This document shows positions 1 to 49,248 of a stretch of 49,248 nucleotides of DNA, one piece after another. Origin of the DNA: a virus. Lineage: Duplodnaviria; Heunggongvirae; Uroviricota; Caudoviricetes. A program made the position numbers and the translations under genes. The stretch lies in the IMG/VR virus record IMGVR_UViG_2734482538_000012. One strand, written 5' to 3'. The notes under the pieces are model-generated. The model did not search any database. It was given only the letters and a program-made list of their open reading frames with translations, and was not told the origin of the DNA. The number at the start of each line of letters is the position of its first letter. Position 1 is the stretch's first letter.

Positions 1-212
1 CACAACATCCGAGGACAGCATCGTCCGCTGGCCCACAGAAGTCCGGAAAGTCATGGAAGGTCGTTGTTGGGAGGAGGTACAAATTCTCTCATGCAAAAAA
101 TACGTAAAATCGATAATAGCTGGAAATAATTCAATACATGCACTCTCGAAAGTGCATCAGCCAACCGCAGAACGTTATTGCATACAACGTTTCTGCGGCA
201 TAATCCCAATGA

Positions 213-797
213 TTACTCCCTGACAGGGTTCGTAGGCCACTCAATATCAGGTGCAGTTGACGTATCAACACGGTTCAGCAATACCCGATACTTTTTCCAT
301 GCTTCCAGCAACGAGATTTCTTCCTCCGTTGCAATTTCCAGATCTGCAGCATCCTGAAGCGGCGCAATATGCTCACTGGCTACCTGCATCAGGTTGTTTT
401 TTGTTTCTTCCGCCTCCCGGATCCGGAACAGTTTTTCTGCTTCCGTATCCTTCACCCAGGCTGTGCCGTTCCACTTCTGAAACTCCCCTTCCGGCGATAA
501 CCAGGTAACATTTTCCGGTAACGGACCGAGTTCAGAAATAAATAACGCGTCGCCGGAAGCCACGTCATAAACCGTTTTACCCCGATGATCTTCAACGAGA
601 TGCCACGATGACTCATCACTGTTGAAAACAGCCACGAAGCCAGCCGGAATATCTGGCGGTGCAATATCGGTACTGTTTGCTGGCAGACCTGTATGAGGCG
701 GAATATATGCATCACCTTCACCAATAAATTCATTAGTTCCGGCCAGCAGATTATAAATTTTTATGGTCCGTGGTTGTTCACTCATTCTGAATGCCAT
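213..797 (-). CDS. tfaR: Tail fibre assembly protein (Tfa family)
   Basis: 194 aa ORF directly downstream of the side tail fibre gene, start codon overlapping its stop; N-terminus [20 protein letters not shown] matches my recollection of Rac TfaR and lambda Tfa. Confidence 0.85.
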
Positions 798-3757
798 TAT
801 GCAAGCCTCACAATATAGTTAAATGCGATGTTTTTGACGGTGTTTTCCGCGTTACCAGCAGCGTTAACGGTGATGGTGTGTCCATGTGAACCAATCGCAA
901 CGGAGTGCGTATGAGCACCAATACCGACAGTATGCGCGTGTGCACCTGCAGATGCTGCTGTGCCGGACAGTGAATGGCTATGATTACCATCTATACTGGT
1001 ATTCGCTAACCACCCCGTAGACATACCTACTGAGCCTTGTACACCCCAGGTATTTTGACCTGAGCTTGTATAACCATATTGATAAGTATCTTTAAAAACA
1101 CTGGGGTTAAATCGACGGCCATCTCTATGGCTGTGATTACCAGCTGCATTCGTGCTGCCACTTAAACTATGGGTATGCGCACCAGTGTTATTCGTGGATT
1201 TAGTGCCGTAATCAAACGACGATGTGGTTTTCGTCCCCAAATCCGTACTGGATGCGCTGGCGCTGTGGGTATGCGATTTAATGCCGTCCTGTTCCTGAGA
1301 CAATACGGCCCGACCACTGGCAGGTTTGCCCTTAATCGTCCAGCCACGCATATCAGGGATCACGCCTGACGGATAAGCCGCTGCAAGTTTCGGGTATGCA
1401 GATTTGTCAAAAGCCTGCCCCTGCATCAGGGCATAGCCAGACGGAACGGTATCTGATGGCCACGGGATTGGTGCGCCAGGCGGATAAAACTGCTCTGATG
1501 GCGTATAGAGTGAATAAACTGTACCGTCCGTTAACCCTTCCGGCTTATTAGCAGAATATGCTGGTGACGTATGAATCGTCACGCTGGCATTACTGGTATA
1601 ATCCCATTGAATATTTACACCAGTCGCATAATTTCCGATTGCAACGTAAATATCGTAAGTATCACCAGATGTATTAACCCAGGCAAAATTTGTAAACCCT
1701 GTCAATGTGCGCTGCCATAAAGCACCAGTAATCCCCTTCGGATTACCATTACCTGCACGTAAAACAAGTTCAGATATACCTGCCTGTTGAGGTGACCCCA
1801 CGTTAAATCCAGCGCCACCAATCAACGTAATTGAAACAACAGAACTCGCCTGTGGCATGGTTACCGTTGCTAATTTGAACCAACCAGCACCACCGCTGAA
1901 TGACATTGTTGTTGAGTTAAGCGTACCAATATCTTTCGGCGTCAGTGTTATATCCGCTGAAAGCGCCTTACCATTCACCTTACGGGCAGAAGGTACCCGA
2001 CCATTCGCATTGTCATTAGCTGCTTTCACTGCTTTCGGTGTCGCAGCAAGCGTTTCAGATGTGCTGTTGGTTGCACTACTGAGCTGGACAATTCCTTTTT
2101 GTGCTGTCGTAGCGTCCTGTGCGGTGTATTTCCCGTTAGCCAGGTCATACGCGGCCTTAACGGCTTTTGGCGTTGCCGCCTGTGACTCGGAAGTGCTGTT
2201 AGTCGCACTGCTGAGCTGAACTATCCCTTTCTGTGCTGTCGTTGCATCCTGTGCGGTGTATTTCCCGTTAGCCAGGTCATACGCGGCCTTAACGGCTTTT
2301 GGCGTTGCCGCCTGTGACTCGGAAGTGCTGTTGGTCGCACTGCTGAGCTGTACTATCCCCTTTTTCGTCGTGCTCGCATCCTCAAGCGCCACGGCGGATG
2401 CAATATCCTCTGCCCGTTTTGCTGCTGTCTCGGCGCGCGTTGCCGCGGATTCCGCCGTACTTTTGCTCTGTGCTGCCGCTGCCGCACTGCCAGCAGCCTC
2501 TGTCGCCTTCGTGGATGCCGTCGTGGCGCTGCCCCTCGCTGCTGACGCCTGTCTGGTCGCCTCATCTTTTGAAGCAGACGCAGATGATGCCGATGACGCC
2601 GCCGAACTGGCGGACGATGCGGCAGCCGTTTTTGAGGATTCTGCGCTGGTTTCCGACGCTTTCGCGTTCGTTTCGGATGTCTTCGCTGCGGAAGCAGACC
2701 TCGCTGCTGCGCTGGCCTGTTCAGTGGCTTCGCCAGCCTTCGTTGTGGCTGTTGAAGCGGATGATGCGGCGCTTTCTGCCGATTTTCCGGCGGCGGTGGC
2801 ACTGACTGCTGCCTCCTCTGCCTTAATGGACGCCTCACGGGCCGATGATGCAGCTGCTGTCTCAGAGTCTGCCGCAGCTGAGGCGCTCTGTTCCGCTGCC
2901 GTTTCAGAAGACTTAGCATTCGTCTCGGACGTTTTTGCCGCCTTCACGGAATTTCCTGCCGCCGTTGCCGAGGAGGCTGCACTGCTGGCGCTTGTGGAGG
3001 CGTTCGTTTCTGATGATTTTGCCGCCTCTTTGGAGGCCGCCGCATCTCTGGCTGAAGTGGCGGCTTCTGACGCTTTCGTTGTCGCAGTGGATGCAGAAGT
3101 GGCTGCTGATTTTTGTGACGCTGCAGCATTCGTTTCTGACGTTTTCGCCGCACCGGCACTGGTGGCCGCCGCGCTTTTTGAGGACTCTGCAGCGGCAGCA
3201 CTTTTTGATGCTTCAGTGGCCTTTGTTGATGCCGTTCCTGCGCTGGAAGACGCCTCCTGAGCCGAAGTCGCGGCCTGTCCGGCTGACGTGCTGGCTGCAC
3301 GCGCTGAGCCTGCAGCATCAGTCGCATGGGTTGCCGCCTCACGGGCAGATGTGCCGGCATCACTGGCTGACTTCTTCGCGGCTGCCGTGTTCTGTGCCAC
3401 CGCGGACGCGTTACGCGCCACCTCTTCCACCATCAGTTCAAAACGGCGCAGAGCCTCCGGACGGGCATCATCCTCCGTCATGGCACCGAGAAAATCATTC
3501 AGCGTACCGGGTCGGGAATCTTCATACACAGTGATGGTCCCGGCATGTGACGGCGGGAATCCTTCCACCAACAGAATAACGCTGTACTGACCGTACTCAA
3601 CGTCCATGCTGTAACGCCCGGCTTCATCCGGATTTTCTGAGGCCAGCGTGTTCACCACCACCGTGGTGCTGTTACGTTTTGCTTTCAGCTGGATTGTGCA
3701 GTTCTGTACCGGTTTTCCTGTGCCGTCTTTCAGTACACCTGAAATCTTTACTGCCAT
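797..3757 (-). CDS. stfR: Side tail fibre protein with a long Ala/Ser/Thr-rich shaft and three 44-aa phage tail fibre repeats
   Basis: 988 aa ORF (track start 3763 is GTG; first ATG at 3757 gives [12 protein letters not shown]). Position after lom and before tfa; three copies of a [15 protein letters not shown]...[10 protein letters not shown] motif; C-terminal His-rich region. Confidence 0.85.
1975..2365. repeat. Tandem in-frame repeats of about 132 nt (about 3 copies) inside the tail fibre gene
   Basis: Near-identical nucleotide blocks starting near 2101 and 2233 (gtgctgtcgt...gctgagctg.actatccc) with a partial third copy; they encode the 44-aa protein repeat. Confidence 0.7.
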
Positions 3758-3765
3758 ATTCACCC

Positions 3766-3795
3766 CACAAAAAAGCCCGCCTGAACCGGCGGGCT
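3766..3795 (-). terminator. Rho-independent terminator downstream of lom
   Basis: GC-rich inverted repeat agcccgcc-tgaacc-ggcgggct; on the minus strand it is followed by a T-run (tttttgtgggg). Lies in the lom-stf intergenic region. Confidence 0.6.
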
Positions 3796-3821
3796 GTCAT
3801 AACACTGTGTTACCTGGCTAA

Positions 3822-4628
3822 TCAGAACTTATAACCGACACCCACGATGAAACCGTCAGTGCGCCAGTCGCCACTGCCGGAGCCTTCATAAGCAATATCA
3901 ATGGCCACGGATTCGGTCGGGTTAAACTGCACGCCAGCTCCCCACGCCAGAGACGTGTTGCTGTGGCGACCGTCATCACTTCCGGTCAGCACATCGTNNN
4001 NNNNNNNNNNNNNNNNNNNNNNNNNNNNNNNNNNNNNNNNNNNNNNNNNNNNNNNNNNNNNNNNNNNNNNNNNNNNNNNNNNNNNNNNNNNNNNNNNNNN
4101 NNNNNNNNNNNNNNNNNNNNNNNNNNNNNNNNNNNNNNNNNNNNNNNNNNNNNNNNNNNNNNNNNNNNNNNNNNNNNNNNNNNNNNNNNNNNNNNNNNNN
4201 NNNNNNNNNNNNNNNNNNNNNNNNNNNNNNNNNNNNNAATCCCCGGAAAAAGTCGACACACGGCTGTAAGCCACACCCGCCATCGCATACGCGCTGAACC
4301 ATTCATTCACGCGCACAGACGGCCCCGCCATCACGCTGAACCAGCGGTTACGCACGGAATCTTCATGCCAGCGGGTATCGCTGTAACGGGTCAGCTGGCG
4401 ATTCTTGTCTCCTGCATAGCTGAATGACGTCACCAGCCCCAGCGTATCCGTAAACTCATAACGGTATTTCACGTTAATCCCGTTCAGATCATCACTGCCG
4501 GGAACGTTGGTCCGGGCATGAAGATACCCCGCGCTCAGCGTGGACTGATGTTCAGACGCCCATGCAGGCGCACCGGATACGGCCAGGCAAATGGCTGCGG
4601 ACAAAATGGCTGCACAAACTTTACGCAT
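3822..4628 (-). CDS. lom: Outer-membrane protein Lom (Ail/Lom family), interrupted by an assembly gap
   Basis: N-terminus MRKVCAAILSAAICLAVSGAPAWASEHQSTLSAGY and C-terminus ...DGFIVGVGYKF match my recollection of lambda Lom; a 240-nt N-run replaces a short internal segment. Confidence 0.8.
   Translation of the reverse strand: MRKVCAAILSAAICLAVSGAPAWASEHQSTLSAGYLHARTNVPGSDDLNGINVKYRYEFTDTLGLVTSFSYAGDKNRQLTRYSDTRWHEDSVRNRWFSVMAGPSVRVNEWFSAYAMAGVAYSRVSTFSGDXXXXXXXXXXXXXXXXXXXXXXXXXXXXXXXXXXXXXXXXXXXXXXXXXXXXXXXXXXXXXXXXXXXXXXXXXXXXXXXXXDVLTGSDDGRHSNTSLAWGAGVQFNPTESVAIDIAYEGSGSGDWRTDGFIVGVGYKF
3998..4237. other. Assembly gap (240 N) inside lom
   Basis: Run of N characters in the sequence. Confidence 0.99.
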
Positions 4629-4698
4629 AATTACCTCTCGCTTTTCTGCAATAAAAAAGGCGTCATTCCTGACGCCATTTATTGGGGTTATAAATATT

Positions 4699-7600
4699 TC
4701 AACGAATACTGATGCCGGAAGCCGCTTTTTTGGTCACAATCACCGTACAGTCGGTGATATTGCCTGCCCCCTGATTGCCTTTCTGGAAAATCTTAAACTC
4801 CAGAGTGACGCTACCACCACCACTAGGCATATCAATAACTGCACTGTAACTACCGGGAATGGCACCTTTAGTTTCTCTGGATGCGATTAATACGCCGTTT
4901 TTGCGAACTTCAAAACCATAACCCGTGTATCGCGTGCCTCCCGGGTTATTTCCGCTCCCCGGATCGTCATACGCTATACCGTTAAAAATAATGGGCGGAA
5001 TAATAATCTGGCGGTCAAAGTTATGATCATCGCTGATGGTGACTGTAACCGTACCGTCTGGTGTTTCCGTGTTACCCCACGTACCGACTTTTTTCGGGAA
5101 GGCTTTTGATACAGCTTTAACGAAATCCCCTCTGACCTGGGTCGCCTCCAGCATGCCCTTAATCGTACAGTTCTGGTTAATCGTGACATTGTTGAGCGTT
5201 CCTGAGTTCGCATTCACACTACCACTGATATCCGCATTTTTAGCGGTCAGCTTTCCGTCTGATGTCAGGGAAAATACCGGAGGACTGCCACCGCTGGTAA
5301 TGGCGGGGGCTGTCAGGCGCTTCAGGAACACGTCGTTCATGAATATCTGGTTGCCCTGCGCCACAAACATCGGCGTTTCATTCCCGTTTGCCGGGTCAAT
5401 AAACGCGATACGATTGGCGGCAACCAGAAACTGGCTCAGCTTGCCTTCCTCCGTGTCCTCCATGCTGAGGCCAATACCCGCGACATAATGTTTGCCGTCT
5501 TTGGTCTGCTCAATTTTGACGCCCCACATCGCATTCCATTTATCGTTAGCGTCCTTCCACTCTTTCGAAAACTCATCCAGTCTGCTGGCGTTATCCTCCG
5601 TCAGATCAACTTTTTCCAGCAGCTCTTTACCGAGATGGGATTCGGTTATCTTGCCTTTGAAAAAATCCAGGTAACCTTCCGCATCATCGCTCGCCCGACC
5701 GACGGCCTCCACGAATGCCGATTTGCCAACGGTGTTCACACTGCGGATATAAAAGTAATAATCATGGCCCGGTTTGATATTGATACTGGCGGCTATCCAG
5801 TACAGCCCCGCGCCAAGGTAGCGGGCTGTGGTTTCAACCTGCCTGATATCGGTAATCCGCGTTTCCGAGAACCAGAACTCAAACTGTACCGTCGGATCAT
5901 AAACCGCAAGATGCGGCGTGGCAGTTATCTGAAAATAGCCCGGCGTCAGCTCAATCCGCGACGGTGCTACCGGTGCGGCAATCCTGAACGATACCGACGC
6001 CGGATCGCCCTGCTGTCCCCAGGCATTTACCGCCCGGACTGTCAGCGTGTACCGTCCCAGCGCCAGTTGCGTGAAGCGGTATGTGGTTTCCGTCGTCCGG
6101 GCCGTGCTGACCNNNNNNNNNNNNNNNNNNNNNNNNNNNNNNNNNNNNNNNNNNNNNNNNNNNNNNNNNNNNNNNNNNNNNNNNNNNNNNNNNNNNNNNN
6201 NNNNNNNNNNNNNNNNNNNNNNNNNNNNNNNNNNNNNNNNNNNNNNNNNNNNNNNNNNNNNNNNNNNNNNNNNNNNNNNNNNNNNNNNNNNNNNNNNNNN
6301 NNNNNNNNNNNNNNNNNNNNNNNNNNNNNNNNNNNNNNNNNNNNNNNNNNNNNNNNNNNNNNNNNNNNNNNNNNNNNNNNNNNNNNNNNNNNNNNNNNNN
6401 NNNNNNNNNNNNNNNNNNNNNNNNNNNNNNGCCGTCAGGAACACGGCTCACTTTCACCTTCACGCCGTCGGTGACGGACTGAACCTCCACGCTGACCGGA
6501 TTGCCACTTCCGTCAACCAGGCTTATCAGCATGGTACCGGAGGATGGCAGCGTGATTTCACGGTCGAGCGTCAGCGTCCGGGTCTGGCTGTTTACCGCCA
6601 GCACGCGCCCGCCGATGCTGATACCCGCATAGTCATCATCACAGATTTCAATGACATCGCCCGGCACATGGCGAAGCCCTTCTGCGCCCACGCTGAAGTC
6701 CACGGTCTGCGTTTCCAGCAGTTCTGTTTTAATCAGCCACAGCCCGGCGCGGTGTGCCTGCCCCCGGCTGGTACAGCCAAAAGCATCCATCTTCGTGACG
6801 TTACGACCGTAACGGGCAATGGCCTGCGTATCCTCCACAAGCTCTGTCGCCGTCTCCCAGCCGTTATCCGGGTCAATCCAGTTCACCTCAACGGCATTAT
6901 GGCGGTCTTTCAGGGCGCTGAAGCTGTAGCGGAACGGCGCGCCATCATCCGGCATCACCACATTACTGCGGTTATAGGTCCACACCTTATCCGACGGTCG
7001 GTCCTGCACGAACGTCAGCGTCTGCCCGTTCCATACCGGCATACAGCGCATCGCCGAGCAGAAATCACTGAGCACATCCCACGCCTTGCGCTGTGTGGTC
7101 AGGTACGCATTACAGGTGATGCGCGGCTCCGTGCCGCCAAAGCCGTCCGGCACTGACTGGTCGCAGTACTGGCCGATGACATACAGCGCCCATTTGTCCA
7201 CATCCGCCGCACCAAGACGTTTCCCCATGCCGTAGCGCGGGTGGGTCAGCATATCCCACAGACACCAGGCCATGTTGTTGCTGTATGCTGGTTTTAACGT
7301 TCCGTCCCAGATACCGCTGTATTGTCGCGTCTGCGGGTTATAGTTCGACGGCACCTGCAGAATGCGCCCGCGAAGATGATAATTACGANNNNNNNNNNNN
7401 NNNNNNNNNNNNNNNNNNNNNNNNNNNNNNNNNNNNNNNNNNNNNNNNNNNNNNNNNNNNNNNNNNNNNNNNNNNNNNNNNNNNNNNNNNNNNNNNNNNN
7501 NNNNNNNNNNNNNNNNNNNNNNNNNNNNNNNNNNNNNNNNNNNNNNNNNNNNNNNNNNNNNNNNNNNNNNNNNNNNNNNNNNNNNNNNNNNNNNNNNNNN

Positions 7601-8682
7601 NNNNNNNNNNNNNNNNNNNNNNNNNNNNNNNNNNNNNNACAGCGCATCGCCGAGCAGAAATCACTGAGCACATCCCACGCCTTGCGCTGTGTGGTCAGCC
7701 AGGCATTACAGGTGATGCGCGGCTCCGTGCTGCCAAAGCCGTCCGGCACCGACTGGTCACAGTACTGGCCGATGACATACAGCGCCCATTTATCCACATC
7801 TGCCGCACCAAGACGTTTCCCCATGCCATAGCGCGGATGGGTCAGCATATCCCACAGACACCAGGCCATGTTGTTGCTGTATGCCGGTTTTAACGTTCCG
7901 TCCCAGATACCGCTGTATTGCCGCGTCTGCGGATTATAGTTCGACGGCACCTGCAGAATGCGCCCGCGAAGATGATAATTACGGCTCACCTGCTGGCTGC
8001 CGAACTGCTCCGAATCCACCTGTACGCCGACCAGTGCCGTGTTCGGGTAGCACTGTTTCACATCGATGATTTCGGTGTATGACGACCAGAGCGTTTTGTT
8101 CTGCAGCTGGTCTGTGGTGCTGTCCGGTGTCATCCTGCGCATCCGGATACTGAACGGGCGCGGAGGCAGGTTATCCACCACCACCGAGACCAGATACTGC
8201 GAGGTGGTTTTGCCCTTAATGGTGATGTCTTTTTCCGTCACCCAGCCACCGTTACGCTGTATCTGAACCAGCAGGCGAACTTCAGACGGATTCCTGTCTC
8301 CCTTTGAGGTGGTTTCCACCAGTGCCTGTACACCGAAGGTAAAACGCAGTCGGTCAATGTTTGCCGACGTGATGGTCCGGGTGATCGGCGTGTCATATTT
8401 CACTTCCGTACCCAGCACCGTCTCGGAGCCGGAGGATTCAAACCCCTCCGGCGGTGACTGCTCCTGCTCACCTGCCCGGAACACCACCGTGACGCCGGAG
8501 ATGTTGGTATTCCCCTCATTGTCCAGCACCGGCGTACTGTTCAGCAGCACGCTTTTTAATCCATCCACCGGACCTTCAACCGGCCCTTCACTGATGGCAT
8601 CGATCACACTCAGCAGCTGCGTGGACTTCAGGTTGTCCTTCGCTTCGCGCGGGGTATGCCCCTTACTGCTGCCTTTACCCAT
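4699..8682 (-). CDS. J: Tail tip / host specificity protein J, fragmented by two N-gaps and a duplicated flank
   Basis: Three track ORFs (7294-8682, 5951-7354, 4699-6444) are collinear pieces of one J-like protein; N-terminus [41 protein letters not shown] matches lambda J as I recall it; the C-terminal part lies upstream of lom as in lambda. Confidence 0.8.
6113..6430. other. Assembly gap (318 N) inside J
   Basis: Run of N characters. Confidence 0.99.
7043..7983. repeat. About 345 bp of J sequence present on both sides of the 7388-7638 gap as non-identical copies
   Basis: Sequence from acagcgcatcgccgagcagaaatcactgagc to gatgataattacg occurs at about 7043-7387 and again at 7639-7983 with roughly a dozen substitutions; both encode [32 protein letters not shown]... 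Confidence 0.85.
7388..7638. other. Assembly gap (about 251 N) inside J
   Basis: Run of N characters. Confidence 0.99.
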
Positions 8683-8742
8683 TCCTCACGCTCCATAAAC
8701 GACAAAACCGCCCGCAGGCGGTTTCTCATAAAACATTTTGCA

Positions 8743-9390
8743 TCAGCGACCAATCACCACAACCTGACCACCATCCCCTTCGTCTGCCGTGCTGATCTCC
8801 TGAGAAACCACACGTGACCCCACGCGCATTTCCCCGTACAGAACAGGCAGAACATTACCCTGGGCAACCATGTTATCCAGTGACGAGAAATACGTGTTCT
8901 GTTTGCCGTTATCTGTACTGGCTGCCGTGGGCGTCCTGGCTTTCGGTGCCAGCATCTGCGCCACACCACCCAGGATCATACTGGCCCCTGCTGCATACAT
9001 ACCCGATACAGCCGCGGCCCCCAGCCAGCCCACAGGGTTCCACCATGCCACCGCAATCAGCGCCGCACCCAGCACCGCCTGAAACACACCGCCACTTTTG
9101 GCACCCGCCAGACGCGGAACGATGTGGATCACGGCACCATTTGCCAGCGGTTCATTAAGACGGGCAGATAATTCATTTTCGCCTGCATCACGCCCGGCAA
9201 TGCGCACCTGATACCAGCCGTCGCTCAGTTTCTGACGAAATGCCGGGAGCTGTGTGGCCAGTGCCCGGATGGCTTCGGCCCCCGTTTTCACACGAAGGTC
9301 GATGCGGCGGCCAAATCGCTGCAAATCCCCGTAAAGGCAGATGCGTGCCATGCCCGGTGACGCCAGAGGGAGTGTGTGCGTCGCTGCCAT
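8743..9390 (-). CDS. I: Tail assembly protein I
   Basis: 215 aa; N-terminus MAATHTLPLASPGMARICLYGDLQRFGRRIDLRVKTGAEAIRALATQLPAFRQ and C-terminus ...EGDGGQVVVIGR match lambda gpI as I recall it; overlaps the 3' end of K as in lambda. Confidence 0.85.
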   Translation of the reverse strand: MAATHTLPLASPGMARICLYGDLQRFGRRIDLRVKTGAEAIRALATQLPAFRQKLSDGWYQVRIAGRDAGENELSARLNEPLANGAVIHIVPRLAGAKSGGVFQAVLGAALIAVAWWNPVGWLGAAAVSGMYAAGASMILGGVAQMLAPKARTPTAASTDNGKQNTYFSSLDNMVAQGNVLPVLYGEMRVGSRVVSQEISTADEGDGGQVVVIGR

Positions 9391-10031
9391 TTGTCGGTAT
9401 ACCTCTCTCGTTTGCTCAGTTGTTCAGGAATATGGTGCAGCAGCTCGCCGTCACCACAGTAAATGGCGGCATGATTCGGCACCGATGAACCAAAACAGCA
9501 CAGCAGCACATCGCCCGGCTGCGCCGTTGACAACGGCACCTGATACAGCCCTGTAGCCTCCAGATTATCCAGATAGAGATTCTGACCATTACGCCACCAG
9601 TCGTCCTCACGATGAAAATCTGGCATCTCAATTCCCGCCAGATGGTAAGCGTCCCGGAACAGCGTGTAACAGTCCGTCACCCCGTGCTCAAAGCGCCGCC
9701 CGGTGAGATGCGGCACACAGCGGAACTTGTGAATCGCCCCGCGGCAGACCAGCCACCACGACAAATCACTCTGCACCTGCAGCCGCCGGTCGGCCTCACT
9801 CAGCCAGGGCAGACCACCGGGGTGGCTGTGGACCAGCGCCACAATCTCACCCTGCATCTCTGCCTGCAGCCAGTCCTCCGGAGCCATCCGGAAATACTCC
9901 TCCGGCTCACCGGAAATATTCACGCAGGGAAAATATCTTTCCCCCTCCGGTGTTCTCACCACGAAGCCGCACGACTCCGCTGGCGCACATCGCCGGGCGT
10001 GCGCCAGAATCGCTGATTCTGTCTGTGTCAT
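9288..10031 (-). CDS. K: Tail assembly protein K (MPN/JAMM plus NlpC/P60 domains)
   Basis: 247 aa; JAMM-like HSHPGG motif; Cys/His pattern typical of NlpC/P60 (GVTDCYTLFRDAYHLAG); gene order K-I. Confidence 0.85.
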   Translation of the reverse strand: MTQTESAILAHARRCAPAESCGFVVRTPEGERYFPCVNISGEPEEYFRMAPEDWLQAEMQGEIVALVHSHPGGLPWLSEADRRLQVQSDLSWWLVCRGAIHKFRCVPHLTGRRFEHGVTDCYTLFRDAYHLAGIEMPDFHREDDWWRNGQNLYLDNLEATGLYQVPLSTAQPGDVLLCCFGSSVPNHAAIYCGDGELLHHIPEQLSKRERYTDKWQRRTHSLWRHRAWHASAFTGICSDLAAASTFV

Positions 10032-10036
10032 GGGAT

Positions 10037-10735
10037 TTACTGCGAAAGTTTGTTAATGGAAAGGAAGCCGCCAAAGTTGCCGACGTTATTGCGGAACTTA
10101 CAACCGCTCAGGCATTTGCTGCATTTATCCTTCGTGATATCGGACGTTGGCTGGTCATATTCATCCGCGACAGCCGGACCGTGATAACCGCACTCATCAC
10201 CGCGATAGGTCCAGGTGCAGGTATTAGCAAGCATGATGCGCCCCGGAAAAACAGCGCCGTCCGTTTCCGTCGGCGTGGACAGTACAAAGGAGGCACTGAC
10301 CGCGCTCAGTTCGCTGCACTGCTCAATACGCCAGCGGCTGATCACCTCCTGCTCCGGATCGGCGTCACTGTTTCCGTTGACGAAGTTCACCGCATCCAGA
10401 AAACGGGCGTAAACCTTACGCCTGACCACCGTTCCGCCGACCAGACTCTGCAGGTCTTCCGCCATCCCGGTGACCATGCCGTGCAGATTAGAGACTTTCA
10501 GCGTTGGCCTTGCACTGGCACCTTTGCCGTTCATCTCAAATCCACTCCCCTGAATGGGATAGGCCTGATACTGCCGACTCTGCCAGGTGACAGACTCTCC
10601 TTTCTCGTTCTGCTCATTGCAGAAAAAGTAGCGATCCCCGCCTACCTCGGTCAGGTCGATTTCCCAGAGCACCACGCTGGCCGACTGCTCCGCACGAATG
10701 CATTCATTCAGCGTTTCCTGTTGTATGTCCTGCAT
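10037..10735 (-). CDS. L: Minor tail protein L
   Basis: 232 aa, same length as lambda gpL; C-terminal cysteine cluster (CGYHGP...CSKCLSGCKF) consistent with the Fe-S site of gpL; sits between M and K. Confidence 0.85.
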   Translation of the reverse strand: MQDIQQETLNECIRAEQSASVVLWEIDLTEVGGDRYFFCNEQNEKGESVTWQSRQYQAYPIQGSGFEMNGKGASARPTLKVSNLHGMVTGMAEDLQSLVGGTVVRRKVYARFLDAVNFVNGNSDADPEQEVISRWRIEQCSELSAVSASFVLSTPTETDGAVFPGRIMLANTCTWTYRGDECGYHGPAVADEYDQPTSDITKDKCSKCLSGCKFRNNVGNFGGFLSINKLSQ

Positions 10736-11073
10736 CAGATCACCACTTCGTCAAACTGACACGAAAAATCGGTATAGGTGATATGTTCTGTCGCTGACCA
10801 CGTTCGACACACCACTCTGATTTTTCTGTTAATACCCGGCGGGCGCCAAAAAAAAGATTTATAGCCTTCATGCCGGGCTAAAAATTTTTCAAATGAATCA
10901 CGTTCATTCGCCTCAACTTTGAAATCACAGGTGAAAACGCGCAGAGAATGATTAAGTCCATTTGGACTTCGTTGCTCATAACCATCACCAAATCTTACAG
11001 TTTTTATCGATGGTTTATTTTCTGTTTTCATTCCATCCTCTGGTAACCAGTGAAATTCTTCCGTATTAGCCAC
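10735..11073 (-). CDS. M: Minor tail protein M
   Basis: 112 aa; motifs [10 protein letters not shown] and [16 protein letters not shown] resemble lambda gpM; immediately downstream of the tape measure gene. Confidence 0.8.
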
Positions 11074-14000
11074 TTAACATTCCCCCATCACGTCGCATAT
11101 TTAACAGATTGCCCTGCACCCGCTGATCAACCATCCCCATAAGTGCTTTTATTGCCTGAGGGCCAATCTCTCCATTCTGGCCGTCATTTTGAATAGTGAT
11201 TTGGTATACAGGGGCATAGGTAATATCTCCGCCTCCATTACCACTTTTACTATTAATAGCTCTGACACCAAGAGAACCATCGGAAGTTCGTGTTAATGGC
11301 ATAATGGCTTCCGGTCCAGCCTCACCAAAAACACCAGCCCCTTTTGCAAAAGCAAAAAATTGCGGGGAATCATAAATACCGTTCGAATACGTGCTCAATG
11401 ACGGAGACTCATAAACACCGCCCTTTGCATTCGGAATAAATTTACTAATAGCACTCCCGATAGTTCCTAAAATCCCCCCAGAAGAACTGTTACTAATGCT
11501 GTCGAAAATCCCAGTAATTGAAGCCTTTAATGCTATTCGACTAAGATCCGAAATCACGGAAGTAGCGAAAGAACGAAAATTTGCCTTGCCTGTCGTGACA
11601 AAATCACCCAGCGCATCGGTCATCCCATCAAACATCTGAGTCGTGGTTGATTTTATCTGCTCACTGATATCCTTAGTGTCATCCAGCCAGTTATTGAATC
11701 CCTGGGAGGCACCACTAACCCAGTCTCCTGCCTGAATATCGAGCTGCTCGTTTTTCTGTCTGACAATTTCTTTTTCCCGTTCCAGAGCATCATTCAGAGC
11801 CTGCATTTTCTCTTGAAAAACATGATCTGACATTCCACGGGATTTATCTGCATAGTCACGTTCAAGTTGCAGACGCTGATTGTTATATCCATGTTCAATC
11901 CGCAGTAATTCCTGCTGGCGTTGCTGATTTTTATCGCCAACCCCATAACCAGCAATCTGAATATCATACCCCTGCTGACGATTATCAATCGAAGCCTGCA
12001 ATGAATCACGCCATGCTGTTATTTCGGCGGATTCCTTGATTAGCCTGTTATTTTTTTCAATCGCAACATTTTTCTCCATCAACGTGGTTATTTCTTCCCG
12101 GTGTAAGAGAAGCGATTTCTGATCCTGGGTTAATTTCGATGATGGTCGTGACTCTAGGTCGGCAATCCGCTGACGCCACTTAACCAGTTCCTGTTCAGAG
12201 GAACTTAATTTAACGGTCAACTCAGCTTGTGAACTTAGTAACGCATTCTGTTGATTCAGATGATCAATCATTCGTTGGGCTGCATCATCAGAATAACCTT
12301 TCGCCTTTGGTTGCTTTGGATCTTTATAACGCTCATTTATTTGAGCGATAAGATTATTATATTCTTCCTTTGAATACTGATTCTTTAGCTTTTCCAGTTT
12401 TGCAAGTTCACTAGCTCTCTGCTGCTCCCGGGTCTGATATTGTTTTGAAAAGGCATCTGCTCTCTGTCTGAGTTCAATTCCTTCCTGTTGTCGCTTGTTG
12501 TAATCGTTTATTGATGAATTTAGTACGTCCTGAGCAATTTTTTCTGCTTGAAGTACGCCCAATTGCTGCTTTAATCGTGCCAGCCTTTTATTTTGAGCTC
12601 CGCCATCTCCAATGCCACCTAACCCGAAAACTCCGGGTCGGGTATTTTTTTCTATTTCATCAATTTGACGGAGAACATCTGAGATTTTTTGATCAAGGGA
12701 GGCCTCACGGCCAATATCCAGCATGGAATCCCATGCCCATTTTGCGGAGTCTGCGACAGCTTTCCATGCAGTCTCAAGATAACCAAGATTTTCTTTAATC
12801 TGGTTGGTGCGCTGGATCATTGAGGATGAGTATTCTTCTGTCGCAATGCGGGCGGCCTCCTGCTGGTTCCCTTCATCCTGTAGCGCCTTAATCTGGTTAT
12901 AAGTCGCAAGTGTCAGAAAATGGTACTGATCATTAAGTTTTGATATGGCACTGACAGGATCCTTTGCAATTTCATTGAAGTCATTAACCAGTTGTTCGGT
13001 TGATATTCCTGTTACTTCGCTCGTTTTTACTATCGCTGTCGTCACTTGCTCCAGCGAACTGCTCGCTACCTTTCCCGAACGCACAAGCTGATTTAATACT
13101 GCCGCCGCAGCACCAGTTGTCGAATCAGCCGCATTCCCGGCACGTTGAGCTATATCGCCCAATTGCCCGCTGGTTGTCCCCAACTGATTTCCGGTAAGAA
13201 TAAGAGATTTATTAAATTCGTCCTGCTCCTGAGAGCCTTTATAGTAAGCCAGTCCTAAGACCCCAACGGCTGCTGCGGCCAGGGTAAAAGGATTAATTAA
13301 TCCCAGCACATAAGAACCTACACCTTTGATCGCCGGGCCAATCCCACCGAACATATCTTTTAGCTGGCCGCCCTGCTGCATTAACACCATAAATGGCGAC
13401 TGACCAGTGGACAACCCAACAACAATATCCGTCATTTGTACAGGCAACATGCGCATAGCAAAAGCCGTTTGTTTTGCCGACATTCCGGTTTTGCTTAATT
13501 GTGATTGAGTAACCTCAAGCTCACTCCGCATAGCACGAAGTTTTCCAGAAAGCTCCTCATACATTTCAGGAGAAAGCATCCCCTTAGCTTTTGCTTCATT
13601 GAGCTGTTTCTGTTGTTCTACCAGACGATTAAAAGCAGTTCCGACAGGATCAAGTTGAGCAATCAGACGTTGCAAAGCAACAACCTGTTCATCATGCGCT
13701 TTTGCTGCTTCTCGCTCTGCCTGAGCCTCTCCGGTAAGCTCTCGCCGTGTTTCCTGTATTTTTCGGCTATAATTCTCAAACTGAGAACCATTTATTTTCC
13801 CGGATGCAAACGCAGCATTAAGTTCATCATGCTGTTGTTCAAGATTTCTTAGCGCCGCAGCCAGAGGGTCGATCTTGTCCAGCATTCTTTGAAAGGCCTG
13901 AGCCTGCGCTTCCTGCTGGGCGGCAGCAAGTTTTCCGGCCTTCTCGGCTTCTCTCTGCGCTTGCGCAACCCCGCTCAATTCCTCTGTGGTTTCATTAAGT

Positions 14001-14299
14001 TTACGGACAAGAAATTCATATTCTTCTTTATCAATAAGCCCTTTATCGAAAAATTTCTTTAATTCAGAATAGCGTCGACCGACAGTATCAATTGCGGCAC
14101 CAACTGGATCAATAGCTGCTTTTAATTTTGCGAGCGCGTTCTTCTCATCTTCTGTTGCCTTAGTCACTTTCCCTGCGCTATTTGCAGCAGTTTCCCCAGC
14201 CTGCGTCATTTTGACTAATGAGGAGGTCAGATTGTCAGCATTATTTTTCGCTCCAGTGCTATCAATAATTATTGCGAGACGCGAGGTTTGCTCTGCCAT
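11066..14299 (-). CDS. H: Tail tape measure protein
   Basis: 1077 aa, largest ORF in the tail module; long coiled-coil-like region (Ala/Glu/Gln/Lys-rich); located between G/GT and M. Confidence 0.85.
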
Positions 14300-14464
14300 T
14301 TATTAAAACTCCTGACAACAAAAAACCCACCGCGAAGTGGGTTTCAGGCGACATAATAGTAGATATAGCGATTACGAGGCCACGCAATGCTTTTCTCCAG
14401 GAGCATCATCGATTTAATTAAAGACACCATCACATCTCTGTAACAGAGTGTACGTAATTAACAA

Positions 14465-15234
14465 CTACACACACTGCTCCTGAAAATACTGGTCATCCAG
14501 TGCAAAGATCACTGCTTCAAATTCATCGCGCTCAATCAATACCGGATGAGTGGCTAAATATTCATTTATCTCTGTCAGAGATAAAGGCAAAGGCACCCCA
14601 GCCATTCCAGCATAACGTCGGGCACGGGATATTACCGAATAGGCGTACAACAACTCCTTAAGCACCGGGTCTATTTCTGGTTCCGGTATCGGTGGCAACC
14701 TGAGTTTTTCTCGCTTCCATCTTGCCTTTTCCCCCCTTTCTCCCCCGAACTCCGATAACCACCGCTGGGCAGCTATGGCTTTTTTATCGTATCCTGCTTC
14801 TGCTGCTCTTTACCCTGGGCGATGCTGGCTGCTTCTGCAAGGATCTGCCAGTACAACTCTGGATTCTGCTTAAGCAGCGCGATCCCTCGTTCTGCCGTAT
14901 ATTCCAGTGCAACCTCAACACCATTAACCAGTTCACCAACCCCTTTCCAGTCTTTCAGCAGATAACGAGCGGCATTATCAATGAGTAAATCATCAACAGA
15001 ATCCACCTCGGAAACCTTTGAAATATCAAACTCCTTCGTTCCGACGTGCAAACTGGCATCCATTTTCTCAATGTGGCGACGGATTAATGCATTACGGGAG
15101 CGATACTGATCGTTATCGCTGCTTGCCACCAACAGTTTTAACCCGTCTACAGGTTTTAAGTCCTTCATTGGCGTAAACCAGCGTTCTCCACCAATGATAA
15201 TTTTCTGATTAAGAATAAACATCCATAACCTCAT
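14465..15234 (-). CDS. T: Tail assembly chaperone GT, made by -1 programmed frameshift
   Basis: Hand translation in the -1 frame from the slippery site at the 3' end of G (KKAIAAQRWLSEFGGERGEKARWKREKLRLPPIPEPEIDPVLKELLYAY...) runs into track ORF 14465-14698. Confidence 0.7.
14773..15234 (-). CDS. G: Tail assembly chaperone G
   Basis: 153 aa ORF between the major tail gene and the tape measure gene; ends ...QDTIKKP; Shine-Dalgarno (aggggga) upstream of the first ATG. Confidence 0.75.
   Translation of the reverse strand: MRLWMFILNQKIIIGGERWFTPMKDLKPVDGLKLLVASSDNDQYRSRNALIRRHIEKMDASLHVGTKEFDISKVSEVDSVDDLLIDNAARYLLKDWKGVGELVNGVEVALEYTAERGIALLKQNPELYWQILAEAASIAQGKEQQKQDTIKKP
14779..14785 (-). 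other. Slippery heptamer A AAA AAG (recoding site for the G to GT frameshift)
   Basis: Minus-strand sequence gat acg ata aaa aag cca tag: the X XXY YYZ heptamer lies in the zero frame three codons before the G stop codon. Confidence 0.7.
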
Positions 15235-15282
15235 TCAATGCGTCCCCCTGTAGGGCAGTACCACAGGAGGAATAACGGAAAA

Positions 15283-16245
15283 TCAACTAATCGCCTCAGC
15301 ACTGGCTTTTGCGATCACGGCAGCCGGGGAATTTTTTTTTCTGGTTATCGTAGGTGCTTCATCTGCTGCGGTAATGCTCAATTGAACCTGGATAATGTCG
15401 CTATTACCCCCATCAGGCCATTCACCTGACACCTGAACCTTCGGGAAACTGAAAGTGTATGCCCCCTCTCCATTCGAAAGCGTGAAGCTGAACGGAACTG
15501 TTTCTCCAGTCAGTGTTTTACTCCAGATTTCCCACGCGGCTTTAGACCATGAAAGCGTCACCGTACCGGACGGTGTAAAAGTAGTCGGAATATTTGCTCC
15601 TGCATAAGGCGAGCCAGTCCCGATACAACGCTGTGTCTGGAGTTTGTTATCGAACTGAATATCAAAACTGTCGATACAAAAACCGTTACCTCCGGCAACA
15701 CCATTCAGGCTTACTGCTGAAACCTCCTTAAACGAATAACGTAGCTTTCCTGCACTATCCACAGGTTCGCCTTTGATAAAATTCGTATCATCGGCCTTTG
15801 ATTCCCAGTCCAGTCCGGCAAAGGTTACGGTCGCTGTAATATCGCCGTCGTTAGGGATCTGCATTTTCCATGAGCCAACCTGCGCTCCTCTGACGACAGA
15901 GGCAATTCCGACATCGGACGCATAGGTCGCCAGAGAAAATGTTATTCGCTCATTCCCCATTGTCAGAGAATCGCCTGACCATTCCGCGCCGAAACAGGAT
16001 GCAAGAAAATCATCATGTTGACCCCAGCGAAATTTGGTACCAACATCACCGCCGACATCCACAGTGCCAGGCGTCGCCCCCTGAGCCATCCGGGAGCCAC
16101 CAATCTCATTATTTTCGCCTTTATTCTGGGTGGGTTTTACTCCCCAGCTTGTGCGTTTTAATAAACTCCAGTCACCACTTGCTGGCGTAGTGCCTGCAAC
16201 CGTCTCCCGGATAAATGCCGAGATAACCTTTGCACCTGAACTCAC
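15283..16245 (-). CDS. Major tail (tube) protein
   Basis: 320 aa, Gly/Ser/Thr-rich and beta-rich; occupies the gpV position upstream of G/GT. The sequence is not lambda-V-like, so the call is by position and composition. Confidence 0.65.
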   Translation of the reverse strand: MSSGAKVISAFIRETVAGTTPASGDWSLLKRTSWGVKPTQNKGENNEIGGSRMAQGATPGTVDVGGDVGTKFRWGQHDDFLASCFGAEWSGDSLTMGNERITFSLATYASDVGIASVVRGAQVGSWKMQIPNDGDITATVTFAGLDWESKADDTNFIKGEPVDSAGKLRYSFKEVSAVSLNGVAGGNGFCIDSFDIQFDNKLQTQRCIGTGSPYAGANIPTTFTPSGTVTLSWSKAAWEIWSKTLTGETVPFSFTLSNGEGAYTFSFPKVQVSGEWPDGGNSDIIQVQLSITAADEAPTITRKKNSPAAVIAKASAEAIS

Positions 16246-16271
16246 AGGAGCCTCCTATGTCATTAATTGCG

Positions 16272-16664
16272 CTAGAGCGCGCGATATGGAATTTGAAGAT
16301 TAAGCTGGAACCAGCCATTCTTTTCGCCAACGGCTATTGAGGAAACAGCCTGGTAACTGAGACGATCGTCATCCTGAAACTCAAACAGTTCCCGCAATTT
16401 ATCGGCTGTCTCAGTAATGAGTTTTGAACCAGAACCTGCGGGGACAAATAACTGAATAATGATTATCCCCGTGCGATAAACAACCGGCCCCGCGCCAATT
16501 TCATTAACTCCAGCCTGCCCGGGAATATTACTTAACCGCGCCCAGATTAACTTACCGGAAGGATCGAACGTTGGCCCGTTCGGATACAATACGTCTTTTC
16601 CATCAATAATCGTCTGTGCCGTCATTCTGGAAATAACCGTATTTCTGATTTCAGTAAACTTCAT
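16272..16664 (-). CDS. Tail terminator protein (gpU-like)
   Basis: 130 aa; N-terminus MKFTEIRNTV resembles lambda gpU (MKHTELR...); position immediately upstream of the major tail gene. Confidence 0.6.
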   Translation of the reverse strand: MKFTEIRNTVISRMTAQTIIDGKDVLYPNGPTFDPSGKLIWARLSNIPGQAGVNEIGAGPVVYRTGIIIIQLFVPAGSGSKLITETADKLRELFEFQDDDRLSYQAVSSIAVGEKNGWFQLNLQIPYRAL

Positions 16665-17041
16665 TTGTAAGCCTGTAAAACACCATGAAAAGCGTTGGCA
16701 TACACGCCAGTTGGCGCTTGTTGTGAATGACCGTTTTCAAGAGCCTCTGCATAAGGAAGGTTATTCTGGATATAAATAACCCCGTAATTTGCAGCTTTCG
16801 AAATAACCCCGATCCCACGCTGAACAGCAATCGTACCGTTCGGATCCACGTTATCAGATATACCAAAATCGGGATGCTGTAACGACACCAGGTTGTTATT
16901 TCTGAAACGTCCGGTATCAACCGGAGCAGCAATATCAATAGCAGTAAGAATCTGCATAGCGATGTAGCGAATCTTCAGCCCTACATCTTCCTCAATCATC
17001 CCGGCAAATATTGACGGTTCTATATCCCATGCCTTTGCCAT
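16661..17041 (-). CDS. Tail completion / head-tail joining protein (gpZ-like position)
   Basis: 126 aa ORF, translationally coupled to neighbours in the head-tail joining block; call by position only. Confidence 0.45.
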   Translation of the reverse strand: MAKAWDIEPSIFAGMIEEDVGLKIRYIAMQILTAIDIAAPVDTGRFRNNNLVSLQHPDFGISDNVDPNGTIAVQRGIGVISKAANYGVIYIQNNLPYAEALENGHSQQAPTGVYANAFHGVLQAYK

Positions 17042-17425
17042 TTACGCTCTCCTTAACTGGATAGAGTAAACTGATGCGGAAGGATCTACACTTGCTGTAA
17101 TTACCTCGTATCGTTGTAACTGCCTTGATACAGGATCATAAATCTCAATAATATGGTCGACAGCTGGTTTATCCGTAACCTCGCATACCAGAGCGGTTAA
17201 TTTAAGGTCACCATGCAAAATATTAATCCCATCAATTCTGCCCAGCTTATAACGTGTCAACACGCCTCGCCCGGTATAGATTGCGGTGGATTCGCCGCCA
17301 GTTTCCGTCACAGGATCCCAGTGCCGGTGCGTAACGTAAGAACCAGAAAAATCACTCACGGCGTCCGCTAAATCCTCATCAAAAGCAGCGGCAACCTCTG
17401 ACTGAATCTCTTCACGAAGCCCCAT
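17042..17425 (-). CDS. Head-tail connector / head completion protein (by position)
   Basis: 127 aa ORF abutting flanking genes between the capsid gene and the tail genes. Confidence 0.45.
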   Translation of the reverse strand: MGLREEIQSEVAAAFDEDLADAVSDFSGSYVTHRHWDPVTETGGESTAIYTGRGVLTRYKLGRIDGINILHGDLKLTALVCEVTDKPAVDHIIEIYDPVSRQLQRYEVITASVDPSASVYSIQLRRA

Positions 17426-17820
17426 TATCCCCCCCTCACAACCCTGACTTGTGAGCGACTAAGTCCGTACGGTTTCAGCAGTGCTATCGCAAGCTGTAAA
17501 TCGGGTTCAAGCAATGCAGTGCTGTTTGCTGGCAACTCAGAAAATGATTTCGATACACTGACCCCGTCAGCCGACACGGCTTTACTGATAACAACGCCAG
17601 AATCATTTTTCTGCTGAAACAACTTACCGAATGAGGCAATTCTGGCTGCATATGCTCCCGCAAGTTTTACCTCTTCCGGAATACGGGATGGGTTAATTTT
17701 CAGGTTGAAGCCATTAAGCCAGGCATTAGCCATTAAAACAGCTTTATTTTTAGCGTTCTCACTCGTCCAGGCGTTCCCAAACGCATTATCAACGTCATCA
17801 CAGGTCACGTAAGTGATCAT
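17425..17820 (-). CDS. Head-tail adaptor / DNA packaging protein (by position)
   Basis: 131 aa ORF; ATG at 17820; located just after the capsid gene. Confidence 0.45.
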   Translation of the reverse strand: MITYVTCDDVDNAFGNAWTSENAKNKAVLMANAWLNGFNLKINPSRIPEEVKLAGAYAARIASFGKLFQQKNDSGVVISKAVSADGVSVSKSFSELPANSTALLEPDLQLAIALLKPYGLSRSQVRVVRGG

Positions 17821-17823
17821 GTG

Positions 17824-18000
17824 TTACTCCTGAGTTTTCCAGCCCATAGCCTTCCAGTTGTCAACTTCATCAGGATGAACATTAGCGATAGTTGGTGCGC
17901 CGGGAAACATCTGATAATCGGTCACCATAACCACTAACTCAATTTGCGTTTTTTGTGCGGCTTCACGCTGTGCTCTTTGCTCTTTAGTTAATCCGGCCAT
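17824..18000 (-). CDS. Small hypothetical protein (58 aa), not in the ORF track
   Basis: Hand translation MAGLTKEQRAQREAAQKTQIELVVMVTDYQMFPGAPTIANVHPDEVDNWKAMGWKTQE between the capsid gene and the next structural gene; G-rich stretch just upstream of the ATG. Confidence 0.35.
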   Translation of the reverse strand: MAGLTKEQRAQREAAQKTQIELVVMVTDYQMFPGAPTIANVHPDEVDNWKAMGWKTQE

Positions 18001-18042
18001 ATGCCCCCCATTAAAAATGGGGCCGAAGCCCCGTTTGAATGT

Positions 18043-19182
18043 TTAACCAAGAATCAGACAACCATGTGCCGGCTTCACTGATGAAACACCCCATGCCAGT
18101 CCAACTTCATAGCGCACCTGGCGATACTGACGATACAGTGCAATCTGGAACGTAATCCCTGAAATCGGGTCCGTAACATTCATTACATCATCAGCATTAT
18201 CGCCACCTTCCGGCATTGCCGGAGTACGGGATGCCAGCAGAAACGCGTTGCGATCAAACGCCATATTTGCAGTAAAGGCCCCAACAACTGTGATGGCAGT
18301 ATCATCGGCCAGATCCTGACGCAGTCCGGGCGCTGCAAGAGTAATCAGATTGCTGGTCGCTGCTGCCACAACATACTGATTCGGATCACCAGCGAACGTA
18401 ACAATCTGACCTGCAGAAATACTCCCCGAACCAGTATCAATGGAAATAAGAACATCGCCTTCTTTTTTCTCTCCATTCACGAGATAACCAGTTGCAGCAA
18501 CCTTTGGCGCTCGTTTCACACCTGCCGAACTGTGAATATTGAATCCCTCCAGACGCCCCAACACGCCCTCACGCAGTAGCTGTTCAGTGCCGGATTCATT
18601 CACTTTAAACAATACAGACTGTTTTCCGCGCAAATTAGCAATGGCAGTGGAGCCAAGCACCATCTGCAGATCGGTTGTCGGTGCGCCGTTATCCTCCAGA
18701 ACCTGACGAGCCAGAGCAGCATCAGAAAGATCATCTTTAACACCAAACGGCGTTGTCCCTGCGGTTCCCACGGCGCGGGAAGCACCGAAATACAACGCAC
18801 CAAGATCAGCCTCAACCTCGTTTGCAAGGGCGCGAAAAGCCTGCTTGAACTGATCAGCCAGAATGGTGTTGTAAGTCCCTGAAGGGCCAAGAGCCAGTTG
18901 TTCTTCACCATTCCATTTAACCGGTGCCATTTTGGATTTAGTAATTTTTACATCAACAGTGCCAATATTTTGATCACCGGTATTCGGAGCTGACGGCCCC
19001 GGTACGATATCTTCGGTTTTCGCCTCAGGCGCAACTGGCGCGGTTACCGTCTGATCTTTTGCTGCGGCGTCAGCTTTTGCGTTTTTTGCTACCGCAGGGA
19101 TAAAACCTACCTGCTCACGGGATACAACATCCAGGGCGGTATAAATAGTCGGGATCAACCCGGTCAGGGTATTTCCAGCCAT
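18043..19182 (-). CDS. Major capsid protein
   Basis: Track ORF 18043-19275; likely start at the internal ATG 19182 (MAGNTLTGLIP) with an aagga Shine-Dalgarno; about 380 aa; follows the scaffold gene. Confidence 0.7.
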   Translation of the reverse strand: MAGNTLTGLIPTIYTALDVVSREQVGFIPAVAKNAKADAAAKDQTVTAPVAPEAKTEDIVPGPSAPNTGDQNIGTVDVKITKSKMAPVKWNGEEQLALGPSGTYNTILADQFKQAFRALANEVEADLGALYFGASRAVGTAGTTPFGVKDDLSDAALARQVLEDNGAPTTDLQMVLGSTAIANLRGKQSVLFKVNESGTEQLLREGVLGRLEGFNIHSSAGVKRAPKVAATGYLVNGEKKEGDVLISIDTGSGSISAGQIVTFAGDPNQYVVAAATSNLITLAAPGLRQDLADDTAITVVGAFTANMAFDRNAFLLASRTPAMPEGGDNADDVMNVTDPISGITFQIALYRQYRQVRYEVGLAWGVSSVKPAHGCLILG

Positions 19183-19280
19183 AATTAAATATTCCTTAAA
19201 AATTTGCGTAATTGTGAATAGATGGAGTAATGAGCTATCCAGCCCTGACACCAGCTCCCATCCGGAAGCTGACAAATGTG

Positions 19281-20045
19281 TTAATCAACGATTGTGATAC
19301 CGTCTTTCAATGCGTTTTGCTTACCTGCAACATCCAGTGCATCAAAAGCAGAGCGTTTCATCGTTTTCTGACCAATATCATGCTGTGTCGGACGGGAGCC
19401 GCCGCCATTGTTGCCACTGGCTTTCAGGATGTAGTCTTTCTGAGGGTAATTTTCGACAAGGAACTCCAGCGCCTCATCAAACTGCGCCAGTTCGCCAGGC
19501 TTCGCGCGGGAATAAATTTTGTTGCCGGAAGCGTCATAAGCAACGATCCTCCCTTCTTCCACTTTGAATGCCTGCCCGAAGCGGGCTTGTAATAAATCTG
19601 CCGGGATCGCAATTTTATCGGCAATATATTTTGAACCCGCAAAACTACCGCCAATCATAGAATCGTAAAGCTGCTTCTCCAGCATCTGAGAGCGTTGCTT
19701 TTCTTCATCTAATTGCTGCTGAAAATTTTTCGTAATTTCTGCCTTAACCTGGTCAACCTGTCCCGCATCGAGCAGCTTTTTCTGGTCGATTTTTGACAGC
19801 ATTTCCAGTGCCTCGATCGCCTTCTTCGGGTCTTCGATAGCGGCAAACTTAGCCAGTTTTTCCTCTGCAGCTTCTTTAGCCAGGCGATGATTTTTTGCCT
19901 CGCCATTAAGCTCTGTAATTTTTTTTGTCGCCAGCGGTGCATCGAAGCCAATTTCTTTACCATCGTCGTGCACATAAACTGGCAGGCCAGCAGTATCAAT
20001 TTCTGCGTATTGTTTTCCGTTAATCTCGACCGTTTTCAGTTTCAT
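19281..20045 (-). CDS. Capsid scaffolding protein
   Basis: Track ORF 19281-20117; likely start MKLKTVEINGKQYAEIDTAGLPVY; highly charged, coiled-coil-like (EEKLAKFAAIEDPKKAIEALEM, QQLDEEKQRSQMLEKQ); lies between the head morphogenesis and capsid genes. Confidence 0.65.
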   Translation of the reverse strand: MKLKTVEINGKQYAEIDTAGLPVYVHDDGKEIGFDAPLATKKITELNGEAKNHRLAKEAAEEKLAKFAAIEDPKKAIEALEMLSKIDQKKLLDAGQVDQVKAEITKNFQQQLDEEKQRSQMLEKQLYDSMIGGSFAGSKYIADKIAIPADLLQARFGQAFKVEEGRIVAYDASGNKIYSRAKPGELAQFDEALEFLVENYPQKDYILKASGNNGGGSRPTQHDIGQKTMKRSAFDALDVAGKQNALKDGITIVD

Positions 20046-20149
20046 ATTAGTACCTGGTTTAAGTCTTCCGACAGTTACGCTGCTCACCATCCGGATCGCA
20101 GCAATAAAAAAGGCCACCCGAAGGTAGCCTGTTGTAATAAATGATTTAT

Positions 20150-21265
20150 TTAAATCCCTGCTTTTCTGAATACCTGTGCATCACGCTCACGGAGCTGCTT
20201 CAGCGTCAGCCATTCGCCTTTATCGGTGTAAAATTCATCTGGCGACATACCACCATCCCGAATCAGCTTTGCTCGGCTTTCCCCCACAATCTGTTTTTGT
20301 CTGGTGTAAGGCTGACGCAAAAACCATTCCCTGTAGGTTGTATCTCCGGCCACCACGCCATCCATGCTGGCCCGCTCAGCCGGGGAAATATCGCGAACAT
20401 CAATACCCAGTTCCTTCGCTGATTTCAGAATGAACGTTTCCGTTGAGCGGCAGCAGAAATGAATTTTTCCCGGCCCCTGCAAATAAGGCACGCTGTGACC
20501 TACAGGTTTATTATTCAGCGTATATTTGAGGCGATCCCTGATTCGACATTGTGGCGTAGTACGATTATCAAGCGTTGATAACCATTGCTTACCCTTAATC
20601 AAATCATTATTCGCGCTGGCAAAACTCTCACGGGCAGTAGCAGCAAGATGTCCAACCGCTGTTTTTGCAATGCTGGCCGCATTAGCCCGGCTCATCTGCA
20701 ATGCACCATCCTGAAATCCCTTACTGACATGTCCCCGAATTTTTCTTGCGATCTGCTCATTGGTATCCCCCAGCAAAAAACCCTGACGCACTGTATTTGT
20801 TATGCGTCTGAGCCGATCCGCCTCAAGATCTGAGGCCCACTCACTGAGCAGTCGTCCCTGGAATGGTCGCGCCATTGCAGCGGCATAAAGTGCATCAGGA
20901 GAGATACCAACCAGAGGGTGAACATCAGCAACAAAATCAGGTAGCATAGAATCAAACAGACTTAACTGATAACCAGCCTCATAAATTGCCAGCTCGTTCA
21001 GCTCTCCGGAGAGACTGGTAAACATGCTGTTAATAGCAGTGCGGTTAACCTCTCTGACGCTCGCCAGAAGTGACTCCAGGCGCTTAACGGTAAAACTACC
21101 TGGATCGAGGCTGTCCAGTGCTATCAGCAGGCGAGCAGTAAGTTCCGCATCGCTGTCATTCAGTATTTTCACCATTCTGGCAGCCACGCCAGTGCTATAG
21201 CGGGATATCCAGACTGCATGAGCAATTGATTCATCACGCAGCCGTTCATTCACGGTTTGCATCAT
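20150..21265 (-). CDS. Head morphogenesis protein (phage Mu F / SPP1 gp7 family)
   Basis: 371 aa; conserved motif STLDNRTTPQCRIRD typical of the Mu-F-like family; immediately downstream of the portal gene. Confidence 0.75.
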   Translation of the reverse strand: MMQTVNERLRDESIAHAVWISRYSTGVAARMVKILNDSDAELTARLLIALDSLDPGSFTVKRLESLLASVREVNRTAINSMFTSLSGELNELAIYEAGYQLSLFDSMLPDFVADVHPLVGISPDALYAAAMARPFQGRLLSEWASDLEADRLRRITNTVRQGFLLGDTNEQIARKIRGHVSKGFQDGALQMSRANAASIAKTAVGHLAATARESFASANNDLIKGKQWLSTLDNRTTPQCRIRDRLKYTLNNKPVGHSVPYLQGPGKIHFCCRSTETFILKSAKELGIDVRDISPAERASMDGVVAGDTTYREWFLRQPYTRQKQIVGESRAKLIRDGGMSPDEFYTDKGEWLTLKQLRERDAQVFRKAGI

Positions 21266-22652
21266 TGATTTCCATCAGCATTACACTCTGATTTTTTAAT
21301 TCATCGATCACTTCCTCTGGACGGGAATCCTGATCGATAAATTTCAACGCCTGCAACACCCGAACCGCATCAATCTGACGTATATCACCGCCCTGACGCA
21401 ATGACTGAACAGCCAGCGCGGAGGATGAGTCAAACACCTGGGCAGATACATCCAGTTCAGTGCGCACATCCACATTGCCACCGCAACTCTCTCCGATCCA
21501 TTCCGCCATTATCTGGAGAATATTATCGAGGGCATCTTCGAGGGAGTTCGCCATTGTATAAAGCGGCGAGTTTTCCTGCATTCGCTCTTCATTAGTCTGA
21601 TCAACAGATTTGGTGGATGTATTTTCAGCACGCAGAAGTTTAGCGCCGGCATGACGCATCTGATTTTCCAGCTTCTCAAGTGATGTTTCGCCAGATTCTA
21701 TCGCTGCGCCACTATGTTCAACATATTCGAGGCCATTTTTTGTTCTGTCCTCAAAAATCGTAGCGGTGGATGCACCAACCGTCAGTTCTTCATTCCTGTC
21801 CAGCCCGTAGGCCACCAGCAATGGAACGCGGGCAACATGAAGAATATTGTCCTGCTCGCTCTGGCTTTGCCAGTGCTTGATATTCAGCAAGCCAAGATTA
21901 AGCAATGGCGGTGTACCACGCATAAATCCTGTTTTCTTCGTGTACAGTGTTACCAGAGGAATATCATCACGGCTGGTATTCCATGACTCATGAAGCGTCC
22001 AGACAGATTCGCCATTAGTGCCTTCGCTACGTCGATAAATTTCAACTCGACGGGGCATAATATGGCGGATCTGCTCCACCTTCTTCTGCCCGAAATCATC
22101 ACCATCAATAATGATGACCTCTTTTATACGCAAATCAGTGAGAACAACTTTCCCTTTTTCAACTTTCGATTTCCATCCAATAACCTGGCGTGGATTCAGC
22201 ATCGTAACGTACGGACGACCACCGGTCGCGTTTTCATCGGCTTTTGTCCGAATCTCTTTCATATCCGTTCGTGGATAGTCCACCAGCGCATGTGCCACAC
22301 CATACTGAAATGCGAGGCTGAAAAATTGCTGCGCCCACACATCCAGTCGGCTCCCCTCCATGTCGATATTTTCTGCATATTCCCTGATTTTTGCCGGCGT
22401 TTCCTCACTCAATACTGTCGGCTCTGCAAATATGCGCCCAATATTTTGCTTGATGCTTTCTTCATACACAGGAAGTAGCGTAGCCACAGACAGGCGTTTT
22501 TTATAAGCGTCTTCATCTTCGTTAGGCCATTTTGGGAGATAATTTTCCCCCTGCCTGCGCATTTCAAGCGTACCGCCCATCAGTGCGTCGTTAATATCCC
22601 ACGCCTCCAGCATATCGTTATAGTCGAGGTTGGGTGTTGATATATCAGCCAT
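21246..22652 (-). CDS. Portal protein
   Basis: 468 aa ORF immediately downstream of the large terminase gene and overlapping the head morphogenesis gene; size and order typical of portal proteins. Confidence 0.75.
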   Translation of the reverse strand: MADISTPNLDYNDMLEAWDINDALMGGTLEMRRQGENYLPKWPNEDEDAYKKRLSVATLLPVYEESIKQNIGRIFAEPTVLSEETPAKIREYAENIDMEGSRLDVWAQQFFSLAFQYGVAHALVDYPRTDMKEIRTKADENATGGRPYVTMLNPRQVIGWKSKVEKGKVVLTDLRIKEVIIIDGDDFGQKKVEQIRHIMPRRVEIYRRSEGTNGESVWTLHESWNTSRDDIPLVTLYTKKTGFMRGTPPLLNLGLLNIKHWQSQSEQDNILHVARVPLLVAYGLDRNEELTVGASTATIFEDRTKNGLEYVEHSGAAIESGETSLEKLENQMRHAGAKLLRAENTSTKSVDQTNEERMQENSPLYTMANSLEDALDNILQIMAEWIGESCGGNVDVRTELDVSAQVFDSSSALAVQSLRQGGDIRQIDAVRVLQALKFIDQDSRPEEVIDELKNQSVMLMEINDANRE

Positions 22653-22654
22653 AA

Positions 22655-23965
22655 TTAAATCCGAAGTGATGTGACTCTTCCGGTCGGTTTGACAATAGGG
22701 AATTGCTTAACGATGAAATAACCTCCGGCATCATTCGGGTGATCATTGCCAGATTTTTTATCAGGCTCCCCCTTCTCATCCCAGACCTGTTGCTCCAGAG
22801 ATTCGGCATATAACGGGCAACGCTTCACATTAACTTTATAGCGACGCTCACCATTGGCATTGCAGAACATTGCATTCATTGAGTTAACGCGATCTTTTAC
22901 TGGCGGGTTCGAGCTGTTCACCACAACGTTAAAACCAGCCTGCTTAAGCTGGGCTATATCCGTCGTACTTGCGTTACTTGATTTTCTGGAATCCCCGGAA
23001 GCATCTGGATAAATATAAATTTCCCTCACTTTCCGGTAATCATTCCCATCATACAGCCAGAAGCGTTCTTTAATGATGCGGATCATATCCGGCGTATCGT
23101 AGGCATTGATGATTTCAGTTACCGCACATGGAAGCCCCAAACGCAGCACATGGACGATTCCCGCCATCTTTCCAACGTTAAAATCCATCCCAATATAAAT
23201 CGGCTCCCCTGGCTGCTCCACTTCTTCGCAATTATTCAGTTTCCGGTCAAACTGATGGTAAACAGTACCACTTGTCAGGTTAGTAAACTGTCCTCGAAGA
23301 TAGGCTTTAATCAGCTCTGGAGGGTATGATTCAAGAAGCGAAGGAATGTAATCTGCTGGCAGGTTCTTTTCATTATCGAAAGTAGATGCCTGCACCAGAC
23401 CATACAGTGAGGCCAGCTCTGTTTTTTCACGCACGGCTTTAACAAACTGCTCGTAGACAAATTTGAATCCTTCCGGCGTGGTTGTAACGTCAATACCGTT
23501 GCGAAGTCCATCAATCTTATAACGCATACGTGCAATTATCTTGCGCCACGCCGTTCTGGCTTTTTCCTTCGGCAAAATGTCCAGTTCATCCACCAACGCA
23601 TTACCAATTTTGAAACCGACGATCGTTTGTGGCTTCTCCATCGATCTGCAGATAGTGGTTCCCCGATACTGGCGTCCGTAATAAAAGTGAACCTCTTTAT
23701 TTCCCTCATTAATTTTTACGTTCAATCCCCAGTCAGCAGCAACTTCTTCCACTGTAGGGTAAAAAATATCGCGAATTTGGGGATACGTTGGCGCAAAATA
23801 TCCCTGATTTATACCTGGATGCTCCCAAATCCCCTTGCATATGCCGCCACACCCAACCCATGTTTTGCCCGAGCCAAAACCAGCAATATAGGCTTTAAAT
23901 TTATGGGGCATTGAAAGAAATCGCGCCTGAGGCACATTAAGCGTCGGAGAGATCATCTTCATCAC
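22655..23965 (-). CDS. Terminase large subunit
   Basis: 436 aa; Walker-A-like YIAGFGSGKTW near the N-terminus; acidic nuclease-type C-terminal half; followed by the portal gene. Confidence 0.85.
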   Translation of the reverse strand: MMKMISPTLNVPQARFLSMPHKFKAYIAGFGSGKTWVGCGGICKGIWEHPGINQGYFAPTYPQIRDIFYPTVEEVAADWGLNVKINEGNKEVHFYYGRQYRGTTICRSMEKPQTIVGFKIGNALVDELDILPKEKARTAWRKIIARMRYKIDGLRNGIDVTTTPEGFKFVYEQFVKAVREKTELASLYGLVQASTFDNEKNLPADYIPSLLESYPPELIKAYLRGQFTNLTSGTVYHQFDRKLNNCEEVEQPGEPIYIGMDFNVGKMAGIVHVLRLGLPCAVTEIINAYDTPDMIRIIKERFWLYDGNDYRKVREIYIYPDASGDSRKSSNASTTDIAQLKQAGFNVVVNSSNPPVKDRVNSMNAMFCNANGERRYKVNVKRCPLYAESLEQQVWDEKGEPDKKSGNDHPNDAGGYFIVKQFPIVKPTGRVTSLRI

Positions 23966-25031
23966 TCCTTACTCTGGCATCAACCACATTAATATTGATC
24001 GCCACAGGCTGGGGATGTTCATTATCTTCCACCGTTTCGATCTCTTTGCGCAGCTTCTGGTTTTCCATTCTGCGCCGTTCAATTTCCAGTTCCCGTAGCC
24101 GCTTATCTGCACATAAAGCCCCGCCAGCAGAAAACAAACGCAACAATTCACGCCGGGCGGCAGCCTTATCCTCCAGCAGGATCTCAACGCCGAATTTTCC
24201 GAATTTTGCCCCTGCATATAATTGCCGCGCATCCCCATCAAGCAGAGTGGTATCAGCCATATAAAGCTGTCCCGTTCCCTCACCGCAGCACTTCGGGCAG
24301 TCCGGATTGGGTATGGCGTTATCAACAAAGCCGAGGCCTCCATATTCCGGTTCGGGTTTGCCATCTCTGGAAGCCTGCGCCGCTGCCTTGTCGAATTCTG
24401 CTATATCGCGCCACTGGTAGAGATGATTCTCGCCCCAGCAATAACGGCAGTTAACACGGCGAAATTGTGCAAGCTGATTGGGGTCGGCCAGGACAATAGC
24501 CATCAACTGACTCACTAGTAAATCCAGGTCTGCGGTATAGCGTTTCTGGTACTGATTGCGGAAGTAGCTGATAGCGCGAAAAACCCTGGCATTTCTAAGC
24601 ATACGACTGGCGTTGCTGTTAGCTGTCGCACCTTGCCCCTCATAACCGGCTAGTCGGTACGCCTCTGTCGGCTTTTTACCCTGAGCAACAAGCATCGCAA
24701 ACTTAGCCTGCTGGTCAGAAATGCCGAATTCATCGGGACAGAACGAAAATTCCTCCGCGTCGCCCTCATTCAGGCCCGCATCGAATACTGGCTTTTTTTC
24801 CTGAGATTTTTCGTTCCGCTTTTGTGCAGTCTGCGCAGATTTTTTCTGCGCACTTTTTTGCGCAGTTTTGCACATTTCTGTCTGCGCATTTTTCGGAGTT
24901 TTTTTGATGTAACGACGGGCTGTTGCGTAATTCAGTCCCCTTGCTTCACACCATGCCACCGGAGATATACCGGAGCGGGTGTATTCAGCAATATACTCCT
25001 GCTGCAACGCCCCCCAGTCCGGTCTGCTCAT
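23937..25031 (-). CDS. Putative terminase small subunit / DNA-recognition protein (HTH plus Cys-rich region)
   Basis: 364 aa, immediately upstream of and overlapping the large terminase gene; N-terminal HTH-like segment (ISPVAWCEARGLNYATARRYI); CxxC...CxxC cluster (CRYCWGE...CPKCCGEG). Larger than a typical small subunit, so the function is tentative. Confidence 0.5.
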   Translation of the reverse strand: MSRPDWGALQQEYIAEYTRSGISPVAWCEARGLNYATARRYIKKTPKNAQTEMCKTAQKSAQKKSAQTAQKRNEKSQEKKPVFDAGLNEGDAEEFSFCPDEFGISDQQAKFAMLVAQGKKPTEAYRLAGYEGQGATANSNASRMLRNARVFRAISYFRNQYQKRYTADLDLLVSQLMAIVLADPNQLAQFRRVNCRYCWGENHLYQWRDIAEFDKAAAQASRDGKPEPEYGGLGFVDNAIPNPDCPKCCGEGTGQLYMADTTLLDGDARQLYAGAKFGKFGVEILLEDKAAARRELLRLFSAGGALCADKRLRELEIERRRMENQKLRKEIETVEDNEHPQPVAININVVDARVRSDEDDLSDA

Positions 25032-25034
25032 CAG

Positions 25035-25286
25035 TTAGTCCTGATTTTTATCCACCCTGAGTAGTTCGCGCAGAGCAAAGGCATCCCCTTTTCTGGCAAG
25101 CTTAAACAATGCCGCTCGTAACTCGGCTTCACCTTTCGCTCTGCCCTTACGGATGGCCGCATAAAAATCTGTCATTGCTTCCCGATTTTCTTTCAGTCGG
25201 TTCAGATCAACATCCAGAACGTCAGCGATTTGTTGTGCAGTCATCCGGCACGCTGCCAGAGACTCGACTTTCGAATACGGAATCAT
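25035..25286 (-). CDS. Small putative DNA-binding protein (83 aa)
   Basis: ORF upstream of the terminase genes; HTH-like segment MTAQQIADVLDVDLNRLKENR; overlaps the 3' end of the upstream gene. Confidence 0.35.
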   Translation of the reverse strand: MIPYSKVESLAACRMTAQQIADVLDVDLNRLKENREAMTDFYAAIRKGRAKGEAELRAALFKLARKGDAFALRELLRVDKNQD

Positions 25287-26172
25287 TTGTCACCCCCATT
25301 GATATGCAGGGTGTCTTCTTCCTGTATTTTTCGTGAAGGATTTTTACTGCAGCGTTGTTCCAGGTGACCTGATGGTGAATGCGTTTATGACTGGCACCCA
25401 TAAGTGAGATTTTTACGCACGACGGCGCATACATGACGGAGTAAAAACTTTTAACGTAGGTTCCGGAATCCAGATACAGCTCGGTCATTCCGCCGCTGTT
25501 TTTCTGCGTCTGTTTCTGCCCTAACTGGACAGCACCGATCGTCATAAACAATTCACCACAGCGACCGAGATTCGTGTACGTATTCACATCCTCGTTAATG
25601 CGCCCCATGAATGAGAACGGTCGATCAACCGAACAGATAAAGCTGTTCATTGCCTTGCGTTTCACCCACGAAGCATGGCCGCCATTGTCACCAAGAAAAT
25701 CCCCGCCCTGCGACATAGCGATGGAAAGAGCAGGTATTGATTCGTAGTACGCAAGCATTTCAGAAAGGATCTCATCCAGTTTCCTTATCGGGAAATAGGC
25801 CTGGTCATAGTTGCGATCCACCCGAAACTGGAACTCGTGATAATCATCATCGAGCTGAATGAAGTATTTACACCCGACCAGTTTTGCCTGGTCGAAACAG
25901 GCATTACGGGCGTAAAAAATTGAGCGGCGGTCACTAAAATTATCGGCTTCGTCAAAACGACTAGCAATATCGGCTTTGGAAAATACCAGCACCTGTTCAC
26001 CAAATTCAGCCATGTACTGATGCCGTGTCTTATCTTCATCATCAACAACGATAAAAATTTTCCCGGTATAGCCAGCACGACGCAACGTCCGGTAAGTCAG
26101 AACTTTGTCCGGTCGCCCGTGAGTCAGAATAAAGGCGCAAAAATCATCACGCATATTCCTCCTCCCCGCCAT
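25222..26172 (-). CDS. Hypothetical protein with a DxD-type motif (possible GT-A-like nucleotide-sugar transferase fold), partner of the ParB-like gene
   Basis: 316 aa ORF overlapping the stop of the upstream ParB-like gene; hydrophobic strand followed by acidic cluster (IFIVVDDEDK) and YFIQLDDDYHEF; function not established from sequence. Confidence 0.4.
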   Translation of the reverse strand: MAGRRNMRDDFCAFILTHGRPDKVLTYRTLRRAGYTGKIFIVVDDEDKTRHQYMAEFGEQVLVFSKADIASRFDEADNFSDRRSIFYARNACFDQAKLVGCKYFIQLDDDYHEFQFRVDRNYDQAYFPIRKLDEILSEMLAYYESIPALSIAMSQGGDFLGDNGGHASWVKRKAMNSFICSVDRPFSFMGRINEDVNTYTNLGRCGELFMTIGAVQLGQKQTQKNSGGMTELYLDSGTYVKSFYSVMYAPSCVKISLMGASHKRIHHQVTWNNAAVKILHEKYRKKTPCISMGVTNDSVFESRVSGSVPDDCTTNR

Positions 26173-26935
26173 GCATGATCTCCACCATGCGCTGCGTCAT
26201 TCGGACAAATCCATTTTCAATAGCCTGCTGATAATCAATGATCACCAGCGCCGACTCCTCGAAAAGGCACTGAATTTCAGCGGGGGCATGAGCGTAATAG
26301 TCCGCAATTCTGCTGAAATTAAACACCGTGTGACGTTCTGCTGCACACAGGAGGAATTTCTCAATATCAGGATCAAGGGACGCCGAACGTATCCGGCTGA
26401 TCAGCTCCTGAGTTTTCGTATCGTCGTACAGTTCACTGATATCCGGTTTACCGCCTGACGGCTCATAAACAGGCGTATCAATTTTCGTCGTATACGGCTC
26501 CTCCTCATTTCCTGTACCGGGCAAAACATCCGTCAACAGTTCATCAATTTCTGCCGGGATGAAGCCTGTCAGGGAGACATCAAAATCAGCATTGATTAGG
26601 TCCGACAGCTCCATCCGCAACAGATCTTCATCCCAGCCAGCATTCATCGGCAGGCGATTATCTGCCAGGCGGTACGCCTTTTTCTGCTCATCCGTCAGGC
26701 CAGACAGAACAATGACCGGAACAGAATCCATTTTGAGCATTTCAGCCGCCATAACACGACCGTGACCCGCAATAATTTCGCCCTTTTCGTCAATCAGCAC
26801 CGGATTAGTCCAGCCGAATTGCTTAATACTTTCTACCAGTTGTGCCACCTGCTCAGTACTGTGCGTCCTGGCGTTGTGCGCATACGGTGACAATTCTTGT
26901 AATGGGCGATAGACTATCTTTAATTTCTCGCTCAT
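26147..26935 (-). CDS. ParB-like nuclease domain protein
   Basis: 262 aa; N-terminal ParB/Srx-type motif (YAHNARTHSTEQVAQLVESIKQFGWTNPVLIDEKGEIIAGHGRVMAA). Confidence 0.75.
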   Translation of the reverse strand: MSEKLKIVYRPLQELSPYAHNARTHSTEQVAQLVESIKQFGWTNPVLIDEKGEIIAGHGRVMAAEMLKMDSVPVIVLSGLTDEQKKAYRLADNRLPMNAGWDEDLLRMELSDLINADFDVSLTGFIPAEIDELLTDVLPGTGNEEEPYTTKIDTPVYEPSGGKPDISELYDDTKTQELISRIRSASLDPDIEKFLLCAAERHTVFNFSRIADYYAHAPAEIQCLFEESALVIIDYQQAIENGFVRMTQRMVEIMHGGEEEYA

Positions 26936-27072
26936 ACAGCCTTGCTTTATGAATAAAACGCACCCCAGCAGCCAGTGCTACTGGGGGCGGAGGTGTTGCT
27001 GGTAAAGTTAGGTATTGGATCAATGAGTGAGTCAACATAATATTAAACTCACAATTATAAATCAGCCATATA

Positions 27073-28530
27073 TTAGGAGCGCCAAAAAAAACCTGAAAAC
27101 AATATAATAACAGGATAAATTTCAAGGCGACCAAGAATCATAGCTATGCACATTAAATATTTTGCAATGTCATTAAGCACTCCGAATGACGATGCAGTAG
27201 CCCCAAAACCTAATCCCATATTATTAATACATGCAGCCACTGTTGCAAATGATGTAAGAAAATCATATCCCATACCATTTAACACCAGTATAAAAAACAC
27301 CGTGAAGAGAGTATAAAGAAAAAAGAAACTCCATACAGACCTCATTACACGATCTGTAACTATCTTCCCTCCTACATTTACACTCAACAACGCTCTGGGA
27401 TGAGAAAGCTGATTTATCTCGTGTTTGCTTTGTTTGAAAAGTATAAGAAATCGAAGTGACTTAATTCCACCACAGGTTGAACCTATACATCCCCCAAAGA
27501 AACTTGACAACAGCAAAAACACTATCGTGTGCGTGGGCCAGTTTGCATAATCCTGCGTAGCTAAACCATTATCAGTGAGCATGGAGCTGGCAAGAAAAAA
27601 CGAATGAATAAAACTTCCATGCAAGTCATACATACCTATATGCCAGACCTGGAAAGAGGTAACAATGATCACCCCTAAGGCTATTAACAGAAAGAAACGA
27701 AGTTCAATATCTCTGATTAAAGGTTTTATCGTTTTTCTGCTAATAACAATATACCAAAGAGTGAAGTTGAAAGCCGATAGCAGGGAAAAAGAACCAGCCA
27801 CCAGCTCAACCAAATAGTTATTAAAATATCCGATACTCTCGCTATGAGTTGAGAAACCACCAAGCGAAACTGTGGAAATCCCGTGACAAATAGCATCAAA
27901 CAAAGGCATTCCTGCAAGTCTATAACAGACAATACAAGCAATACCTAATAAAGAATAAGTTATCCACAGTGTCCGTGACGTATCGGCCAGGCGGGGAGTG
28001 AGTTTGTCATCCTTAAATGGCCCCGGCATTTCTGACTGATAAAGCTTTGCACCACCAATACCCAATAATGGCAATACTGCAACCGCCAGAACAATAACTC
28101 CTAAACCACCTATAAAATTTAACTGTGACCGATAGTACAAATATGCCCGAGGTAATGAACTAACATCATCAATTACAGTTGCTCCTGTTGTTGTTATTCC
28201 AGAAACCCCTTCAAACAGAGCATCAATGAACGTTAAATTAAGTTCTGAGTCAATCCATAAAGGGAATGCACTAATAACAGAAAACAAAATCCAAAACATT
28301 ACAATTATAATAAACCCATCACGGGTACGTAATTGAATGCCAGATTTCTTAGTTGTATACCACGCTCCGCCACCAATGCAAAAAAATATAACGAAAGTTA
28401 TAAAGAAAACGAACAGGCTTTTTTCTTTATAAAACAATGCTACAACCATTGGTGGCAACATTGAAAGACTATAGAGCCAAACCAGGAACCCACACATATG
28501 AGTAACAACTCTTACATGAGATGTATTCAT
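27073..28530 (-). CDS. trkG: Trk-system potassium uptake protein TrkG (TrkH/KtrB family)
   Basis: Multi-pass membrane protein with repeated selectivity-filter-like glycine motifs (GITTTG, GLGVIV, SLGGFST, TCGGIKS); start MNTSHVRVVTHMCGFLVW at 28530 matches my recollection of K-12 Rac TrkG; markedly AT-rich relative to its flanks. Confidence 0.85.
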   Translation of the reverse strand: MNTSHVRVVTHMCGFLVWLYSLSMLPPMVVALFYKEKSLFVFFITFVIFFCIGGGAWYTTKKSGIQLRTRDGFIIIVMFWILFSVISAFPLWIDSELNLTFIDALFEGVSGITTTGATVIDDVSSLPRAYLYYRSQLNFIGGLGVIVLAVAVLPLLGIGGAKLYQSEMPGPFKDDKLTPRLADTSRTLWITYSLLGIACIVCYRLAGMPLFDAICHGISTVSLGGFSTHSESIGYFNNYLVELVAGSFSLLSAFNFTLWYIVISRKTIKPLIRDIELRFFLLIALGVIIVTSFQVWHIGMYDLHGSFIHSFFLASSMLTDNGLATQDYANWPTHTIVFLLLSSFFGGCIGSTCGGIKSLRFLILFKQSKHEINQLSHPRALLSVNVGGKIVTDRVMRSVWSFFFLYTLFTVFFILVLNGMGYDFLTSFATVAACINNMGLGFGATASSFGVLNDIAKYLMCIAMILGRLEIYPVIILFSGFFWRS

Positions 28531-28667
28531 ATCTAAATATTCTTTCAATTATAACCACCTTGCTGCAATATTATGATTATACTGTATAAAATTTAACTCC
28601 TCTTAGATCTTACTTCACTGTTCCTTATGAAACAATCATCAAAATGAATCATATTGTAGTTAAGATT

Positions 28668-29132
28668 TTACTTTAAACACTGCTCGGTTATGTATTGCTG
28701 AGCACCTTCAAGTTGGGCCTGCATCATTACCAGTCGTTCCCGGAGGGTGAAATAATCCCGTTCAGCGGTGTCTGCCAGTCGGGGGGAGGCTGCATTATCC
28801 ACGCCGGAGGCGGTGGTGGCTTCACGCACTGACTGACAGACTGCTTTGATGTGCAACCGACGACGACCAGCGGCAACATCATCACGCAGAGCATCATTTT
28901 CAGCTTTCGCATCAGCTAACTCCTTCGTGTATTTTGCATCGAGCGCAGCAACATCACGCTGACGCATCTGCATGTCAGTAATTGCCGCGTTCGCCAGCTT
29001 CAGTTCTCTGGCATTTTTGTCGCGCTGGGCTTTGTAGGTAATGGCGTTATCACGGTAATGATTAACAGCCCATGACAGGCAGACGATGATGCAGATAACC
29101 AGAGCGGAGATAATCGCGGTTACTCTGTTCAT
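28668..29132 (-). CDS. rzpR: Spanin, inner-membrane subunit (Rz)
   Basis: Track ORF 28668-29144; likely start [17 protein letters not shown] (N-terminal transmembrane segment) followed by a coiled-coil periplasmic region; directly downstream of the endolysin gene. Confidence 0.8.
28727..28912 (-). CDS. rzoR: Spanin, outer-membrane lipoprotein subunit (Rz1), embedded in Rz
   Basis: 61 aa ORF in the +1 frame entirely inside Rz; lipobox LVVVGC; proline-rich ([18 protein letters not shown]). Confidence 0.75.
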
Positions 29133-29626
29133 TGCTGACCCCACAAACAGATTTCACGCTCAATCTCACGACGAGTCATGAGACCTTTCCATTGCTTACC
29201 GCCAGCATATGTCCAGCGACGTAGCTGATCACATGCGCCTTTGATATCGCCCTGGTTTATTTTGCGAAGAAGCGTCGATGTTCTGAAATTGCCAGCGCCC
29301 ACGTTGTAAACGAATGAGTAAAGAGCGCCGCGCGTTGTTTCCGGTATATCGACTTTGATGTACGGGTTAATTTGTCTGGCGACAGTGGCAAGGTCTTTAT
29401 TCAAGAGTGTTTTGCATTCTGCTTTGGTATACGTTTTACCGAGCATGATGTCTTTTCCTGTATGCCCGTGACATACAGTCCATACACCAACAATATCTTT
29501 GTATGGTATGTAGCTGACACCTTCCAGACCATCGTTACCACTTGGGCCAGTGATTAACACTGATGCTATAGCAATTGCTCCGCCACCAATAGCAGCAGCA
29601 ACGACTTTTCGTAATGATGGAGGCAT
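29129..29626 (-). CDS. SAR endolysin (lysozyme, phage 21 R type)
   Basis: 165 aa; N-terminal Gly/Ala-rich signal-anchor-release segment ([16 protein letters not shown]); lysozyme core similar to phage 21 R as I recall it. Confidence 0.85.
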
Positions 29627-29841
29627 TATTCACCTCTCGCAGCCTTGCGCTTATCTTCTTTAATCTTGAAATAAAGGTTTGTCAGGTACGTCAGCAGGCC
29701 AAATACCAGACTACCCAGCACACCGATTGCAGCCCACTGTGACGGAGTTACTCTATCGAGCAACTGTAAAAACCAGTAGCCAGCACTGCCTGCGGAGGTG
29801 CCGTAGGCAATGCCTGTTGAAATTTTGTCCATGGATTTCAT
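29626..29841 (-). CDS. Pinholin (phage 21 S type) with dual-start motif
   Basis: Track ORF 29626-29898; [31 protein letters not shown]...[15 protein letters not shown] matches the S21 pinholin as I recall it; Met1-Lys-Ser-Met4 dual start gives 71 and 68 aa products. Confidence 0.8.
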
Positions 29842-30092
29842 AGCCTCACCTCCGCACGGAACGGATGGCATAGTTATTATGTGTAGGCTTTCAGACACAT
29901 CAATCAGAGCCTTAATTGATATATATGCTGGAGACGATGCAATATAAAAAGCTCGCCGTAGCGAGCTAATAAAATGTATTTCTCTGATATTATGTTTATT
30001 TGTATTAGCTCAGACTTGACATCACAGGTTTCGTATATAGAACATCATCAAATCTGTCAGTTTGCTATGAATGAGATATAGTAATTGAAGAG

Positions 30093-30488
30093 CTAACCTC
30101 GCATGTCAAAGCCAGATTTCTGAAAATCTCTGTAGACTTCCGGATTGTTGAAGGCCGGAAATTTGGCTTTATGAGCTGCGGACTTTATCGCTTCGCAATA
30201 GGCTTTATCACCGTTACTGGTAGATATTTTTAACGCCGTGCCATCCTGAGAGAATTCCATATGCAACCTGCATTTTTTCCCTTTCCAGTTATGCGGCTCA
30301 TCAAGTTTGGCATTAATTGCAGCTCTGATTCCCCGCGCTTGCGCCCCCCATTCATCCTGATCATCCCAGCGTCCTGAACTGCAACTACCTGTAGCAGTAG
30401 TTTTGTGGCAATCTGAAGGGTGTAAAGGTGTGCATCCCGCAACAAAACCGACCCAAAAAGTCAACATAACGATTTTCTTTAATCCCAC
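30093..30488 (-). CDS. Lipoprotein with TolA C-terminal (domain III)-like region
   Basis: 131 aa; signal peptide with lipobox (FVAGC); C-terminal ...KGKKCRLHMEFSQDGTALKISTSNGDKAYCEAIKSAAHKAKFPAFNNPEVYRDFQ is a paralogue of the adjacent gene and resembles TolA domain III. Confidence 0.6.
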   Translation of the reverse strand: MGLKKIVMLTFWVGFVAGCTPLHPSDCHKTTATGSCSSGRWDDQDEWGAQARGIRAAINAKLDEPHNWKGKKCRLHMEFSQDGTALKISTSNGDKAYCEAIKSAAHKAKFPAFNNPEVYRDFQKSGFDMRG

Positions 30489-30638
30489 TTCTTGCTCCTC
30501 AATCCATTAAAATCTCAGCAATAGTAGTTGTTACGTCCGCCACTGGCTCAGAGCTGACTATCCGCTAAATTTAGCTCAGTGCCGTAGCTGTGTCAGAACA
30601 AACCTAAGCCGAAACCGTTTATTACAAAACAATAAATA

Positions 30639-31067
30639 TCAGGGTTTAAAATCCAGCACCCCATTTTGAAATACTTTATATACTTCCGGCGAAGGGGGGG
30701 CAGGTATATCAGCATTCTTTATCGCATTCATCGCTTCACGACATAAATCGAGGTCTCCACTTTCTCTTTTAACCTCCAGTAGAAGGCCATTCGGGGCCAT
30801 ATGCATTCTCAGTGTACACTCTTTTCCTGAATACTTACTCGCATCCCCGAACTGTTTTTCGATGGCGCTCTTGATTTGATGGGCATACAGACGGATATCC
30901 TCACTAACATCAGAAGTACGTTCAGATGAACTCACATACTGTGTCTCTATTGCTTTATCGGAGTAATATGATGTACGGTCATGATAATTTGTCGATACAG
31001 CATCAGTGCACCCGATAATAATCCCACTAATAATCAACGTAAGAATTGATGCGCTACGAAAACCCAT
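30639..31067 (-). CDS. Lipoprotein with TolA C-terminal (domain III)-like region
   Basis: 142 aa; lipobox (IIGC); C-terminal YAHQIKSAIEKQFGDASKYSGKECTLRMHMAPNGLLLEVKRESGDLDLCREAMNAIKNADIPAPPSPEVYKVFQNGVLDFKP closely parallels the C-terminus of E. coli TolA as I recall it. Confidence 0.7.
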   Translation of the reverse strand: MGFRSASILTLIISGIIIGCTDAVSTNYHDRTSYYSDKAIETQYVSSSERTSDVSEDIRLYAHQIKSAIEKQFGDASKYSGKECTLRMHMAPNGLLLEVKRESGDLDLCREAMNAIKNADIPAPPSPEVYKVFQNGVLDFKP

Positions 31068-31655
31068 TTTTCCTCACATATGTCATATAGTAAAGGATTA
31101 TATATACCGTTGTTTTGGACGCTCAAACAGCGAATCAGATCAAATAAAACGCACATTTGTTAACATTTACACAAAGTCTGCGTGGGATATTCTGAAAGAA
31201 TATCCATAATGTGGAGAGAATCTATTGAAGTGCATGGTGCCGGGTGCCTCCCGGTGAACAAAATGTTCGTGATACCTGTCGGCGACAGAAAAGGTTAATG
31301 GTATCACCCCACCGCACAGGGGGATTCACCATGCAGGAGTTTTCTTAGCAAACTCACTGCGCGCCCGGCAACTCCCAACCACATAAAATGCGGAGTTTGT
31401 GGCATTTATGCATATAACTCGCAGGAATTATCTTAAAAAACTGATGTCGATCCGGATTAAAAAGAAGCAGGTCATCATCAGATGACTGGAAAAAAGGAAA
31501 ACAAAAAATACTCATCATACAGTTTTGATTGCAGGGATGAGCCTGCTATGCACAATATGCAGAATATAAGCAAGATAAAAATATGCAGGCATATTATTTC
31601 GGATCTTGTTATTAACACAACCTTTTTAATAATCATTTGGCATACAATAAACCAG

Positions 31656-31684
31656 CCCAAAAAGAACCGCCTAAACAGGCGGTT
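31656..31684 (-). terminator. Rho-independent terminator (minus-strand orientation) in the Q to lysis intergenic region
   Basis: Inverted repeat aaccgcct-aaac-aggcggtt; on the minus strand the stem is followed by cttttt. Coordinates approximate. Confidence 0.5.
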
Positions 31685-32003
31685 GGTCAATACAAAGGAT
31701 GCTTCGTCTTTATTATAGTAATCTGAGGCGTCGGGTGTCTTGTATCAGACAACATATTGTCCCGCTAAACAGCGAATTACAAACCACCCTGCAATGATCT
31801 CTCATCTCATTTTATATGAGTTGACGACATCAGGATAACGCATCATCAGCCCCTGCCAAGAAATATCAAAACTCCCGCCAGCAATGTGTTATCACAATAT
31901 TGTAAAAAAAACACAGCACCGAAACTATAACTGGTCTCTGTTATAATTTGGAGCAGAAAGACCAGTTGCCCAACTAGCAGCATTCTCCCCTGCTTTCCTG
32001 ACG

Positions 32004-32031
32004 TAAAAAAACCGCATTAAGCGGTTTTTTT
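32004..32031. terminator. Bidirectional hairpin terminator about 80 nt downstream of Q (candidate tR'-like element)
   Basis: aaaaaaaccgc-attaa-gcggttttttt: A-run, short GC stem, T-run, so it reads as a terminator on both strands. Confidence 0.5.
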
Positions 32032-32111
32032 ACGATGTCCATGTCTGCAATCCGCCTCGCGATACAGCTTTGCGAAGCATAGCAAAATTGAAGCAGTTTA
32101 TACGTAAGAAA

Positions 32112-32654
32112 TCAAGCCATTTTCTCAGCAAATGATTCACGCATGGGAATATATAGGGCATACTCAGCAACAGCTAACCAATTAGCAATCCGTTTTTCGC
32201 ATGTGCTAAAACACCACTCTGGGTGTGCATCATTTAGCAATTCAGCCATTTTGCGCTTAGTCATCCCCCGCCCTTCATAGCGTTGCCGGAGAATGCAAAT
32301 CAATCCTGGATGCTCTGCCAGCACCTCACTTATGACTCGATCAATACATAACGCCTCTGCATCAGTACAATGCGCCAGCCAGCTCTTTTGCTTGCCGTTG
32401 ATCATCTCTCGCAAAAACGCTTCCAGCTCAGCTTTCTCTATTCCCGCTTTTTTCATTCTGCGCAGGGCTTCATTAATGGCTGTTTTCGTCAGTTTTTTGG
32501 ATGCCAACAACTGATTGAACATATTCCCTGACCTGCCACCGCCAATATACGACCAGCGCCCCCACATACGTAGTTTTCCCTGAATCCAGACACTTTCCAG
32601 CGTGGTGAGGCGAAGGTGTTCTCCGCTTTTTCCTGTATTCGTTGGGTAAATCAT
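32112..32654 (-). CDS. Putative late-gene antitermination protein Q
   Basis: 180 aa ORF last in the nin-region operon and immediately upstream of the terminator/late region and lysis cassette; assignment mainly by position. Confidence 0.5.
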   Translation of the reverse strand: MIYPTNTGKSGEHLRLTTLESVWIQGKLRMWGRWSYIGGGRSGNMFNQLLASKKLTKTAINEALRRMKKAGIEKAELEAFLREMINGKQKSWLAHCTDAEALCIDRVISEVLAEHPGLICILRQRYEGRGMTKRKMAELLNDAHPEWCFSTCEKRIANWLAVAEYALYIPMRESFAEKMA

Positions 32655-32941
32655 AAATGACCTTTCTTTCTCCAGATTTCTTGTGTGCGAAAAACCCCTT
32701 CAGCATGCATCAGGCGCAATTCTTCTTTGGTGTAATCGCTGGTTTTTACCCGCCCGTCGATTAGATCGTGGCATGAGCTACAGGCTATCGCCGCCTGCAT
32801 ATCATGTGGTTTTGTCGCTGTTCCGCACGTCCCCGCCAGCCTGTAATGCGCCAGCACAGAGGTTTCGGGATTGTGATTGCAGTAGCCAGGGATTCTGATC
32901 TGGCACATCTGGCCTTTAGCCGCTTTACGTAAATTCACCAT
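32651..32941 (-). CDS. Nin-region Cys/His-rich protein (YbcO/DUF1364-like)
   Basis: 96 aa; Cys/His pattern CQIRIPGYC...H...C...H...CSSCHDLIDG; same length and gene context as DLP12 YbcO as I recall it. Confidence 0.55.
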   Translation of the reverse strand: MVNLRKAAKGQMCQIRIPGYCNHNPETSVLAHYRLAGTCGTATKPHDMQAAIACSSCHDLIDGRVKTSDYTKEELRLMHAEGVFRTQEIWRKKGHL

Positions 32942-33540
32942 TACGCAAACTCCAGTAGTTGTGCGGCCACATTTTCAACTTCCTCCTGAGAGGAGAATTT
33001 ACGGAACAGAATCCAGTTCCACAGCACATTCAGTACAGATTTATAAACCTGCTGAAACTCGACTTCGTCCATATTCGCAAAAGCGATGGATTTTGCCCGA
33101 CGCCCACGGCTACCGTCCGGATAAATATGCTCGGTGTAAAATCCGGCCTGAATGGTTACCCACTCGCGGAAAGCCTCAAACGACTTTAGCAACGCCGTAT
33201 CCCGGGTTCTACGAGTCGCAACGGTGTTAAGGTATTGCTCTGCGGCATCACTCAGGGCTGGCGTGTGTTCCCGACCAACTGATTCGCACAGGTAATCAAC
33301 GAAACCAGACAGCAGTTCTCGTTCGCGAGGCGTGATCGCCCCACCGACCGGAGTCCAGTAATCGAATCCCAGTTGCAGGAGTTTGAAAAAACGCTTGTGG
33401 AATGCGTAGTTACGCACACGCTTAAAGTCTGCGTGTATCCACTCACCTATTTTGATTTGATGCAGAAAATCGCAACTCTCCGGCGTCGCCGGGAGAAGTA
33501 AACCAGAAGAGGTTTGTTTGACCAGTTGTATATGCGCCAT
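32941..33540 (-). CDS. Nin-region hypothetical protein
   Basis: 199 aa ORF with ATG at 33540, translationally coupled to the downstream gene; no recognisable motif. Confidence 0.45.
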   Translation of the reverse strand: MAHIQLVKQTSSGLLLPATPESCDFLHQIKIGEWIHADFKRVRNYAFHKRFFKLLQLGFDYWTPVGGAITPRERELLSGFVDYLCESVGREHTPALSDAAEQYLNTVATRRTRDTALLKSFEAFREWVTIQAGFYTEHIYPDGSRGRRAKSIAFANMDEVEFQQVYKSVLNVLWNWILFRKFSSQEEVENVAAQLLEFA

Positions 33541-33820
33541 TTCTCAATCTCTCGATGGCGCAGCGCAGCAGATGCCAGTTGTTCAGGCTGACGAATAAAG
33601 TATAAATAAACTGGCTATGGTGTAAAGCCCCACATAGCATGAACAAACACTACATATCAAATAGCTGGTACAAGGATAGAAATACGACACTTATTATTAA
33701 AAACGATTAGATAAATTACATTTTAATGTTATGCAAAAGTTCTTTTTTATCATAACATTTCAATAAAAGCATTACAGATGCAATCATCCCGTCATCATCA
33801 ATTATTTAAGGTGGTTAAAC

Positions 33821-33907
33821 ATGGAAAATAACAAGTTCGCACATCTCGCTCCTTTTTTATCCGTAATCCTTTTCGCTTGTTGTTTTATATGGGCATTATT
33901 TTTATAA
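33821..33907 (+). CDS. Small hydrophobic peptide (28 aa) with a strong ribosome binding site
   Basis: aaggtgg 7 nt upstream of the ATG; hand translation MENNKFAHLAPFLSVILFACCFIWALFL, a single predicted transmembrane helix; lies in AT-rich intergenic DNA. Not in the ORF track (below 60 aa). Confidence 0.3.
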   Translation: MENNKFAHLAPFLSVILFACCFIWALFL

Positions 33908-34353
33908 AGTAGCCACATGATAAGTTGCTGGAATCATATTTCCCACTCAAGTCATTAACATTTGATAAGATATATCTAAAAGGACGCCTTTACATTATTT
34001 ATGCGTATATAATTTATTTATATACACAGTAAAGGTATCCTGGGAAAATATTTATCGTTAAAAAATACATCATAAATAATTAAGCTGAAATTTCAGAACA
34101 CAACTAATACACACAATAAGGTTCAGTAACAGTAATCTATGTGGACTACATCGAGATTTTTTGATTAAACTTTAATAACTTATTCCTAACACACAGAATG
34201 CATAAACTAAAAGTAAAACAAATAGTTATACGAAAAACAACCATATTTATTCTATCTTCTCCTCTAATCAACATATCAATTATGTGTTTCATAACAGCTT
34301 GACATAACCCTCCAAAAGATGCATTTTTAATGCATGTTTTGGAGGAGGTGGTT

Positions 34354-34692
34354 ATGACACACAAGAGAATTCCTAAAGATTGGGTAATCAAACGCTCAAC
34401 TCCGTTCTTCACAAAAGAGAACGTACCTTCAGCGTTATTAACACATCATAATACAGCAGCAGGTGTTTTTGGGCAGTTGTGCGTAATGGAAGGCACTGTA
34501 ACATATTATGGTTTTACTGATGAGAATGCTACTGAACCGGAGATAAAAGTAGTCATTAATGCTGGCGCTTTTGCAACAAGCCCACCACAATACTGGCACC
34601 GTGTTGAACTAAGCGATGATGCTCAGTTTAATATTAACTTTTGGGTCGCTCCAGACTTTTCGGGCGAAAAAGTCTATAGCACCAAAAAATAG
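34354..34692 (+). CDS. Hypothetical protein (112 aa), opposite strand to the surrounding late/nin genes
   Basis: Track ORF 34330-34692; likely start MTHKRIPKDW at 34354 preceded by ggaggaggtgg; terminator-like hairpin downstream. Confidence 0.55.
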   Translation: MTHKRIPKDWVIKRSTPFFTKENVPSALLTHHNTAAGVFGQLCVMEGTVTYYGFTDENATEPEIKVVINAGAFATSPPQYWHRVELSDDAQFNINFWVAPDFSGEKVYSTKK

Positions 34693-34721
34693 ATGATCAT
34701 ATTAAAAATGCTTTAACAGTC

Positions 34722-34758
34722 AGACCCGGCAGGGCTATCCCCGACGGGTCTCATTTTT
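34722..34758 (+). terminator. Putative terminator after the plus-strand gene 34354-34692
   Basis: Inverted repeat agacccg...cgggtct followed by cattttt; coordinates approximate. Confidence 0.4.
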
Positions 34759-35312
34759 GTAAATATATTGGTTCTACATTGACAGGAGACTTCAACCATA
34801 AGAAGTAATCTGAATACTTGAGCAATAAATTTACTTAAGATTAATGAGCGCACCTTGCCGGACAAAGATAAACCAAGGTAACACCTTTTTTCTAGCCAGT
34901 ATGTAATCAATCAGAAAGCCGCTCCATAAGAACAACAGCAAGACAATAAATTGCCATTACAGCCGCAATAGCCAGCGCACATTTGAGAACCAGCACGACA
35001 ACCCCCTGTATTAGACGCACACCAGTCCTGATAAATATGAGGCTGTCTCGTCAGTGATTCAATACAACTATTGGGTATAGTTTCTGTGATTTTATTCTGT
35101 AGAAATGGAACACAACAACCAGTCACCACCAGCACTTCCTTAAATGCTCTAAGTCAGAAACAAGCCAACATTTTAGTCCGCTTTGAGCGATCTGCAGACA
35201 TTGCTAGCAGCCTTCTGTGTGAATTCTCAGGGAGCAGGTCGGCATAGCATCACGTTGAGGCTCTTACCCTACTTGTTCACACCAACCCTAACTCCACAGA
35301 CTGATTCATAAA

Positions 35313-36314
35313 TTAGTAATCTGCGTGTTTCGCACTTTTCAGAAATGCTTTCATATTTTCATTAGGTCGCTCAATTTCGAAGTTACTTCCATATAACTCT
35401 TGTAATTTTGGCCATAACTTACTTAATAACCCTCTCCTGCGATAAAATGGATGTATCCAAACGGTAGATAGGTACGGAGAATTTGCATTTGAATTGTTTA
35501 TTGTGACCAGCCCAACTAAACATTGTCGATAACCACTATTATCCATTGATTGTATTTCTTCGACGAATGGATACGCGATTACATCAGTCCAACCATGATC
35601 GGTTGTATCCCATTGCATTCCGTCATGACATTCCTTCGACTGATAGCGGCGTAAAGCTACACACGCGAGCTTTTGCCAATCTGGAGAATTAATTGTGATC
35701 TCTTCATCGTATGACGCGCCTATTGGAGCGGGTATTGGTCTGATTAATCCAGCATGGCATTCATCATAGAACTTCATGTTTCCCTCAGAAACGTTGTGTA
35801 CGTTGGGTTGCTCCATGTGTGCGCCATTCAAAAATAGCTCTGATAGTAGTGTATCTACACTGTAATCTTTATTGATTATTGTCGGCTTAGAGTTTTTCTT
35901 ATTAAGGCCGCGAGTAACGATTTTTTGATCAATGTTAACAACATGGAATAATCCGTCGGGGAGGCTAGCGAACCACGATGGGGCATCGGACCAGAATAGC
36001 ATGCCTTTTGTACTTCTTAAGAGTTTAATTAAGTTAATACAAGCTTCTTCACTAGTCTTGCCGTTGATGCGAAGTATGTTAGGACTAAAGTAATATTCAT
36101 CCATATCAGGGAATGCAGCTTCGCAAAACTCCTGTACATAATTTAGCACCTGGATTCTACAGAGATCATCATAGCTGGTAATAACTAAGGGGGTATCTTC
36201 ATTACTATTATGATTATCAATAATGCAATCTATAGCGAGACTTACTGCTTTGCGTATCACTTCAGTTGAATCTAACGACTCTAAAAATTTTGTCTTTCGT
36301 GTGCGAATATCCAT
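35313..36314 (-). CDS. Hypothetical protein with C-terminal GNAT-like (acetyltransferase-like) region
   Basis: 333 aa ORF 15 nt downstream of the HEPN-motif gene; C-terminal segment CLVGLVTINN...STVWIHPFYRRRGLLSKLWPKLQELYG resembles the beta4-alpha3 acetyl-CoA-binding motif of GNAT enzymes; AT-rich codon usage. Confidence 0.5.
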   Translation of the reverse strand: MDIRTRKTKFLESLDSTEVIRKAVSLAIDCIIDNHNSNEDTPLVITSYDDLCRIQVLNYVQEFCEAAFPDMDEYYFSPNILRINGKTSEEACINLIKLLRSTKGMLFWSDAPSWFASLPDGLFHVVNIDQKIVTRGLNKKNSKPTIINKDYSVDTLLSELFLNGAHMEQPNVHNVSEGNMKFYDECHAGLIRPIPAPIGASYDEEITINSPDWQKLACVALRRYQSKECHDGMQWDTTDHGWTDVIAYPFVEEIQSMDNSGYRQCLVGLVTINNSNANSPYLSTVWIHPFYRRRGLLSKLWPKLQELYGSNFEIERPNENMKAFLKSAKHADY

Positions 36315-36329
36315 GTATGACCTGCGCTA

Positions 36330-37352
36330 TTAAAATTCATGAATGAACGGTTTGTCATCTGGTTGCAAAATGGTGGTTTTATTCGTTGCTACATTTAAAC
36401 TGTTGTAGAGCATAATTGCCAGGTTCGATGCATTTTCAATCAGCGTTTCAAGATCCTGGTCTGTAATCACTACGAGGTTCCCTTCTTTATCCTTTCCACC
36501 ACGATGCACTAAGTGATTTCGATTGAGGGTTGCCAATTCAATAGCTTCTATCGGACAGTCTTTTTGTACTTTTATATCGAATGTAGCTTCATAGCGGTCG
36601 ATTACCTTTTTAGTGCTATGCCAGCTTGCACTGATCAAGTGTTCCTTGATTGACCTGATTAGCTCTCCCCTAATTTTCTCGATGGGTTCACCCTTGAAAG
36701 GCAACGCAGCAATATCTTTGCTTACTTTAAATTCAGTCTTACCTTTTTCTATACAATTGGCTATGTAGACATCATCTTTCTCTATAGAATTAATGAATAG
36801 CTCAACATAAAGCGTTTCCAAAGCTGTAATAACATTCGTGTAGAGCAAACTAAGCAAGTGGTTTTTTTGCTGTTGTTCAGTTTTATCTTTTGCAAGTTTT
36901 TTTATTTTATCGATATTATCAATGAATTTTAAATACGGATTACCGGAAGACGTTACAGCGTCGTAGATATCATCATCGTACCAATCATCTATATTATTTG
37001 AGTTTCCAGACCAGTCAAAACATTGTGTTTGTAATTCATCTACTAATTCCTCAATATACTCAGATTTAACATATTGACCGAAGATGGATTGTAGTTCTTC
37101 GCTCGCATCATACGGCCCGCCATATATGTAAGCATAGCCACCTTCTCTACTTTCATACGGACAAGCATTTGCCGGATCTTCAAAGTTTTCAAAGAACCAG
37201 TTTTTCATTACTTCGAGTTGATCTTTTTTGCTTATGTATTTTAAAGATTTTAGTGGAACTTTCTTTCCATTAACCTCGAAAACAATTTTCACGATGTAAC
37301 GCTCCCTTGTATCAATTGCGCAACTATTATACCACAGCGAAATACAGGGCAT
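36330..37352 (-). CDS. Hypothetical protein with HEPN-type R-x4-H motif
   Basis: Track ORF 36330-37421; likely start at ATG 37352 (MPCISLWYN) with an AAGGAGG Shine-Dalgarno 6 nt upstream; canonical RNxxxH motif (LNRNHLVHRGG, encoded about 36504-36521) in a predicted helical C-terminal region; AT-rich. Confidence 0.5.
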   Translation of the reverse strand: MPCISLWYNSCAIDTRERYIVKIVFEVNGKKVPLKSLKYISKKDQLEVMKNWFFENFEDPANACPYESREGGYAYIYGGPYDASEELQSIFGQYVKSEYIEELVDELQTQCFDWSGNSNNIDDWYDDDIYDAVTSSGNPYLKFIDNIDKIKKLAKDKTEQQQKNHLLSLLYTNVITALETLYVELFINSIEKDDVYIANCIEKGKTEFKVSKDIAALPFKGEPIEKIRGELIRSIKEHLISASWHSTKKVIDRYEATFDIKVQKDCPIEAIELATLNRNHLVHRGGKDKEGNLVVITDQDLETLIENASNLAIMLYNSLNVATNKTTILQPDDKPFIHEF

Positions 37353-37490
37353 AACCTGCCTCCTTAAACTAACATACCATGAGCCAGCAATGTCCGCTAT
37401 TGGCACAAAGCGGACAACCACGCTAGCTCTCCCCTGTGCCAGAAAAATGTCAATTTACATATGAACTAATGCTCTTTGATCTAGTAACGT

Positions 37491-37907
37491 CTATAAATAC
37501 CGAAGATTTCCTTGATAAAATGCCAGTACACGTTTCATAACTTCACTCTTCCGGCACTCGCGACAGATTATGTTCTGACGCCTGTCATAGCGGCGTATTT
37601 CTCCGTCTGGTAATGACCAGATAAGGTCAGGATCAACCACAACCGTTTTTTTCACCTTTGCCCTGGATAGTTTTTTGCGGGCGTTTTTCCAATCCTTACG
37701 AGCCTGTTCAGACGGGAATAACCCATAGCCAGAGTTGTATACATCGCCACTGGCAACCAACTCTCTGGCAAGAATGCTCATCAGATATCTTGTCGCACCT
37801 GTCTTGGCCTCCAGTTGCCTTAACGTCTCGCGCCCACTCTGGCGTACCAACTCAACAACCTGCTCCTTAATTTTTTCACGCTCTTCCTGTGTAAAAACTT
37901 TTGCCAT
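37491..37907 (-). CDS. Hypothetical protein (about 138 aa), possible winged-helix DNA-binding protein
   Basis: Track ORF 37491-37922; likely start MAKVFTQEEREKIKEQVVELV; basic C-terminal half. Confidence 0.4.
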   Translation of the reverse strand: MAKVFTQEEREKIKEQVVELVRQSGRETLRQLEAKTGATRYLMSILARELVASGDVYNSGYGLFPSEQARKDWKNARKKLSRAKVKKTVVVDPDLIWSLPDGEIRRYDRRQNIICRECRKSEVMKRVLAFYQGNLRYL

Positions 37908-37922
37908 AAGCGCCTCCGGCAA

Positions 37923-38684
37923 TCACTTTTCCGACACAATACGACTGGAGGAATCGACAATCTGTCGGACAATATCCCGGTGCTTGTTCAGCTCCCGCAG
38001 CGCGGCGCAGACTCGCTCCCACTTCTGGACATGATTTTTCGCCCGACGCAGTTCGCGGTTTGCCATATGCAGCGATGGTAAAACTAGGTCATCCGCTTGC
38101 GTTTCAGTAAACGATGGCAGCGACTGCACAATGTCCGCCACAGTTTCTGTTTTAATATCTTCCTGTGTTGCCGCTTCCTGTACTGGTAACGCAACACCGG
38201 CTGGCTGAGGAAAGGCTTTACCATCAGTTTCCGCTACCGATGCAGCTTTCGGCTCTGCTGGTAAATTATCGCCCGGCATGCAGTAACGAAATTTACTGTT
38301 CTGGTTTACGCGAATCAGGCGTCCTTTGCTGATTGCCATTGCCAGCGTTGAAGCAACTTTGCGGGATGTTGTACCGAACAGCGTAGCCAGTTCATCCGCC
38401 GTTTGTGGTCCGCGTTGTTCAATCGTCGCGGTTAAATCGCACTCTGAGATTTTCACTACAGTTGCCGTGGTGGTTTCTTCCGGCAGTTCTGCCTGCATTG
38501 GCTGTTCCTGCTGAACGTTGTTATCAGCCACACGCCAGGTGTACGCGCTTTTATCAACGAAACCAGCTTTTTTCAGTTCCCATAGTTCGTTCAGCACTTC
38601 TTCACGACTGATATCAAGTCGCGCAGCAAGTTCTATGGATGTGGCTTTTCCCATTGCTTTCAGTGCGTCAAAAACAGTCTCCAT
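37923..38684 (-). CDS. ydaW: YdaW-like replication-region protein
   Basis: Track ORF 37923-38735; likely start [13 protein letters not shown]; N-terminal HTH-like segment; immediately downstream of the DnaC-like gene, as ydaW is in Rac. Confidence 0.5.
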
Positions 38685-38706
38685 AAAAATTTCCTCCCGG
38701 TAAAAA

Positions 38707-39453
38707 TTACTTCTCAATTCCTGGCTGGACGACATTCGGACGCCAGCTCTCCCAGTTAAAATTCACCCATCGCCCGCCGTTCATGGTCATGCGATCCATA
38801 ATCCGCTCGCCGAGCAATGTTTTCATGGCCTCATAGTTCAGGTTTGTCAGCATCCCCACGCTGCGCATCGACGCTGTCCGGCGATCAACAATCTGGTGCA
38901 GCACCACCTGCTCGTTTTTCGTCTCGCGCTGAATGCCAATTTCATCAAGAACCAGCAGATCCACTTCGCATAGTTCCCGCAAAAATTTTTCGCCTGACTG
39001 CCCATCGTCATAGCTGGCGTGCAGGGCACTCATAACATCAGCCACGGTAACCACAATCACTGTCTGACCGTCTTTCAGCAGGCGATTCCCGATAGCTGCC
39101 GCTAAGTGGTTCTTCCCGGTACCAGGTTTTCCGCTGAACGCAAAATTTGTACACCCGGTCATCAGTTCATCAGCGATGGATTTCGCCTGACTCAACGCGT
39201 ATCGCTGCGCTTCGTTCTGCACCTGGTAATTCGAAAACGAGCATTTGCGGTGCAATGGCTGGATGCCAGAGCGATTCAGAATTTTTTCCACCCGCAACTG
39301 ACGATTCTGACGGTTGATCTCCTCACAACGTTTCTGGCCTTCGGAAAGTTGCCACTCGCGCCACTCCGCTACCGTCTTGAATGGCGCGGTTACATGTGAC
39401 GGGGCCAGTCTGCGGATACGTTCAAGAACGTCGCCTGTCGCAATATTTTTCAT
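38707..39453 (-). CDS. ydaV: Replication protein, DnaC/IstB-like AAA+ helicase loader
   Basis: 248 aa; Walker [17 protein letters not shown] and Walker [10 protein letters not shown]; coupled to the upstream initiator gene; agggggt Shine-Dalgarno. Confidence 0.85.
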
Positions 39454-39459
39454 GGTCAG

Positions 39460-40266
39460 TTACCCCCTGAAGCCTGGCGGGATCGCACTATCCGGTAACG
39501 AGACGGTGTTAACCTGTCGGAGTAACGTCTCAGGTCGAACACCTTTCGGCGCGAACAAGCCCTGGTATTCATTGGCGATGCTGTGTCGAATCACCTGCTC
39601 AGGTGAAAAACCCTGCTGGCGGAATTTTTCCAGCTCCCGTATCGCCCCGTTAGCGCCCTGCTCCGTTCGAATCGGTTTTCGCAATGCCTGGCGAAATTCA
39701 ACCCACTCACGCCAAAGCGAGACAGAAATCCAGTTCGGCAAAGCAATATCCAGAGGGTCAAACTTTTTGACACCTCGATTCCCCCGGGGGGGATTTAGGG
39801 GGGGATCTGTTTTTAGATCTTTATCTGTATCTTTATTAGTTGCCTTTGTGTTGACATCATGTTCAAACACCACTTCAACATCTGTTTGAACACCTGTTAA
39901 ATTTCTCTCTTGTTTTGTTTGAACATCTGCTTCCTTTCTGCTTCTTCTGGCCTGAACAGATGCTTTTCCTGCGGCTGATTTTTTGGTTAATTTTTCCCTG
40001 ACTGATGCCAGATCTTCCTCAATCCGAAGATGCACCCATTCCTCGCCGTTATCGCAAAAAAACTCCTGCAAGGATGGTTCAACATCAGCCCATCGCTCGT
40101 TAGTCAGACGGGCAATTTTTGCCAGCCTGTTTTTAGGTATTGGCTTTCCTGTTTGCCAGTAATTGAACATCAGCAACAAATACGCACCATGCTCCTCTGC
40201 TGACAAATGCATGGTGTCAGCCAGGTAATCAGCTATGTACAGTTGCATGTATGGTAATGCGGCCAT
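39460..40266 (-). CDS. ydaU: Replication initiation protein (lambda O-like role)
   Basis: Track ORF to 40317; likely start MAALPYMQLYIADYLADTMHLSAEEHGAYLLLM; directly upstream of the DnaC-like gene. Confidence 0.65.
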   Translation of the reverse strand: MAALPYMQLYIADYLADTMHLSAEEHGAYLLLMFNYWQTGKPIPKNRLAKIARLTNERWADVEPSLQEFFCDNGEEWVHLRIEEDLASVREKLTKKSAAGKASVQARRSRKEADVQTKQERNLTGVQTDVEVVFEHDVNTKATNKDTDKDLKTDPPLNPPRGNRGVKKFDPLDIALPNWISVSLWREWVEFRQALRKPIRTEQGANGAIRELEKFRQQGFSPEQVIRHSIANEYQGLFAPKGVRPETLLRQVNTVSLPDSAIPPGFRG

Positions 40267-40329
40267 AATTGCCCCGTATGATGCTGCCCGGTGGCTTAGA
40301 ATAAGCACAAACAGCATGGAAACTTTTGC

Positions 40330-40752
40330 TTAATGAACAATGACAGAATCGTCGGAAGACCCGCCGCCGCTGAAATGCGCTTTCCGGTAAACGGCTTGGA
40401 CTGCATCATCATGCGCATCAATTGCCGTACTTAACGCTTCCTGCGCCGCCAGTAATGCACGGCGTTCCAGGGTATCGAAGATGCAGAGTCGGTGACGCAG
40501 CTCGCGCGGAAGGATTGCCAGAATTGCTGGGATCAGCTTCTGAATTTTTTCTCTTTGCGTTTTCGTTTCACCTTTCAACCAACGGTGATAGATATTCTGC
40601 TGATTATTCCAGTCCTTGCCTGGTACCAGGGGCAATTCGCCGCCCCCCTGGCGCAGATATTCTTCAGTAATGGCATTGGCTACCCATGCCTGCCCTTTTT
40701 CGGCTGCCAGGGCTAACAACACTGACTCGATGTGCTCATGCTTGATTTTCAT
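40330..40752 (-). CDS. ydaT: YdaT-like protein (Rac early-operon protein, toxic on overexpression in K-12)
   Basis: 140 aa ORF immediately downstream of and overlapping the Cro-like gene; order racR / ydaS / ydaT matches Rac. Confidence 0.65.
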   Translation of the reverse strand: MKIKHEHIESVLLALAAEKGQAWVANAITEEYLRQGGGELPLVPGKDWNNQQNIYHRWLKGETKTQREKIQKLIPAILAILPRELRHRLCIFDTLERRALLAAQEALSTAIDAHDDAVQAVYRKAHFSGGGSSDDSVIVH

Positions 40753-41003
40753 GAATCAACTCCCATCAGCTTTTTCGTAGTAGTTTTATTTCTGCCAATA
40801 GTTAAAATTACATCAGCAGAAAATAATCCGTTTGATGCATGAGCGATTTTTTCAGCGTAATTTGTTTCGCCGGTATATTCTGTGCGAGGCAATTTTCCGT
40901 TATCCATCCATTTGTAGATTGCTCTTTGGCTGACACCACAAACGTCGGCCACAACAGAAACGCGAACAGTTTTGATTACATCTTCAAGTGTTTTCTGGTT
41001 CAT
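40749..41003 (-). CDS. ydaS: Cro-like HTH regulator YdaS
   Basis: Track ORF 40749-41075; likely start MNQKTLEDVIKTVRVSVVADVCGVSQRAIYKWM (HTH); divergent from the repressor gene. Confidence 0.65.
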   Translation of the reverse strand: MNQKTLEDVIKTVRVSVVADVCGVSQRAIYKWMDNGKLPRTEYTGETNYAEKIAHASNGLFSADVILTIGRNKTTTKKLMGVDS

Positions 41004-41064
41004 ATCACCCTCACAATGTGAACTTTGAGTACATGCTATAACAGAACTGACAGTACATTCAAGA
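41004..41064. promoter_or_regulatory. Divergent promoter/operator region between ydaS and racR
   Basis: About 60 bp intergenic segment between divergent HTH genes, with repeated AGTACAT-containing elements (ttgagtacatgc ... gacagtacattc). Confidence 0.4.
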
Positions 41065-41502
41065 GTGAATATCATTGAACTTATGGTTCATGAAGATAAA
41101 GCGCGTAAAGAGTTCGCCAGTAGGCTTGCGCTAGCCTGTGAAAACGCTGGTTATGAACAACATGGAAGGCAGGCAGAAATTGCCCGTCGAATGAAATTAA
41201 CACCAAAAGCGGTTAGCAAATGGTTTAATGGCGAAACAATTCCTCGCCGAGAGAAATTAAGGGAATTAGCAACACTCATTGGAACAACACCAACCTATCT
41301 TTTGGGAGAGGATACAGAAGAAAGTGGACAGGTACGTTTCTATCAGGAGTTAAATCCAAGACAAAAAATCATCATTGACCTTCTGGACGAGCTCCCTGAC
41401 AGTGAGACAGATGAACTTTTAAAAACTCTTGAGGAGAAAAAACAGAAGTACAATGCAATTTACGAAGAGCTAGCACGAAAGAAAAAACAAAAAGCCTCTT
41501 AA
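41065..41502 (+). CDS. racR: Prophage repressor, HTH XRE-family (RacR-like)
   Basis: Track ORF begins with GTG at 41065 (an ATG follows at 41083); HTH (GRQAEIARRMKLTPKAVSKWFNGETIP); divergent from the Cro-like gene. Confidence 0.7.
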   Translation: MNIIELMVHEDKARKEFASRLALACENAGYEQHGRQAEIARRMKLTPKAVSKWFNGETIPRREKLRELATLIGTTPTYLLGEDTEESGQVRFYQELNPRQKIIIDLLDELPDSETDELLKTLEEKKQKYNAIYEELARKKKQKAS

Positions 41503-41744
41503 ACCAGCATAAATCCGGTAGCGTCCCCCTCCGGGTTTGTGCTTCACTTTATCCCATCTCATTTTTTTACACACAAAATGTACTTATAGTACTTTACATC
41601 AATGAACACAAAGTACATTATATACCTACCAACCCACCCCGCCCCACAGAACGCAGGGCAATACTTCGAGTTACCAGGCAGTGGTCAGGGGTTAAGTAGC
41701 CAGCCCGAGGCGTATGAACATGACGGCAGGGTTCAGATTTTGCA

Positions 41745-41927
41745 GTGCAGCAGGTTTCAGTTCCGCCACCCGGCGTTAAGGGGAGAGATAAGATGGTGCA
41801 TTACGAAGTAGTTCAGTATTTGATGGATTGTTGCGGTATCACTTACAACCAGGCTGTGCAGGCTTTACGCAGCAACGACTGGGATCTCTGGCAGGCAGAA
41901 GTCGCTATACACAGCAACAAGATGTGA
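41745..41927 (+). CDS. Small Rac-type protein (YdaF-like)
   Basis: 60 aa track ORF; sequence MVHYEVVQYLMDCCGITYNQAVQALRSNDWDLWQAEVAIHSNKM recalls Rac YdaF. Confidence 0.4.
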   Translation: MQQVSVPPPGVKGRDKMVHYEVVQYLMDCCGITYNQAVQALRSNDWDLWQAEVAIHSNKM

Positions 41928-41937
41928 GATTCGCAAA

Positions 41938-42093
41938 ATGCAAAAAATCGACCTCGGCAACAACGAATCCCTGGTGTGCGGCGTGTTCCCCAACCAGGAT
42001 GGAACGTTCACTGCCATGACGTATACCAAAAGCAAAACATTTAAAACCGAAACTGGTGCGCGCCGATGGTTGGAGAAGCACACAGTAAGCTAA
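41938..42093 (+). CDS. Small Rac-type protein (YdaG-like), not in the ORF track
   Basis: Hand translation MQKIDLGNNESLVCGVFPNQDGTFTAMTYTKSKTFKTETGARRWLEKHTVS (51 aa); ends convergently on the sieB stop. Confidence 0.4.
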   Translation: MQKIDLGNNESLVCGVFPNQDGTFTAMTYTKSKTFKTETGARRWLEKHTVS

Positions 42094-42578
42094 CGATTAA
42101 AACGTCTACTCCTGCTGTTCCAGAATAACTTCATAAAATGGGAGTATTTTTCGGTGACGAGATAATAAGAACAGTTTGCGCTATCACTCTGATGTTGAAT
42201 GATGCCCTTCCGTTCTAATTTTTTCATAACCGGGTTACGGCAAGGAGAAGTGATAATAAGATTTCCTGTTTTAAGGAAATCTTTAAATACAGCGATTTCT
42301 TTCTCAGATAAACGAAGCAATACTCGTTGCTCTGGTAGTAATGAATAATGCTTTTGAATATGTGCTCGCAATCTTGAGAAGGAAATGGCGACCACGAAAG
42401 AAAAGGCAAAAACGATAATCTGAAAGAGCCAAGGTATTTCAGTATAAGCATTGAATGCGACAGTAAACTCTTTCGGTATCAGCCAGAGAGTGAGACCAAA
42501 AATGATAATCGTATACATAAGTATTTCGAGTGGCTCGTTAGCAAAAAGTTTCAACAATGGAGTAAATACATCCAACAT
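42090..42578 (-). CDS. sieB: Superinfection exclusion protein SieB
   Basis: Track ORF to 42701; likely start MLDVFTPLLKLFANEPLE (162 aa); two hydrophobic transmembrane segments; opposite strand to the early-left genes, as in Rac. Confidence 0.7.
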   Translation of the reverse strand: MLDVFTPLLKLFANEPLEILMYTIIIFGLTLWLIPKEFTVAFNAYTEIPWLFQIIVFAFSFVVAISFSRLRAHIQKHYSLLPEQRVLLRLSEKEIAVFKDFLKTGNLIITSPCRNPVMKKLERKGIIQHQSDSANCSYYLVTEKYSHFMKLFWNSRSRRFNR

Positions 42579-43019
42579 ATCAATAACTCTCAACTGTAAG
42601 GGTATTGAAATGTTAACACAAGCTCTCGCTGTAGGGGTATAGCCGAGACCACCGAAGCCCGGAGGTGGTGAAATAAAACCGGGCACAACACGAAGGCGCA
42701 TTTCCGATATCCATAAAGAGTCGGTCTTGTCTGTTAAATTTAAATGGTGGGAGTGCGCCTCCGGTTGTAAATAACGACATTGCTGTGTGTAGTCCTGGCG
42801 GCATCAGTTTTTTTCTTGAAGTTCGGCTGATGTCCGCCCTTTTTAAAGTGAATTTTGTGATGCGGTGAATGCGGCTAAGCGCACGTGGCACAGTTAAAAG
42901 TCATGTTAGTCCTTATTGGTTTGGGTGGGAAAGCCGACTGTAATTGTTAACTGGTTGCAGTCACCTGGAGGCACCAGGCACCGCATCAACAAAGTTCATT
43001 TGTAAAAATGGAGATAATT

Positions 43020-43241
43020 ATGATTGCACATCACTTCGGAACTGATGAAATACCACGTCAGTGTGTGACTCCTGGCGATTATGTTCTTCATGAAGGCCGG
43101 ACATATATTGCCTCGGCAAACAATATTAAAAAGCGAAAACTATATATTCGTAACCTGACCACAAAAACATGCATTACTGACCGCATGATTAAAGTCTTCC
43201 TCGGTCGTGATGGTTTACCTGTAAAGGCGGAGTCATGGTGA
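43020..43241 (+). CDS. kilR: Cell-division inhibitor KilR (FtsZ-ring inhibitor)
   Basis: Track ORF 43008-43241; [46 protein letters not shown]... (73 aa from 43020) matches my recollection of Rac KilR; ggaga Shine-Dalgarno. Confidence 0.75.
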
Positions 43242-43411
43242 TGACTAAGAAAATAAAATGTGCTTACCACCTTTGCAAAAAAGACGTTGAAGAAAGCAAA
43301 GCTATTGAAAGAATGCTTCACTTCATGCACGGGATTTTATCAAAAGACGAACCGAGAAAATATTGCAGTGAAGCTTGTGCCGAAAAAGACCAGATGGCAC
43401 ATGAACTTTAA
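43241..43411 (+). CDS. ydaE: Small Cys-rich protein YdaE
   Basis: Hand translation [56 protein letters not shown] (56 aa); its ATG overlaps the kilR stop (TGATG). Not in the ORF track. Confidence 0.6.
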   Translation: MTKKIKCAYHLCKKDVEESKAIERMLHFMHGILSKDEPRKYCSEACAEKDQMAHEL

Positions 43412-43485
43412 TTAATTGACTATTCGAAACTGAATTTATGCCAGAAATGGCAGGTATTCGCTCAACCTTAATTAAGGAGAAAAAC

Positions 43486-43761
43486 ATGATTACCAATTAT
43501 GAAGCCACTGTTGTAACTACCGATGACATTGTTCACGAGGTGAATCTGGAAGGAAAGCGCATTGGCTACGTAATTAAAACAGAAAATAAAGAAACCCCAT
43601 TCACTGTGGTTGATATCGATGGTCCATCAGGCAACGTAAAAACACTTGATGAAGGTGTCAAAAAAATGTGCCTGGTGCATATCGGAAAGAATCTGCCCGC
43701 AGAAAAAAAAGCCGAATTTCTGGCAACTCTAATTGCAATGAAATTAAAAGGTGAAATCTGA
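43486..43761 (+). CDS. racC: RacC protein
   Basis: Track ORF 43438-43761; likely start MITNYEATVVTTDDIVHEVNLEGKR (91 aa) with an aaggaga Shine-Dalgarno; immediately upstream of recE. Confidence 0.7.
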   Translation: MITNYEATVVTTDDIVHEVNLEGKRIGYVIKTENKETPFTVVDIDGPSGNVKTLDEGVKKMCLVHIGKNLPAEKKAEFLATLIAMKLKGEI

Positions 43762-43862
43762 AAGAAATAGCCTGCGTATGGCGCAGGCTATGAACAGTGT
43801 GTATCCGGCAAGATCATTCACTGAACAAAACGAATTTTAATCTGAGTTGAGGTTAAAAAACA

Positions 43863-46463
43863 ATGAGCACAAAACCACTCTTCCTGTTACGGAAAGCGAA
43901 AAAATCATCCGGTGAACCTGACGTCGTCCTGTGGGCAAGCAACGATTTTGAATCGACCTGTGCCACTCTGGACTACCTGATCGTTAAGTCAGGTAAAAAA
44001 CTGAGCAGCTATTTTAAAGCTGTTGCCACGAATTTTCCTGTCGTTAATGACCTGCCCGCTGAAGGTGAGATCGATTTTACCTGGAGTGAACGCTATCAAC
44101 TCAGCAAAGACTCCATGACATGGGAACTAAAACCGGGAGCAGCACCAGACAACGCTCACTATCAAGGCAATACCAACGTCAACGGCGAAGACATGACTGA
44201 GATTGAGGAGAATATGCTACTCCCAATTTCTGGCCAGGAACTGCCCATTCGTTGGCTTGCTCAACACGGCAGCGAAAAACCGGTAACGCACGTTTCACGC
44301 GACGGACTCCAGGCATTACACATTGCTCGGGCTGAAGAACTACCGGCTGTTACTGCCCTGGCTGTTTCCCACAAAACCAGCCTGCTCGACCCGCTGGAAA
44401 TTCGCGAACTCCACAAACTGGTTCGTGACACTGACAAAGTTTTCCCTAATCCTGGTAATTCAAACCTGGGACTGATAACTGCTTTTTTCGAAGCATACCT
44501 GAACGCTGACTACACCGATCGAGGACTGCTGACAAAAGAGTGGATGAAGGGTAATCGTGTTTCACACATCACTCGCACGGCTTCCGGTGCTAATGCTGGC
44601 GGCGGAAACCTCACCGATCGCGGCGAAGGTTTCGTACACGATCTGACGTCACTGGCGCGGGACGTAGCCACTGGCGTACTGGCCCGTTCAATGGATCTGG
44701 ACATCTATAACCTTCATCCGGCACACGCTAAACGCATTGAGGAAATTATCGCTGAAAATAAACCGCCCTTTTCTGTTTTCCGCGACAAATTCATCACCAT
44801 GCCTGGCGGGCTGGATTATTCCCGCGCCATCGTGGTTGCGTCCGTAAAAGAAGCACCAATTGGGATCGAGGTCATCCCCGCGCACGTCACTGAATATCTG
44901 AACAAAGTACTGACTGAAACCGATCATGCCAACCCTGATCCGGAAATCGTGGATATTGCCTGCGGTCGCTCCTCTGCCCCGATGCCGCAGCGAGTAACAG
45001 AAGAAGGAAAACAGGATGATGAAGAAAAACCGCAACCATCTGGAACAACGGCAGTTGAACAGGGAGAGGCTGAAACAATGGAACCGGACGCAACTGAACA
45101 TCATCAGGACACGCAGCCGCTGGATGCTCAGTCACAGGTAAATTCTGTTGATGCGAAATATCAGGAACTGCGGGCAGAACTCCATGAAGCCCGGAAAAAC
45201 ATTCCATCAAAAAATCCTGTCGATGCCGATAAATTGCTTGCTGCATCACGTGGTGAATTTGTTGACGGAATTAGCGACCCGAACGATCCGAAATGGGTAA
45301 AGGGGATCCAGACTCGCGATTGTGTGTACCAGAACCAGCCAGAAACGGAAAAAACCAGCCCGGATATGAATCAACCTGAGCCAGTAGTGCAACAGGAACC
45401 GGAAATAGCCTGCAATGCCTGCGGCCAGACTGGCGGGGATAACTGCCCTGACTGTGGTGCGGTGATGGGCGACGCAACATACCAGGAAACATTCGATGAA
45501 GAGAGTCAGGTTGAAGCTAAGGAAAATGATCCGGAGGAAATGGAAGGCGCTGAACATCCGCACAATGAGAATGCTGGCAGCGATCCGCATCGCGATTGCA
45601 GTGATGAAACTGGCGAAGTCGCAGATCCCGTAATCGTAGAAGACATAGAGCCAGGTATTTATTACGGAATTTCGAATGAGAATTACCACGCGGGTCCCGG
45701 TGTCAGTAAGTCTCAGCTCGATGACATTGCTGATACTCCGGCACTGTATTTGTGGCGTAAAAATGCCCCCGTGGACACCACAAAGACAAAAACGCTCGAT
45801 TTAGGAACCGCTTTCCACTGCCGGGTACTTGAGCCGGAAGAATTCAGTAACCGCTTTATCGTAGCACCTGAATTTAACCGCCGGACAAACTCCGGAAAAG
45901 AAGAAGAGAAAGCGTTTCTGAGGGAATGCGCAAGCACAGGAAAAACGGTTATCACTGCCGAAGAAGGCCGGAAAATTGAACTCATGTATCAGAGCGTTAT
46001 GGCTTTGCCGCTGGGGCAATGGCTTGTTGAAAGCGCCGGACACGCTGAATCATCAATTTACTGGGAAGATCCTGAAACAGCAATTTTGTGTCGGTGCCGT
46101 CCGGACAAAATTATCCCTGAATTTCACTGGATCATGGACGTGAAAACTACGGCGGATATTCAACGATTCAAAACCGCTTATTACGACTACCGCTATCACG
46201 TTCAGGATGCATTCTACAGTGACGGTTATGAAGCACAGTTTGGAGTGCAGCCAACTTTCGTTTTTCTGGTTGCCAGCACAACTATTGAATGCGGACGTTA
46301 TCCGGTTGAAATTTTCATGATGGGCGAAGAAGCAAAACTGGCAGGTCAGCTGGAATATCACCGCAATCTGCGAACCCTGGCTGACTGCCTCAATACCGAT
46401 GAATGGCCAGCTATTAAGACGTTATCACTGCCCCGCTGGGCTAAGGAATATGCAAATGACTAA
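43863..46463 (+). CDS. recE: Exodeoxyribonuclease VIII (RecE)
   Basis: 866 aa, same length as K-12 RecE; C-terminal PD-(D/E)xK-type nuclease region; stop overlaps the recT start. Confidence 0.9.
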
Positions 46464-47265
46464 GCAACCACCAATCGCAAAAGCCGATCTGCAAAAAACT
46501 CAGGGAAACCGTGCACCAGCAGCAATTAAAAATAACGACGTGATTAGTTTTATTAACCAGCCATCAATGAAAGAGCAACTGGCAGCAGCTCTTCCACGCC
46601 ATATGACGGCTGAACGTATGATCCGTATCGCCACCACAGAAATTCGTAAAGTTCCGGCGTTAGGAAACTGTGACACTATGAGTTTTGTCAGTGCAATCGT
46701 ACAGTGTTCACAGCTCGGACTTGAGCCCGGTAGCGCCCTCGGTCATGCATATTTACTGCCTTTTGGTAATAAAAACGAAAAGAGCGGTAAAAAAAACGTT
46801 CAGCTAATCATTGGCTATCGCGGCATGATTGATCTGGCTCGCCGTTCAGGTCAAATCGCCAGCCTGTCAGCCCGTGTTGTCCGTGAAGGTGACGAGTTTA
46901 ATTTCGAATTTGGCCTTGATGAAAAGTTAATACACCGCCCAGGAGAAAACGAAGATGCCCCTGTTACCCACGTCTATGCTGTCGCAAGACTGAAAGACGG
47001 AGGTACTCAGTTTGAAGTTATGACGCGCAAACAGATTGAGCTGGTGCGCAGCCAGAGTAAAGCTGGTAATAACGGGCCGTGGGTAACTCACTGGGAAGAA
47101 ATGGCAAAGAAAACGGCTATTCGTCGCCTGTTCAAATATCTGCCCGTATCAATTGAGATCCAGCGTGCAGTATCAATGGATGAAAAGGAACCACTGACAA
47201 TCGATCCTGCAGATTCCTCTGTATTAACCGGGGAATACAGTGTAATCGATAATTCAGAGGAATAA
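46456..47265 (+). CDS. recT: Single-strand annealing recombinase RecT
   Basis: Track ORF 46399-47265; start [35 protein letters not shown] at 46456 gives 269 aa, matching my recollection of K-12 RecT. Confidence 0.9.
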
Positions 47266-47320
47266 TTCAGCCTGGCGGTGTAATGCACCGCCAACTTGAA
47301 ATATTTTTATGAGAAAAATT

Positions 47321-47470
47321 ATGAGATATGACAATGTTAAACCATGTCCATTTTGTGGTTGTCCATCAGTAACGGTGAAAGCCATTTCAGGATATTACCG
47401 AGCGAAGTGTAACGGATGCGAATCCCGAACCGGTTATGGTGGAAGTGAAAAAGAAGCACTCGAACGATGA
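47321..47470 (+). CDS. ralR: Restriction alleviation protein Lar/RalR (also the toxin of the RalR/RalA type I toxin-antitoxin pair in K-12)
   Basis: Hand translation MRYDNVKPCPFCGCPSVTVKAISGYYRAKCNGCESRTGYGGSEKEALER (49 aa) with the Lar-family KPCPFCG zinc-ribbon motif. Missing from the ORF track (below 60 aa). Confidence 0.7.
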   Translation: MRYDNVKPCPFCGCPSVTVKAISGYYRAKCNGCESRTGYGGSEKEALER

Positions 47471-47507
47471 AATAAACGAACCACTGGAAATAATAATGGA
47501 GGTGTTC

Positions 47508-47696
47508 ATGTATAAAATTACCGCCACTATTGAAAAGGAAGGTGGCACTCCTACTAACTGGACAAGATATTCAAAATCTAAACTAACGAAATCAGAATGC
47601 GAAAAAATGCTCTCAGGTAAAAAAGAAGCAGGCGTTTCCAGAGAGCAGAAAGTAAAACTGATAAATTTTAATTGCGAGAAACTTCAGTCCTCGTGA
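47508..47696 (+). CDS. ydaC: YdaC-like small protein
   Basis: Track ORF 47436-47696; likely start MYKITATIEKEGGTPTNWTRY at 47508 preceded by ggagg; gene order ralR / ydaC / xis as in Rac. Confidence 0.6.
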   Translation: MYKITATIEKEGGTPTNWTRYSKSKLTKSECEKMLSGKKEAGVSREQKVKLINFNCEKLQSS

Positions 47697-47795
47697 ATTG
47701 CATTGTATTCAAATTAAAACTTCATAGCTGATTATTAATAATCAACATCGGGCGTCAATTTAAGTCTAACATTGGCGCCTGCCAGAGGTGATGCG

Positions 47796-48011
47796 ATGGC
47801 ACAAGTAATCTTTAATGAAGAGTGGATGGTTGAATACGGCCTGATGCTTCGCACTGGTCTGGGGGCCAGACAAATTGAAGCATACCGCCAGAACTGTTGG
47901 GTGGAAGGCTTCCACTTCAAACGAGTATCTCCTTTAGGGAAGCCAGACAGTAAGCGAGGGATTATCTGGTATAACTATCCAAAGATAAATCAGTTTATCA
48001 AAGACTCATGA
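47796..48011 (+). CDS. xisR: Excisionase
   Basis: Track ORF begins with TTG at 47772; ATG at 47796 gives [41 protein letters not shown] (71 aa); immediately upstream of int. Confidence 0.75.
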
Positions 48012-48012
48012 T

Positions 48013-49248
48013 ATGTCTAAATTACCAACAGGTGTCGAGATTCGAGGTAAATACATTCGCATCTGGTTCATGTTTCGAGGAAAACGATGTCGGGAAACAT
48101 TGAAAGGCTGGGAGGTTACTAACAGTAACATTAAAAAAGCCGGGAATTTAAGAGCGTTGATAGTTCATGAAATCAATTCCGGTGAGTTTGAGTATTTAAG
48201 ACGTTTTCCCCAGTCCAGCACTGGGGCAAAAATGGTGACAACGAGGGTCATAAAAACGTTCGGGGAGCTTTGTGATATCTGGACAAAAATTAAAGAAACA
48301 GAGTTAACAACAAACACAATGAAGAAAACGAAATCACAATTAAAAACACTCAGGATAATAATTTGTGAGAGTACTCCGATATCGCATATTCGTTATAGCG
48401 ATATCTTAAACTACCGGAATGAACTGCTGCATGGAGAAACGCTTTACCTGGATAATCCAAGATCCAACAAAAAAGGAAGAACCGTGCGCACAGTTGATAA
48501 CTATATCGCCCTGCTCTGTTCGTTGTTACGTTTTGCGTATCAGTCGGGATTTATATCAACCAAACCATTTGAAGGAGTAAAGAAATTACAGAGAAACAGA
48601 ATAAAGCCTGACCCGTTATCTAAAACAGAATTCAATGCATTAATGGAAAGTGAAAAAGGACAGAGCCAGAACTTGTGGAAATTTGCCGTATACTCCGGGC
48701 TTCGTCACGGGGAACTGGCTGCTCTGGCGTGGGAGGATGTGGATTTCGAGAAGGGAGTTGTGAATGTCAGAAGAAACCTGACGATACTGGATATGTTCGG
48801 TCCCCCAAAAACAAATGCGGGGATCCGGACGGTAACACTACTGCAGCCTGCTCTTGAAGCACTGAAGGAGCAATACAAACTGACCGGGCATCATCGCAAA
48901 AGCGAAATCACTTTTTATCATCGGGAGTACGGCAGAACCGAAAAGCAAAAACTGCATTTTGTTTTCATGCCCAGAGTGTGTAACGGAAAACAGAAACCTT
49001 ATTACTCGGTAAGCAGTTTGGGTGCGAGATGGAATGCAGCAGTAAAACGTGCTGGTATTCGCCGCCGTAATCCGTACCATACGCGGCATACTTTTGCCTG
49101 CTGGCTGTTGACGGCAGGAGCGAACCCGGCGTTTATAGCCAGCCAGATGGGGCATGAAACTGCGCAGATGGTGTATGAAATTTACGGTATGTGGATTGAT
49201 GACATGAACGACGAACAGGTAGCCATGTTGAATGCGCGGTTATCGTAG
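48013..49248 (+). CDS. intR: Tyrosine-type site-specific integrase
   Basis: 411 aa; C-terminal catalytic region with conserved R...H.xR...Y residues (RHGELAALAWEDV; HTRHTFACWLL; YGMW); terminal gene of the xis/int module. Confidence 0.9.
   Translation: MSKLPTGVEIRGKYIRIWFMFRGKRCRETLKGWEVTNSNIKKAGNLRALIVHEINSGEFEYLRRFPQSSTGAKMVTTRVIKTFGELCDIWTKIKETELTTNTMKKTKSQLKTLRIIICESTPISHIRYSDILNYRNELLHGETLYLDNPRSNKKGRTVRTVDNYIALLCSLLRFAYQSGFISTKPFEGVKKLQRNRIKPDPLSKTEFNALMESEKGQSQNLWKFAVYSGLRHGELAALAWEDVDFEKGVVNVRRNLTILDMFGPPKTNAGIRTVTLLQPALEALKEQYKLTGHHRKSEITFYHREYGRTEKQKLHFVFMPRVCNGKQKPYYSVSSLGARWNAAVKRAGIRRRNPYHTRHTFACWLLTAGANPAFIASQMGHETAQMVYEIYGMWIDDMNDEQVAMLNARLS

Follow-up and report, generated by a model that had tools for sequence, protein, structure and literature searches.

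The 28-codon open reading frame at 33821-33907 is, as judged from its conservation across relatives, a genuine and selectively maintained gene that carries no annotation. We favour, with modest confidence, a reading in which this ORF is the payload of a self-contained moron of ~220 bp that encodes a lysogen-expressed, single-pass inner-membrane microprotein. The window analysed here is a stretch of 49,248 nucleotides, and the ORF lies in an 813-bp gap (33541-34353) of a Rac prophage. The first-pass annotation had described an AT-rich gap of 0.8 kb holding a small ORF behind a Shine-Dalgarno sequence, and its coordinates and sequence agree with ours (813 bp, G+C 0.31, AAGGTGG). The G+C content of 300-nt windows drops to 0.27–0.31 in the gap, against ~0.50 in the flanking nin-type genes, and the NCBI annotation pipeline placed no gene in the gap in any record inspected. 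The features of the region are as follows.

32941-33540, minus strand: DUF1367 gene, left neighbour of the gap
33569-33628, minus strand: conserved block facing the nin-type genes; holds TTTACA-16-TATACT (33626 to 33599, 10/12)
33688-33907, plus strand: cassette of ~220 bp (regulatory block, leader and ORF) that recurs across prophage contexts
33690-33737, strand unassigned: AT-rich, nearly invariant 48-nt block, from the conservation profile and alignments
33720-33764, plus strand: conserved inverted repeat that reaches across both candidate promoter hexamers (core AATGTTATG / CATAACATT)
33731-33736 and 33753-33758, plus strand: candidate sigma-70 promoter of the small gene, ATGCAA, 16-nt spacer, TAACAT, from a weight-matrix scan
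33808-33814, plus strand: Shine-Dalgarno AAGGTGG, six bases 5' of the ATG, from the sequence
33821-33907, plus strand: 28-codon ORF, stop included, encoding MENNKFAHLAPFLSVILFACCFIWALFL, from the ORF list
33908-34298, no strand: AT-rich spacer, G+C ~0.27–0.31 (300-nt windows), travelling with the DUF1971 gene and not with the small ORF
34299-34338, plus strand: putative control region of the DUF1971 gene, perfect -35 TTGACA (34299-34304), 17 nt, CATTTT
34316-34338, plus strand: putative NsrR-type 11-1-11 operator AAGATGCATTTTTAATGCATGTT, an inverted repeat overlapping the -10 and start region
34354-34692, plus strand: YeaR-like DUF1971 gene, 112 aa (Pfam DUF1971, E = 2e-26), right neighbour of the gap

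In a single sequence the small ORF is mildly unusual and makes weak evidence for a gene. Of dinucleotide shuffles of the region, 1.6% contain an ATG-initiated ORF of 25 or more codons that has a GRAVY above 1 and an SD-like motif, and the region itself holds six ATG-ORFs of this minimum length against 5.1 expected. Hydrophobic ORFs are known to arise from AT-rich intergenic DNA by composition alone (PMC11188072). The ORF rises above chance because it is conserved across relatives. The purine-rich Shine-Dalgarno sequence is retained at the same place in all variants, as AAGGTGA, AAGGTAG or the weaker AAAGTGA, and by our reading it makes ~5 contiguous pairs with the 3' end of 16S rRNA (UAAGG or GGUG). 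The weaker form, AAAGTGA, is that of the commonest variant, and the earlier wording "strongly ribosome-bound", which was drawn from the Shine-Dalgarno motif only, is too strong.

Homologues are present in 1175 of 5426 complete Escherichia coli genomes (~22%, about a fifth). Among the GTDB representatives, one genome per species, they occur only in Shigella flexneri and Escherichia ruysiae. The host prophages are Rac- and Qin-type lambdoid elements of Escherichia and Shigella, and the small ORF is single-copy. Conservation in related prophages, on which the first-pass annotation had staked its proposal, is clear: the length is exactly 28 codons in 131/131 recovered copies, which comprise 18 distinct DNA sequences and 14 peptides. 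The first retrieval pattern demanded an intact N-terminal half of the ORF; at loci fetched via the upstream block alone the ORF is intact in 128/129, and the sole broken locus carries an IS3 inserted between the Shine-Dalgarno sequence and the ATG. No copy departs from the common start codon, exact length or Shine-Dalgarno position. Several indels fall in the leader and none inside the ORF.

With one exception, the peptide is missing from the protein and family collections searched. Three peptide variants match no family in Pfam, NCBIfam, PHROGs or PADLOC, and an exact look-up of seven peptide variants in a collection of 15 billion proteins finds none of them. A 33-aa extended query against 1.84 billion representatives returns one mis-called 58-aa version and one spurious match. 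The peptide sequence was not found in literature full text and supplements, including the O157 Sakai small-gene paper and the Enterobacteriaceae microproteome preprint. K-12 lacks the gene, which was therefore out of reach of small-protein surveys in that strain. A tblastn search of phage and plasmid collections finds only four induced E. coli prophages and two mislabelled chromosomes; the element is carried by 4 of 50,697 deposited phage genome records.

Sequence comparison indicates that the peptide evolves under purifying selection. The pN/pS ratio is 0.30 in the ORF frame versus 1.20 and 0.64 in the other forward frames, and third codon positions account for 17 of the 31 variable sites (p = 0.011), with synonymous sites free to vary along the ORF. 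Permutation tests give p = 5e-5 for variants A versus D and B versus D, and 0.01 for A versus B; limited to codons 14–28, which the search pattern leaves unconstrained, they give p = 0.01–0.07. These statistics rest on few independent events, because the sample comprises no more than 18 distinct ORF sequences from about four lineages. Conservation is higher in the upstream 48-nt block than in the coding sequence, so that regulatory or RNA-level constraint could account for part of it. Within the ORF itself 11 bases (CCTTTTTTATC) hardly vary: across all variants compared, the one change is synonymous and occurs in two copies.

The boundaries and the mobility of the cassette are apparent in the same comparison of loci. 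On the right, homology with relatives of 70–75% identity ends one base past the stop codon, and 708 genomes align to positions 1–209 of the query only, i.e. 33700-33908. The left edge, ~33688, is where two loci (L119 and L106) begin to align. Downstream of the cassette lie four unrelated settings: the AT-rich DUF1971 cassette, a convergent hokD (the commonest variant), a bidirectional terminator with iteS/iteA beyond it, and the end of a tail-fibre operon, with the cassette beside tail-fibre genes in L119. There are at least three upstream contexts. In the window the ORF runs against the early-right operon ydaS-ydaT-ydaU-ydaV...nin-Q, and in every case the cassette is antisense to the adjacent lytic operon. 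Accessory loci in this orientation are typically the prophage genes that are expressed in lysogens (PMC7067206). A strong terminator lies 3' of the ORF only in the iteS-type variant; no clear one is found there in the window's variant.

In insertion, composition and orientation the cassette resembles a moron. Like lambda bor and lom, morons in the sense of PMC7067206, the cassette is a small autonomous insert between modules, of deviant composition (G+C 0.31 versus ~0.50), anti-lytic orientation and variable position, and it is a discrete mobile insert with sharp edges in four downstream and at least three upstream contexts. It differs from them in standing at the extreme small end (~220 bp, 28 codons), in having a promoter that is only predicted, and in lacking its own terminator in the window's variant.

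The peptide consists of a polar head, residues 1–8 (MENNKxAH), and a 20-residue hydrophobic helix, residues 9–28. The single hydrophobic helix proposed in the first-pass annotation is thus borne out, with the short polar head added: the Kyte-Doolittle mean is 2.5 over residues 9–28 and -1.4 over residues 1–8. The uninterrupted hydrophobic stretch L9–L28 would form one transmembrane helix, as obtained by hydropathy calculation and not by a dedicated predictor. Together with the apparent purifying selection on the ORF (pN/pS 0.30; permutation p from 5e-5 to 0.07), this is what is expected of a membrane microprotein. Residues H8, P11-F12-L13-S14, C21 and W24 are invariant. A lipoprotein or signal peptide was considered and rejected: the lipobox [LVI][ASTVI][GAS]C is not conserved, reading LFAC in the window's variant and VLCC or VFCC in the majority, and after cleavage only 8–9 hydrophobic residues would remain. 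Weak matches to lipoproteins, o-spanins and Sec20 are helix noise.

Upstream of the leader, the 48-nt block never occurs without the ORF in the loci examined. It is probably an UP-element/-35 region, a regulator site, or both. The candidate promoter ATGCAA-16-TAACAT overlaps its right end and predicts a start near 33765, leaving a leader of ~55 nt. Variation in its hexamers is confined to weakly constrained positions (ATGMAA; TAACAT, TAATAT or TAGCAT), and the spacer measures 16 nt in 127/127 evaluable copies although spacer sequences are unrelated; in one additional copy an N brings the count to 17. A stricter promoter scan did not call the site, and as a sigma-70 promoter it is a tentative assignment with a weak consensus. 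The conserved inverted repeat that spans both hexamers may be an operator-like palindrome, or else a hairpin in the plus-strand RNA. It is predicted in both RNA folds, that of the window and that of the APEC O1 variant, and its changes turn G-C into G-U pairs on the plus strand and would leave A-C mismatches in a minus-strand RNA; across the aligned variants it shows no double compensatory change. Three other readings of this region were set aside. The first, an H-NS nucleation site, draws on TAGATAAATT in the block, which agrees at 9/10 positions with the H-NS motif of PMC2094087, and such matches are not enriched in the window (nine found, five expected). A longer ORF starting from the ATGCAA runs into an in-frame TGA in most variants. 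Reading CGCTTTTAA on the minus strand as nut/boxA-like fails because the sequence is not conserved and because the cassette is also present at the tail-fibre locus.

In the moron reading that we favour, host sigma-70 RNA polymerase would transcribe the cassette in the lysogen from its own weak-consensus promoter, and the upstream AT-rich block may assist or regulate that promoter. The message would be translated from the Shine-Dalgarno sequence and the ATG at 33821. The 28-residue product is predicted to insert as one helix in the inner membrane, with the conserved head MENNKxAH probably cytoplasmic. It may then act on the membrane or on a membrane protein, by modulation or exclusion on the analogy of other bacterial microproteins, and would not be an antisense-controlled killer.

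Small inner-membrane regulatory peptides of E. coli and Salmonella include MgrB, MgtS, AcrZ, KdpF and PmrR. The present peptide resembles these in length, in its single helix with a short polar end, in an ordinary SD-led start, and in the conservation of both the polar end and the helix. They are core-genome genes, however, usually beside or co-regulated with their target, whereas the present gene sits in a mobile prophage cassette with changing neighbours and shows no homology to them. YnfS of the K-12 Qin prophage (29 aa) is likewise a prophage microprotein that combines a polar head and a Cys-Cys pair with a hydrophobic tail, and it is encoded antisense next to the Q antiterminator region. 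It is not homologous (tblastn with the peptide finds no match in the K-12 Qin locus) and lies on the other side of Q.

The first-pass annotation had compared the peptide to type I toxins and to small membrane regulators. The regulator half of that comparison is as compatible with the evidence as the toxin half. Of the toxin half, size and helix stand, and a family match and a structured mRNA do not; no Rfam antitoxin RNA is found in 33300-35400. A toxin reading is possible. In its full form, a new prophage-borne type I toxin-antitoxin system would have the peptide depolarise or permeabilise the inner membrane, restrained by a minus-strand RNA that is antisense to the leader or start or lies in the 48-nt block, and this we consider unlikely. 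The known toxins (Hok/Gef, Ldr, Ibs, ShoB, TisB, DinQ, ZorO) have 19–50 residues and one hydrophobic helix, and at 28 aa the peptide fits both this design and the range of membrane-targeted ORFs below ~60 aa. They are likewise chromosomal or prophage-borne, AT-rich and often missed by annotation. The ORF occupies the prophage cargo slot of hokD, with which it is convergent in the commonest variant, and another type I system, ralR/RalA, resides in the same prophage. Its presence in 22% of chromosomes against so few phage records would suit an addictive or host-useful element retained in grounded prophages.

The present peptide nevertheless has no sequence relationship to these toxins. No type I toxin family is matched in NCBIfam and Pfam to E 10 or in PADLOC to E 1, and no hok-like sequence that could represent a hok remnant occurs in the window. 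Type I toxin mRNAs are usually tightly folded. Here the mRNA is no more structured than its shuffles (z = -1.39 for the window and -0.34 for the APEC O1 variant), and the Shine-Dalgarno sequence is not stably sequestered, being paired only in a weak, G-U-containing 6-bp helix in one variant. For the antitoxin, the invariant block could be an RNA gene, and several minus-strand signals can be listed: TTTCCA-16-TATGAT or AATAAT over the start codon in variants B, C and D (9/12), TTATCA-17-AATAAT at the 3' end of the ORF in the window, and in some variants terminator-like hairpins, both at the left edge of the block and 25–55 nt 5' of the ATG. The promoter candidates on that strand, however, lack conservation in the window's variant and stand at chance level for AT-rich DNA. 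The search for an antisense small RNA suggested in the first-pass annotation yielded weak promoter- and terminator-like sites that are unconserved across variants and, from Rfam, noise only, both at permissive E-values on 33300-35400 and at the gathering threshold in the gap when the whole window was scanned. Consensus RNA folds are weak on either strand (~-5 kcal/mol; -5.3 kcal/mol with one compensatory pair on the minus strand), with almost no compensatory change. Synonymous sites vary freely along the ORF, a further point against the toxin reading, and the gene differs from the known toxins in being single-copy.

It is improbable that the conserved unit is non-coding, i.e. a promoter/operator, leader RNA or terminator cluster, or an antisense transcript interfering with early-right transcription into nin-Q, with the open frame incidental. 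The 48-nt block and the inverted repeat are conserved at least as well as the ORF, the 11 almost invariant ORF bases could be read in the same way, and AT-rich composition yields hydrophobic ORFs (PMC11188072). The frame would also stay open in 38–53% of random placements of the observed substitutions, and in one variant minus-strand terminator-like sites just upstream of the nin genes are in excess (4 found versus 0.4 expected). Yet the substitutions are biased to synonymous and third positions specifically in the ORF frame, every copy retains the start, the Shine-Dalgarno position and the length, and in four contexts the stop codon marks the end of the homology block. The cassette also sits beside tail-fibre genes, a setting in which regulation of nin-Q would be meaningless. 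A leader peptide or upstream ORF whose translation controls the next plus-strand gene, here DUF1971, finds its one favourable point in the order and common strand of the two in the window and is very improbable: we dropped it because the downstream context varies, the neighbour being convergent (hokD, iteS) or absent in most relatives, while the DUF1971 gene lies ~450 nt away with its own -35 and operator, and conservation bears on the peptide sequence beyond the mere act of translation.

The rest of the gap belongs to other units. The conserved block facing the nin-type genes (33569-33628) lies outside the cassette because it is absent from L119 and L106. Its TTTACA-16-TATACT site is promoter-like and overlaps a hairpin with a terminator-like score in some relatives, and the block is conserved even with a different downstream nin gene (APEC O1). 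Homology with hokD- and iteS-type relatives ends at 33908, where the AT-rich spacer begins, and the spacer is confined to the ~450 genomes with alignment across the entire 33400-34800 query. It holds nothing convincing, with promoter-like sites at chance (4 found, 6.4 expected) and Rfam noise only.

The promoter suspected in the gap for the gene at 34354 has its signals at the far end of the spacer, where the TTGACA at 34299-34304 is followed by the NsrR-type operator. This putative site is an 11-1-11 repeat over the promoter that resembles the NsrR motif AAGATGCATTTnAAATGCATCTT. It has two mismatches to the ytfE operator AAGATGCATTTAAAATGCATCTT listed in the source of the motif (PMC5320621), and is the sole match in the window, against 0 expected in 100 shuffles. 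The DUF1971 protein is 41% identical to K-12 YeaR and is labelled DUF1971 or TehB family in RefSeq. The arrangement thus recalls the NsrR-repressed yeaR-yoaG operon of K-12, with a YeaR-like protein behind an 11-1-11 repeat (PMC5320621); unlike it, the present gene is prophage-borne and without yoaG, and its putative operator fits the ytfE consensus better than does the K-12 yeaR site. The DUF1971 gene and the small ORF share one strand, and the former is "opposite" only relative to the nin genes. An NsrR-type box ahead of a YeaR-like gene suggests that the host nitric-oxide response may be tapped by some Rac prophages.

The small gene is widespread yet unannotated, in ~22% of complete E. coli genomes as well as in Shigella and E. 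ruysiae, and the ~220-bp cassette illustrates how small a mobile phage moron can be. It stands at the conserved edge of a prophage hotspot with toxin-antitoxin and anti-phage cargo (hokD, relBE, IteAS) and is therefore a cheap and well-defined candidate for a lysogen-expressed membrane effector. Should the peptide prove a benign modulator, it would join the many microproteins to which no function is assigned; should it be toxic or phage-excluding, it would add a new family. That the cassette founds a new family of prophage membrane effectors, either a type I toxin with its RNA antitoxin in the 48-nt block or over the start, or a 28-residue superinfection-exclusion or anti-phage peptide, is a doubtful proposition at present. 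If true, it would place an effector in >20% of E. coli genomes that is invisible to every annotation pipeline.

The window is recognizable as an E. coli Rac-type lambdoid prophage integrated adjoining ttcA. A fully matching RefSeq record has the gene order intR-xisR-ralR-recT-recE-racC-kilR-sieB, a repressor pair, ydaT-ydaU-ydaV, DUF1627, DUF977, two unnamed cargo genes, DUF1971, the intergenic gap at 33541-34353, DUF1367, DUF1364, a DUF1133 Q-like antiterminator, lysis genes and trkG. The early-right operon, which begins with the replication genes and continues via nin to Q, is encoded on the minus strand; the small ORF in the gap and the DUF1971 gene both run antisense to this operon. The gap is 813 bp long with 31% G+C; in 300-nt windows, G+C is 0.27-0.31 across it compared with about 0.50 in the flanking genes. 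No gene is annotated within it in any inspected RefSeq record (NCBI PGAP for nearly all). Elsewhere in the window, Rfam matches RalA, the antitoxin sRNA of the type I pair ralR/RalA (47514-47692, minus, 225 bits), the IS009 RNA family (256-454, minus, 221 bits) and STnc100 (31178-31364, minus, 86.6 bits), the last lying ~750 nt 3' of the DUF1133 Q-like gene, the expected place of a late-promoter leader RNA. The two cargo genes (35313-37421, minus) lie between the replication and nin modules. The product of one (333 aa) matches GNAT below threshold, and that of the other (363 aa) matches a HEPN/RES N-terminal domain, also below threshold. Together they may form a toxin-antitoxin or defence pair; PADLOC matched no system to them. 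The features in and around the gap are:

32941-33540, minus: DUF1367 gene, left neighbour of the gap
33569-33628, minus: conserved block facing the nin genes, with promoter-like (10/12) TTTACA-16-TATACT
33690-33737: 48-nt AT-rich block recognized by conservation, 85-130 nt 5' of the ATG
33731-33736 and 33753-33758, plus: candidate promoter from a weight-matrix scan, ATGCAA, 16 nt, TAACAT
33821-33907, plus: 28-codon ORF, reading MENNKFAHLAPFLSVILFACCFIWALFL
34299-34304, plus: perfect -35-type TTGACA, followed after 17 nt by CATTTT
34316-34338: putative NsrR-type 11-1-11 operator, core AAGATGCATTTTTAATGCATGTT, from sequence match
34354-34692, plus: DUF1971 gene, right neighbour of the gap

The first-pass annotation described an AT-rich gap with a hydrophobic 28-codon ORF led by a Shine-Dalgarno (SD) sequence, and the coordinates, sequence and G+C content bear this out. 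The SD, AAGGTGG, ends six bases 5' of the ATG; this motif was the sole basis for calling the ORF strongly ribosome-bound, and that wording is not retained. In 1.6% of dinucleotide shuffles of the gap there is a hydrophobic ATG-ORF of 25 codons or more with an SD in front, and the gap has six ATG-ORFs of this length against five expected from shuffles. Taken on the single sequence alone, the small ORF is only mildly unusual. Hydrophobic peptides arise from AT-rich intergenic DNA through composition alone (PMC11188072).

A 261-nt query of the small-ORF region matched 1175/5426 complete E. coli genomes, 465 at at least 90% identity and another 708 at only 60-80%. A degenerate pattern matching the peptide's N-terminal half added copies from >120 viral contigs. 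The length is exactly 28 codons in 131/131 copies, which represent 14 peptides encoded by 18 different nucleotide sequences; the ORF, for which a lack of conservation in related prophages had been named as a refutation, is conserved. Because the N-terminal pattern presupposes an intact N-terminus, loci were also retrieved by the non-coding upstream block alone, and the ORF is intact in 128 of the 129 evaluable ones, the exception having an IS3 inserted between SD and ATG. In a set with one representative genome per species, it is confined to Shigella flexneri and Escherichia ruysiae. K-12 lacks it, and the family was therefore missed by K-12 small-protein surveys. None of the exact peptides occurs in a 15-billion-protein collection, and a full HMMER scan of 1.84 billion representatives yields a single trace, a 58-aa ORF mis-called at the same locus (P0001), in which the in-frame TGA inside the SD (AAGGTGA) is mutated, fusing the upstream frame to the 28 codons. 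The family appears to be unannotated and undescribed across the annotations, protein collections, family databases and literature searched.

When copies are grouped by downstream context into variants A-D, their differences follow the reading frame. The pN/pS ratio is 0.30 in the small-ORF frame against 1.20 and 0.64 in the other two forward frames, third codon positions hold 17 of 31 variable sites in the ORF (p = 0.011), and indels are absent from the ORF, with several in the leader. In a permutation test, the observed substitutions were re-placed randomly and success was a stop-free frame in which synonymous changes were as many as observed or more; p was 5e-5 for A-D and B-D and 0.01 for A-B. 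Limited to codons 14-28, the part left unconstrained by the retrieval pattern, it gave p = 0.01-0.07 for all six variant pairs, these selection tests resting on few independent events because there are only about four lineages. Residues M1-E2-N3-N4, H8, P11-F12-L13-S14, C21, W24, A25, F27 and L28 are invariant. The small ORF is quite probably a protein-coding gene.

The 708 diverged genomes align to query positions 1-209 (window 33700-33908), ending one base past the stop codon, and the alignment of diverged copies has the identical break. Upstream homology in two loci (L119 and L106) starts only at about 33660-33688. This left limit and the break at the stop therefore define a mobile unit of ~220 bp, 33688-33907, hereafter the cassette. 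Four unrelated contexts were found downstream of the stop, and in each the cassette runs antisense to the adjacent lytic genes:

A: AT-rich DUF1971 cassette, the window's own
B: convergent hokD, whose terminator abuts the small-ORF stop codon
C: strong bidirectional terminator, then the iteS/iteA anti-phage genes
D: end of a tail-fibre operon

The slot to the right of the small ORF (equivalent to 33908-35300) is a cargo hotspot differing among E. coli prophages. Six compared loci (L003-L008) hold hokD with QueH, iteS/iteA, a DUF4145 protein, or a KilA-N protein with truncated hok, and IS3, IS421 and IS2 are frequent there. In the window, the AT-rich DNA from 33908 to about 34298, in which nothing convincing was found, is assigned to the DUF1971 insert and not to the cassette. 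In the 95%-identical relative L008, the insert directly abuts a hok cut to 41 codons (3633-3758), which suggests insertion between the small ORF and hokD. The right end of the gap has an inverted repeat with 17-nt arms. The core AAGATGCATTTTTAATGCATGTT has two mismatches to the NsrR operator of ytfE (PMC5320621) and is the sole such match in the window, none being expected by chance. The DUF1971 product is 41% identical to K-12 YeaR, and a similar repeat lies upstream of yeaR in K-12. The TTGACA, the NsrR-type repeat and the YeaR likeness lend sequence-level support to the suggestion that the gap holds the promoter of the gene at 34354, probably a nitric-oxide-responsive prophage accessory gene.

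The most conserved part of the cassette is the 48-nt AT-rich block, not the ORF; it may act as an UP-element or regulator site. A standard promoter scan found no plus-strand site. The hexamers of the candidate promoter vary only at weakly constrained positions (ATGMAA; TAACAT, TAATAT or TAGCAT), and the spacer is 16 nt in 127/127 evaluable copies, with spacer sequences unrelated between variants. The predicted start would lie near 33765, giving a leader of ~55 nt. A conserved inverted repeat, AATGTTATG / CATAACATT, is made up of the two candidate hexamer regions. Its variants change G-C to G-U on the plus strand, equivalent to A-C mismatches on the minus strand, so that the repeat, if active as RNA, would work on the plus strand; the variants include no double compensatory change. 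The search for an antisense RNA gave only minus-strand promoter-like sites (TTTCCA-16-TATGAT or AATAAT over the start codon in variants B, C and D; TTATCA-17-AATAAT at the ORF 3' end in the window) and terminator-like hairpins in some variants. None is conserved throughout all variants, and the window's region has 4 promoter-like matches against 6.4 expected, chance level for AT-rich DNA. The block at 33569-33628 lies outside the cassette, is also kept in APEC O1, which has a different nin gene downstream, and overlaps a hairpin scoring terminator-like in one relative.

In the peptide, residues 1-8 are polar (mean hydropathy -1.4) and residues 9-28 are hydrophobic without a break (mean 2.5), a length sufficient for one helix across the membrane, in agreement with the single helix first proposed. 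The single Lys in the head suggests, only weakly, an N-in topology. The few family-database hits, with E about 0.03-0.7, are to lipoprotein signal or tail-anchor helices; a lipoprotein was considered and rejected, the lipobox LFAC of the window's variant being missing from the majority variants. YnfS of the K-12 Qin prophage (29 aa, annotated; L009 2123-2212) is likewise a hydrophobic prophage protein, antisense beside the Q gene; the two sequences are unrelated and the arrangement looks convergent. The small ORF is thus familiar in kind, and the conserved clusters of intergenic microproteins predicted in Enterobacteriaceae number in the tens of thousands (PMC11188072).

The likeness to type I toxins proposed in the first-pass annotation holds for size, hydrophobicity and neighbourhood (hokD in the same slot, ralR/RalA in the same prophage), and retention in 22% of E. 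coli chromosomes against 4/50,697 deposited phage genomes is the pattern that an addictive or host-useful element would give. It fails for family membership, as Pfam, NCBIfam, PHROGs and PADLOC contain no family matching the peptide, and for a tightly folded, SD-occluded mRNA: the RNA fold does not exceed shuffles in stability (z = -1.4 and -0.3) and SD pairing in predicted folds is weak at most. We regard a type I toxin as rather unlikely. A purely non-coding cassette, contradicted by the frame-specific substitution bias, by the homology boundary at the stop codon and by the presence of the cassette at the tail-fibre locus too, is improbable. A leader-peptide role conflicts with the downstream neighbours, which vary and are often convergent, and is very improbable indeed.

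We lean slightly towards a minimal 'moron' cassette that would be transcribed in the lysogen and yield a single-pass inner-membrane peptide with a specific interaction. Self-contained and foreign in composition, it would be transcribed by host polymerase from the repressed prophage, antisense to lytic transcription; accessory loci of such kind are typically those expressed in lysogens (PMC7067206). The 28-residue product would cross the inner membrane once and, because both head and helix are conserved, may make a specific interaction rather than cause bulk membrane damage.

Follow-up and report, generated by a model that had tools for sequence, protein, structure and literature searches.

The locus and its gene models

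The window analysed here is a stretch of 49,248 nucleotides from a virus of the Caudoviricetes (IMG/VR record IMGVR_UViG_2734482538_000012). As the initial annotation had stated, its minus strand carries two co-directional open reading frames separated by 15 nt, one at 36330-37421 (363 aa for the longest ORF) and the other at 35313-36314 (333 aa). These two genes, called A and B below, are listed here with their associated features in the direction of transcription; DS-33 designates the published system to which they are compared further on.

37383 to 37428, minus strand: upstream boundary, about 50 nt past the DUF977 gene: one arm of an imperfect inverted repeat of 46 nt, containing a hairpin.
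37326 to 37334, minus strand: putative extended -10 element TGgTATAAT, read from the sequence and kept in E. coli, Serratia, Aeromonas and a Rahnella copy that contains B only.
37302 to 37306, minus strand: GGGAG Shine-Dalgarno motif, 9 nt before GTG 37292, at a position kept in E. coli, Serratia and Aeromonas.
36330 to 37292, minus strand: gene A (DS-33A, WP_014639476.1, 320 aa), defence effector with a probable HEPN/RES-NTD1 domain and a HEPN domain.
36948 to 37292, minus strand: N-terminal HEPN/RES-NTD1 domain of A (about aa 1-115; PF18870), with a presumed regulatory or sensor role.
36369 to 36938, minus strand: HEPN domain of A (about aa 119-308).
36504 to 36521, minus strand: Rx4H catalytic motif R258-N-H-L-V-H263 of A (in LNRNHLVH), verified at the codon level.
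35313 to 36314, minus strand: gene B (DS-33B, WP_000354966.1, 333 aa), two domains with a C-terminal GNAT fold; an accessory, dispensable in the published assay.
35745 to 36314, minus strand: family-specific N-terminal domain of B (about aa 1-190), with no Pfam match.
35316 to 35702, minus strand: GNAT-fold domain of B (about aa 205-333).
35415 to 35468, minus strand: beta4-alpha3 segment of B, LSTVWIHPFYRRRGLL, inside the GNAT-fold domain.
35163 to 35208, minus strand: downstream boundary, the second arm of the 46-nt imperfect inverted repeat.

The start of gene A differs from the one first proposed, which was an ATG at position 37352 preceded by an AAGGAGG Shine-Dalgarno motif. This motif does exist in the window, but the ATG sits upstream of the extended -10 (37334-37326) and has no equivalent in the Aeromonas copy, in which the extended -10, the GGAG box and the GTG are all retained. 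The 320-aa protein starting at GTG 37292 is the one found in RefSeq (WP_014639476.1) and in the published work, and all homologues measure 310-326 aa. ATG 37352 was rejected on these grounds, and the gene model corrected in this way is an addition of the present analysis. The residues first designated R301 and H306 follow the numbering of the 363-aa longest ORF and are thus, in the true protein, R258 and H263. The TGgTATAAT sequence probably functions as the promoter element of the cassette. It was missed by a scan for consensus promoters and terminators, which requires a -35 element and gave results at the chance level. No tRNA and no Rfam family was detected in or beside the cassette.

Genes A and B have GC contents of 0.361 and 0.391; the block extending from DUF977 to ydaU stands at 0.498, positions 32000-33540 at 0.485 and the whole window at 0.465. 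The AT-richness relative to the flanking phage genes, on which the initial annotation had insisted, is therefore real, but the adjoining region 33541-35162 is just as AT-rich (GC 0.358), which makes the cassette part of a larger cargo zone. The absence of this region from the Rac prophage of K-12 was also confirmed: its annotation runs through ydaU, ydaV and a short ydaW straight to rzpR/trkG, without DUF977 and without the cassette.

Domain composition of the two proteins

In protein A, the N-terminal domain gives with the PF18870 profile an E-value of 1.9e-4 and a score of 22.2 bits, under the cut-off of 27.4 bits; the same profile matches 44 of 46 A homologues at E <= 0.01. Nine residues of this domain (M29, W32, F33, P40, P45, G52, G58, G59 and P60) are invariant among the 46 homologues. 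The C-terminal part appears in the AlphaFold model (pLDDT 87) as a helical bundle with the all-alpha, up-down topology of the HEPN fold. The LNRNHLVH motif noticed initially is present, and its catalytic residues R258 and H263, once renumbered, are invariant together with R264, E159, W224 and H225 in the 46 homologues, down to 26% identity. The PF18735 profile (RiboL-PSP-HEPN) gives no match at E <= 1 with the window protein and matches 15 of the 46 homologues, with a best E-value of 8.2e-9. The RiboL-PSP-HEPN family is distantly related to AbiD/AbiF and is found in operons with ParB (Anantharaman et al. 2013).

The nearest known defence protein to A is PD-T4-2_B, with an HHblits probability of 96.1 over 55% of its length (PMC13092281). 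PD-T4-2 is a two-gene defence system of E. coli (Vassallo et al. 2022), whose HEPN protein probably belongs to the same subfamily (PF18735) as the A family. In PD-T4-2, however, the HEPN protein is paired with a DUF262/ParB-like protein, whereas no DUF262 was found in or beside the cassette; PADLOC gives no match to this system, and protein A carries an NTD1 domain instead and works alone. Another parallel is offered by AbiD/AbiF, Abi_2 and DS-11 (CBS-HEPN), in which a single polypeptide likewise joins an N-terminal regulatory domain to a HEPN effector of the Rx4H type, resides on mobile elements and needs no antitoxin. Protein A differs from them by the nature of its N-terminal domain and by the absence of a Pfam Abi_2 match. 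Judged from the published experiments and from its distribution, A is a stand-alone HEPN defence protein of the AbiD/F-like kind.

Annotation resources contributed little more. PADLOC and NCBIfam returned nothing usable for A and B, and PADLOC did not match the locus, a check suggested at the outset. PHROGs assigned the two proteins to just two families of unknown function, a PDB sequence search returned chance matches only, and NTD1 is not mentioned in the eLife 2020 paper on conflict systems.

Protein B had been described as GNAT-like on account of a C-terminal segment resembling the acetyl-CoA-binding motif of these enzymes. The structure model, of high confidence (pLDDT 89.8, pTM 0.83), displays the mixed alpha/beta arrangement of GNAT proteins, and HAT1, ESCO1 and MYST enzymes come out on top of a Foldseek search, with a low full-length TM-score of about 0.25. 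The segment VWIHPFYRRRGLLSKL is present in B, and W286, H288, P289 and R292 are invariant among 36 homologues. The Pfam Acetyltransf_1 profile scores 19.9 bits with the window protein, just short of the gathering score of 20.7 bits, and matches 14 of the 36 homologues, with a best E-value of 6e-6. Of the classical Q/RxxGxG/A pyrophosphate loop (motif A), only a part is retained: the window protein reads R292-R-R-G295-L-L297, with a leucine at the last position, and several members of the family have K, R or Q instead of G295, R292 being invariant. Position 289, occupied by a proline in all 92 collected sequences, is predicted to lie in the cofactor-binding beta4-alpha3 turn.

The N-terminal domain of B is unique to its own family. 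Among 1.84 billion representatives, a phmmer search with aa 1-191 found 20 matches, each a B-family protein or fragment, and no other architecture. Together with the sequence identity of only 11-18%, this domain separates B from HAT1, MYST, ESCO1 and alpha-tubulin acetyltransferase. As modelled, B is a two-domain protein with a predicted HAT1-like acyltransferase fold.

GNAT-fold proteins encoded on mobile elements also include the toxins TacT, AtaT and KacT. These are single-domain proteins of about 170 aa, accompanied by an adjacent DUF1778/RHH antitoxin. Protein B, in contrast, measures 333 aa, has two domains and no RHH neighbour, and persists alone without a partner; a small ORF with an RHH or DUF1778 domain was searched for next to the cassette, and none was found.

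Correspondence with DS-33 and relation between the two genes

A string comparison with the sequences printed in Table S8 revealed that window protein A is identical to DS-33A (WP_014639476.1) at 320 of 320 positions and window protein B to DS-33B at 332 of 333, the sole difference being P289L. Gene order and spacing are the same. Judged from these sequences, the cassette is the already published element DS-33, of known name and phenotype. This element is a validated anti-phage system of DeWeirdt et al. (DefensePredictor, Science 2026; PMC13092281), in which it bears the working name 'GNAT' and gets no individual discussion in the main text. According to Table S6 of this work, it consists of WP_014639476.1 and WP_000354965.1, with an ECOR assembly as source. 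The tested clone encodes thus a leucine at position 289 of B, whereas the window allele (WP_000354966.1) encodes a proline. The A/B pair was absent from the literature consulted on RiboL-PSP, on HEPN combined with GNAT and on the domain-centric screen, and the cassette was not found in deposited phage genomes. The defence module suspected by the initial annotation has consequently been demonstrated by experiment, but it can no longer be called undescribed, and the value of the cassette as a discovery is small since DS-33 already has both a name and a phenotype.

In MG1655, wild-type DS-33 gave in two replicates a log10 protection of 3.8 and 2.6 against T7, 3.3 and 2.4 against T3, 4.0 and 2.0 against Bas67, and 5.0 and 5.9 against Bas26 (PMC13092281, Table S7). 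This protection was lost upon deletion of the HEPN gene (-0.5 to 0.5) and equally abolished by R258A (all values 0.8 or less), so that R258 is required for defence. Deletion of the GNAT gene gave a viable strain in which protection was kept or slightly higher (T7 4.8 and 4.3, T3 3.3 and 3.3, Bas67 4.0 and 3.3, Bas26 5.0 and 4.9). These results bear directly on the idea of a plain addiction module that would stabilise the prophage with no role in phage defence. The cryptic prophage does carry toxin systems as well, with RalR/RalA and the YdaT and KilR annotations, but the 2 to 6 log of R258-dependent protection published for four phages and the viability of A without any partner make this idea extremely improbable.

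The distribution of the two genes was studied in a comparative set of 185 loci from genomes, metagenomes and viral contigs. In every locus with an A protein at 84% identity or more to that of the window, and with sufficient sequence downstream, B follows at the 15-nt spacing (67/67 loci), and this spacing is conserved along with the single promoter down to 78% identity. On the other hand, none of the 61 loci in which A falls below 75% identity contains B, and none of the 11 loci with a B below 62% contains A. The solo A genes lie beside integrases, prophage ends, toxin-antitoxin genes or defence genes. No hidden conserved partner was found beside them, an integrase being the only recurrent neighbour in addition to lineage-specific genes. 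The solo B genes occupy assorted contexts, plainly chromosomal ones included, and some adjoin Abi_2, SIR2 or antirestriction genes. From these sequence comparisons, the pairing of A and B is a recent linkage confined to one young clade, in two families made otherwise almost entirely of solo genes. The co-occurrence across both families that characterizes a toxin-antitoxin system was not found. Comparative genomics explains in this way the absence of effect of the published GNAT deletion: the A family is one of solo genes, to which B was linked recently. The pairing which the initial annotation regarded as a candidate system is thus the exception in both families.

Inside the paired clade, the two genes were nevertheless maintained together. 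The dS values of A and B are alike (0.43 and 0.48 in the comparison of E. coli with Aeromonas) and the dN/dS ratios are low (0.12-0.21 for A and 0.19-0.34 for B), from which it follows that the genes have been linked and that both were kept functional. In 69 of 76 paired loci both are intact, and breaks occur in either gene. An intact A stands next to a broken B in locus L046, where B has an internal stop, and in strain MB56 (complete genome), where an IS interrupts B at codon 13. To these can be added the natural source strain of the tested DS-33, which combines P289L in B with an intact A. Conversely, four loci contain B (86-91% identity) without A, the cassette leader running directly into the final 40-60 nt of A; the two different junctions indicate independent deletions of A. 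The B-only copies remain under purifying selection (dN/dS 0.26-0.46), and B is clearly a selected, functional gene.

An obligate toxin-antitoxin relation between A and B is unlikely, because A without B is viable and protective, because most A relatives lack B and because loci with a damaged B exist in nature. The two-component toxin-antitoxin module envisaged at first is thus not supported by the published deletion, and the cassette amounts to a HEPN defence of one protein, to which an accessory gene is linked.

A subtler version of this relation, in which A would be restrained covalently, deserves attention. The model is the type VII system HepT-MntA, in which MntA AMPylates HepT; here B would acetylate or otherwise restrain A, and infection would lift the brake. 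The losses are indeed asymmetric, with B-only loci arising through deletion of A at two junctions and not a single A-only locus among the 67 of the paired clade. Without B, protection was up to 1.7 log stronger (2.6 to 4.3 for T7 and 2.0 to 3.3 for Bas67), spacing and promoter are conserved as described above, and the best structural matches of B are protein lysine acetyltransferases (ATAT, HAT1, ESCO1 and MYST). The partner in HepT-MntA is however a nucleotidyltransferase, and no NTP_transf domain was found in B or its neighbours; the partner in the cassette has a GNAT fold and is dispensable, and A, with 320 aa, possesses a domain that HepT lacks. The existence of a GNAT-deletion strain that still defends shows that A alone is tolerated. 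Natural loci tell the same story, through the P289L allele of the source strain and the interrupted B genes of L046 and MB56, both accompanied by an intact A, through the solo state of A relatives at 74% identity or less (61/61 loci) and through the B homologues which live alone in ordinary chromosomal contexts. This covalent restraint of A is improbable.

A somewhat better case, even if a doubtful one, can be made for B as an independent second function carried by the shared transcript: a separate defence or a counter to a phage inhibitor, relevant solely to phages not included in the published panel, or else a host benefit unrelated to phages. This would agree with a B family mostly made of solo genes in non-mobile contexts, with the retention of the cassette promoter and of purifying selection in the B-only copies, with the vicinity of Abi_2, SIR2 or antirestriction genes to some solo B genes, and with the DefensePredictor scores (1.08 for B against 9.45 for A). 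It fits less well with the poor conservation of the acyl-CoA-loop glycine of Q/RxxGxG/A in the B family and with the strict linkage of B to A across genera.

The published assay itself calls for a caveat. The tested DS-33B carries P289L at an invariant residue, so that a functional B may never have been assayed for its contribution, whereas B is under purifying selection both with and without A. A tuning role would have been missed for this reason, the only published test having used the mutated allele. It is conceivable, though unlikely as things stand, that B is an active acyltransferase whose acetylation of A, of a host RNA or translation component or of an inhibitor encoded by the phage would adjust the HEPN defence or widen it. 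If acetylation by B did tune A, this would be the first defence system with a HEPN nuclease governed by acetylation. More generally, a regulatory role for B has a low probability and is kept alive by the lack of A-only loci in the paired clade, by the 1.7-log increase in protection without B and by the leucine 289 of the tested allele. The fact that A never occurs without B in this clade (0/67) leaves room for a dependence hidden from the plasmid assay.

The reading retained for the whole locus, with a probability of about 85%, is that the cassette is DS-33, with A as a self-contained HEPN effector and B as a linked accessory outside the core defence. By analogy with the HEPN superfamily, A would be a metal-independent RNase whose active site is built by the pairing of two HEPN domains. 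It would remain inactive until infection under the control of its N-terminal HEPN/RES-NTD1 domain, and then cut RNA and block the growth of the phage, probably with the loss of the infected cell. B would be co-transcribed with A from the same promoter; it joined A in one young lineage and is maintained by purifying selection. It would take no part in the core defence mechanism and would not be an antitoxin on which A depends.

Mobility of the cassette and its insertion site

The pair is present in Rac-like prophages of E. coli (205 of 5426 complete genomes) and also, in differing contexts, in Serratia and Aeromonas, where the Aeromonas pair adjoins a Thoeris system. This distribution over three genera supports the horizontal mobility of the cassette, in accordance with the acquisition first suspected from its base composition.

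The limits of the mobile unit can be traced on both sides. Homology with the Serratia, Rahnella and Mangrovibacter copies starts at the upstream arm of the inverted repeat, and homology with the Serratia, Mangrovibacter and L173 copies stops just past the downstream arm. The best explanation is that A and B move together, on a segment of some 2.2 kb, into a cargo hotspot lying just behind DUF977 in Rac-like prophages. As DNA, the upstream arm folds into a hairpin with a dG of -14.2 kcal/mol (z -4.6). An exclusive association of the hairpin repeats with the cassette was considered and discarded, because the upstream repeat is a common backbone element: it is found after DUF977 in 2068 of 5426 E. 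coli genomes (38%), with varied cargo behind it. This hotspot, where the replication module ends, looks useful for the mining of further cargo.

A proline at codon 289 of the GNAT gene

The cassette of the window is composed of a HEPN gene (A) and a GNAT-fold gene (B), the constituents of the published DS-33 system (DeWeirdt et al., PMC13092281).

35448-35450, minus strand, codon 289 of gene B

Leucine is encoded at this position in the published DS-33B clone, whereas proline is found in the window and in all 92 collected B sequences. Pro289 falls inside an invariant W-x-H-P segment, which belongs to the predicted cofactor-binding turn. The published outcome, in which the GNAT gene appeared dispensable, may rest on a defective Leu289 allele of B.

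Flanks of the cassette and other elements of the window

37375-37435 and 35163-35208, hairpin-containing element of 46-61 nt, in inverted copies at both sides of the cassette
34330-34692, plus strand, DUF1971/TehB-like gene
47514-47692, 31178-31364 and 256-454, Rfam matches at gathering score, listed as RalA, STnc100 sRNA and IS009

Among 5426 complete genomes of E. coli, 2068 contain the upstream copy of the hairpin element, in every case some 50 nt past the DUF977 gene. The cargo behind it differs: unrelated hypothetical genes, QueH with hokD, or the prophage end. This element looks like the edge of a cargo hotspot, or a site of module exchange. On the other side, the region 33541-34692 is very AT-rich (GC 0.29 at 33600-34400); its very AT-rich stretch, devoid of any ORF of at least 50 aa, precedes the DUF1971/TehB-like gene and constitutes with it a further piece of cargo, with the cassette on one side and the DUF1367 gene on the other. 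The RalA match corresponds to the antitoxin sRNA of RalR, the type I toxin-antitoxin system of Rac.

The pair in other genomic contexts

In Aeromonas (loci L024-L027, about 4420-10963), A and B are found at 87% and 78% identity, respectively, outside any prophage. They are preceded by a gene for a 138-aa protein, which we take to resemble E. coli HigA and for which a Pfam search returned no match. A Thoeris system (SIR2-STALD ThsA, TIR ThsB) lies within about 3 kb of this pair, and a class 1 integron remnant adjoins it in one strain. The cassette also occurs, at 100% identity to E. coli, on a 3.3-kb contig of a Collinsella MAG (JAIHTM010000277.1), an assignment that is probably a binning error. 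In E. coli MB56 (NZ_CP073936.1), gene A is bracketed by two ISSen4 copies, one about 70 nt upstream of A and the other in codon 13 of B, a layout that resembles a composite transposon with the HEPN gene alone as its load.

Follow-up and report, generated by a model that had tools for sequence, protein, structure and literature searches.

An HK022-type immunity cassette probably replaces the racR–ydaS segment in a Rac-like lambdoid prophage

In Escherichia coli K-12, the Rac prophage gene racR is essential, acting through ydaS–ydaT (PMC5700373, PMC5700377). It has been argued, however, that YdaS and YdaT are analogues of Cro and CII (PMC5917428, PMC8630535). K-12 YdaT footprints the box ATGATTCATGAAAATCAA and activates a reverse promoter oriented towards racR (PMC11879457), and the function of the YdaT-box has also been covered for CP-933P of E. 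coli O157:H7 (PMC8630535). The PaaR2–YdaS–YdaT switch of CP-933P combines a CI analogue, translated from a leaderless mRNA, with analogues of Cro and of CII, the latter being YdaT (PMC9986795), and has a TTGATT-N6-AATCAA box with an adjacent PRE (PMC8630535).

Two further systems bear on the locus described here. The immunity region of coliphage HK022 (cI, cro, OR1–3 and OL; GenBank X16093), which served as the reference, encodes a CI repressor of 235 aa with a Peptidase_S24 domain (PF00717, 69.5 bits). DicA of Qin and the Gifsy repressors GfoR and GtgR are shorter, at approximately 135–140 aa, and consist of an XRE helix-turn-helix (HTH) and a short helical C-terminal domain, with no Ala-Gly/S24 cleavage module. 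These short repressors are uncleaved and are relieved by antirepressors (PMC3121763, PMC10448788).

The locus lies in a 49,248-nucleotide stretch of viral DNA, the whole of which is referred to as the window. A first-pass annotation had described positions 40330–41502 as a RacR/YdaS/YdaT immunity switch. Its divergent arrangement is confirmed, with ydaT (40330–40752) and a Cro-like HTH gene (40749–41003) on the minus strand and an HTH repressor gene on the plus strand ending at 41502. The unit itself was drawn too short, and continues to approximately 41626 to include an OL/PL region. Of the three gene names, ydaT is retained (its product is 99% identical to K-12 YdaT), and racR and ydaS are withdrawn, neither protein matching its family model. 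Judged from its sequence, the locus is probably (at roughly 0.8) an immunity region belonging to a lambdoid prophage of Rac-like type and full size, in which an HK022-type cassette replaces the K-12-type racR–ydaS segment. The proposal that the switch controls the prophage is supported, in the form of a lambdoid immunity switch of repressor, Cro analogue and CII analogue YdaT. Divergent PR and PRM promoters, predicted from consensus and homologous positions, lie under shared operators, and a second operator set lies at PL. The switch is real but ordinary, a phage lysis/lysogeny switch that is mechanistically textbook lambdoid.

The RacR equivalog model NF049929 (curated cut-off 200 bits) scores K-12 RacR at 244.6 bits and does not match the window repressor at E ≤ 0.01. 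BLASTP alignment of the repressor with K-12 RacR is limited to 33 HTH residues, about 12 of which are identical, and hhalign gives a probability of 18%. A RacR-like C-terminal domain, hinted at by MAFFT, was discarded as unsupported by this hhalign result. Similarly, the YdaS_toxin family of Pfam (PF15943; gathering threshold 30 bits) scores K-12 YdaS at 107.7 bits and has no match at E ≤ 0.01 in the Cro-like protein, for which BLASTP against K-12 YdaS finds merely 6/18 identical residues. That these genes are the K-12 racR and ydaS orthologues, forming a toxin–repressor pair whose repressor is essential by silencing toxic YdaS and YdaT, is therefore very improbable, and its orthology component is already refuted. 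The gene order and neighbours of K-12 Rac do match, ydaT is nearly identical, and K-12 racR is essential through ydaS–ydaT (PMC5700373, PMC5700377). Against this stand the HTH-only RacR alignment, an hhalign probability of 97% for DicA, the missing RacR-equivalog and YdaS-Pfam matches, DNA from 40759 to 41626 that cannot be aligned to K-12, and operators of HK022 type instead of the K-12 TTAGGC...GCCTAA type. The essentiality of racR in K-12, which the first-pass annotation had carried over, is not simply transferable because ydaS is absent from the window. The toxin framing of YdaS and YdaT is itself disputed (PMC5917428, PMC8630535).

The exchanged cassette occupies 40759–41626 (868 bp). Homology to K-12 ends at 40758 and starts again at 41627, with 1059 bp in between in K-12; sequence identity to K-12 Rac is 99% in the flanks, whereas the cassette itself fails to align. 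Its left edge is the outer edge of the YdaT-box, and its right border (41627) coincides with about +1 of PL. The prophage position and the flanking genes ydaU, ydaV, ydaF, sieB, kilR and recET are shared with K-12 Rac, as are YdaT with its box over the ydaT start codon, operators flanking the repressor gene on both sides and a short, non-cleavable repressor. The repressor and Cro, in contrast, are other proteins in K-12, the intergenic gap there is 123 bp, the repeats are TTAGGC...GCCTAA, and ydaS contains the reverse promoter PracR4.

Phage Tritos, a lambdoid phage of Qin-like type that is otherwise different and was deposited as a complete phage genome, matches window positions 40729–41784 at 96%; a literature search by name found no paper on it. 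Among 5426 complete E. coli genomes, 1047 carry the cassette, including those of E. coli W, O157:H7 and B7A, and 1085 carry the K-12-type one. The same repressor protein is thus found in about 19% of them. RefSeq names it 'helix-turn-helix protein' and nothing more.

The repressor gene spans 41083–41502 on the plus strand and encodes a 139-aa protein with an HK022-CI-type HTH, a disordered linker and a DicA-type two-helix C-terminal domain. The GTG start at 41065 chosen in the first-pass annotation gives way to ATG 41083, which is used by PGAP in strain 1428 and in the phage Tritos record (139 aa), where the 'CI repressor' is 100% identical. All homologues start MVHEDKARKEF, supporting this ATG, which lies within OR3 exactly as the HK022 cI ATG does. 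The GTG is a very unlikely start and falls between the two hexamers of CTGACA-17-TATCAT (41047–41075), the best promoter-like site. Because the repressor starts at ATG 41083, the intergenic gap is 79 bp (41004–41082) and not the approximately 60 bp given earlier.

The repeated AGTACAT elements noted in this gap are present as two exact copies (41028–41034 and 41052–41058), which are half-sites of OR1 and OR2. As a repeat unit, AGTACAT was abandoned because its count is not enriched (5 observed in the window against 3.8 expected), and was replaced by a 17-bp pseudo-palindrome, ATGWAC-N5-GTWCAT, found at five places. An earlier window-derived pattern was uninformative, with 80 matches against 55 expected at three mismatches, and the search was redone with a matrix from the annotated HK022 operators alone to avoid the circularity of such a pattern. 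With this matrix, no other position of the 49-kb window outscores the five sites; the lowest of them reaches 14.8, and the best fifth match in 200 shuffles scored 12.7.

OR1 (GTGAACTTTGAGTACAT; 41018–41034; score 17.3) spans the predicted PR start site, and OR2 (CAGAACTGACAGTACAT; 41042–41058; score 15.4) lies within the PR spacer and contains the PRM −35 hexamer. OR3 (TTGAACTTATGGTTCAT; 41075–41091) scores 20.6, the best in the window, and overlaps the repressor start codon; it differs in its last base alone from HK022 OR3, TTGAACTTATGGTTCAA, itself positioned over the ATG of cI. Downstream of the repressor gene, the OL site ATGTACTTATAGTACTT (41578–41594; score 19.0) is homologous to an annotated HK022 oL site. 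The second OL site, ATGAACACAAAGTACAT (41602–41618; score 14.8), starts 24 bp further on and is the sole perfect match to ATGWAC-N5-GTWCAT in the window. From OR1 to OR2 and from OR2 to OR3, the start-to-start distances are 24 and 33 bp. This layout, with OR sites at −65, −41 and −8 from the ATG and a 24-bp OL pair, is kept in relatives from E. coli, Salmonella and Raoultella whose repressors range from 89% down to about 50% identity. The suggested comparison of the operator repeats with K-12 Rac thus finds two different types, HK022-type in the window and TTAGGC...GCCTAA in K-12.

The PR-like promoter for cro, ydaT and the replication genes is placed at 41033–41062 on the minus strand by homology to HK022 pR. 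Its −35 hexamer is TTGAAT (41062–41057), and two hexamers could serve as its −10, TAGCAT (41038–41033) with a spacer of 18 nt and TATAGC with one of 16 nt. These elements correspond in position to the −35 and −10 annotated for HK022 pR. The −10 is weak, and the promoter falls below the consensus-scan threshold. On the plus strand, the PRM-like promoter CTGACA-17-TATCAT (41047–41075) matches the consensus at 10 of 12 positions. Its −10 register is kept in relatives, as TATAGT in HK022, TATAAT in Salmonella and TATGAT in Raoultella. PRM transcription is predicted to start at or beside the A of ATG 41083, which would give a leaderless repressor mRNA, as in CP-933P. The −35 hexamer of PRM lies inside OR2, and repressor expression with OR1 and OR2 occupied is a puzzle, in HK022 likewise; this was counted against the favoured explanation.

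The promoter scan also found a PL-like promoter, TTTACA-17-CATTAT (41593–41621, plus strand), ahead of the early-left operon of ydaF, kilR, racC, recET, ralR, xis and int. Its position and hexamers are those of annotated HK022 pL (TTTACA-17-CATCAT). Directly 3′ of the repressor stop codon, a plus-strand hairpin at 41506–41543 has a predicted stability of −19.4 kcal/mol (z = −5.2), which none of 200 shuffles equalled. Its stem sequence is conserved and its loop is different in L011; a canonical T-run was not found at the hairpin, which is a probable terminator of the repressor transcript. In CP-933P, the slot downstream of the repressor holds the paaA2–parE2 toxin–antitoxin pair instead of a hairpin only, and the operators are repeats of the consensus GTTTAGTAA.

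The Cro-like gene (40749–41003, minus strand) encodes an 84-aa repressor of HK022 Cro type, with coordinates identical to those of PGAP. The protein is 61.6% identical to HK022 Cro across 73 aa. A 108-aa reading frame from ATG 41075, as in the Tritos record, was dropped because the alignment with HK022 Cro and the PGAP annotation both favour the 84-aa form.

The adjoining ydaT gene (40330–40752, minus strand) encodes a 140-aa CII-analogue transcription factor. Its identity is secure, with 139 of 140 residues identical to K-12 YdaT, including H56 and R57, a Pfam YdaT_toxin match (PF06254) of 44.8 bits against a cut-off of 21, and a match to PHROG 163, 'CII-like transcriptional activator', at 3e-37. 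The predicted YdaT-box, TTGATT-N6-AATCAA (40742–40759), is a perfect palindrome over the ydaT ATG (40750–40752) and the Cro stop codon, and is invariant in four relatives. A relaxed promoter scan suggests TAAAAT (40803–40808, plus strand) as the candidate −10 of a YdaT-dependent establishment promoter, a PRE analogue that would read antisense through cro towards the repressor gene. The sequence GTTAAAAT at this candidate is invariant in four relatives, including a variant with an 89%-identical repressor; coding constraint on the cro strand could explain this conservation equally well.

The cassette resembles HK022 in both proteins and DNA. The CI DNA-binding domain (47.5% identity over repressor residues 4–102) and Cro are homologous, and the operators agree in sequence and geometry. 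Both regions have a 79-bp cI–cro gap, three OR sites with the same 24- and 33-bp spacing and OR3 over the cI ATG, an OL pair 24 bp apart that straddles PL, and near-identical operator half-sites (ATGAAC/GTACAT). The recognition helices are TPKAVSKWFNGE in the window and TPKAISKWFNGE in HK022; the window form is conserved in short relatives and in S24-bearing relatives, and HK022 has a single V/I change. In contrast, HK022 has lambda-type cII/pE where the window has ydaT and the YdaT-box, and the window backbone is Rac-like. Equivalents of the HK022 OFR (downstream of cro) and OL3 were not found: besides the five operators, nothing scores above 6.1 within 40300–42300, whereas the OFR and OL3 of HK022 itself score 18.1 and 11.6 with the same matrix. 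Cooperativity or looping may accordingly differ, and a C-terminal domain of DicA type may be unable to sustain either.

The C-terminal part of the repressor departs from HK022, and the 235-aa CI with its RecA-cleavable Peptidase_S24 module is matched here by 139 aa with a DicA-type tail. Pfam finds HTH families (HTH_3) alone in the window repressor, and its alignment with relatives lacks the SAGPG cleavage site and the Ser/Lys dyad. Similarity to DicA extends over residues 30–137 in BLASTP (29% identity, E = 5e-15) and over 105 columns in hhalign (97.4% probability). The NCBIfam DicA model NF007257 scores the protein at 56.8 bits, under the curated cut-off of 101; by its sequence it is a relative of DicA and not DicA itself. 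An AlphaFold2 model (pLDDT 82.6) places helices at residues 92–103 and 106–138, and in size and architecture the protein agrees with the short DicA/Gifsy repressors. A fold search of the PDB with this model returned generic HTH matches with E > 1e-3 and was uninformative on the C-terminal domain, and the sole match in a sequence search of solved structures was the P22 C2 N-terminal domain (E = 0.006). The operators and recognition helix, on the other hand, are of HK022 type and not of DicA/Gifsy type, and the Cro partner has no similarity to DicC.

Close relatives of the repressor N-terminal domain carry a full S24 domain, at 235–240 aa, and the 139-aa protein could accordingly be pictured as the decayed remnant of a truncated S24-type CI, a non-inducible dead end and not a distinct functional architecture. 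This is scarcely credible, given that DicA homology runs the entire length of the C-terminal 50 residues, that these are kept in 62–65%-identical Salmonella proteins with many positions invariant and are predicted as a confident helical hairpin, and that about 19% of complete E. coli genomes encode the same protein. A distinct repressor architecture is preferred. It is proposed, tentatively and at somewhat less than even odds, that the HK022 recognition helix and operators are served by two interchangeable C-terminal modules, an SOS-cleavable S24 domain, carried by HK022 and by Klebsiella and Raoultella phages, and a non-cleavable DicA-type tail, carried by the window cassette.

In the proposed working of the switch, repressor bound at OR1 and OR2 would block PR, keeping the cro–ydaT–ydaU–ydaV–nin–Q operon and the late genes off, and repressor at the OL pair would block PL and silence kilR, recET, ralR and xis–int. 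OR3, lying over the start of the leaderless PRM mRNA, would confer negative autoregulation. Cro acting on the same operators would shut PRM. YdaT, as CII analogue, would bind the palindromic box at its own start codon and activate the antisense establishment promoter that reads on through the repressor, a step demonstrated in both K-12 Rac and CP-933P.

The least certain step is induction, most likely by an antirepressor acting in trans, or else by stochastic or stress-driven flipping. RecA is not expected to trigger self-cleavage because the short DicA/Gifsy-type helical domain replaces the S24 autoprotease. Induction thus probably needs an antirepressor, and none was found in the window: tblastn detected no Rem homologue there, no Rem- or GfoA-type antirepressor was found near the repressor, and the window has no exact copy of the LexA box. 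A gene for one could lie at another place in the genome. These same absences, of an antirepressor gene and of an exact LexA box, would suit a switch that is induced without an antirepressor, flipping stochastically or via stress-sensitive folding of the repressor or Cro, like DicA-controlled dicBp. Spontaneous derepression of dicBp has been reported to be Rem- and RecA-independent, and DicA/DicC is bistable, with approximately 1% flipping that is recA/rem-independent and responsive to urea and heat (PMC10448788). Such induction is nevertheless judged less likely than not. Gifsy short repressors are relieved by LexA-controlled antirepressors, including those from other prophages (PMC3121763), DicA itself is derepressed by Rem (PMC10448788), and lysis by KingRac, a full-size Rac-like prophage, rises with a second prophage, which fits trans factors without proving them (PMC6731689).

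The first-pass annotation linked the switch to an intact lytic programme, and at the level of reading frames this is upheld for a full-size Rac-like prophage, within the limits set by masked tail-gene sequence. The replication genes, a Q-like antiterminator, holin, endolysin and spanin have full-length reading frames in the window. For the terminase, portal, capsid and tail genes, the judgement comes from strain 1428, in which a stretch 98.8% identical to the head/tail block is annotated without pseudogenes; three masked N runs fall in the tail genes, and the integrase gene continues past the window end. KingRac forms virions and has been shown to establish lysogeny, with weak induction by mitomycin C (PMC6731689).

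A defective prophage despite its size, with a switch that merely silences harmful early genes (kilR, ydaT, replication) and yields no virions, as in K-12 Rac or Qin, is distinctly unlikely. Many Rac elements are cryptic (PMC5700373), the N runs cover parts of tail genes, the window has neither an antirepressor nor an exact LexA box, and the GenBank 'phages' that combine a Rac backbone with this cassette were predicted by PHASTER and are not isolates; the vB_EcoS-673R7 'phages' were discarded as evidence of viability on this ground. Weighing against a defective element are the full-length replication, antiterminator and lysis reading frames, the particles that the comparable full-size KingRac yields and with which it lysogenises new hosts (PMC6731689), and the identical repressor in phage Tritos.

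These results correct an error of annotation by position, as racR–ydaS is not present in every Rac-like prophage. The alternative cassette is roughly as common as the K-12 one among complete E. coli genomes, and surveys that score racR–ydaS as 'lost' in most strains may partly reflect replacement. The absence of S24 from the repressor predicts SOS-independent or antirepressor-dependent induction for a widespread prophage that carries recET, kilR, ralR and trkG, a prediction relevant to crosstalk between prophages and to reports that mitomycin induces Rac-like phages weakly. If the two C-terminal modules are indeed interchangeable, prophages within one immunity group would differ in their inducing signal, and a lysogen carrying this very common Rac-like or Qin-like cassette would have immunity against HK022-type phages but would not respond to RecA, except where an antirepressor came from another element.

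The immunity region of this prophage is a real, statistically solid and conserved genetic switch. It combines HK022-type operators, Cro and CI N-terminal domain with a short repressor of DicA type and is linked to the YdaT module of Rac; it is not the RacR/YdaS switch of K-12. Reading and an ORF listing of 40000–42200 bear out the layout proposed in the first-pass annotation, with an HTH repressor gene diverging from a Cro-like gene that is followed by ydaT. The repressor (139 aa; Pfam HTH_3/HTH_31) is encoded at 41083–41502 on the + strand. The Cro-like HTH gene (84 aa; weak HTH families in Pfam) lies at 40749–41003 on the − strand and overlaps by 4 bases the start of ydaT (40330–40752, −; Pfam YdaT_toxin).

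Of the three names originally given to these genes, only ydaT stands, the protein being identical to K-12 YdaT at 139 of 140 residues. The repressor aligns with K-12 RacR over only 33 HTH residues, 12 of them identical, and does not match the curated RacR equivalog model, on which K-12 RacR scores 244.6 bits; hhalign gives the repressor family a probability of 18% against RacR. Similarly, the alignment of the Cro-like protein with K-12 YdaS is only 18 residues long, and Pfam YdaS_toxin, on which K-12 YdaS scores 107.7 bits, does not match it. The switch first noticed here is thus partly confirmed and its initial interpretation partly supported; its reading as RacR/YdaS does not hold. Direct blastn places the borders of the exchange: positions 38700–40758 and 41627–43203 are 99% identical to K-12 Rac, and the intervening 868 bp cannot be aligned to K-12, whose counterpart measures 1059 bp. 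By megablast against 5426 complete E. coli genomes, K-12 covers only 42% of the query 40200–41700, in two pieces. The locus of E. coli strain 1428 is 99.9% identical to the window over 1.5 kb.

In the GenBank annotation of HK022, the immunity region contains three OR sites, with starts 33 and 24 bp apart and OR3 over the cI ATG, and two OL sites with starts 24 bp apart. A position matrix built from those five sites only was used to scan the entire window. The five highest scores were OR1 (GTGAACTTTGAGTACAT, 41018–41034; 17.3), OR2 (CAGAACTGACAGTACAT, 41042–41058; 15.4), OR3 (TTGAACTTATGGTTCAT, 41075–41091; 20.6) and two OL sites (ATGTACTTATAGTACTT, 41578–41594; 19.0, and ATGAACACAAAGTACAT, 41602–41618; 14.8). 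The sixth score was 12.0, and the fifth-best score in 200 shuffles never exceeded 12.7. Operator starts are spaced by 24 and 33 bp in OR and by 24 bp in OL, as in HK022, where OR3 reads TTGAACTTATGGTTCAA against TTGAACTTATGGTTCAT in the window. When compared directly, the two regions are plainly homologous. Furthermore, OR sites at −65, −41 and −8 from the ATG and an OL pair 24 bp apart recur in the public assemblies of each diverged relative compared, namely Salmonella short repressors (62–65% identical), an 89% E. coli variant, an O157:H7 Rac-like prophage and a Raoultella S24-type repressor. Nothing in the window corresponds to the additional HK022 sites OFR and OL3. The AGTACAT elements first taken as operator repeats do occur twice in the intergenic gap, but their count across the window is unremarkable (5 versus 3.8 expected). 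The sixth-ranked site, ATGAACAAACACTACAT at 33639–33655, has one mismatch to the operator palindrome, lies just upstream of a ninB-type gene (32941–33540, −) and is also found in L006; it is probably a chance match, because its score lies within the range of shuffled sequence.

A PRM-like promoter (CTGACA-17-TATCAT, 41047–41075, +) was identified by consensus scan, its −35 element falling inside OR2. The −10 register is retained in HK022 (TATAGT), Salmonella (TATAAT) and Raoultella (TATGAT). The GTG at 41065, initially proposed as the repressor start with a gap of about 60 bp, was rejected: it lies inside the PRM spacer, and all repressor homologues begin MVHEDKARKEF. The start is therefore the ATG at 41083, as also called by PGAP in strain 1428, where the protein has 139 aa and the Cro-like gene has the same coordinates as in the window. 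The gap is thus 79 bp, as is the cI–cro gap of HK022. The promoter ends 7 bases 5′ of this ATG, so the repressor mRNA is predicted to be leaderless, like those of lambda cI and of PaaR2 in CP-933P. The GTG is in frame 5′ of the ATG and would be carried by any upstream YdaT-dependent transcript; no ribosome-binding site is evident for it. In Gifsy-3, an N-terminally extended repressor form is produced during induction (PMC3121763). Over-extended starts were also noted in two public annotations: Cro of phage Tritos (L003 31285–31611), annotated at 108 aa from a start inside OR3/PRM, and a Salmonella repressor (L010 2501–2956), annotated at 151 aa from a start 5′ of OR1. Operator layout indicates 84 and 138 aa, respectively.

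PR was too weak to be called in the consensus scan, and is placed by its position in HK022 (−, −35 TTGAAT at 41062–41057, −10 TAGCAT at 41038–41033). OR2 would lie within its spacer and OR1 over its predicted start site, only ~56 bp from that of PRM. A PL-like promoter (TTTACA-17-CATTAT, 41593–41621, +; consensus scan) coincides with the annotated HK022 pL and reads into ydaF, kilR, racC, recE, recT, ralR, xis and int; K-12 homology returns at approximately its +1. A very stable hairpin (41506–41543; −19.4 kcal/mol, z = −5.2) located 4 bases past the repressor stop codon is probably the terminator of the repressor transcript. In another relative (L011) the stem is retained and the loop has diverged; the hairpin has no canonical T tail. 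The slot between repressor gene and OL, which holds only this hairpin in the window, carries cargo in relatives: a HigB toxin gene followed by an HTH gene (probably the HigA antitoxin) in Salmonella (L009 3053–3720; L010 3088–3755) and a 480-aa AAA/SMC-like ATPase in Raoultella (L012 3308–4750). In CP-933P, paaA2-parE2 occupies the corresponding slot (PMC8630535). The slot appears to be used repeatedly for morons expressed in the lysogen.

At the other edge, a perfect palindrome (TTGATT-N6-AATCAA, 40742–40759) spans the ydaT ATG, its outer base being the left edge of the cassette. In K-12, YdaT footprints a near-identical box and activates a reverse promoter inside ydaS, raising racR expression (PMC11879457); in CP-933P, the promoter activated by YdaT is a PRE located between ydaS and ydaT (PMC8630535). 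Four relatives have the box unchanged, and likewise a candidate −10, TAAAAT (40803–40808), which is only a lead because it is located in coding sequence.

In a tblastn search of phage records, the repressor had a perfect match (100% identity) in the 'CI repressor' of Escherichia phage Tritos, a Qin-like lambdoid with dicB and dicF. Tritos is otherwise different and shares only window positions 40729–41784, at 96%; thus, the cassette moves between phage backbones. Residues 4–102 share 47.5% identity with the N-terminal part of HK022 CI, and the two Cro proteins are 61.6% identical. HK022 CI has 235 aa and a Peptidase_S24 domain, whereas Pfam finds no Peptidase_S24 in the window repressor. Its C-terminal 50 residues instead resemble DicA of the Qin prophage (29% identity over residues 30–137, BLASTP E = 5e-15; hhalign probability 97.4% over 105 columns); on the NCBIfam DicA model, its full-length score of 56.8 bits falls short of the cut-off (101). 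An AlphaFold2 model (pLDDT 82.6) comprises a five-helix HTH domain, a disordered linker (77–87) and a helical hairpin (92–138); a PDB fold search with it added nothing specific. Database homologues share the N-terminal domain and take two forms, one of 138–139 aa in E. coli and Salmonella and one of 235–240 aa with an S24 domain in Raoultella and in Klebsiella phages. The recognition helix TPKAVSKWFNGE is kept in both and, with one V/I change, in HK022; only the long forms have the cleavage site and the catalytic Ser/Lys. A single operator specificity appears to be served by repressor tails of two kinds, SOS-cleavable and non-cleavable, the one moderately novel aspect of the switch.

Short repressors of the DicA/Gifsy type have no Ala-Gly/S24 module and do not undergo cleavage. 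Their repression is lifted by antirepressors, often LexA-controlled and able to act in trans (PMC3121763). DicA is relieved by Rem (PMC10448788). The window contains no Rem homologue and no exact LexA box. By analogy with these systems, induction would not depend on RecA cleavage and would most likely go through an antirepressor. Stochastic or stress-driven flipping is a live alternative, as DicA also flips spontaneously without RecA or Rem (PMC10448788).

The switch sits in a full-size Rac-like prophage. Spanin, endolysin, holin, a Q-like antiterminator and NinB were assigned with PHROGs, and positions 7639–29131 are 98.8% identical to a strain 1428 block with tape-measure, tail tube, capsid, portal-type and terminase genes plus trkG and no annotated pseudogenes. 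These features favour the intact lytic programme assumed at first; the integrase gene is truncated, and masked N runs (3998–4237, 6113–6430 and 7389–7638) hide gene integrity in the tail-fibre/J-protein region, which bars a full check. KingRac, a Rac-like prophage of similar size, formed virions and lysogenised K-12 in the mouse gut, with weak mitomycin C induction (PMC6731689). The GenBank 'phages' vB_EcoS-673R7, -613R10 and -666R9, which carry the cassette in a Rac backbone, were rejected as proof of viability, being PHASTER predictions. The segment 29131–32050 and the lysis cassette differ from the otherwise similar strain 1428 prophage, which has tRNA-Gly and tRNA-Thr between its Q-like and lysis genes; ARAGORN found no tRNA genes in the whole window. 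In the nin-region slot, two adjacent cargo genes (35313–37421, −; 333 and 363 aa) take the place of different genes in strain 1428 (KilA-N and others). Pfam offers only weak hints (C-terminal GNAT; HEPN/RES N-terminal domain 1) and PADLOC no match; the pair may be an uncharacterised defence or toxin–antitoxin moron. RalA antitoxin sRNA (Rfam RF02694, 225 bits; 47514–47692, −) lies opposite ralR/rcbA, so the RalR/RalA type I toxin–antitoxin pair is present. A ParB/Srx-like ORF upstream of the terminase genes (26147–26935, −) matches a PADLOC type II methyltransferase model (1.5e-38), and trkG (~27073–28548, −), a host-type potassium transporter gene, is placed between the genes for lysis and those for packaging, an arrangement shared with other Rac elements.

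The cassette is uncharacterised yet very common, and belongs to known kinds. Queried alone (40764–41626, at least 80% coverage), it is found in 1047 of the 5426 complete E. coli genomes, its annotation being generic without exception; E. coli W, O157:H7 strains and B7A are among the carriers. In 618 genomes it is contiguous with window-type ydaT. Its K-12 counterpart, the racR-ydaS cassette, occurs in 1085 genomes, of which many belong to laboratory derivatives of K-12. According to a previous survey, only 34% of strains carry ydaS, which was interpreted there as loss (PMC5700373). Replacement by cassettes like that of the window probably accounts for part of this reported absence.

What the first reader, a model, noticed from the sequence alone, without database searches (positions are those of the whole stretch)
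47265..47700. Lar-type ralR missing from the ORF track; possible RalR/RalA toxin-antitoxin locus
A 49-codon ORF at 47321-47470 encodes the Lar-family zinc-ribbon motif (MRYDNVKPCPFCG...) and is absent from the six-frame track because of the 60-aa cut-off; the track's overlapping ORF 47436-47696 is better read as ydaC starting at 47508. In K-12 Rac, RalR acts as a restriction-alleviation protein and as a DNase toxin countered by the antisense small RNA RalA. The antitoxin RNA would be encoded on the opposite strand of this same segment and cannot be seen by ORF calling. The ORF here is shorter than the 64 aa I recall for K-12, so the C-terminus may differ.
Basis: partly seen in the sequence, partly recalled or inferred. 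Interest (0 to 1): 0.45.

Follow-up and report, generated by a model that had tools for sequence, protein, structure and literature searches.

The report
Truncated ralR with intact RalA
This is the already-known RalR/RalA toxin-antitoxin locus of the E. coli Rac prophage, but here the toxin gene carries a premature stop that removes its most conserved motif, so the toxin is probably dead while the antitoxin RNA, which lies opposite the neighbouring gene and not opposite ralR, is intact.

Summary
The 49-codon ORF at 47321-47470 is real and is ralR. It passes Pfam Lar and NCBI's RalR model, and RefSeq annotates it as ralR in genomes identical to the window. It is short because of one nonsense change relative to K-12: TGG to TGA at codon 50. 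The protein therefore ends just before the W-N-(K/R)-R motif. W, N and the final R are invariant in 75 of 75 diverse Lar-family proteins. Published mutagenesis found that changes at residues 51 and 52 reduce toxicity, and a residue-52 mutant lost DNase activity. The toxin is therefore probably inactive, which is an inference. RalA is present, full length and identical to K-12, at 47514-47692 on the minus strand. Its 16-nt pairing site in ralR (47443-47458) is kept. ydaC starting at 47508 is confirmed and shows protein-coding selection. The truncated allele occurs in 310 of 5426 complete E. coli genomes, against about 1631 with TGG, and in three sequenced phages. The RalA:ralR pairing is not conserved in Salmonella- and Citrobacter-type loci. 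This is a known system with a minor natural variant, so interest is low.

The parts
46456..47265 (+). recT, the upstream neighbour (context)
   Evidence: Pfam RecT 192 bits. PGAP recT in the identical genome NCTC10444, whose locus coordinates are window +1.
47321..47470 (+). ralR, nonsense-truncated allele (49 aa; K-12 has 64 aa)
   Evidence: The alignment to K-12 shows residues 1-49 are identical.
47443..47458 (+). 16-nt RalA-pairing site inside the ralR coding region (AAGTGAAAAAGAAGCA), upstream of the premature stop
   Evidence: Located. The sequence is as given in Guo 2014. It is identical to K-12.
47468..47470 (+). Premature TGA stop; K-12 has TGG (Trp50). A linked synonymous change lies at 47465 (CGA versus AGA).
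   Evidence: Alignment. Allele counts: 310 genomes with TGA against 1631 with TGG.
47471..47515 (+). Former ralR codons 51-64 plus the old TAA stop, now untranslated. Identical to K-12. Contains the ydaC ribosome-binding site GGAGGT (47498-47503) and overlaps the ydaC start.
   Evidence: read directly from the sequence.
47508..47696 (+). ydaC / rcbA (DUF1187 family), 62 aa
   Evidence: Pfam PF06688 132 bits. NCBIfam NF007283 138.7 bits. PGAP call. Third-codon-position excess of substitutions across Salmonella- and Citrobacter-type loci.
47514..47692 (-). ralA, the 179-nt small-RNA antitoxin gene, wholly inside ydaC on the opposite strand
   Evidence: Rfam RF02694 at 225.1 bits against a gathering score of 170, model positions 1-179 of 179. 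Identical to K-12 ralA b4714. The 5' end at 47692 is 62 nt upstream of the repeat, as mapped in Guo 2014.
47615..47630 (-). RalA nucleotides 63-78 (TGCTTCTTTTTTACCT), complementary to the ralR site: 14 of 16 Watson-Crick pairs plus one G-U, with 11 contiguous
47731..47758 (-). Best sigma-70-like site upstream of ralA (TTGACG, 16 nt, AATAAT; 10 of 12 matches). This is a consensus match only. It would start transcription about 32 nt upstream of the mapped RalA 5' end.
47796..48011 (+). xisR excisionase (context)
   Evidence: Pfam DUF1233 74 bits. PGAP xisR.
48013..49248 (+). intR integrase, the end of the prophage next to ttcA (context)

Best explanation
The segment is the integrase-proximal end of a full-length Rac-type lambdoid prophage of E. 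coli: recT, ralR, rcbA(ydaC) with ralA on the opposite strand, xisR, intR. In K-12, RalR is a 64-aa Lar-family zinc-ribbon protein. It was first described as the restriction-alleviation function Lar and later reported as a DNase toxin. Its synthesis is blocked by the 179-nt Hfq-dependent RNA RalA, which is transcribed from the strand opposite ydaC and pairs in trans with a 16-nt site in the ralR coding region. In this window RalA and both 16-nt sites are identical to K-12, so the antitoxin side is intact. The ralR gene carries TGG to TGA at codon 50. Its product ends after Arg49, halfway through the predicted single C-terminal helix and just before the W-N-(K/R)-R motif. The most likely consequence, which is inferred and not shown, is a protein without the toxic/DNase activity, and probably without Lar activity. 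That would leave an orphan antitoxin RNA overlapping a real protein gene, rcbA. The truncated form is a derived minority allele that circulates with Rac-type prophages and phages.
For: Identity of the locus. Only 5 differences from K-12 in 546 nt, one of them the nonsense change. TGG is ancestral: Salmonella and Citrobacter homologues keep RWN(K/R)R, and TGG is in 1631 complete genomes against 310 for TGA. W50, N51 and R53 are 75 of 75 invariant among diverse single-domain Lar-family representatives, equal to the four zinc cysteines; position 52 is R or K in 63 of 75. The Lar model TIGR03655 is matched only over positions 1-49 of 55, and the RalR equivalog only over 1-49 of 64. Guo 2014 (PMC4041452) reports that changes at residues 14, 37, 39, 49, 51 and 52 reduce toxicity and that the purified residue-52 mutant does not cut DNA. 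The AlphaFold model of a 64-aa relative shows a zinc ribbon plus helix 43-58. RalA is full length and identical to K-12, and the pairing sites are present.
Against: No experiment has tested a protein truncated at residue 49. Point mutants at 51 and 52 do not prove that a deletion behaves the same way. The allele is otherwise undecayed and is kept in 310 genomes and 3 phage records, which could mean it still works or is simply young. The 75 family members were picked by a profile that contains the motif, so its invariance is somewhat favoured by selection. The structure model is only moderately confident (pLDDT 70, five-sequence alignment). UGA derived from UGG can be read through by tRNA-Trp (established knowledge), which would restore some wild-type protein.
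Confidence: 0.78

Rival explanations
1. The 49-aa RalR is still an active toxin or Lar protein, so the locus is a working RalR/RalA type I toxin-antitoxin pair as in K-12. On this view the C-terminal 15 residues are dispensable.
For: The zinc ribbon (C9, C12, C30, C33) and residues 1-49 are intact and identical to K-12. The protein still scores above the curated cut-offs. The allele is widespread and has no further damage. PGAP names it RalR without a pseudogene flag.
Against: It lacks W50, N51 and R53, which are invariant in the family. Changes at residues 51 and 52 reduce toxicity, and the residue-52 mutant has no DNase activity. The stop halves the only predicted helix.
Confidence: 0.1
2. 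The stop is leaky. UGA that arose from UGG is occasionally decoded by tRNA-Trp, giving a small amount of exactly wild-type 64-aa RalR. The allele would then be an attenuated toxin still kept in check by RalA, not a dead one.
For: The downstream 45 nt are still in frame and identical to K-12, up to the old TAA stop at 47513-47515. The stop is UGA followed by A. UGA read-through by tRNA-Trp in E. coli is established knowledge and was not tested here.
Against: Read-through is normally well below a few percent. The region is so similar to K-12 overall (5 differences in 546 nt) that conservation of the tail carries no signal. No data on expression are available.
Confidence: 0.07
3. The toxin-antitoxin reading is not the main biology of the locus. 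RalR is a Lar-type anti-restriction protein. rcbA/ydaC is a real protein gene. RalA is chiefly a cis-antisense regulator of rcbA or of the ralR-rcbA transcript. The 16-nt trans pairing would then be a feature of the E. coli lineage or of over-expression experiments.
For: ydaC substitutions fall mostly on third codon positions: 7/3/14, 17/11/35 and 0/4/13 for positions 1/2/3. ydaC has a strong GGAGGT ribosome-binding site and belongs to Pfam DUF1187. The lar-DUF1187 gene order is kept in Salmonella- and Citrobacter-type loci. There, RalA:ralR complementarity is only 7-8 nt, which is chance level, and no compensating change is seen. The predicted fold has no significant match in the PDB and no nuclease among the listed matches; the nearest shapes are Elf1-type zinc ribbons. 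A review notes that the locus is atypical and that 3'-end overlap pairing was never mapped.
Against: Guo 2014 showed rescue by RalA from a separate plasmid, loss of rescue on mutating the 16-nt repeat, and dependence on Hfq. They also reported that a stop codon or start-codon change in ydaC did not affect rescue, and they could not detect a YdaC protein. In E. coli the 11-nt perfect match is reached by only 2-4 of 300 shuffles.
Confidence: 0.25

Closest known systems
RalR/RalA type I toxin-antitoxin locus of the E. coli K-12 cryptic prophage Rac (ralR b1348, ralA b4714, rcbA b1347; Guo et al. 2014, PMC4041452)
   Same: Same gene order and position: recT-ralR-rcbA/ralA-xisR-intR next to ttcA. 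99% nucleotide identity. RalA is 179 of 179 nt identical. Both 16-nt pairing sites are identical. RalR residues 1-49 are identical.
   Different: TGG to TGA at ralR codon 50 gives 49 aa instead of 64 and removes WNKR and the tail. ralR no longer overlaps the rcbA start or the RalA 3' end. rcbA is 62 aa here and 69 aa in K-12; the K-12 form is a stop-loss extension, since TGA at this position is shared with Salmonella-type loci. There is one T fewer in the T-run upstream of ralR. The prophage here is about 48 kb and near complete, not the 23-kb K-12 remnant.
Lar-family restriction alleviation proteins (Pfam PF14354, TIGR03655; Lar of Rac, King and Murray 1995, cited from the reference list seen)
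   Same: CPFCG...C..C zinc ribbon and family scores above the cut-offs.
   Different: Lacks the family's invariant C-terminal W-N-(R/K)-R motif.
Rac-type lar-DUF1187 modules in Salmonella and Citrobacter prophages (loci L005-L009)
   Same: Same recE-recT-lar-DUF1187-xis-int order, and DUF1187 of 62-64 aa.
   Different: Those Lar proteins are full length (61-64 aa) with RWN(K/R)R. The RalA-like antisense sequence scores below the Rfam threshold (144, 141, 33 and 30 bits). They lack the 16-nt complementarity to ralR.

Membership tests
Lar family (PF14354 / TIGR03655) | Score above the curated cut-off of the family models | tested here: met
   Pfam 39.0 bits against 28.6. TIGR03655 40.3 bits against 39.6, which is only just above.
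Lar family (PF14354 / TIGR03655) | Four-cysteine zinc ribbon (CPFCG ... C..C) | tested here: met
   C9, C12, C30 and C33 are present. These columns are 75 of 75 invariant in the family sample.
Lar family (PF14354 / TIGR03655) | C-terminal W-N-(R/K)-R motif (W, N and the final R invariant) | tested here: not met
   The stop codon replaces W50, so N51, K52 and R53 are not translated.
RalR (NCBIfam equivalog NF007260) | Score above the equivalog cut-off | tested here: met
   126.9 bits against 113.
RalR (NCBIfam equivalog NF007260) | Full-length match to the 64-position model | tested here: not met
   Only positions 1-49 of 64 are matched. K-12 RalR matches 1-64 at 166 bits.
RalR (toxin of a type I TA system) | Toxic on induction; Mg/Ca-dependent DNase activity | not testable with these tools
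   Published point mutants at residues 51 and 52 lose toxicity, and the residue-52 mutant has no DNase activity. The window protein lacks both residues, so loss of activity is inferred.
RalA sRNA (Rfam RF02694) | Match at or above the Rfam gathering score, full length | tested here: met
   225.1 bits against 170, model positions 1-179 of 179, at 47514-47692 on the minus strand. Identical to K-12 ralA.
RalA sRNA (Rfam RF02694) | 16-nt complementarity to the ralR coding region (11 contiguous) | tested here: met
   ralR 47443-47458 against RalA nt 63-78: 14 Watson-Crick pairs plus 1 G-U, with 11 contiguous. Only 2 of 300 shuffles reach 11.
RalA sRNA (Rfam RF02694) | Transcribed, Hfq-dependent, blocks RalR synthesis | not testable with these tools
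   Shown for K-12 only. Here there is only a promoter-like site at 47758-47731 and the predicted 5' stem-loop and 3' hairpin.
DUF1187 / RcbA (PF06688) | Family score and evidence of a translated frame | tested here: met
   132.2 bits against 20.7. Third-position excess of substitutions between loci. GGAGGT lies 4 nt before the ATG.

The most novel reading that the evidence does not exclude
The truncated ralR is widespread, and the RalA:ralR pairing is missing from Salmonella- and Citrobacter-type loci that keep the lar-DUF1187 pair. Together these would mean that RalA's conserved role is cis-antisense control of the real protein gene rcbA (DUF1187). The textbook RalR/RalA 'DNase toxin-antitoxin' relationship would then be a K-12-lineage or over-expression feature, and natural populations would readily lose the toxin while keeping RalA and rcbA.
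Probability: 0.25. Interest if true: 0.45.

Novelty: already known. Interest (0 to 1): 0.2.

Why it matters
There are two practical points. First, annotation pipelines name this 49-aa product 'endodeoxyribonuclease toxin RalR' with no warning that it lacks the family's invariant motif, and they do not annotate ralA at all in these genomes. Counts of 'toxin-antitoxin systems' in about 300 complete E. coli genomes, and in some phages, are therefore probably inflated by a dead toxin and blind to the RNA partner. Second, the comparison suggests that the only reported DNase-type type I toxin-antitoxin pair rests on a pairing site that is not conserved outside E. coli, and that the 'non-coding' ydaC is under protein-level selection. 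Both are cheap to test and would refine how this system is cited.

Tried and rejected
- Full-length RNA-RNA duplex folding of ralR against RalA with shuffles was uninformative. It forces end-to-end pairing and gave z between -1.3 and +0.1 (an earlier attempt timed out). I replaced it with a longest-exact-complementarity test.
- A sequence search of the PDB with a RalR profile found only a chance zinc-ribbon match, aIF2-beta at E 0.46.
- A Foldseek search of the AlphaFold model against the PDB found nothing at E <= 0.001.
- The word-indexed homologue search returned only close relatives. The exhaustive profile search was needed to sample the family.
- The supplementary mutation table of Guo 2014 is not held, so I could not see whether a nonsense mutant near residue 50 was among their non-toxic clones.
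- A literature search for a described truncated ralR allele found nothing relevant. The 2025 restriction-modification review had no whole-word match for Lar or RalR.
- No intrinsic terminator was detected by the consensus scan in 47150-47850.
- RalA is not more stable than shuffled sequence, z -0.26, so folding energy gives no independent support for a structured RNA.
- I considered and rejected a sequencing error as the cause of the stop, because the exact 55-mer occurs in 310 complete genomes and 3 phage records.

Full report
**Observation.** The window carries an ATG-started ORF at 47321-47470: 49 codons followed by TGA, reading MRYDNVKPCPFCGCPSVTVKAISGYYRAKCNGCESRTGYGGSEKEALER. The mechanical ORF list shows it from an upstream ATG as a 53-aa ORF (47309-47470), which is below a 60-aa cut-off. 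The small ORF passes Pfam Lar_restr_allev (39 bits, cut-off 28.6) and NCBI's RalR equivalog NF007260 (126.9 bits, cut-off 113). A 601-nt stretch around it is 100% identical to many RefSeq E. coli chromosomes, in which exactly these coordinates are annotated ralR (WP_001443846.1). The second ORF read from ATG 47508 (62 aa) matches Pfam DUF1187 end to end (132 bits) and is the PGAP call.

**Context.** The last 25 kb of the window are 100% identical to E. coli NCTC10444. The annotation of that genome shows that the window spans almost a whole Rac-type lambdoid prophage of about 48 kb. It runs from tfaR and the tail genes through the head genes, trkG, the lysis genes, ydaU/V/T, the repressors, sieB, kilR, racC and recE to recT, ralR, DUF1187, xisR and intR, with ttcA just beyond the window's end. 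This is the Rac attachment site of K-12.

**Why the ORF is short.** Over 546 nt the window differs from K-12 MG1655 at five positions:
- One T fewer in the T-run upstream of ralR.
- 47465 C against A, which is synonymous.
- 47470 A against G, which turns Trp50 TGG into TGA.
- 47694 T against A, which makes rcbA end at 62 aa instead of 69.
- One intergenic change.

The 45 nt after the new stop are still identical to K-12 and still in frame up to the old TAA at 47513-47515. So the C-terminus is not different; it is cut off.

TGG is the ancestral state. Salmonella and Citrobacter homologues keep R-W-N-(K/R)-R at this place. I used 55-mers centred on the site, so that every 28-base seed must include it. 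The K-12-type allele is found in 1631 of 5426 complete E. coli genomes, and the TGA allele in 310, all as exact 55-mer matches. The exact allele is also present in three sequenced E. coli phage records, so it is not a sequencing error or a private mutation.

For rcbA the opposite holds. The TGA at 47694-47696 aligns with the stop of the Salmonella-type genes and is in 738 genomes. The 62-aa form is therefore the usual one, and K-12's 69 aa is a stop-loss extension.

**What the truncation removes.** A profile search of 1.84 billion representative proteins found 3968 Lar-family members. Among 75 single-domain representatives, W50, N51 and R53 are invariant (75 of 75), exactly like the four zinc-ribbon cysteines. 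Position 52 is R or K in 63 of 75. The Lar model TIGR03655 is matched over positions 1-55 by K-12 RalR but only 1-49 by the window protein.

An AlphaFold model of a 64-aa relative has moderate confidence (pLDDT 70). It shows three strands forming the zinc ribbon and one C-terminal helix, residues 43-58. The stop cuts this helix in half.

Guo et al. 2014 (PMC4041452) reported that changes at residues 14, 37, 39, 49, 51 and 52 reduce toxicity, and that the purified residue-52 mutant does not cleave DNA. I infer that the 49-aa product has lost the toxic activity, and probably Lar activity as well. This was not tested, and the paper's table of mutants is not available to me.

**The antitoxin.** Rfam finds RalA (RF02694) at 47514-47692 on the minus strand. 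The match is full length at 225.1 bits against a gathering score of 170 and is identical to K-12 ralA. It lies wholly inside ydaC/rcbA on the opposite strand.

According to the primary paper, RalA acts in trans through a 16-nt match to the ralR coding region and needs Hfq. In the window the two sites are at 47443-47458 (ralR) and 47615-47630 (RalA nt 63-78). They form 14 Watson-Crick pairs plus one G-U, with 11 contiguous pairs. The RalA 5' end at 47692 is 62 nt upstream of the site, as was mapped experimentally. The ralR site lies upstream of the premature stop, so it is retained.

The best promoter-like site on the minus strand (47758-47731) would start transcription about 32 nt upstream of the mapped end. 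I could not resolve this discrepancy. RalA's predicted fold shows the published 5' stem-loop and 3' hairpin, but it is no more stable than shuffled sequence.

**Comparison with related loci.** Salmonella-type loci (L005-L007) and Citrobacter-type loci (L008, L009) keep the order recE-recT-lar-DUF1187-xis-int. Two things stand out.
- **ydaC is under coding selection.** Substitutions in ydaC fall mainly on third codon positions: 7/3/14, 17/11/35 and 0/4/13 for positions 1/2/3. The plus-strand frame is therefore under protein-level selection. This fits the earlier rcbA work cited by Guo et al. (reference 34). [quoted passage not shown]
- **The trans pairing is not conserved.** The RalA:ralR complementarity is 7-8 nt in those loci, which is chance level, and no compensating change is seen. 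In-register identity of the two 16-mers is 8, 8 and 6 of 16, against 14 of 16 in E. coli. The Rfam RalA score also falls to 144, 141, 33 and 30 bits.

The trans pairing is thus a feature of the E. coli Rac lineage only. A 2014 review already called the locus atypical and noted that pairing through overlapping 3' ends had not been examined. If ralR and rcbA are co-transcribed, RalA is fully complementary to that mRNA in cis.

**Mechanism proposed.**
- Shown here: the locus is ralR-rcbA/ralA of Rac. ralR has a nonsense codon at position 50. RalA and both pairing sites are intact.
- From the literature: in K-12, RalA blocks RalR synthesis with Hfq, and residues 51 and 52 matter for toxicity.
- Inferred: the 49-aa protein is inactive, leaving RalA as an orphan antitoxin that overlaps a real gene.

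Rival readings are that the short protein still works, that UGA read-through by tRNA-Trp restores a trickle of wild-type protein, or that the toxin-antitoxin reading is secondary to cis-antisense control of rcbA.

**Novelty and verdict.** The system, the RNA family and even this short protein are already in the public databases. What is added here is small:
- The cause of the shortness is a W50 stop.
- The stop removes the family's invariant motif.
- The correct place of RalA is opposite ydaC, not ralR.
- The frequency of the allele is now known.
- The trans-pairing site is not conserved outside E. coli.

Interest is low (0.2). The finding is correct as an observation and partly correct as an interpretation.

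Noticed in passing
window 1-49248: The window is almost an entire Rac-type prophage of about 48 kb, with tail, head, lysis, trkG, replication, immunity, kilR/sieB and recET modules. It lies between sitD and ttcA and is 100% identical over the last 25 kb to strain NCTC10444. It is far more complete than the 23-kb K-12 remnant.
   Followed up: partly
window 47508-47696 (+), compared with L005-L009: ydaC/rcbA (DUF1187) shows a clear third-codon-position excess of substitutions across genera, and a strong GGAGGT ribosome-binding site lies at 47498-47503. It therefore behaves as a real protein gene, contrary to the primary RalA paper's conclusion that ydaC is not translated.
   Followed up: yes
L005:2501-2876, L008:2501-2898, L009:2501-2898: In Salmonella- and Citrobacter-type lar-DUF1187 loci the 16-nt RalA:ralR complementarity is absent (longest match 7-8 nt, at chance level), and the Rfam RalA score falls below threshold. 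The trans-pairing is specific to the E. coli Rac lineage.
   Followed up: yes
database proteins P0012 (67 aa) and P0015 (96 aa); equivalent to window 47443-47458 / 47615-47630: Some E. coli genomes encode in-frame RalR-YdaC fusions. In P0012 the junction is exactly the 16-nt direct repeat (..GSEKEA|GVSREQ..). In P0015 it is a second short repeat (..SEKE|GGTPTNW..). The repeats that give RalA its target therefore also cause deletions that remove part of ralA.
   Followed up: partly
window 47694-47696, compared with K-12 L002: K-12's 69-aa RcbA is a stop-loss extension (TGA to AGA). The 62-aa form in the window shares its stop position with Salmonella-type genes and is in 738 complete E. coli genomes. 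The variable base lies 2 nt upstream of the mapped RalA 5' end.
   Followed up: partly
window 47274-47292 (+): A perfect 7-bp hairpin (GGCGGTG-TAATG-CACCGCC) lies just after the recT stop and before ralR. It is not followed directly by a T-run and was not called as a terminator. The T-run 47304-47308 just downstream is one T shorter than in K-12.
   Followed up: no
window 47731-47758 (-): The best sigma-70-like site for ralA would start transcription near 47724, about 32 nt upstream of the published RalA 5' end at 47692. The primary transcript may be longer and processed, or a weaker promoter may be used.
   Followed up: no
RefSeq records NZ_LR134092.1 and NZ_AP018802.1 (L004, L001, L003): PGAP annotates the 49-aa ralR as a toxin with no partial or pseudogene flag, and it annotates no ralA ncRNA, although Rfam RF02694 matches at 225 bits. 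Only the curated K-12 record lists ralA.
   Followed up: yes
window 256-454 (-) and 31178-31364 (-): There are two further Rfam matches above gathering score: IS009 (220.9 bits) near the left end, between sitD and tfaR, and STnc100 (86.6 bits) in the region between the lysis and late-regulation genes. No tRNA genes are present in the window.
   Followed up: no
model m74520995dbb8 (64-aa RalR relative P0004): The predicted RalR fold is a small zinc ribbon plus one helix. Its nearest, non-significant structural neighbours are Elf1/ELOF1-type zinc ribbons, and nothing resembles a known nuclease fold. The reported DNase activity rests on one study.
   Followed up: partly
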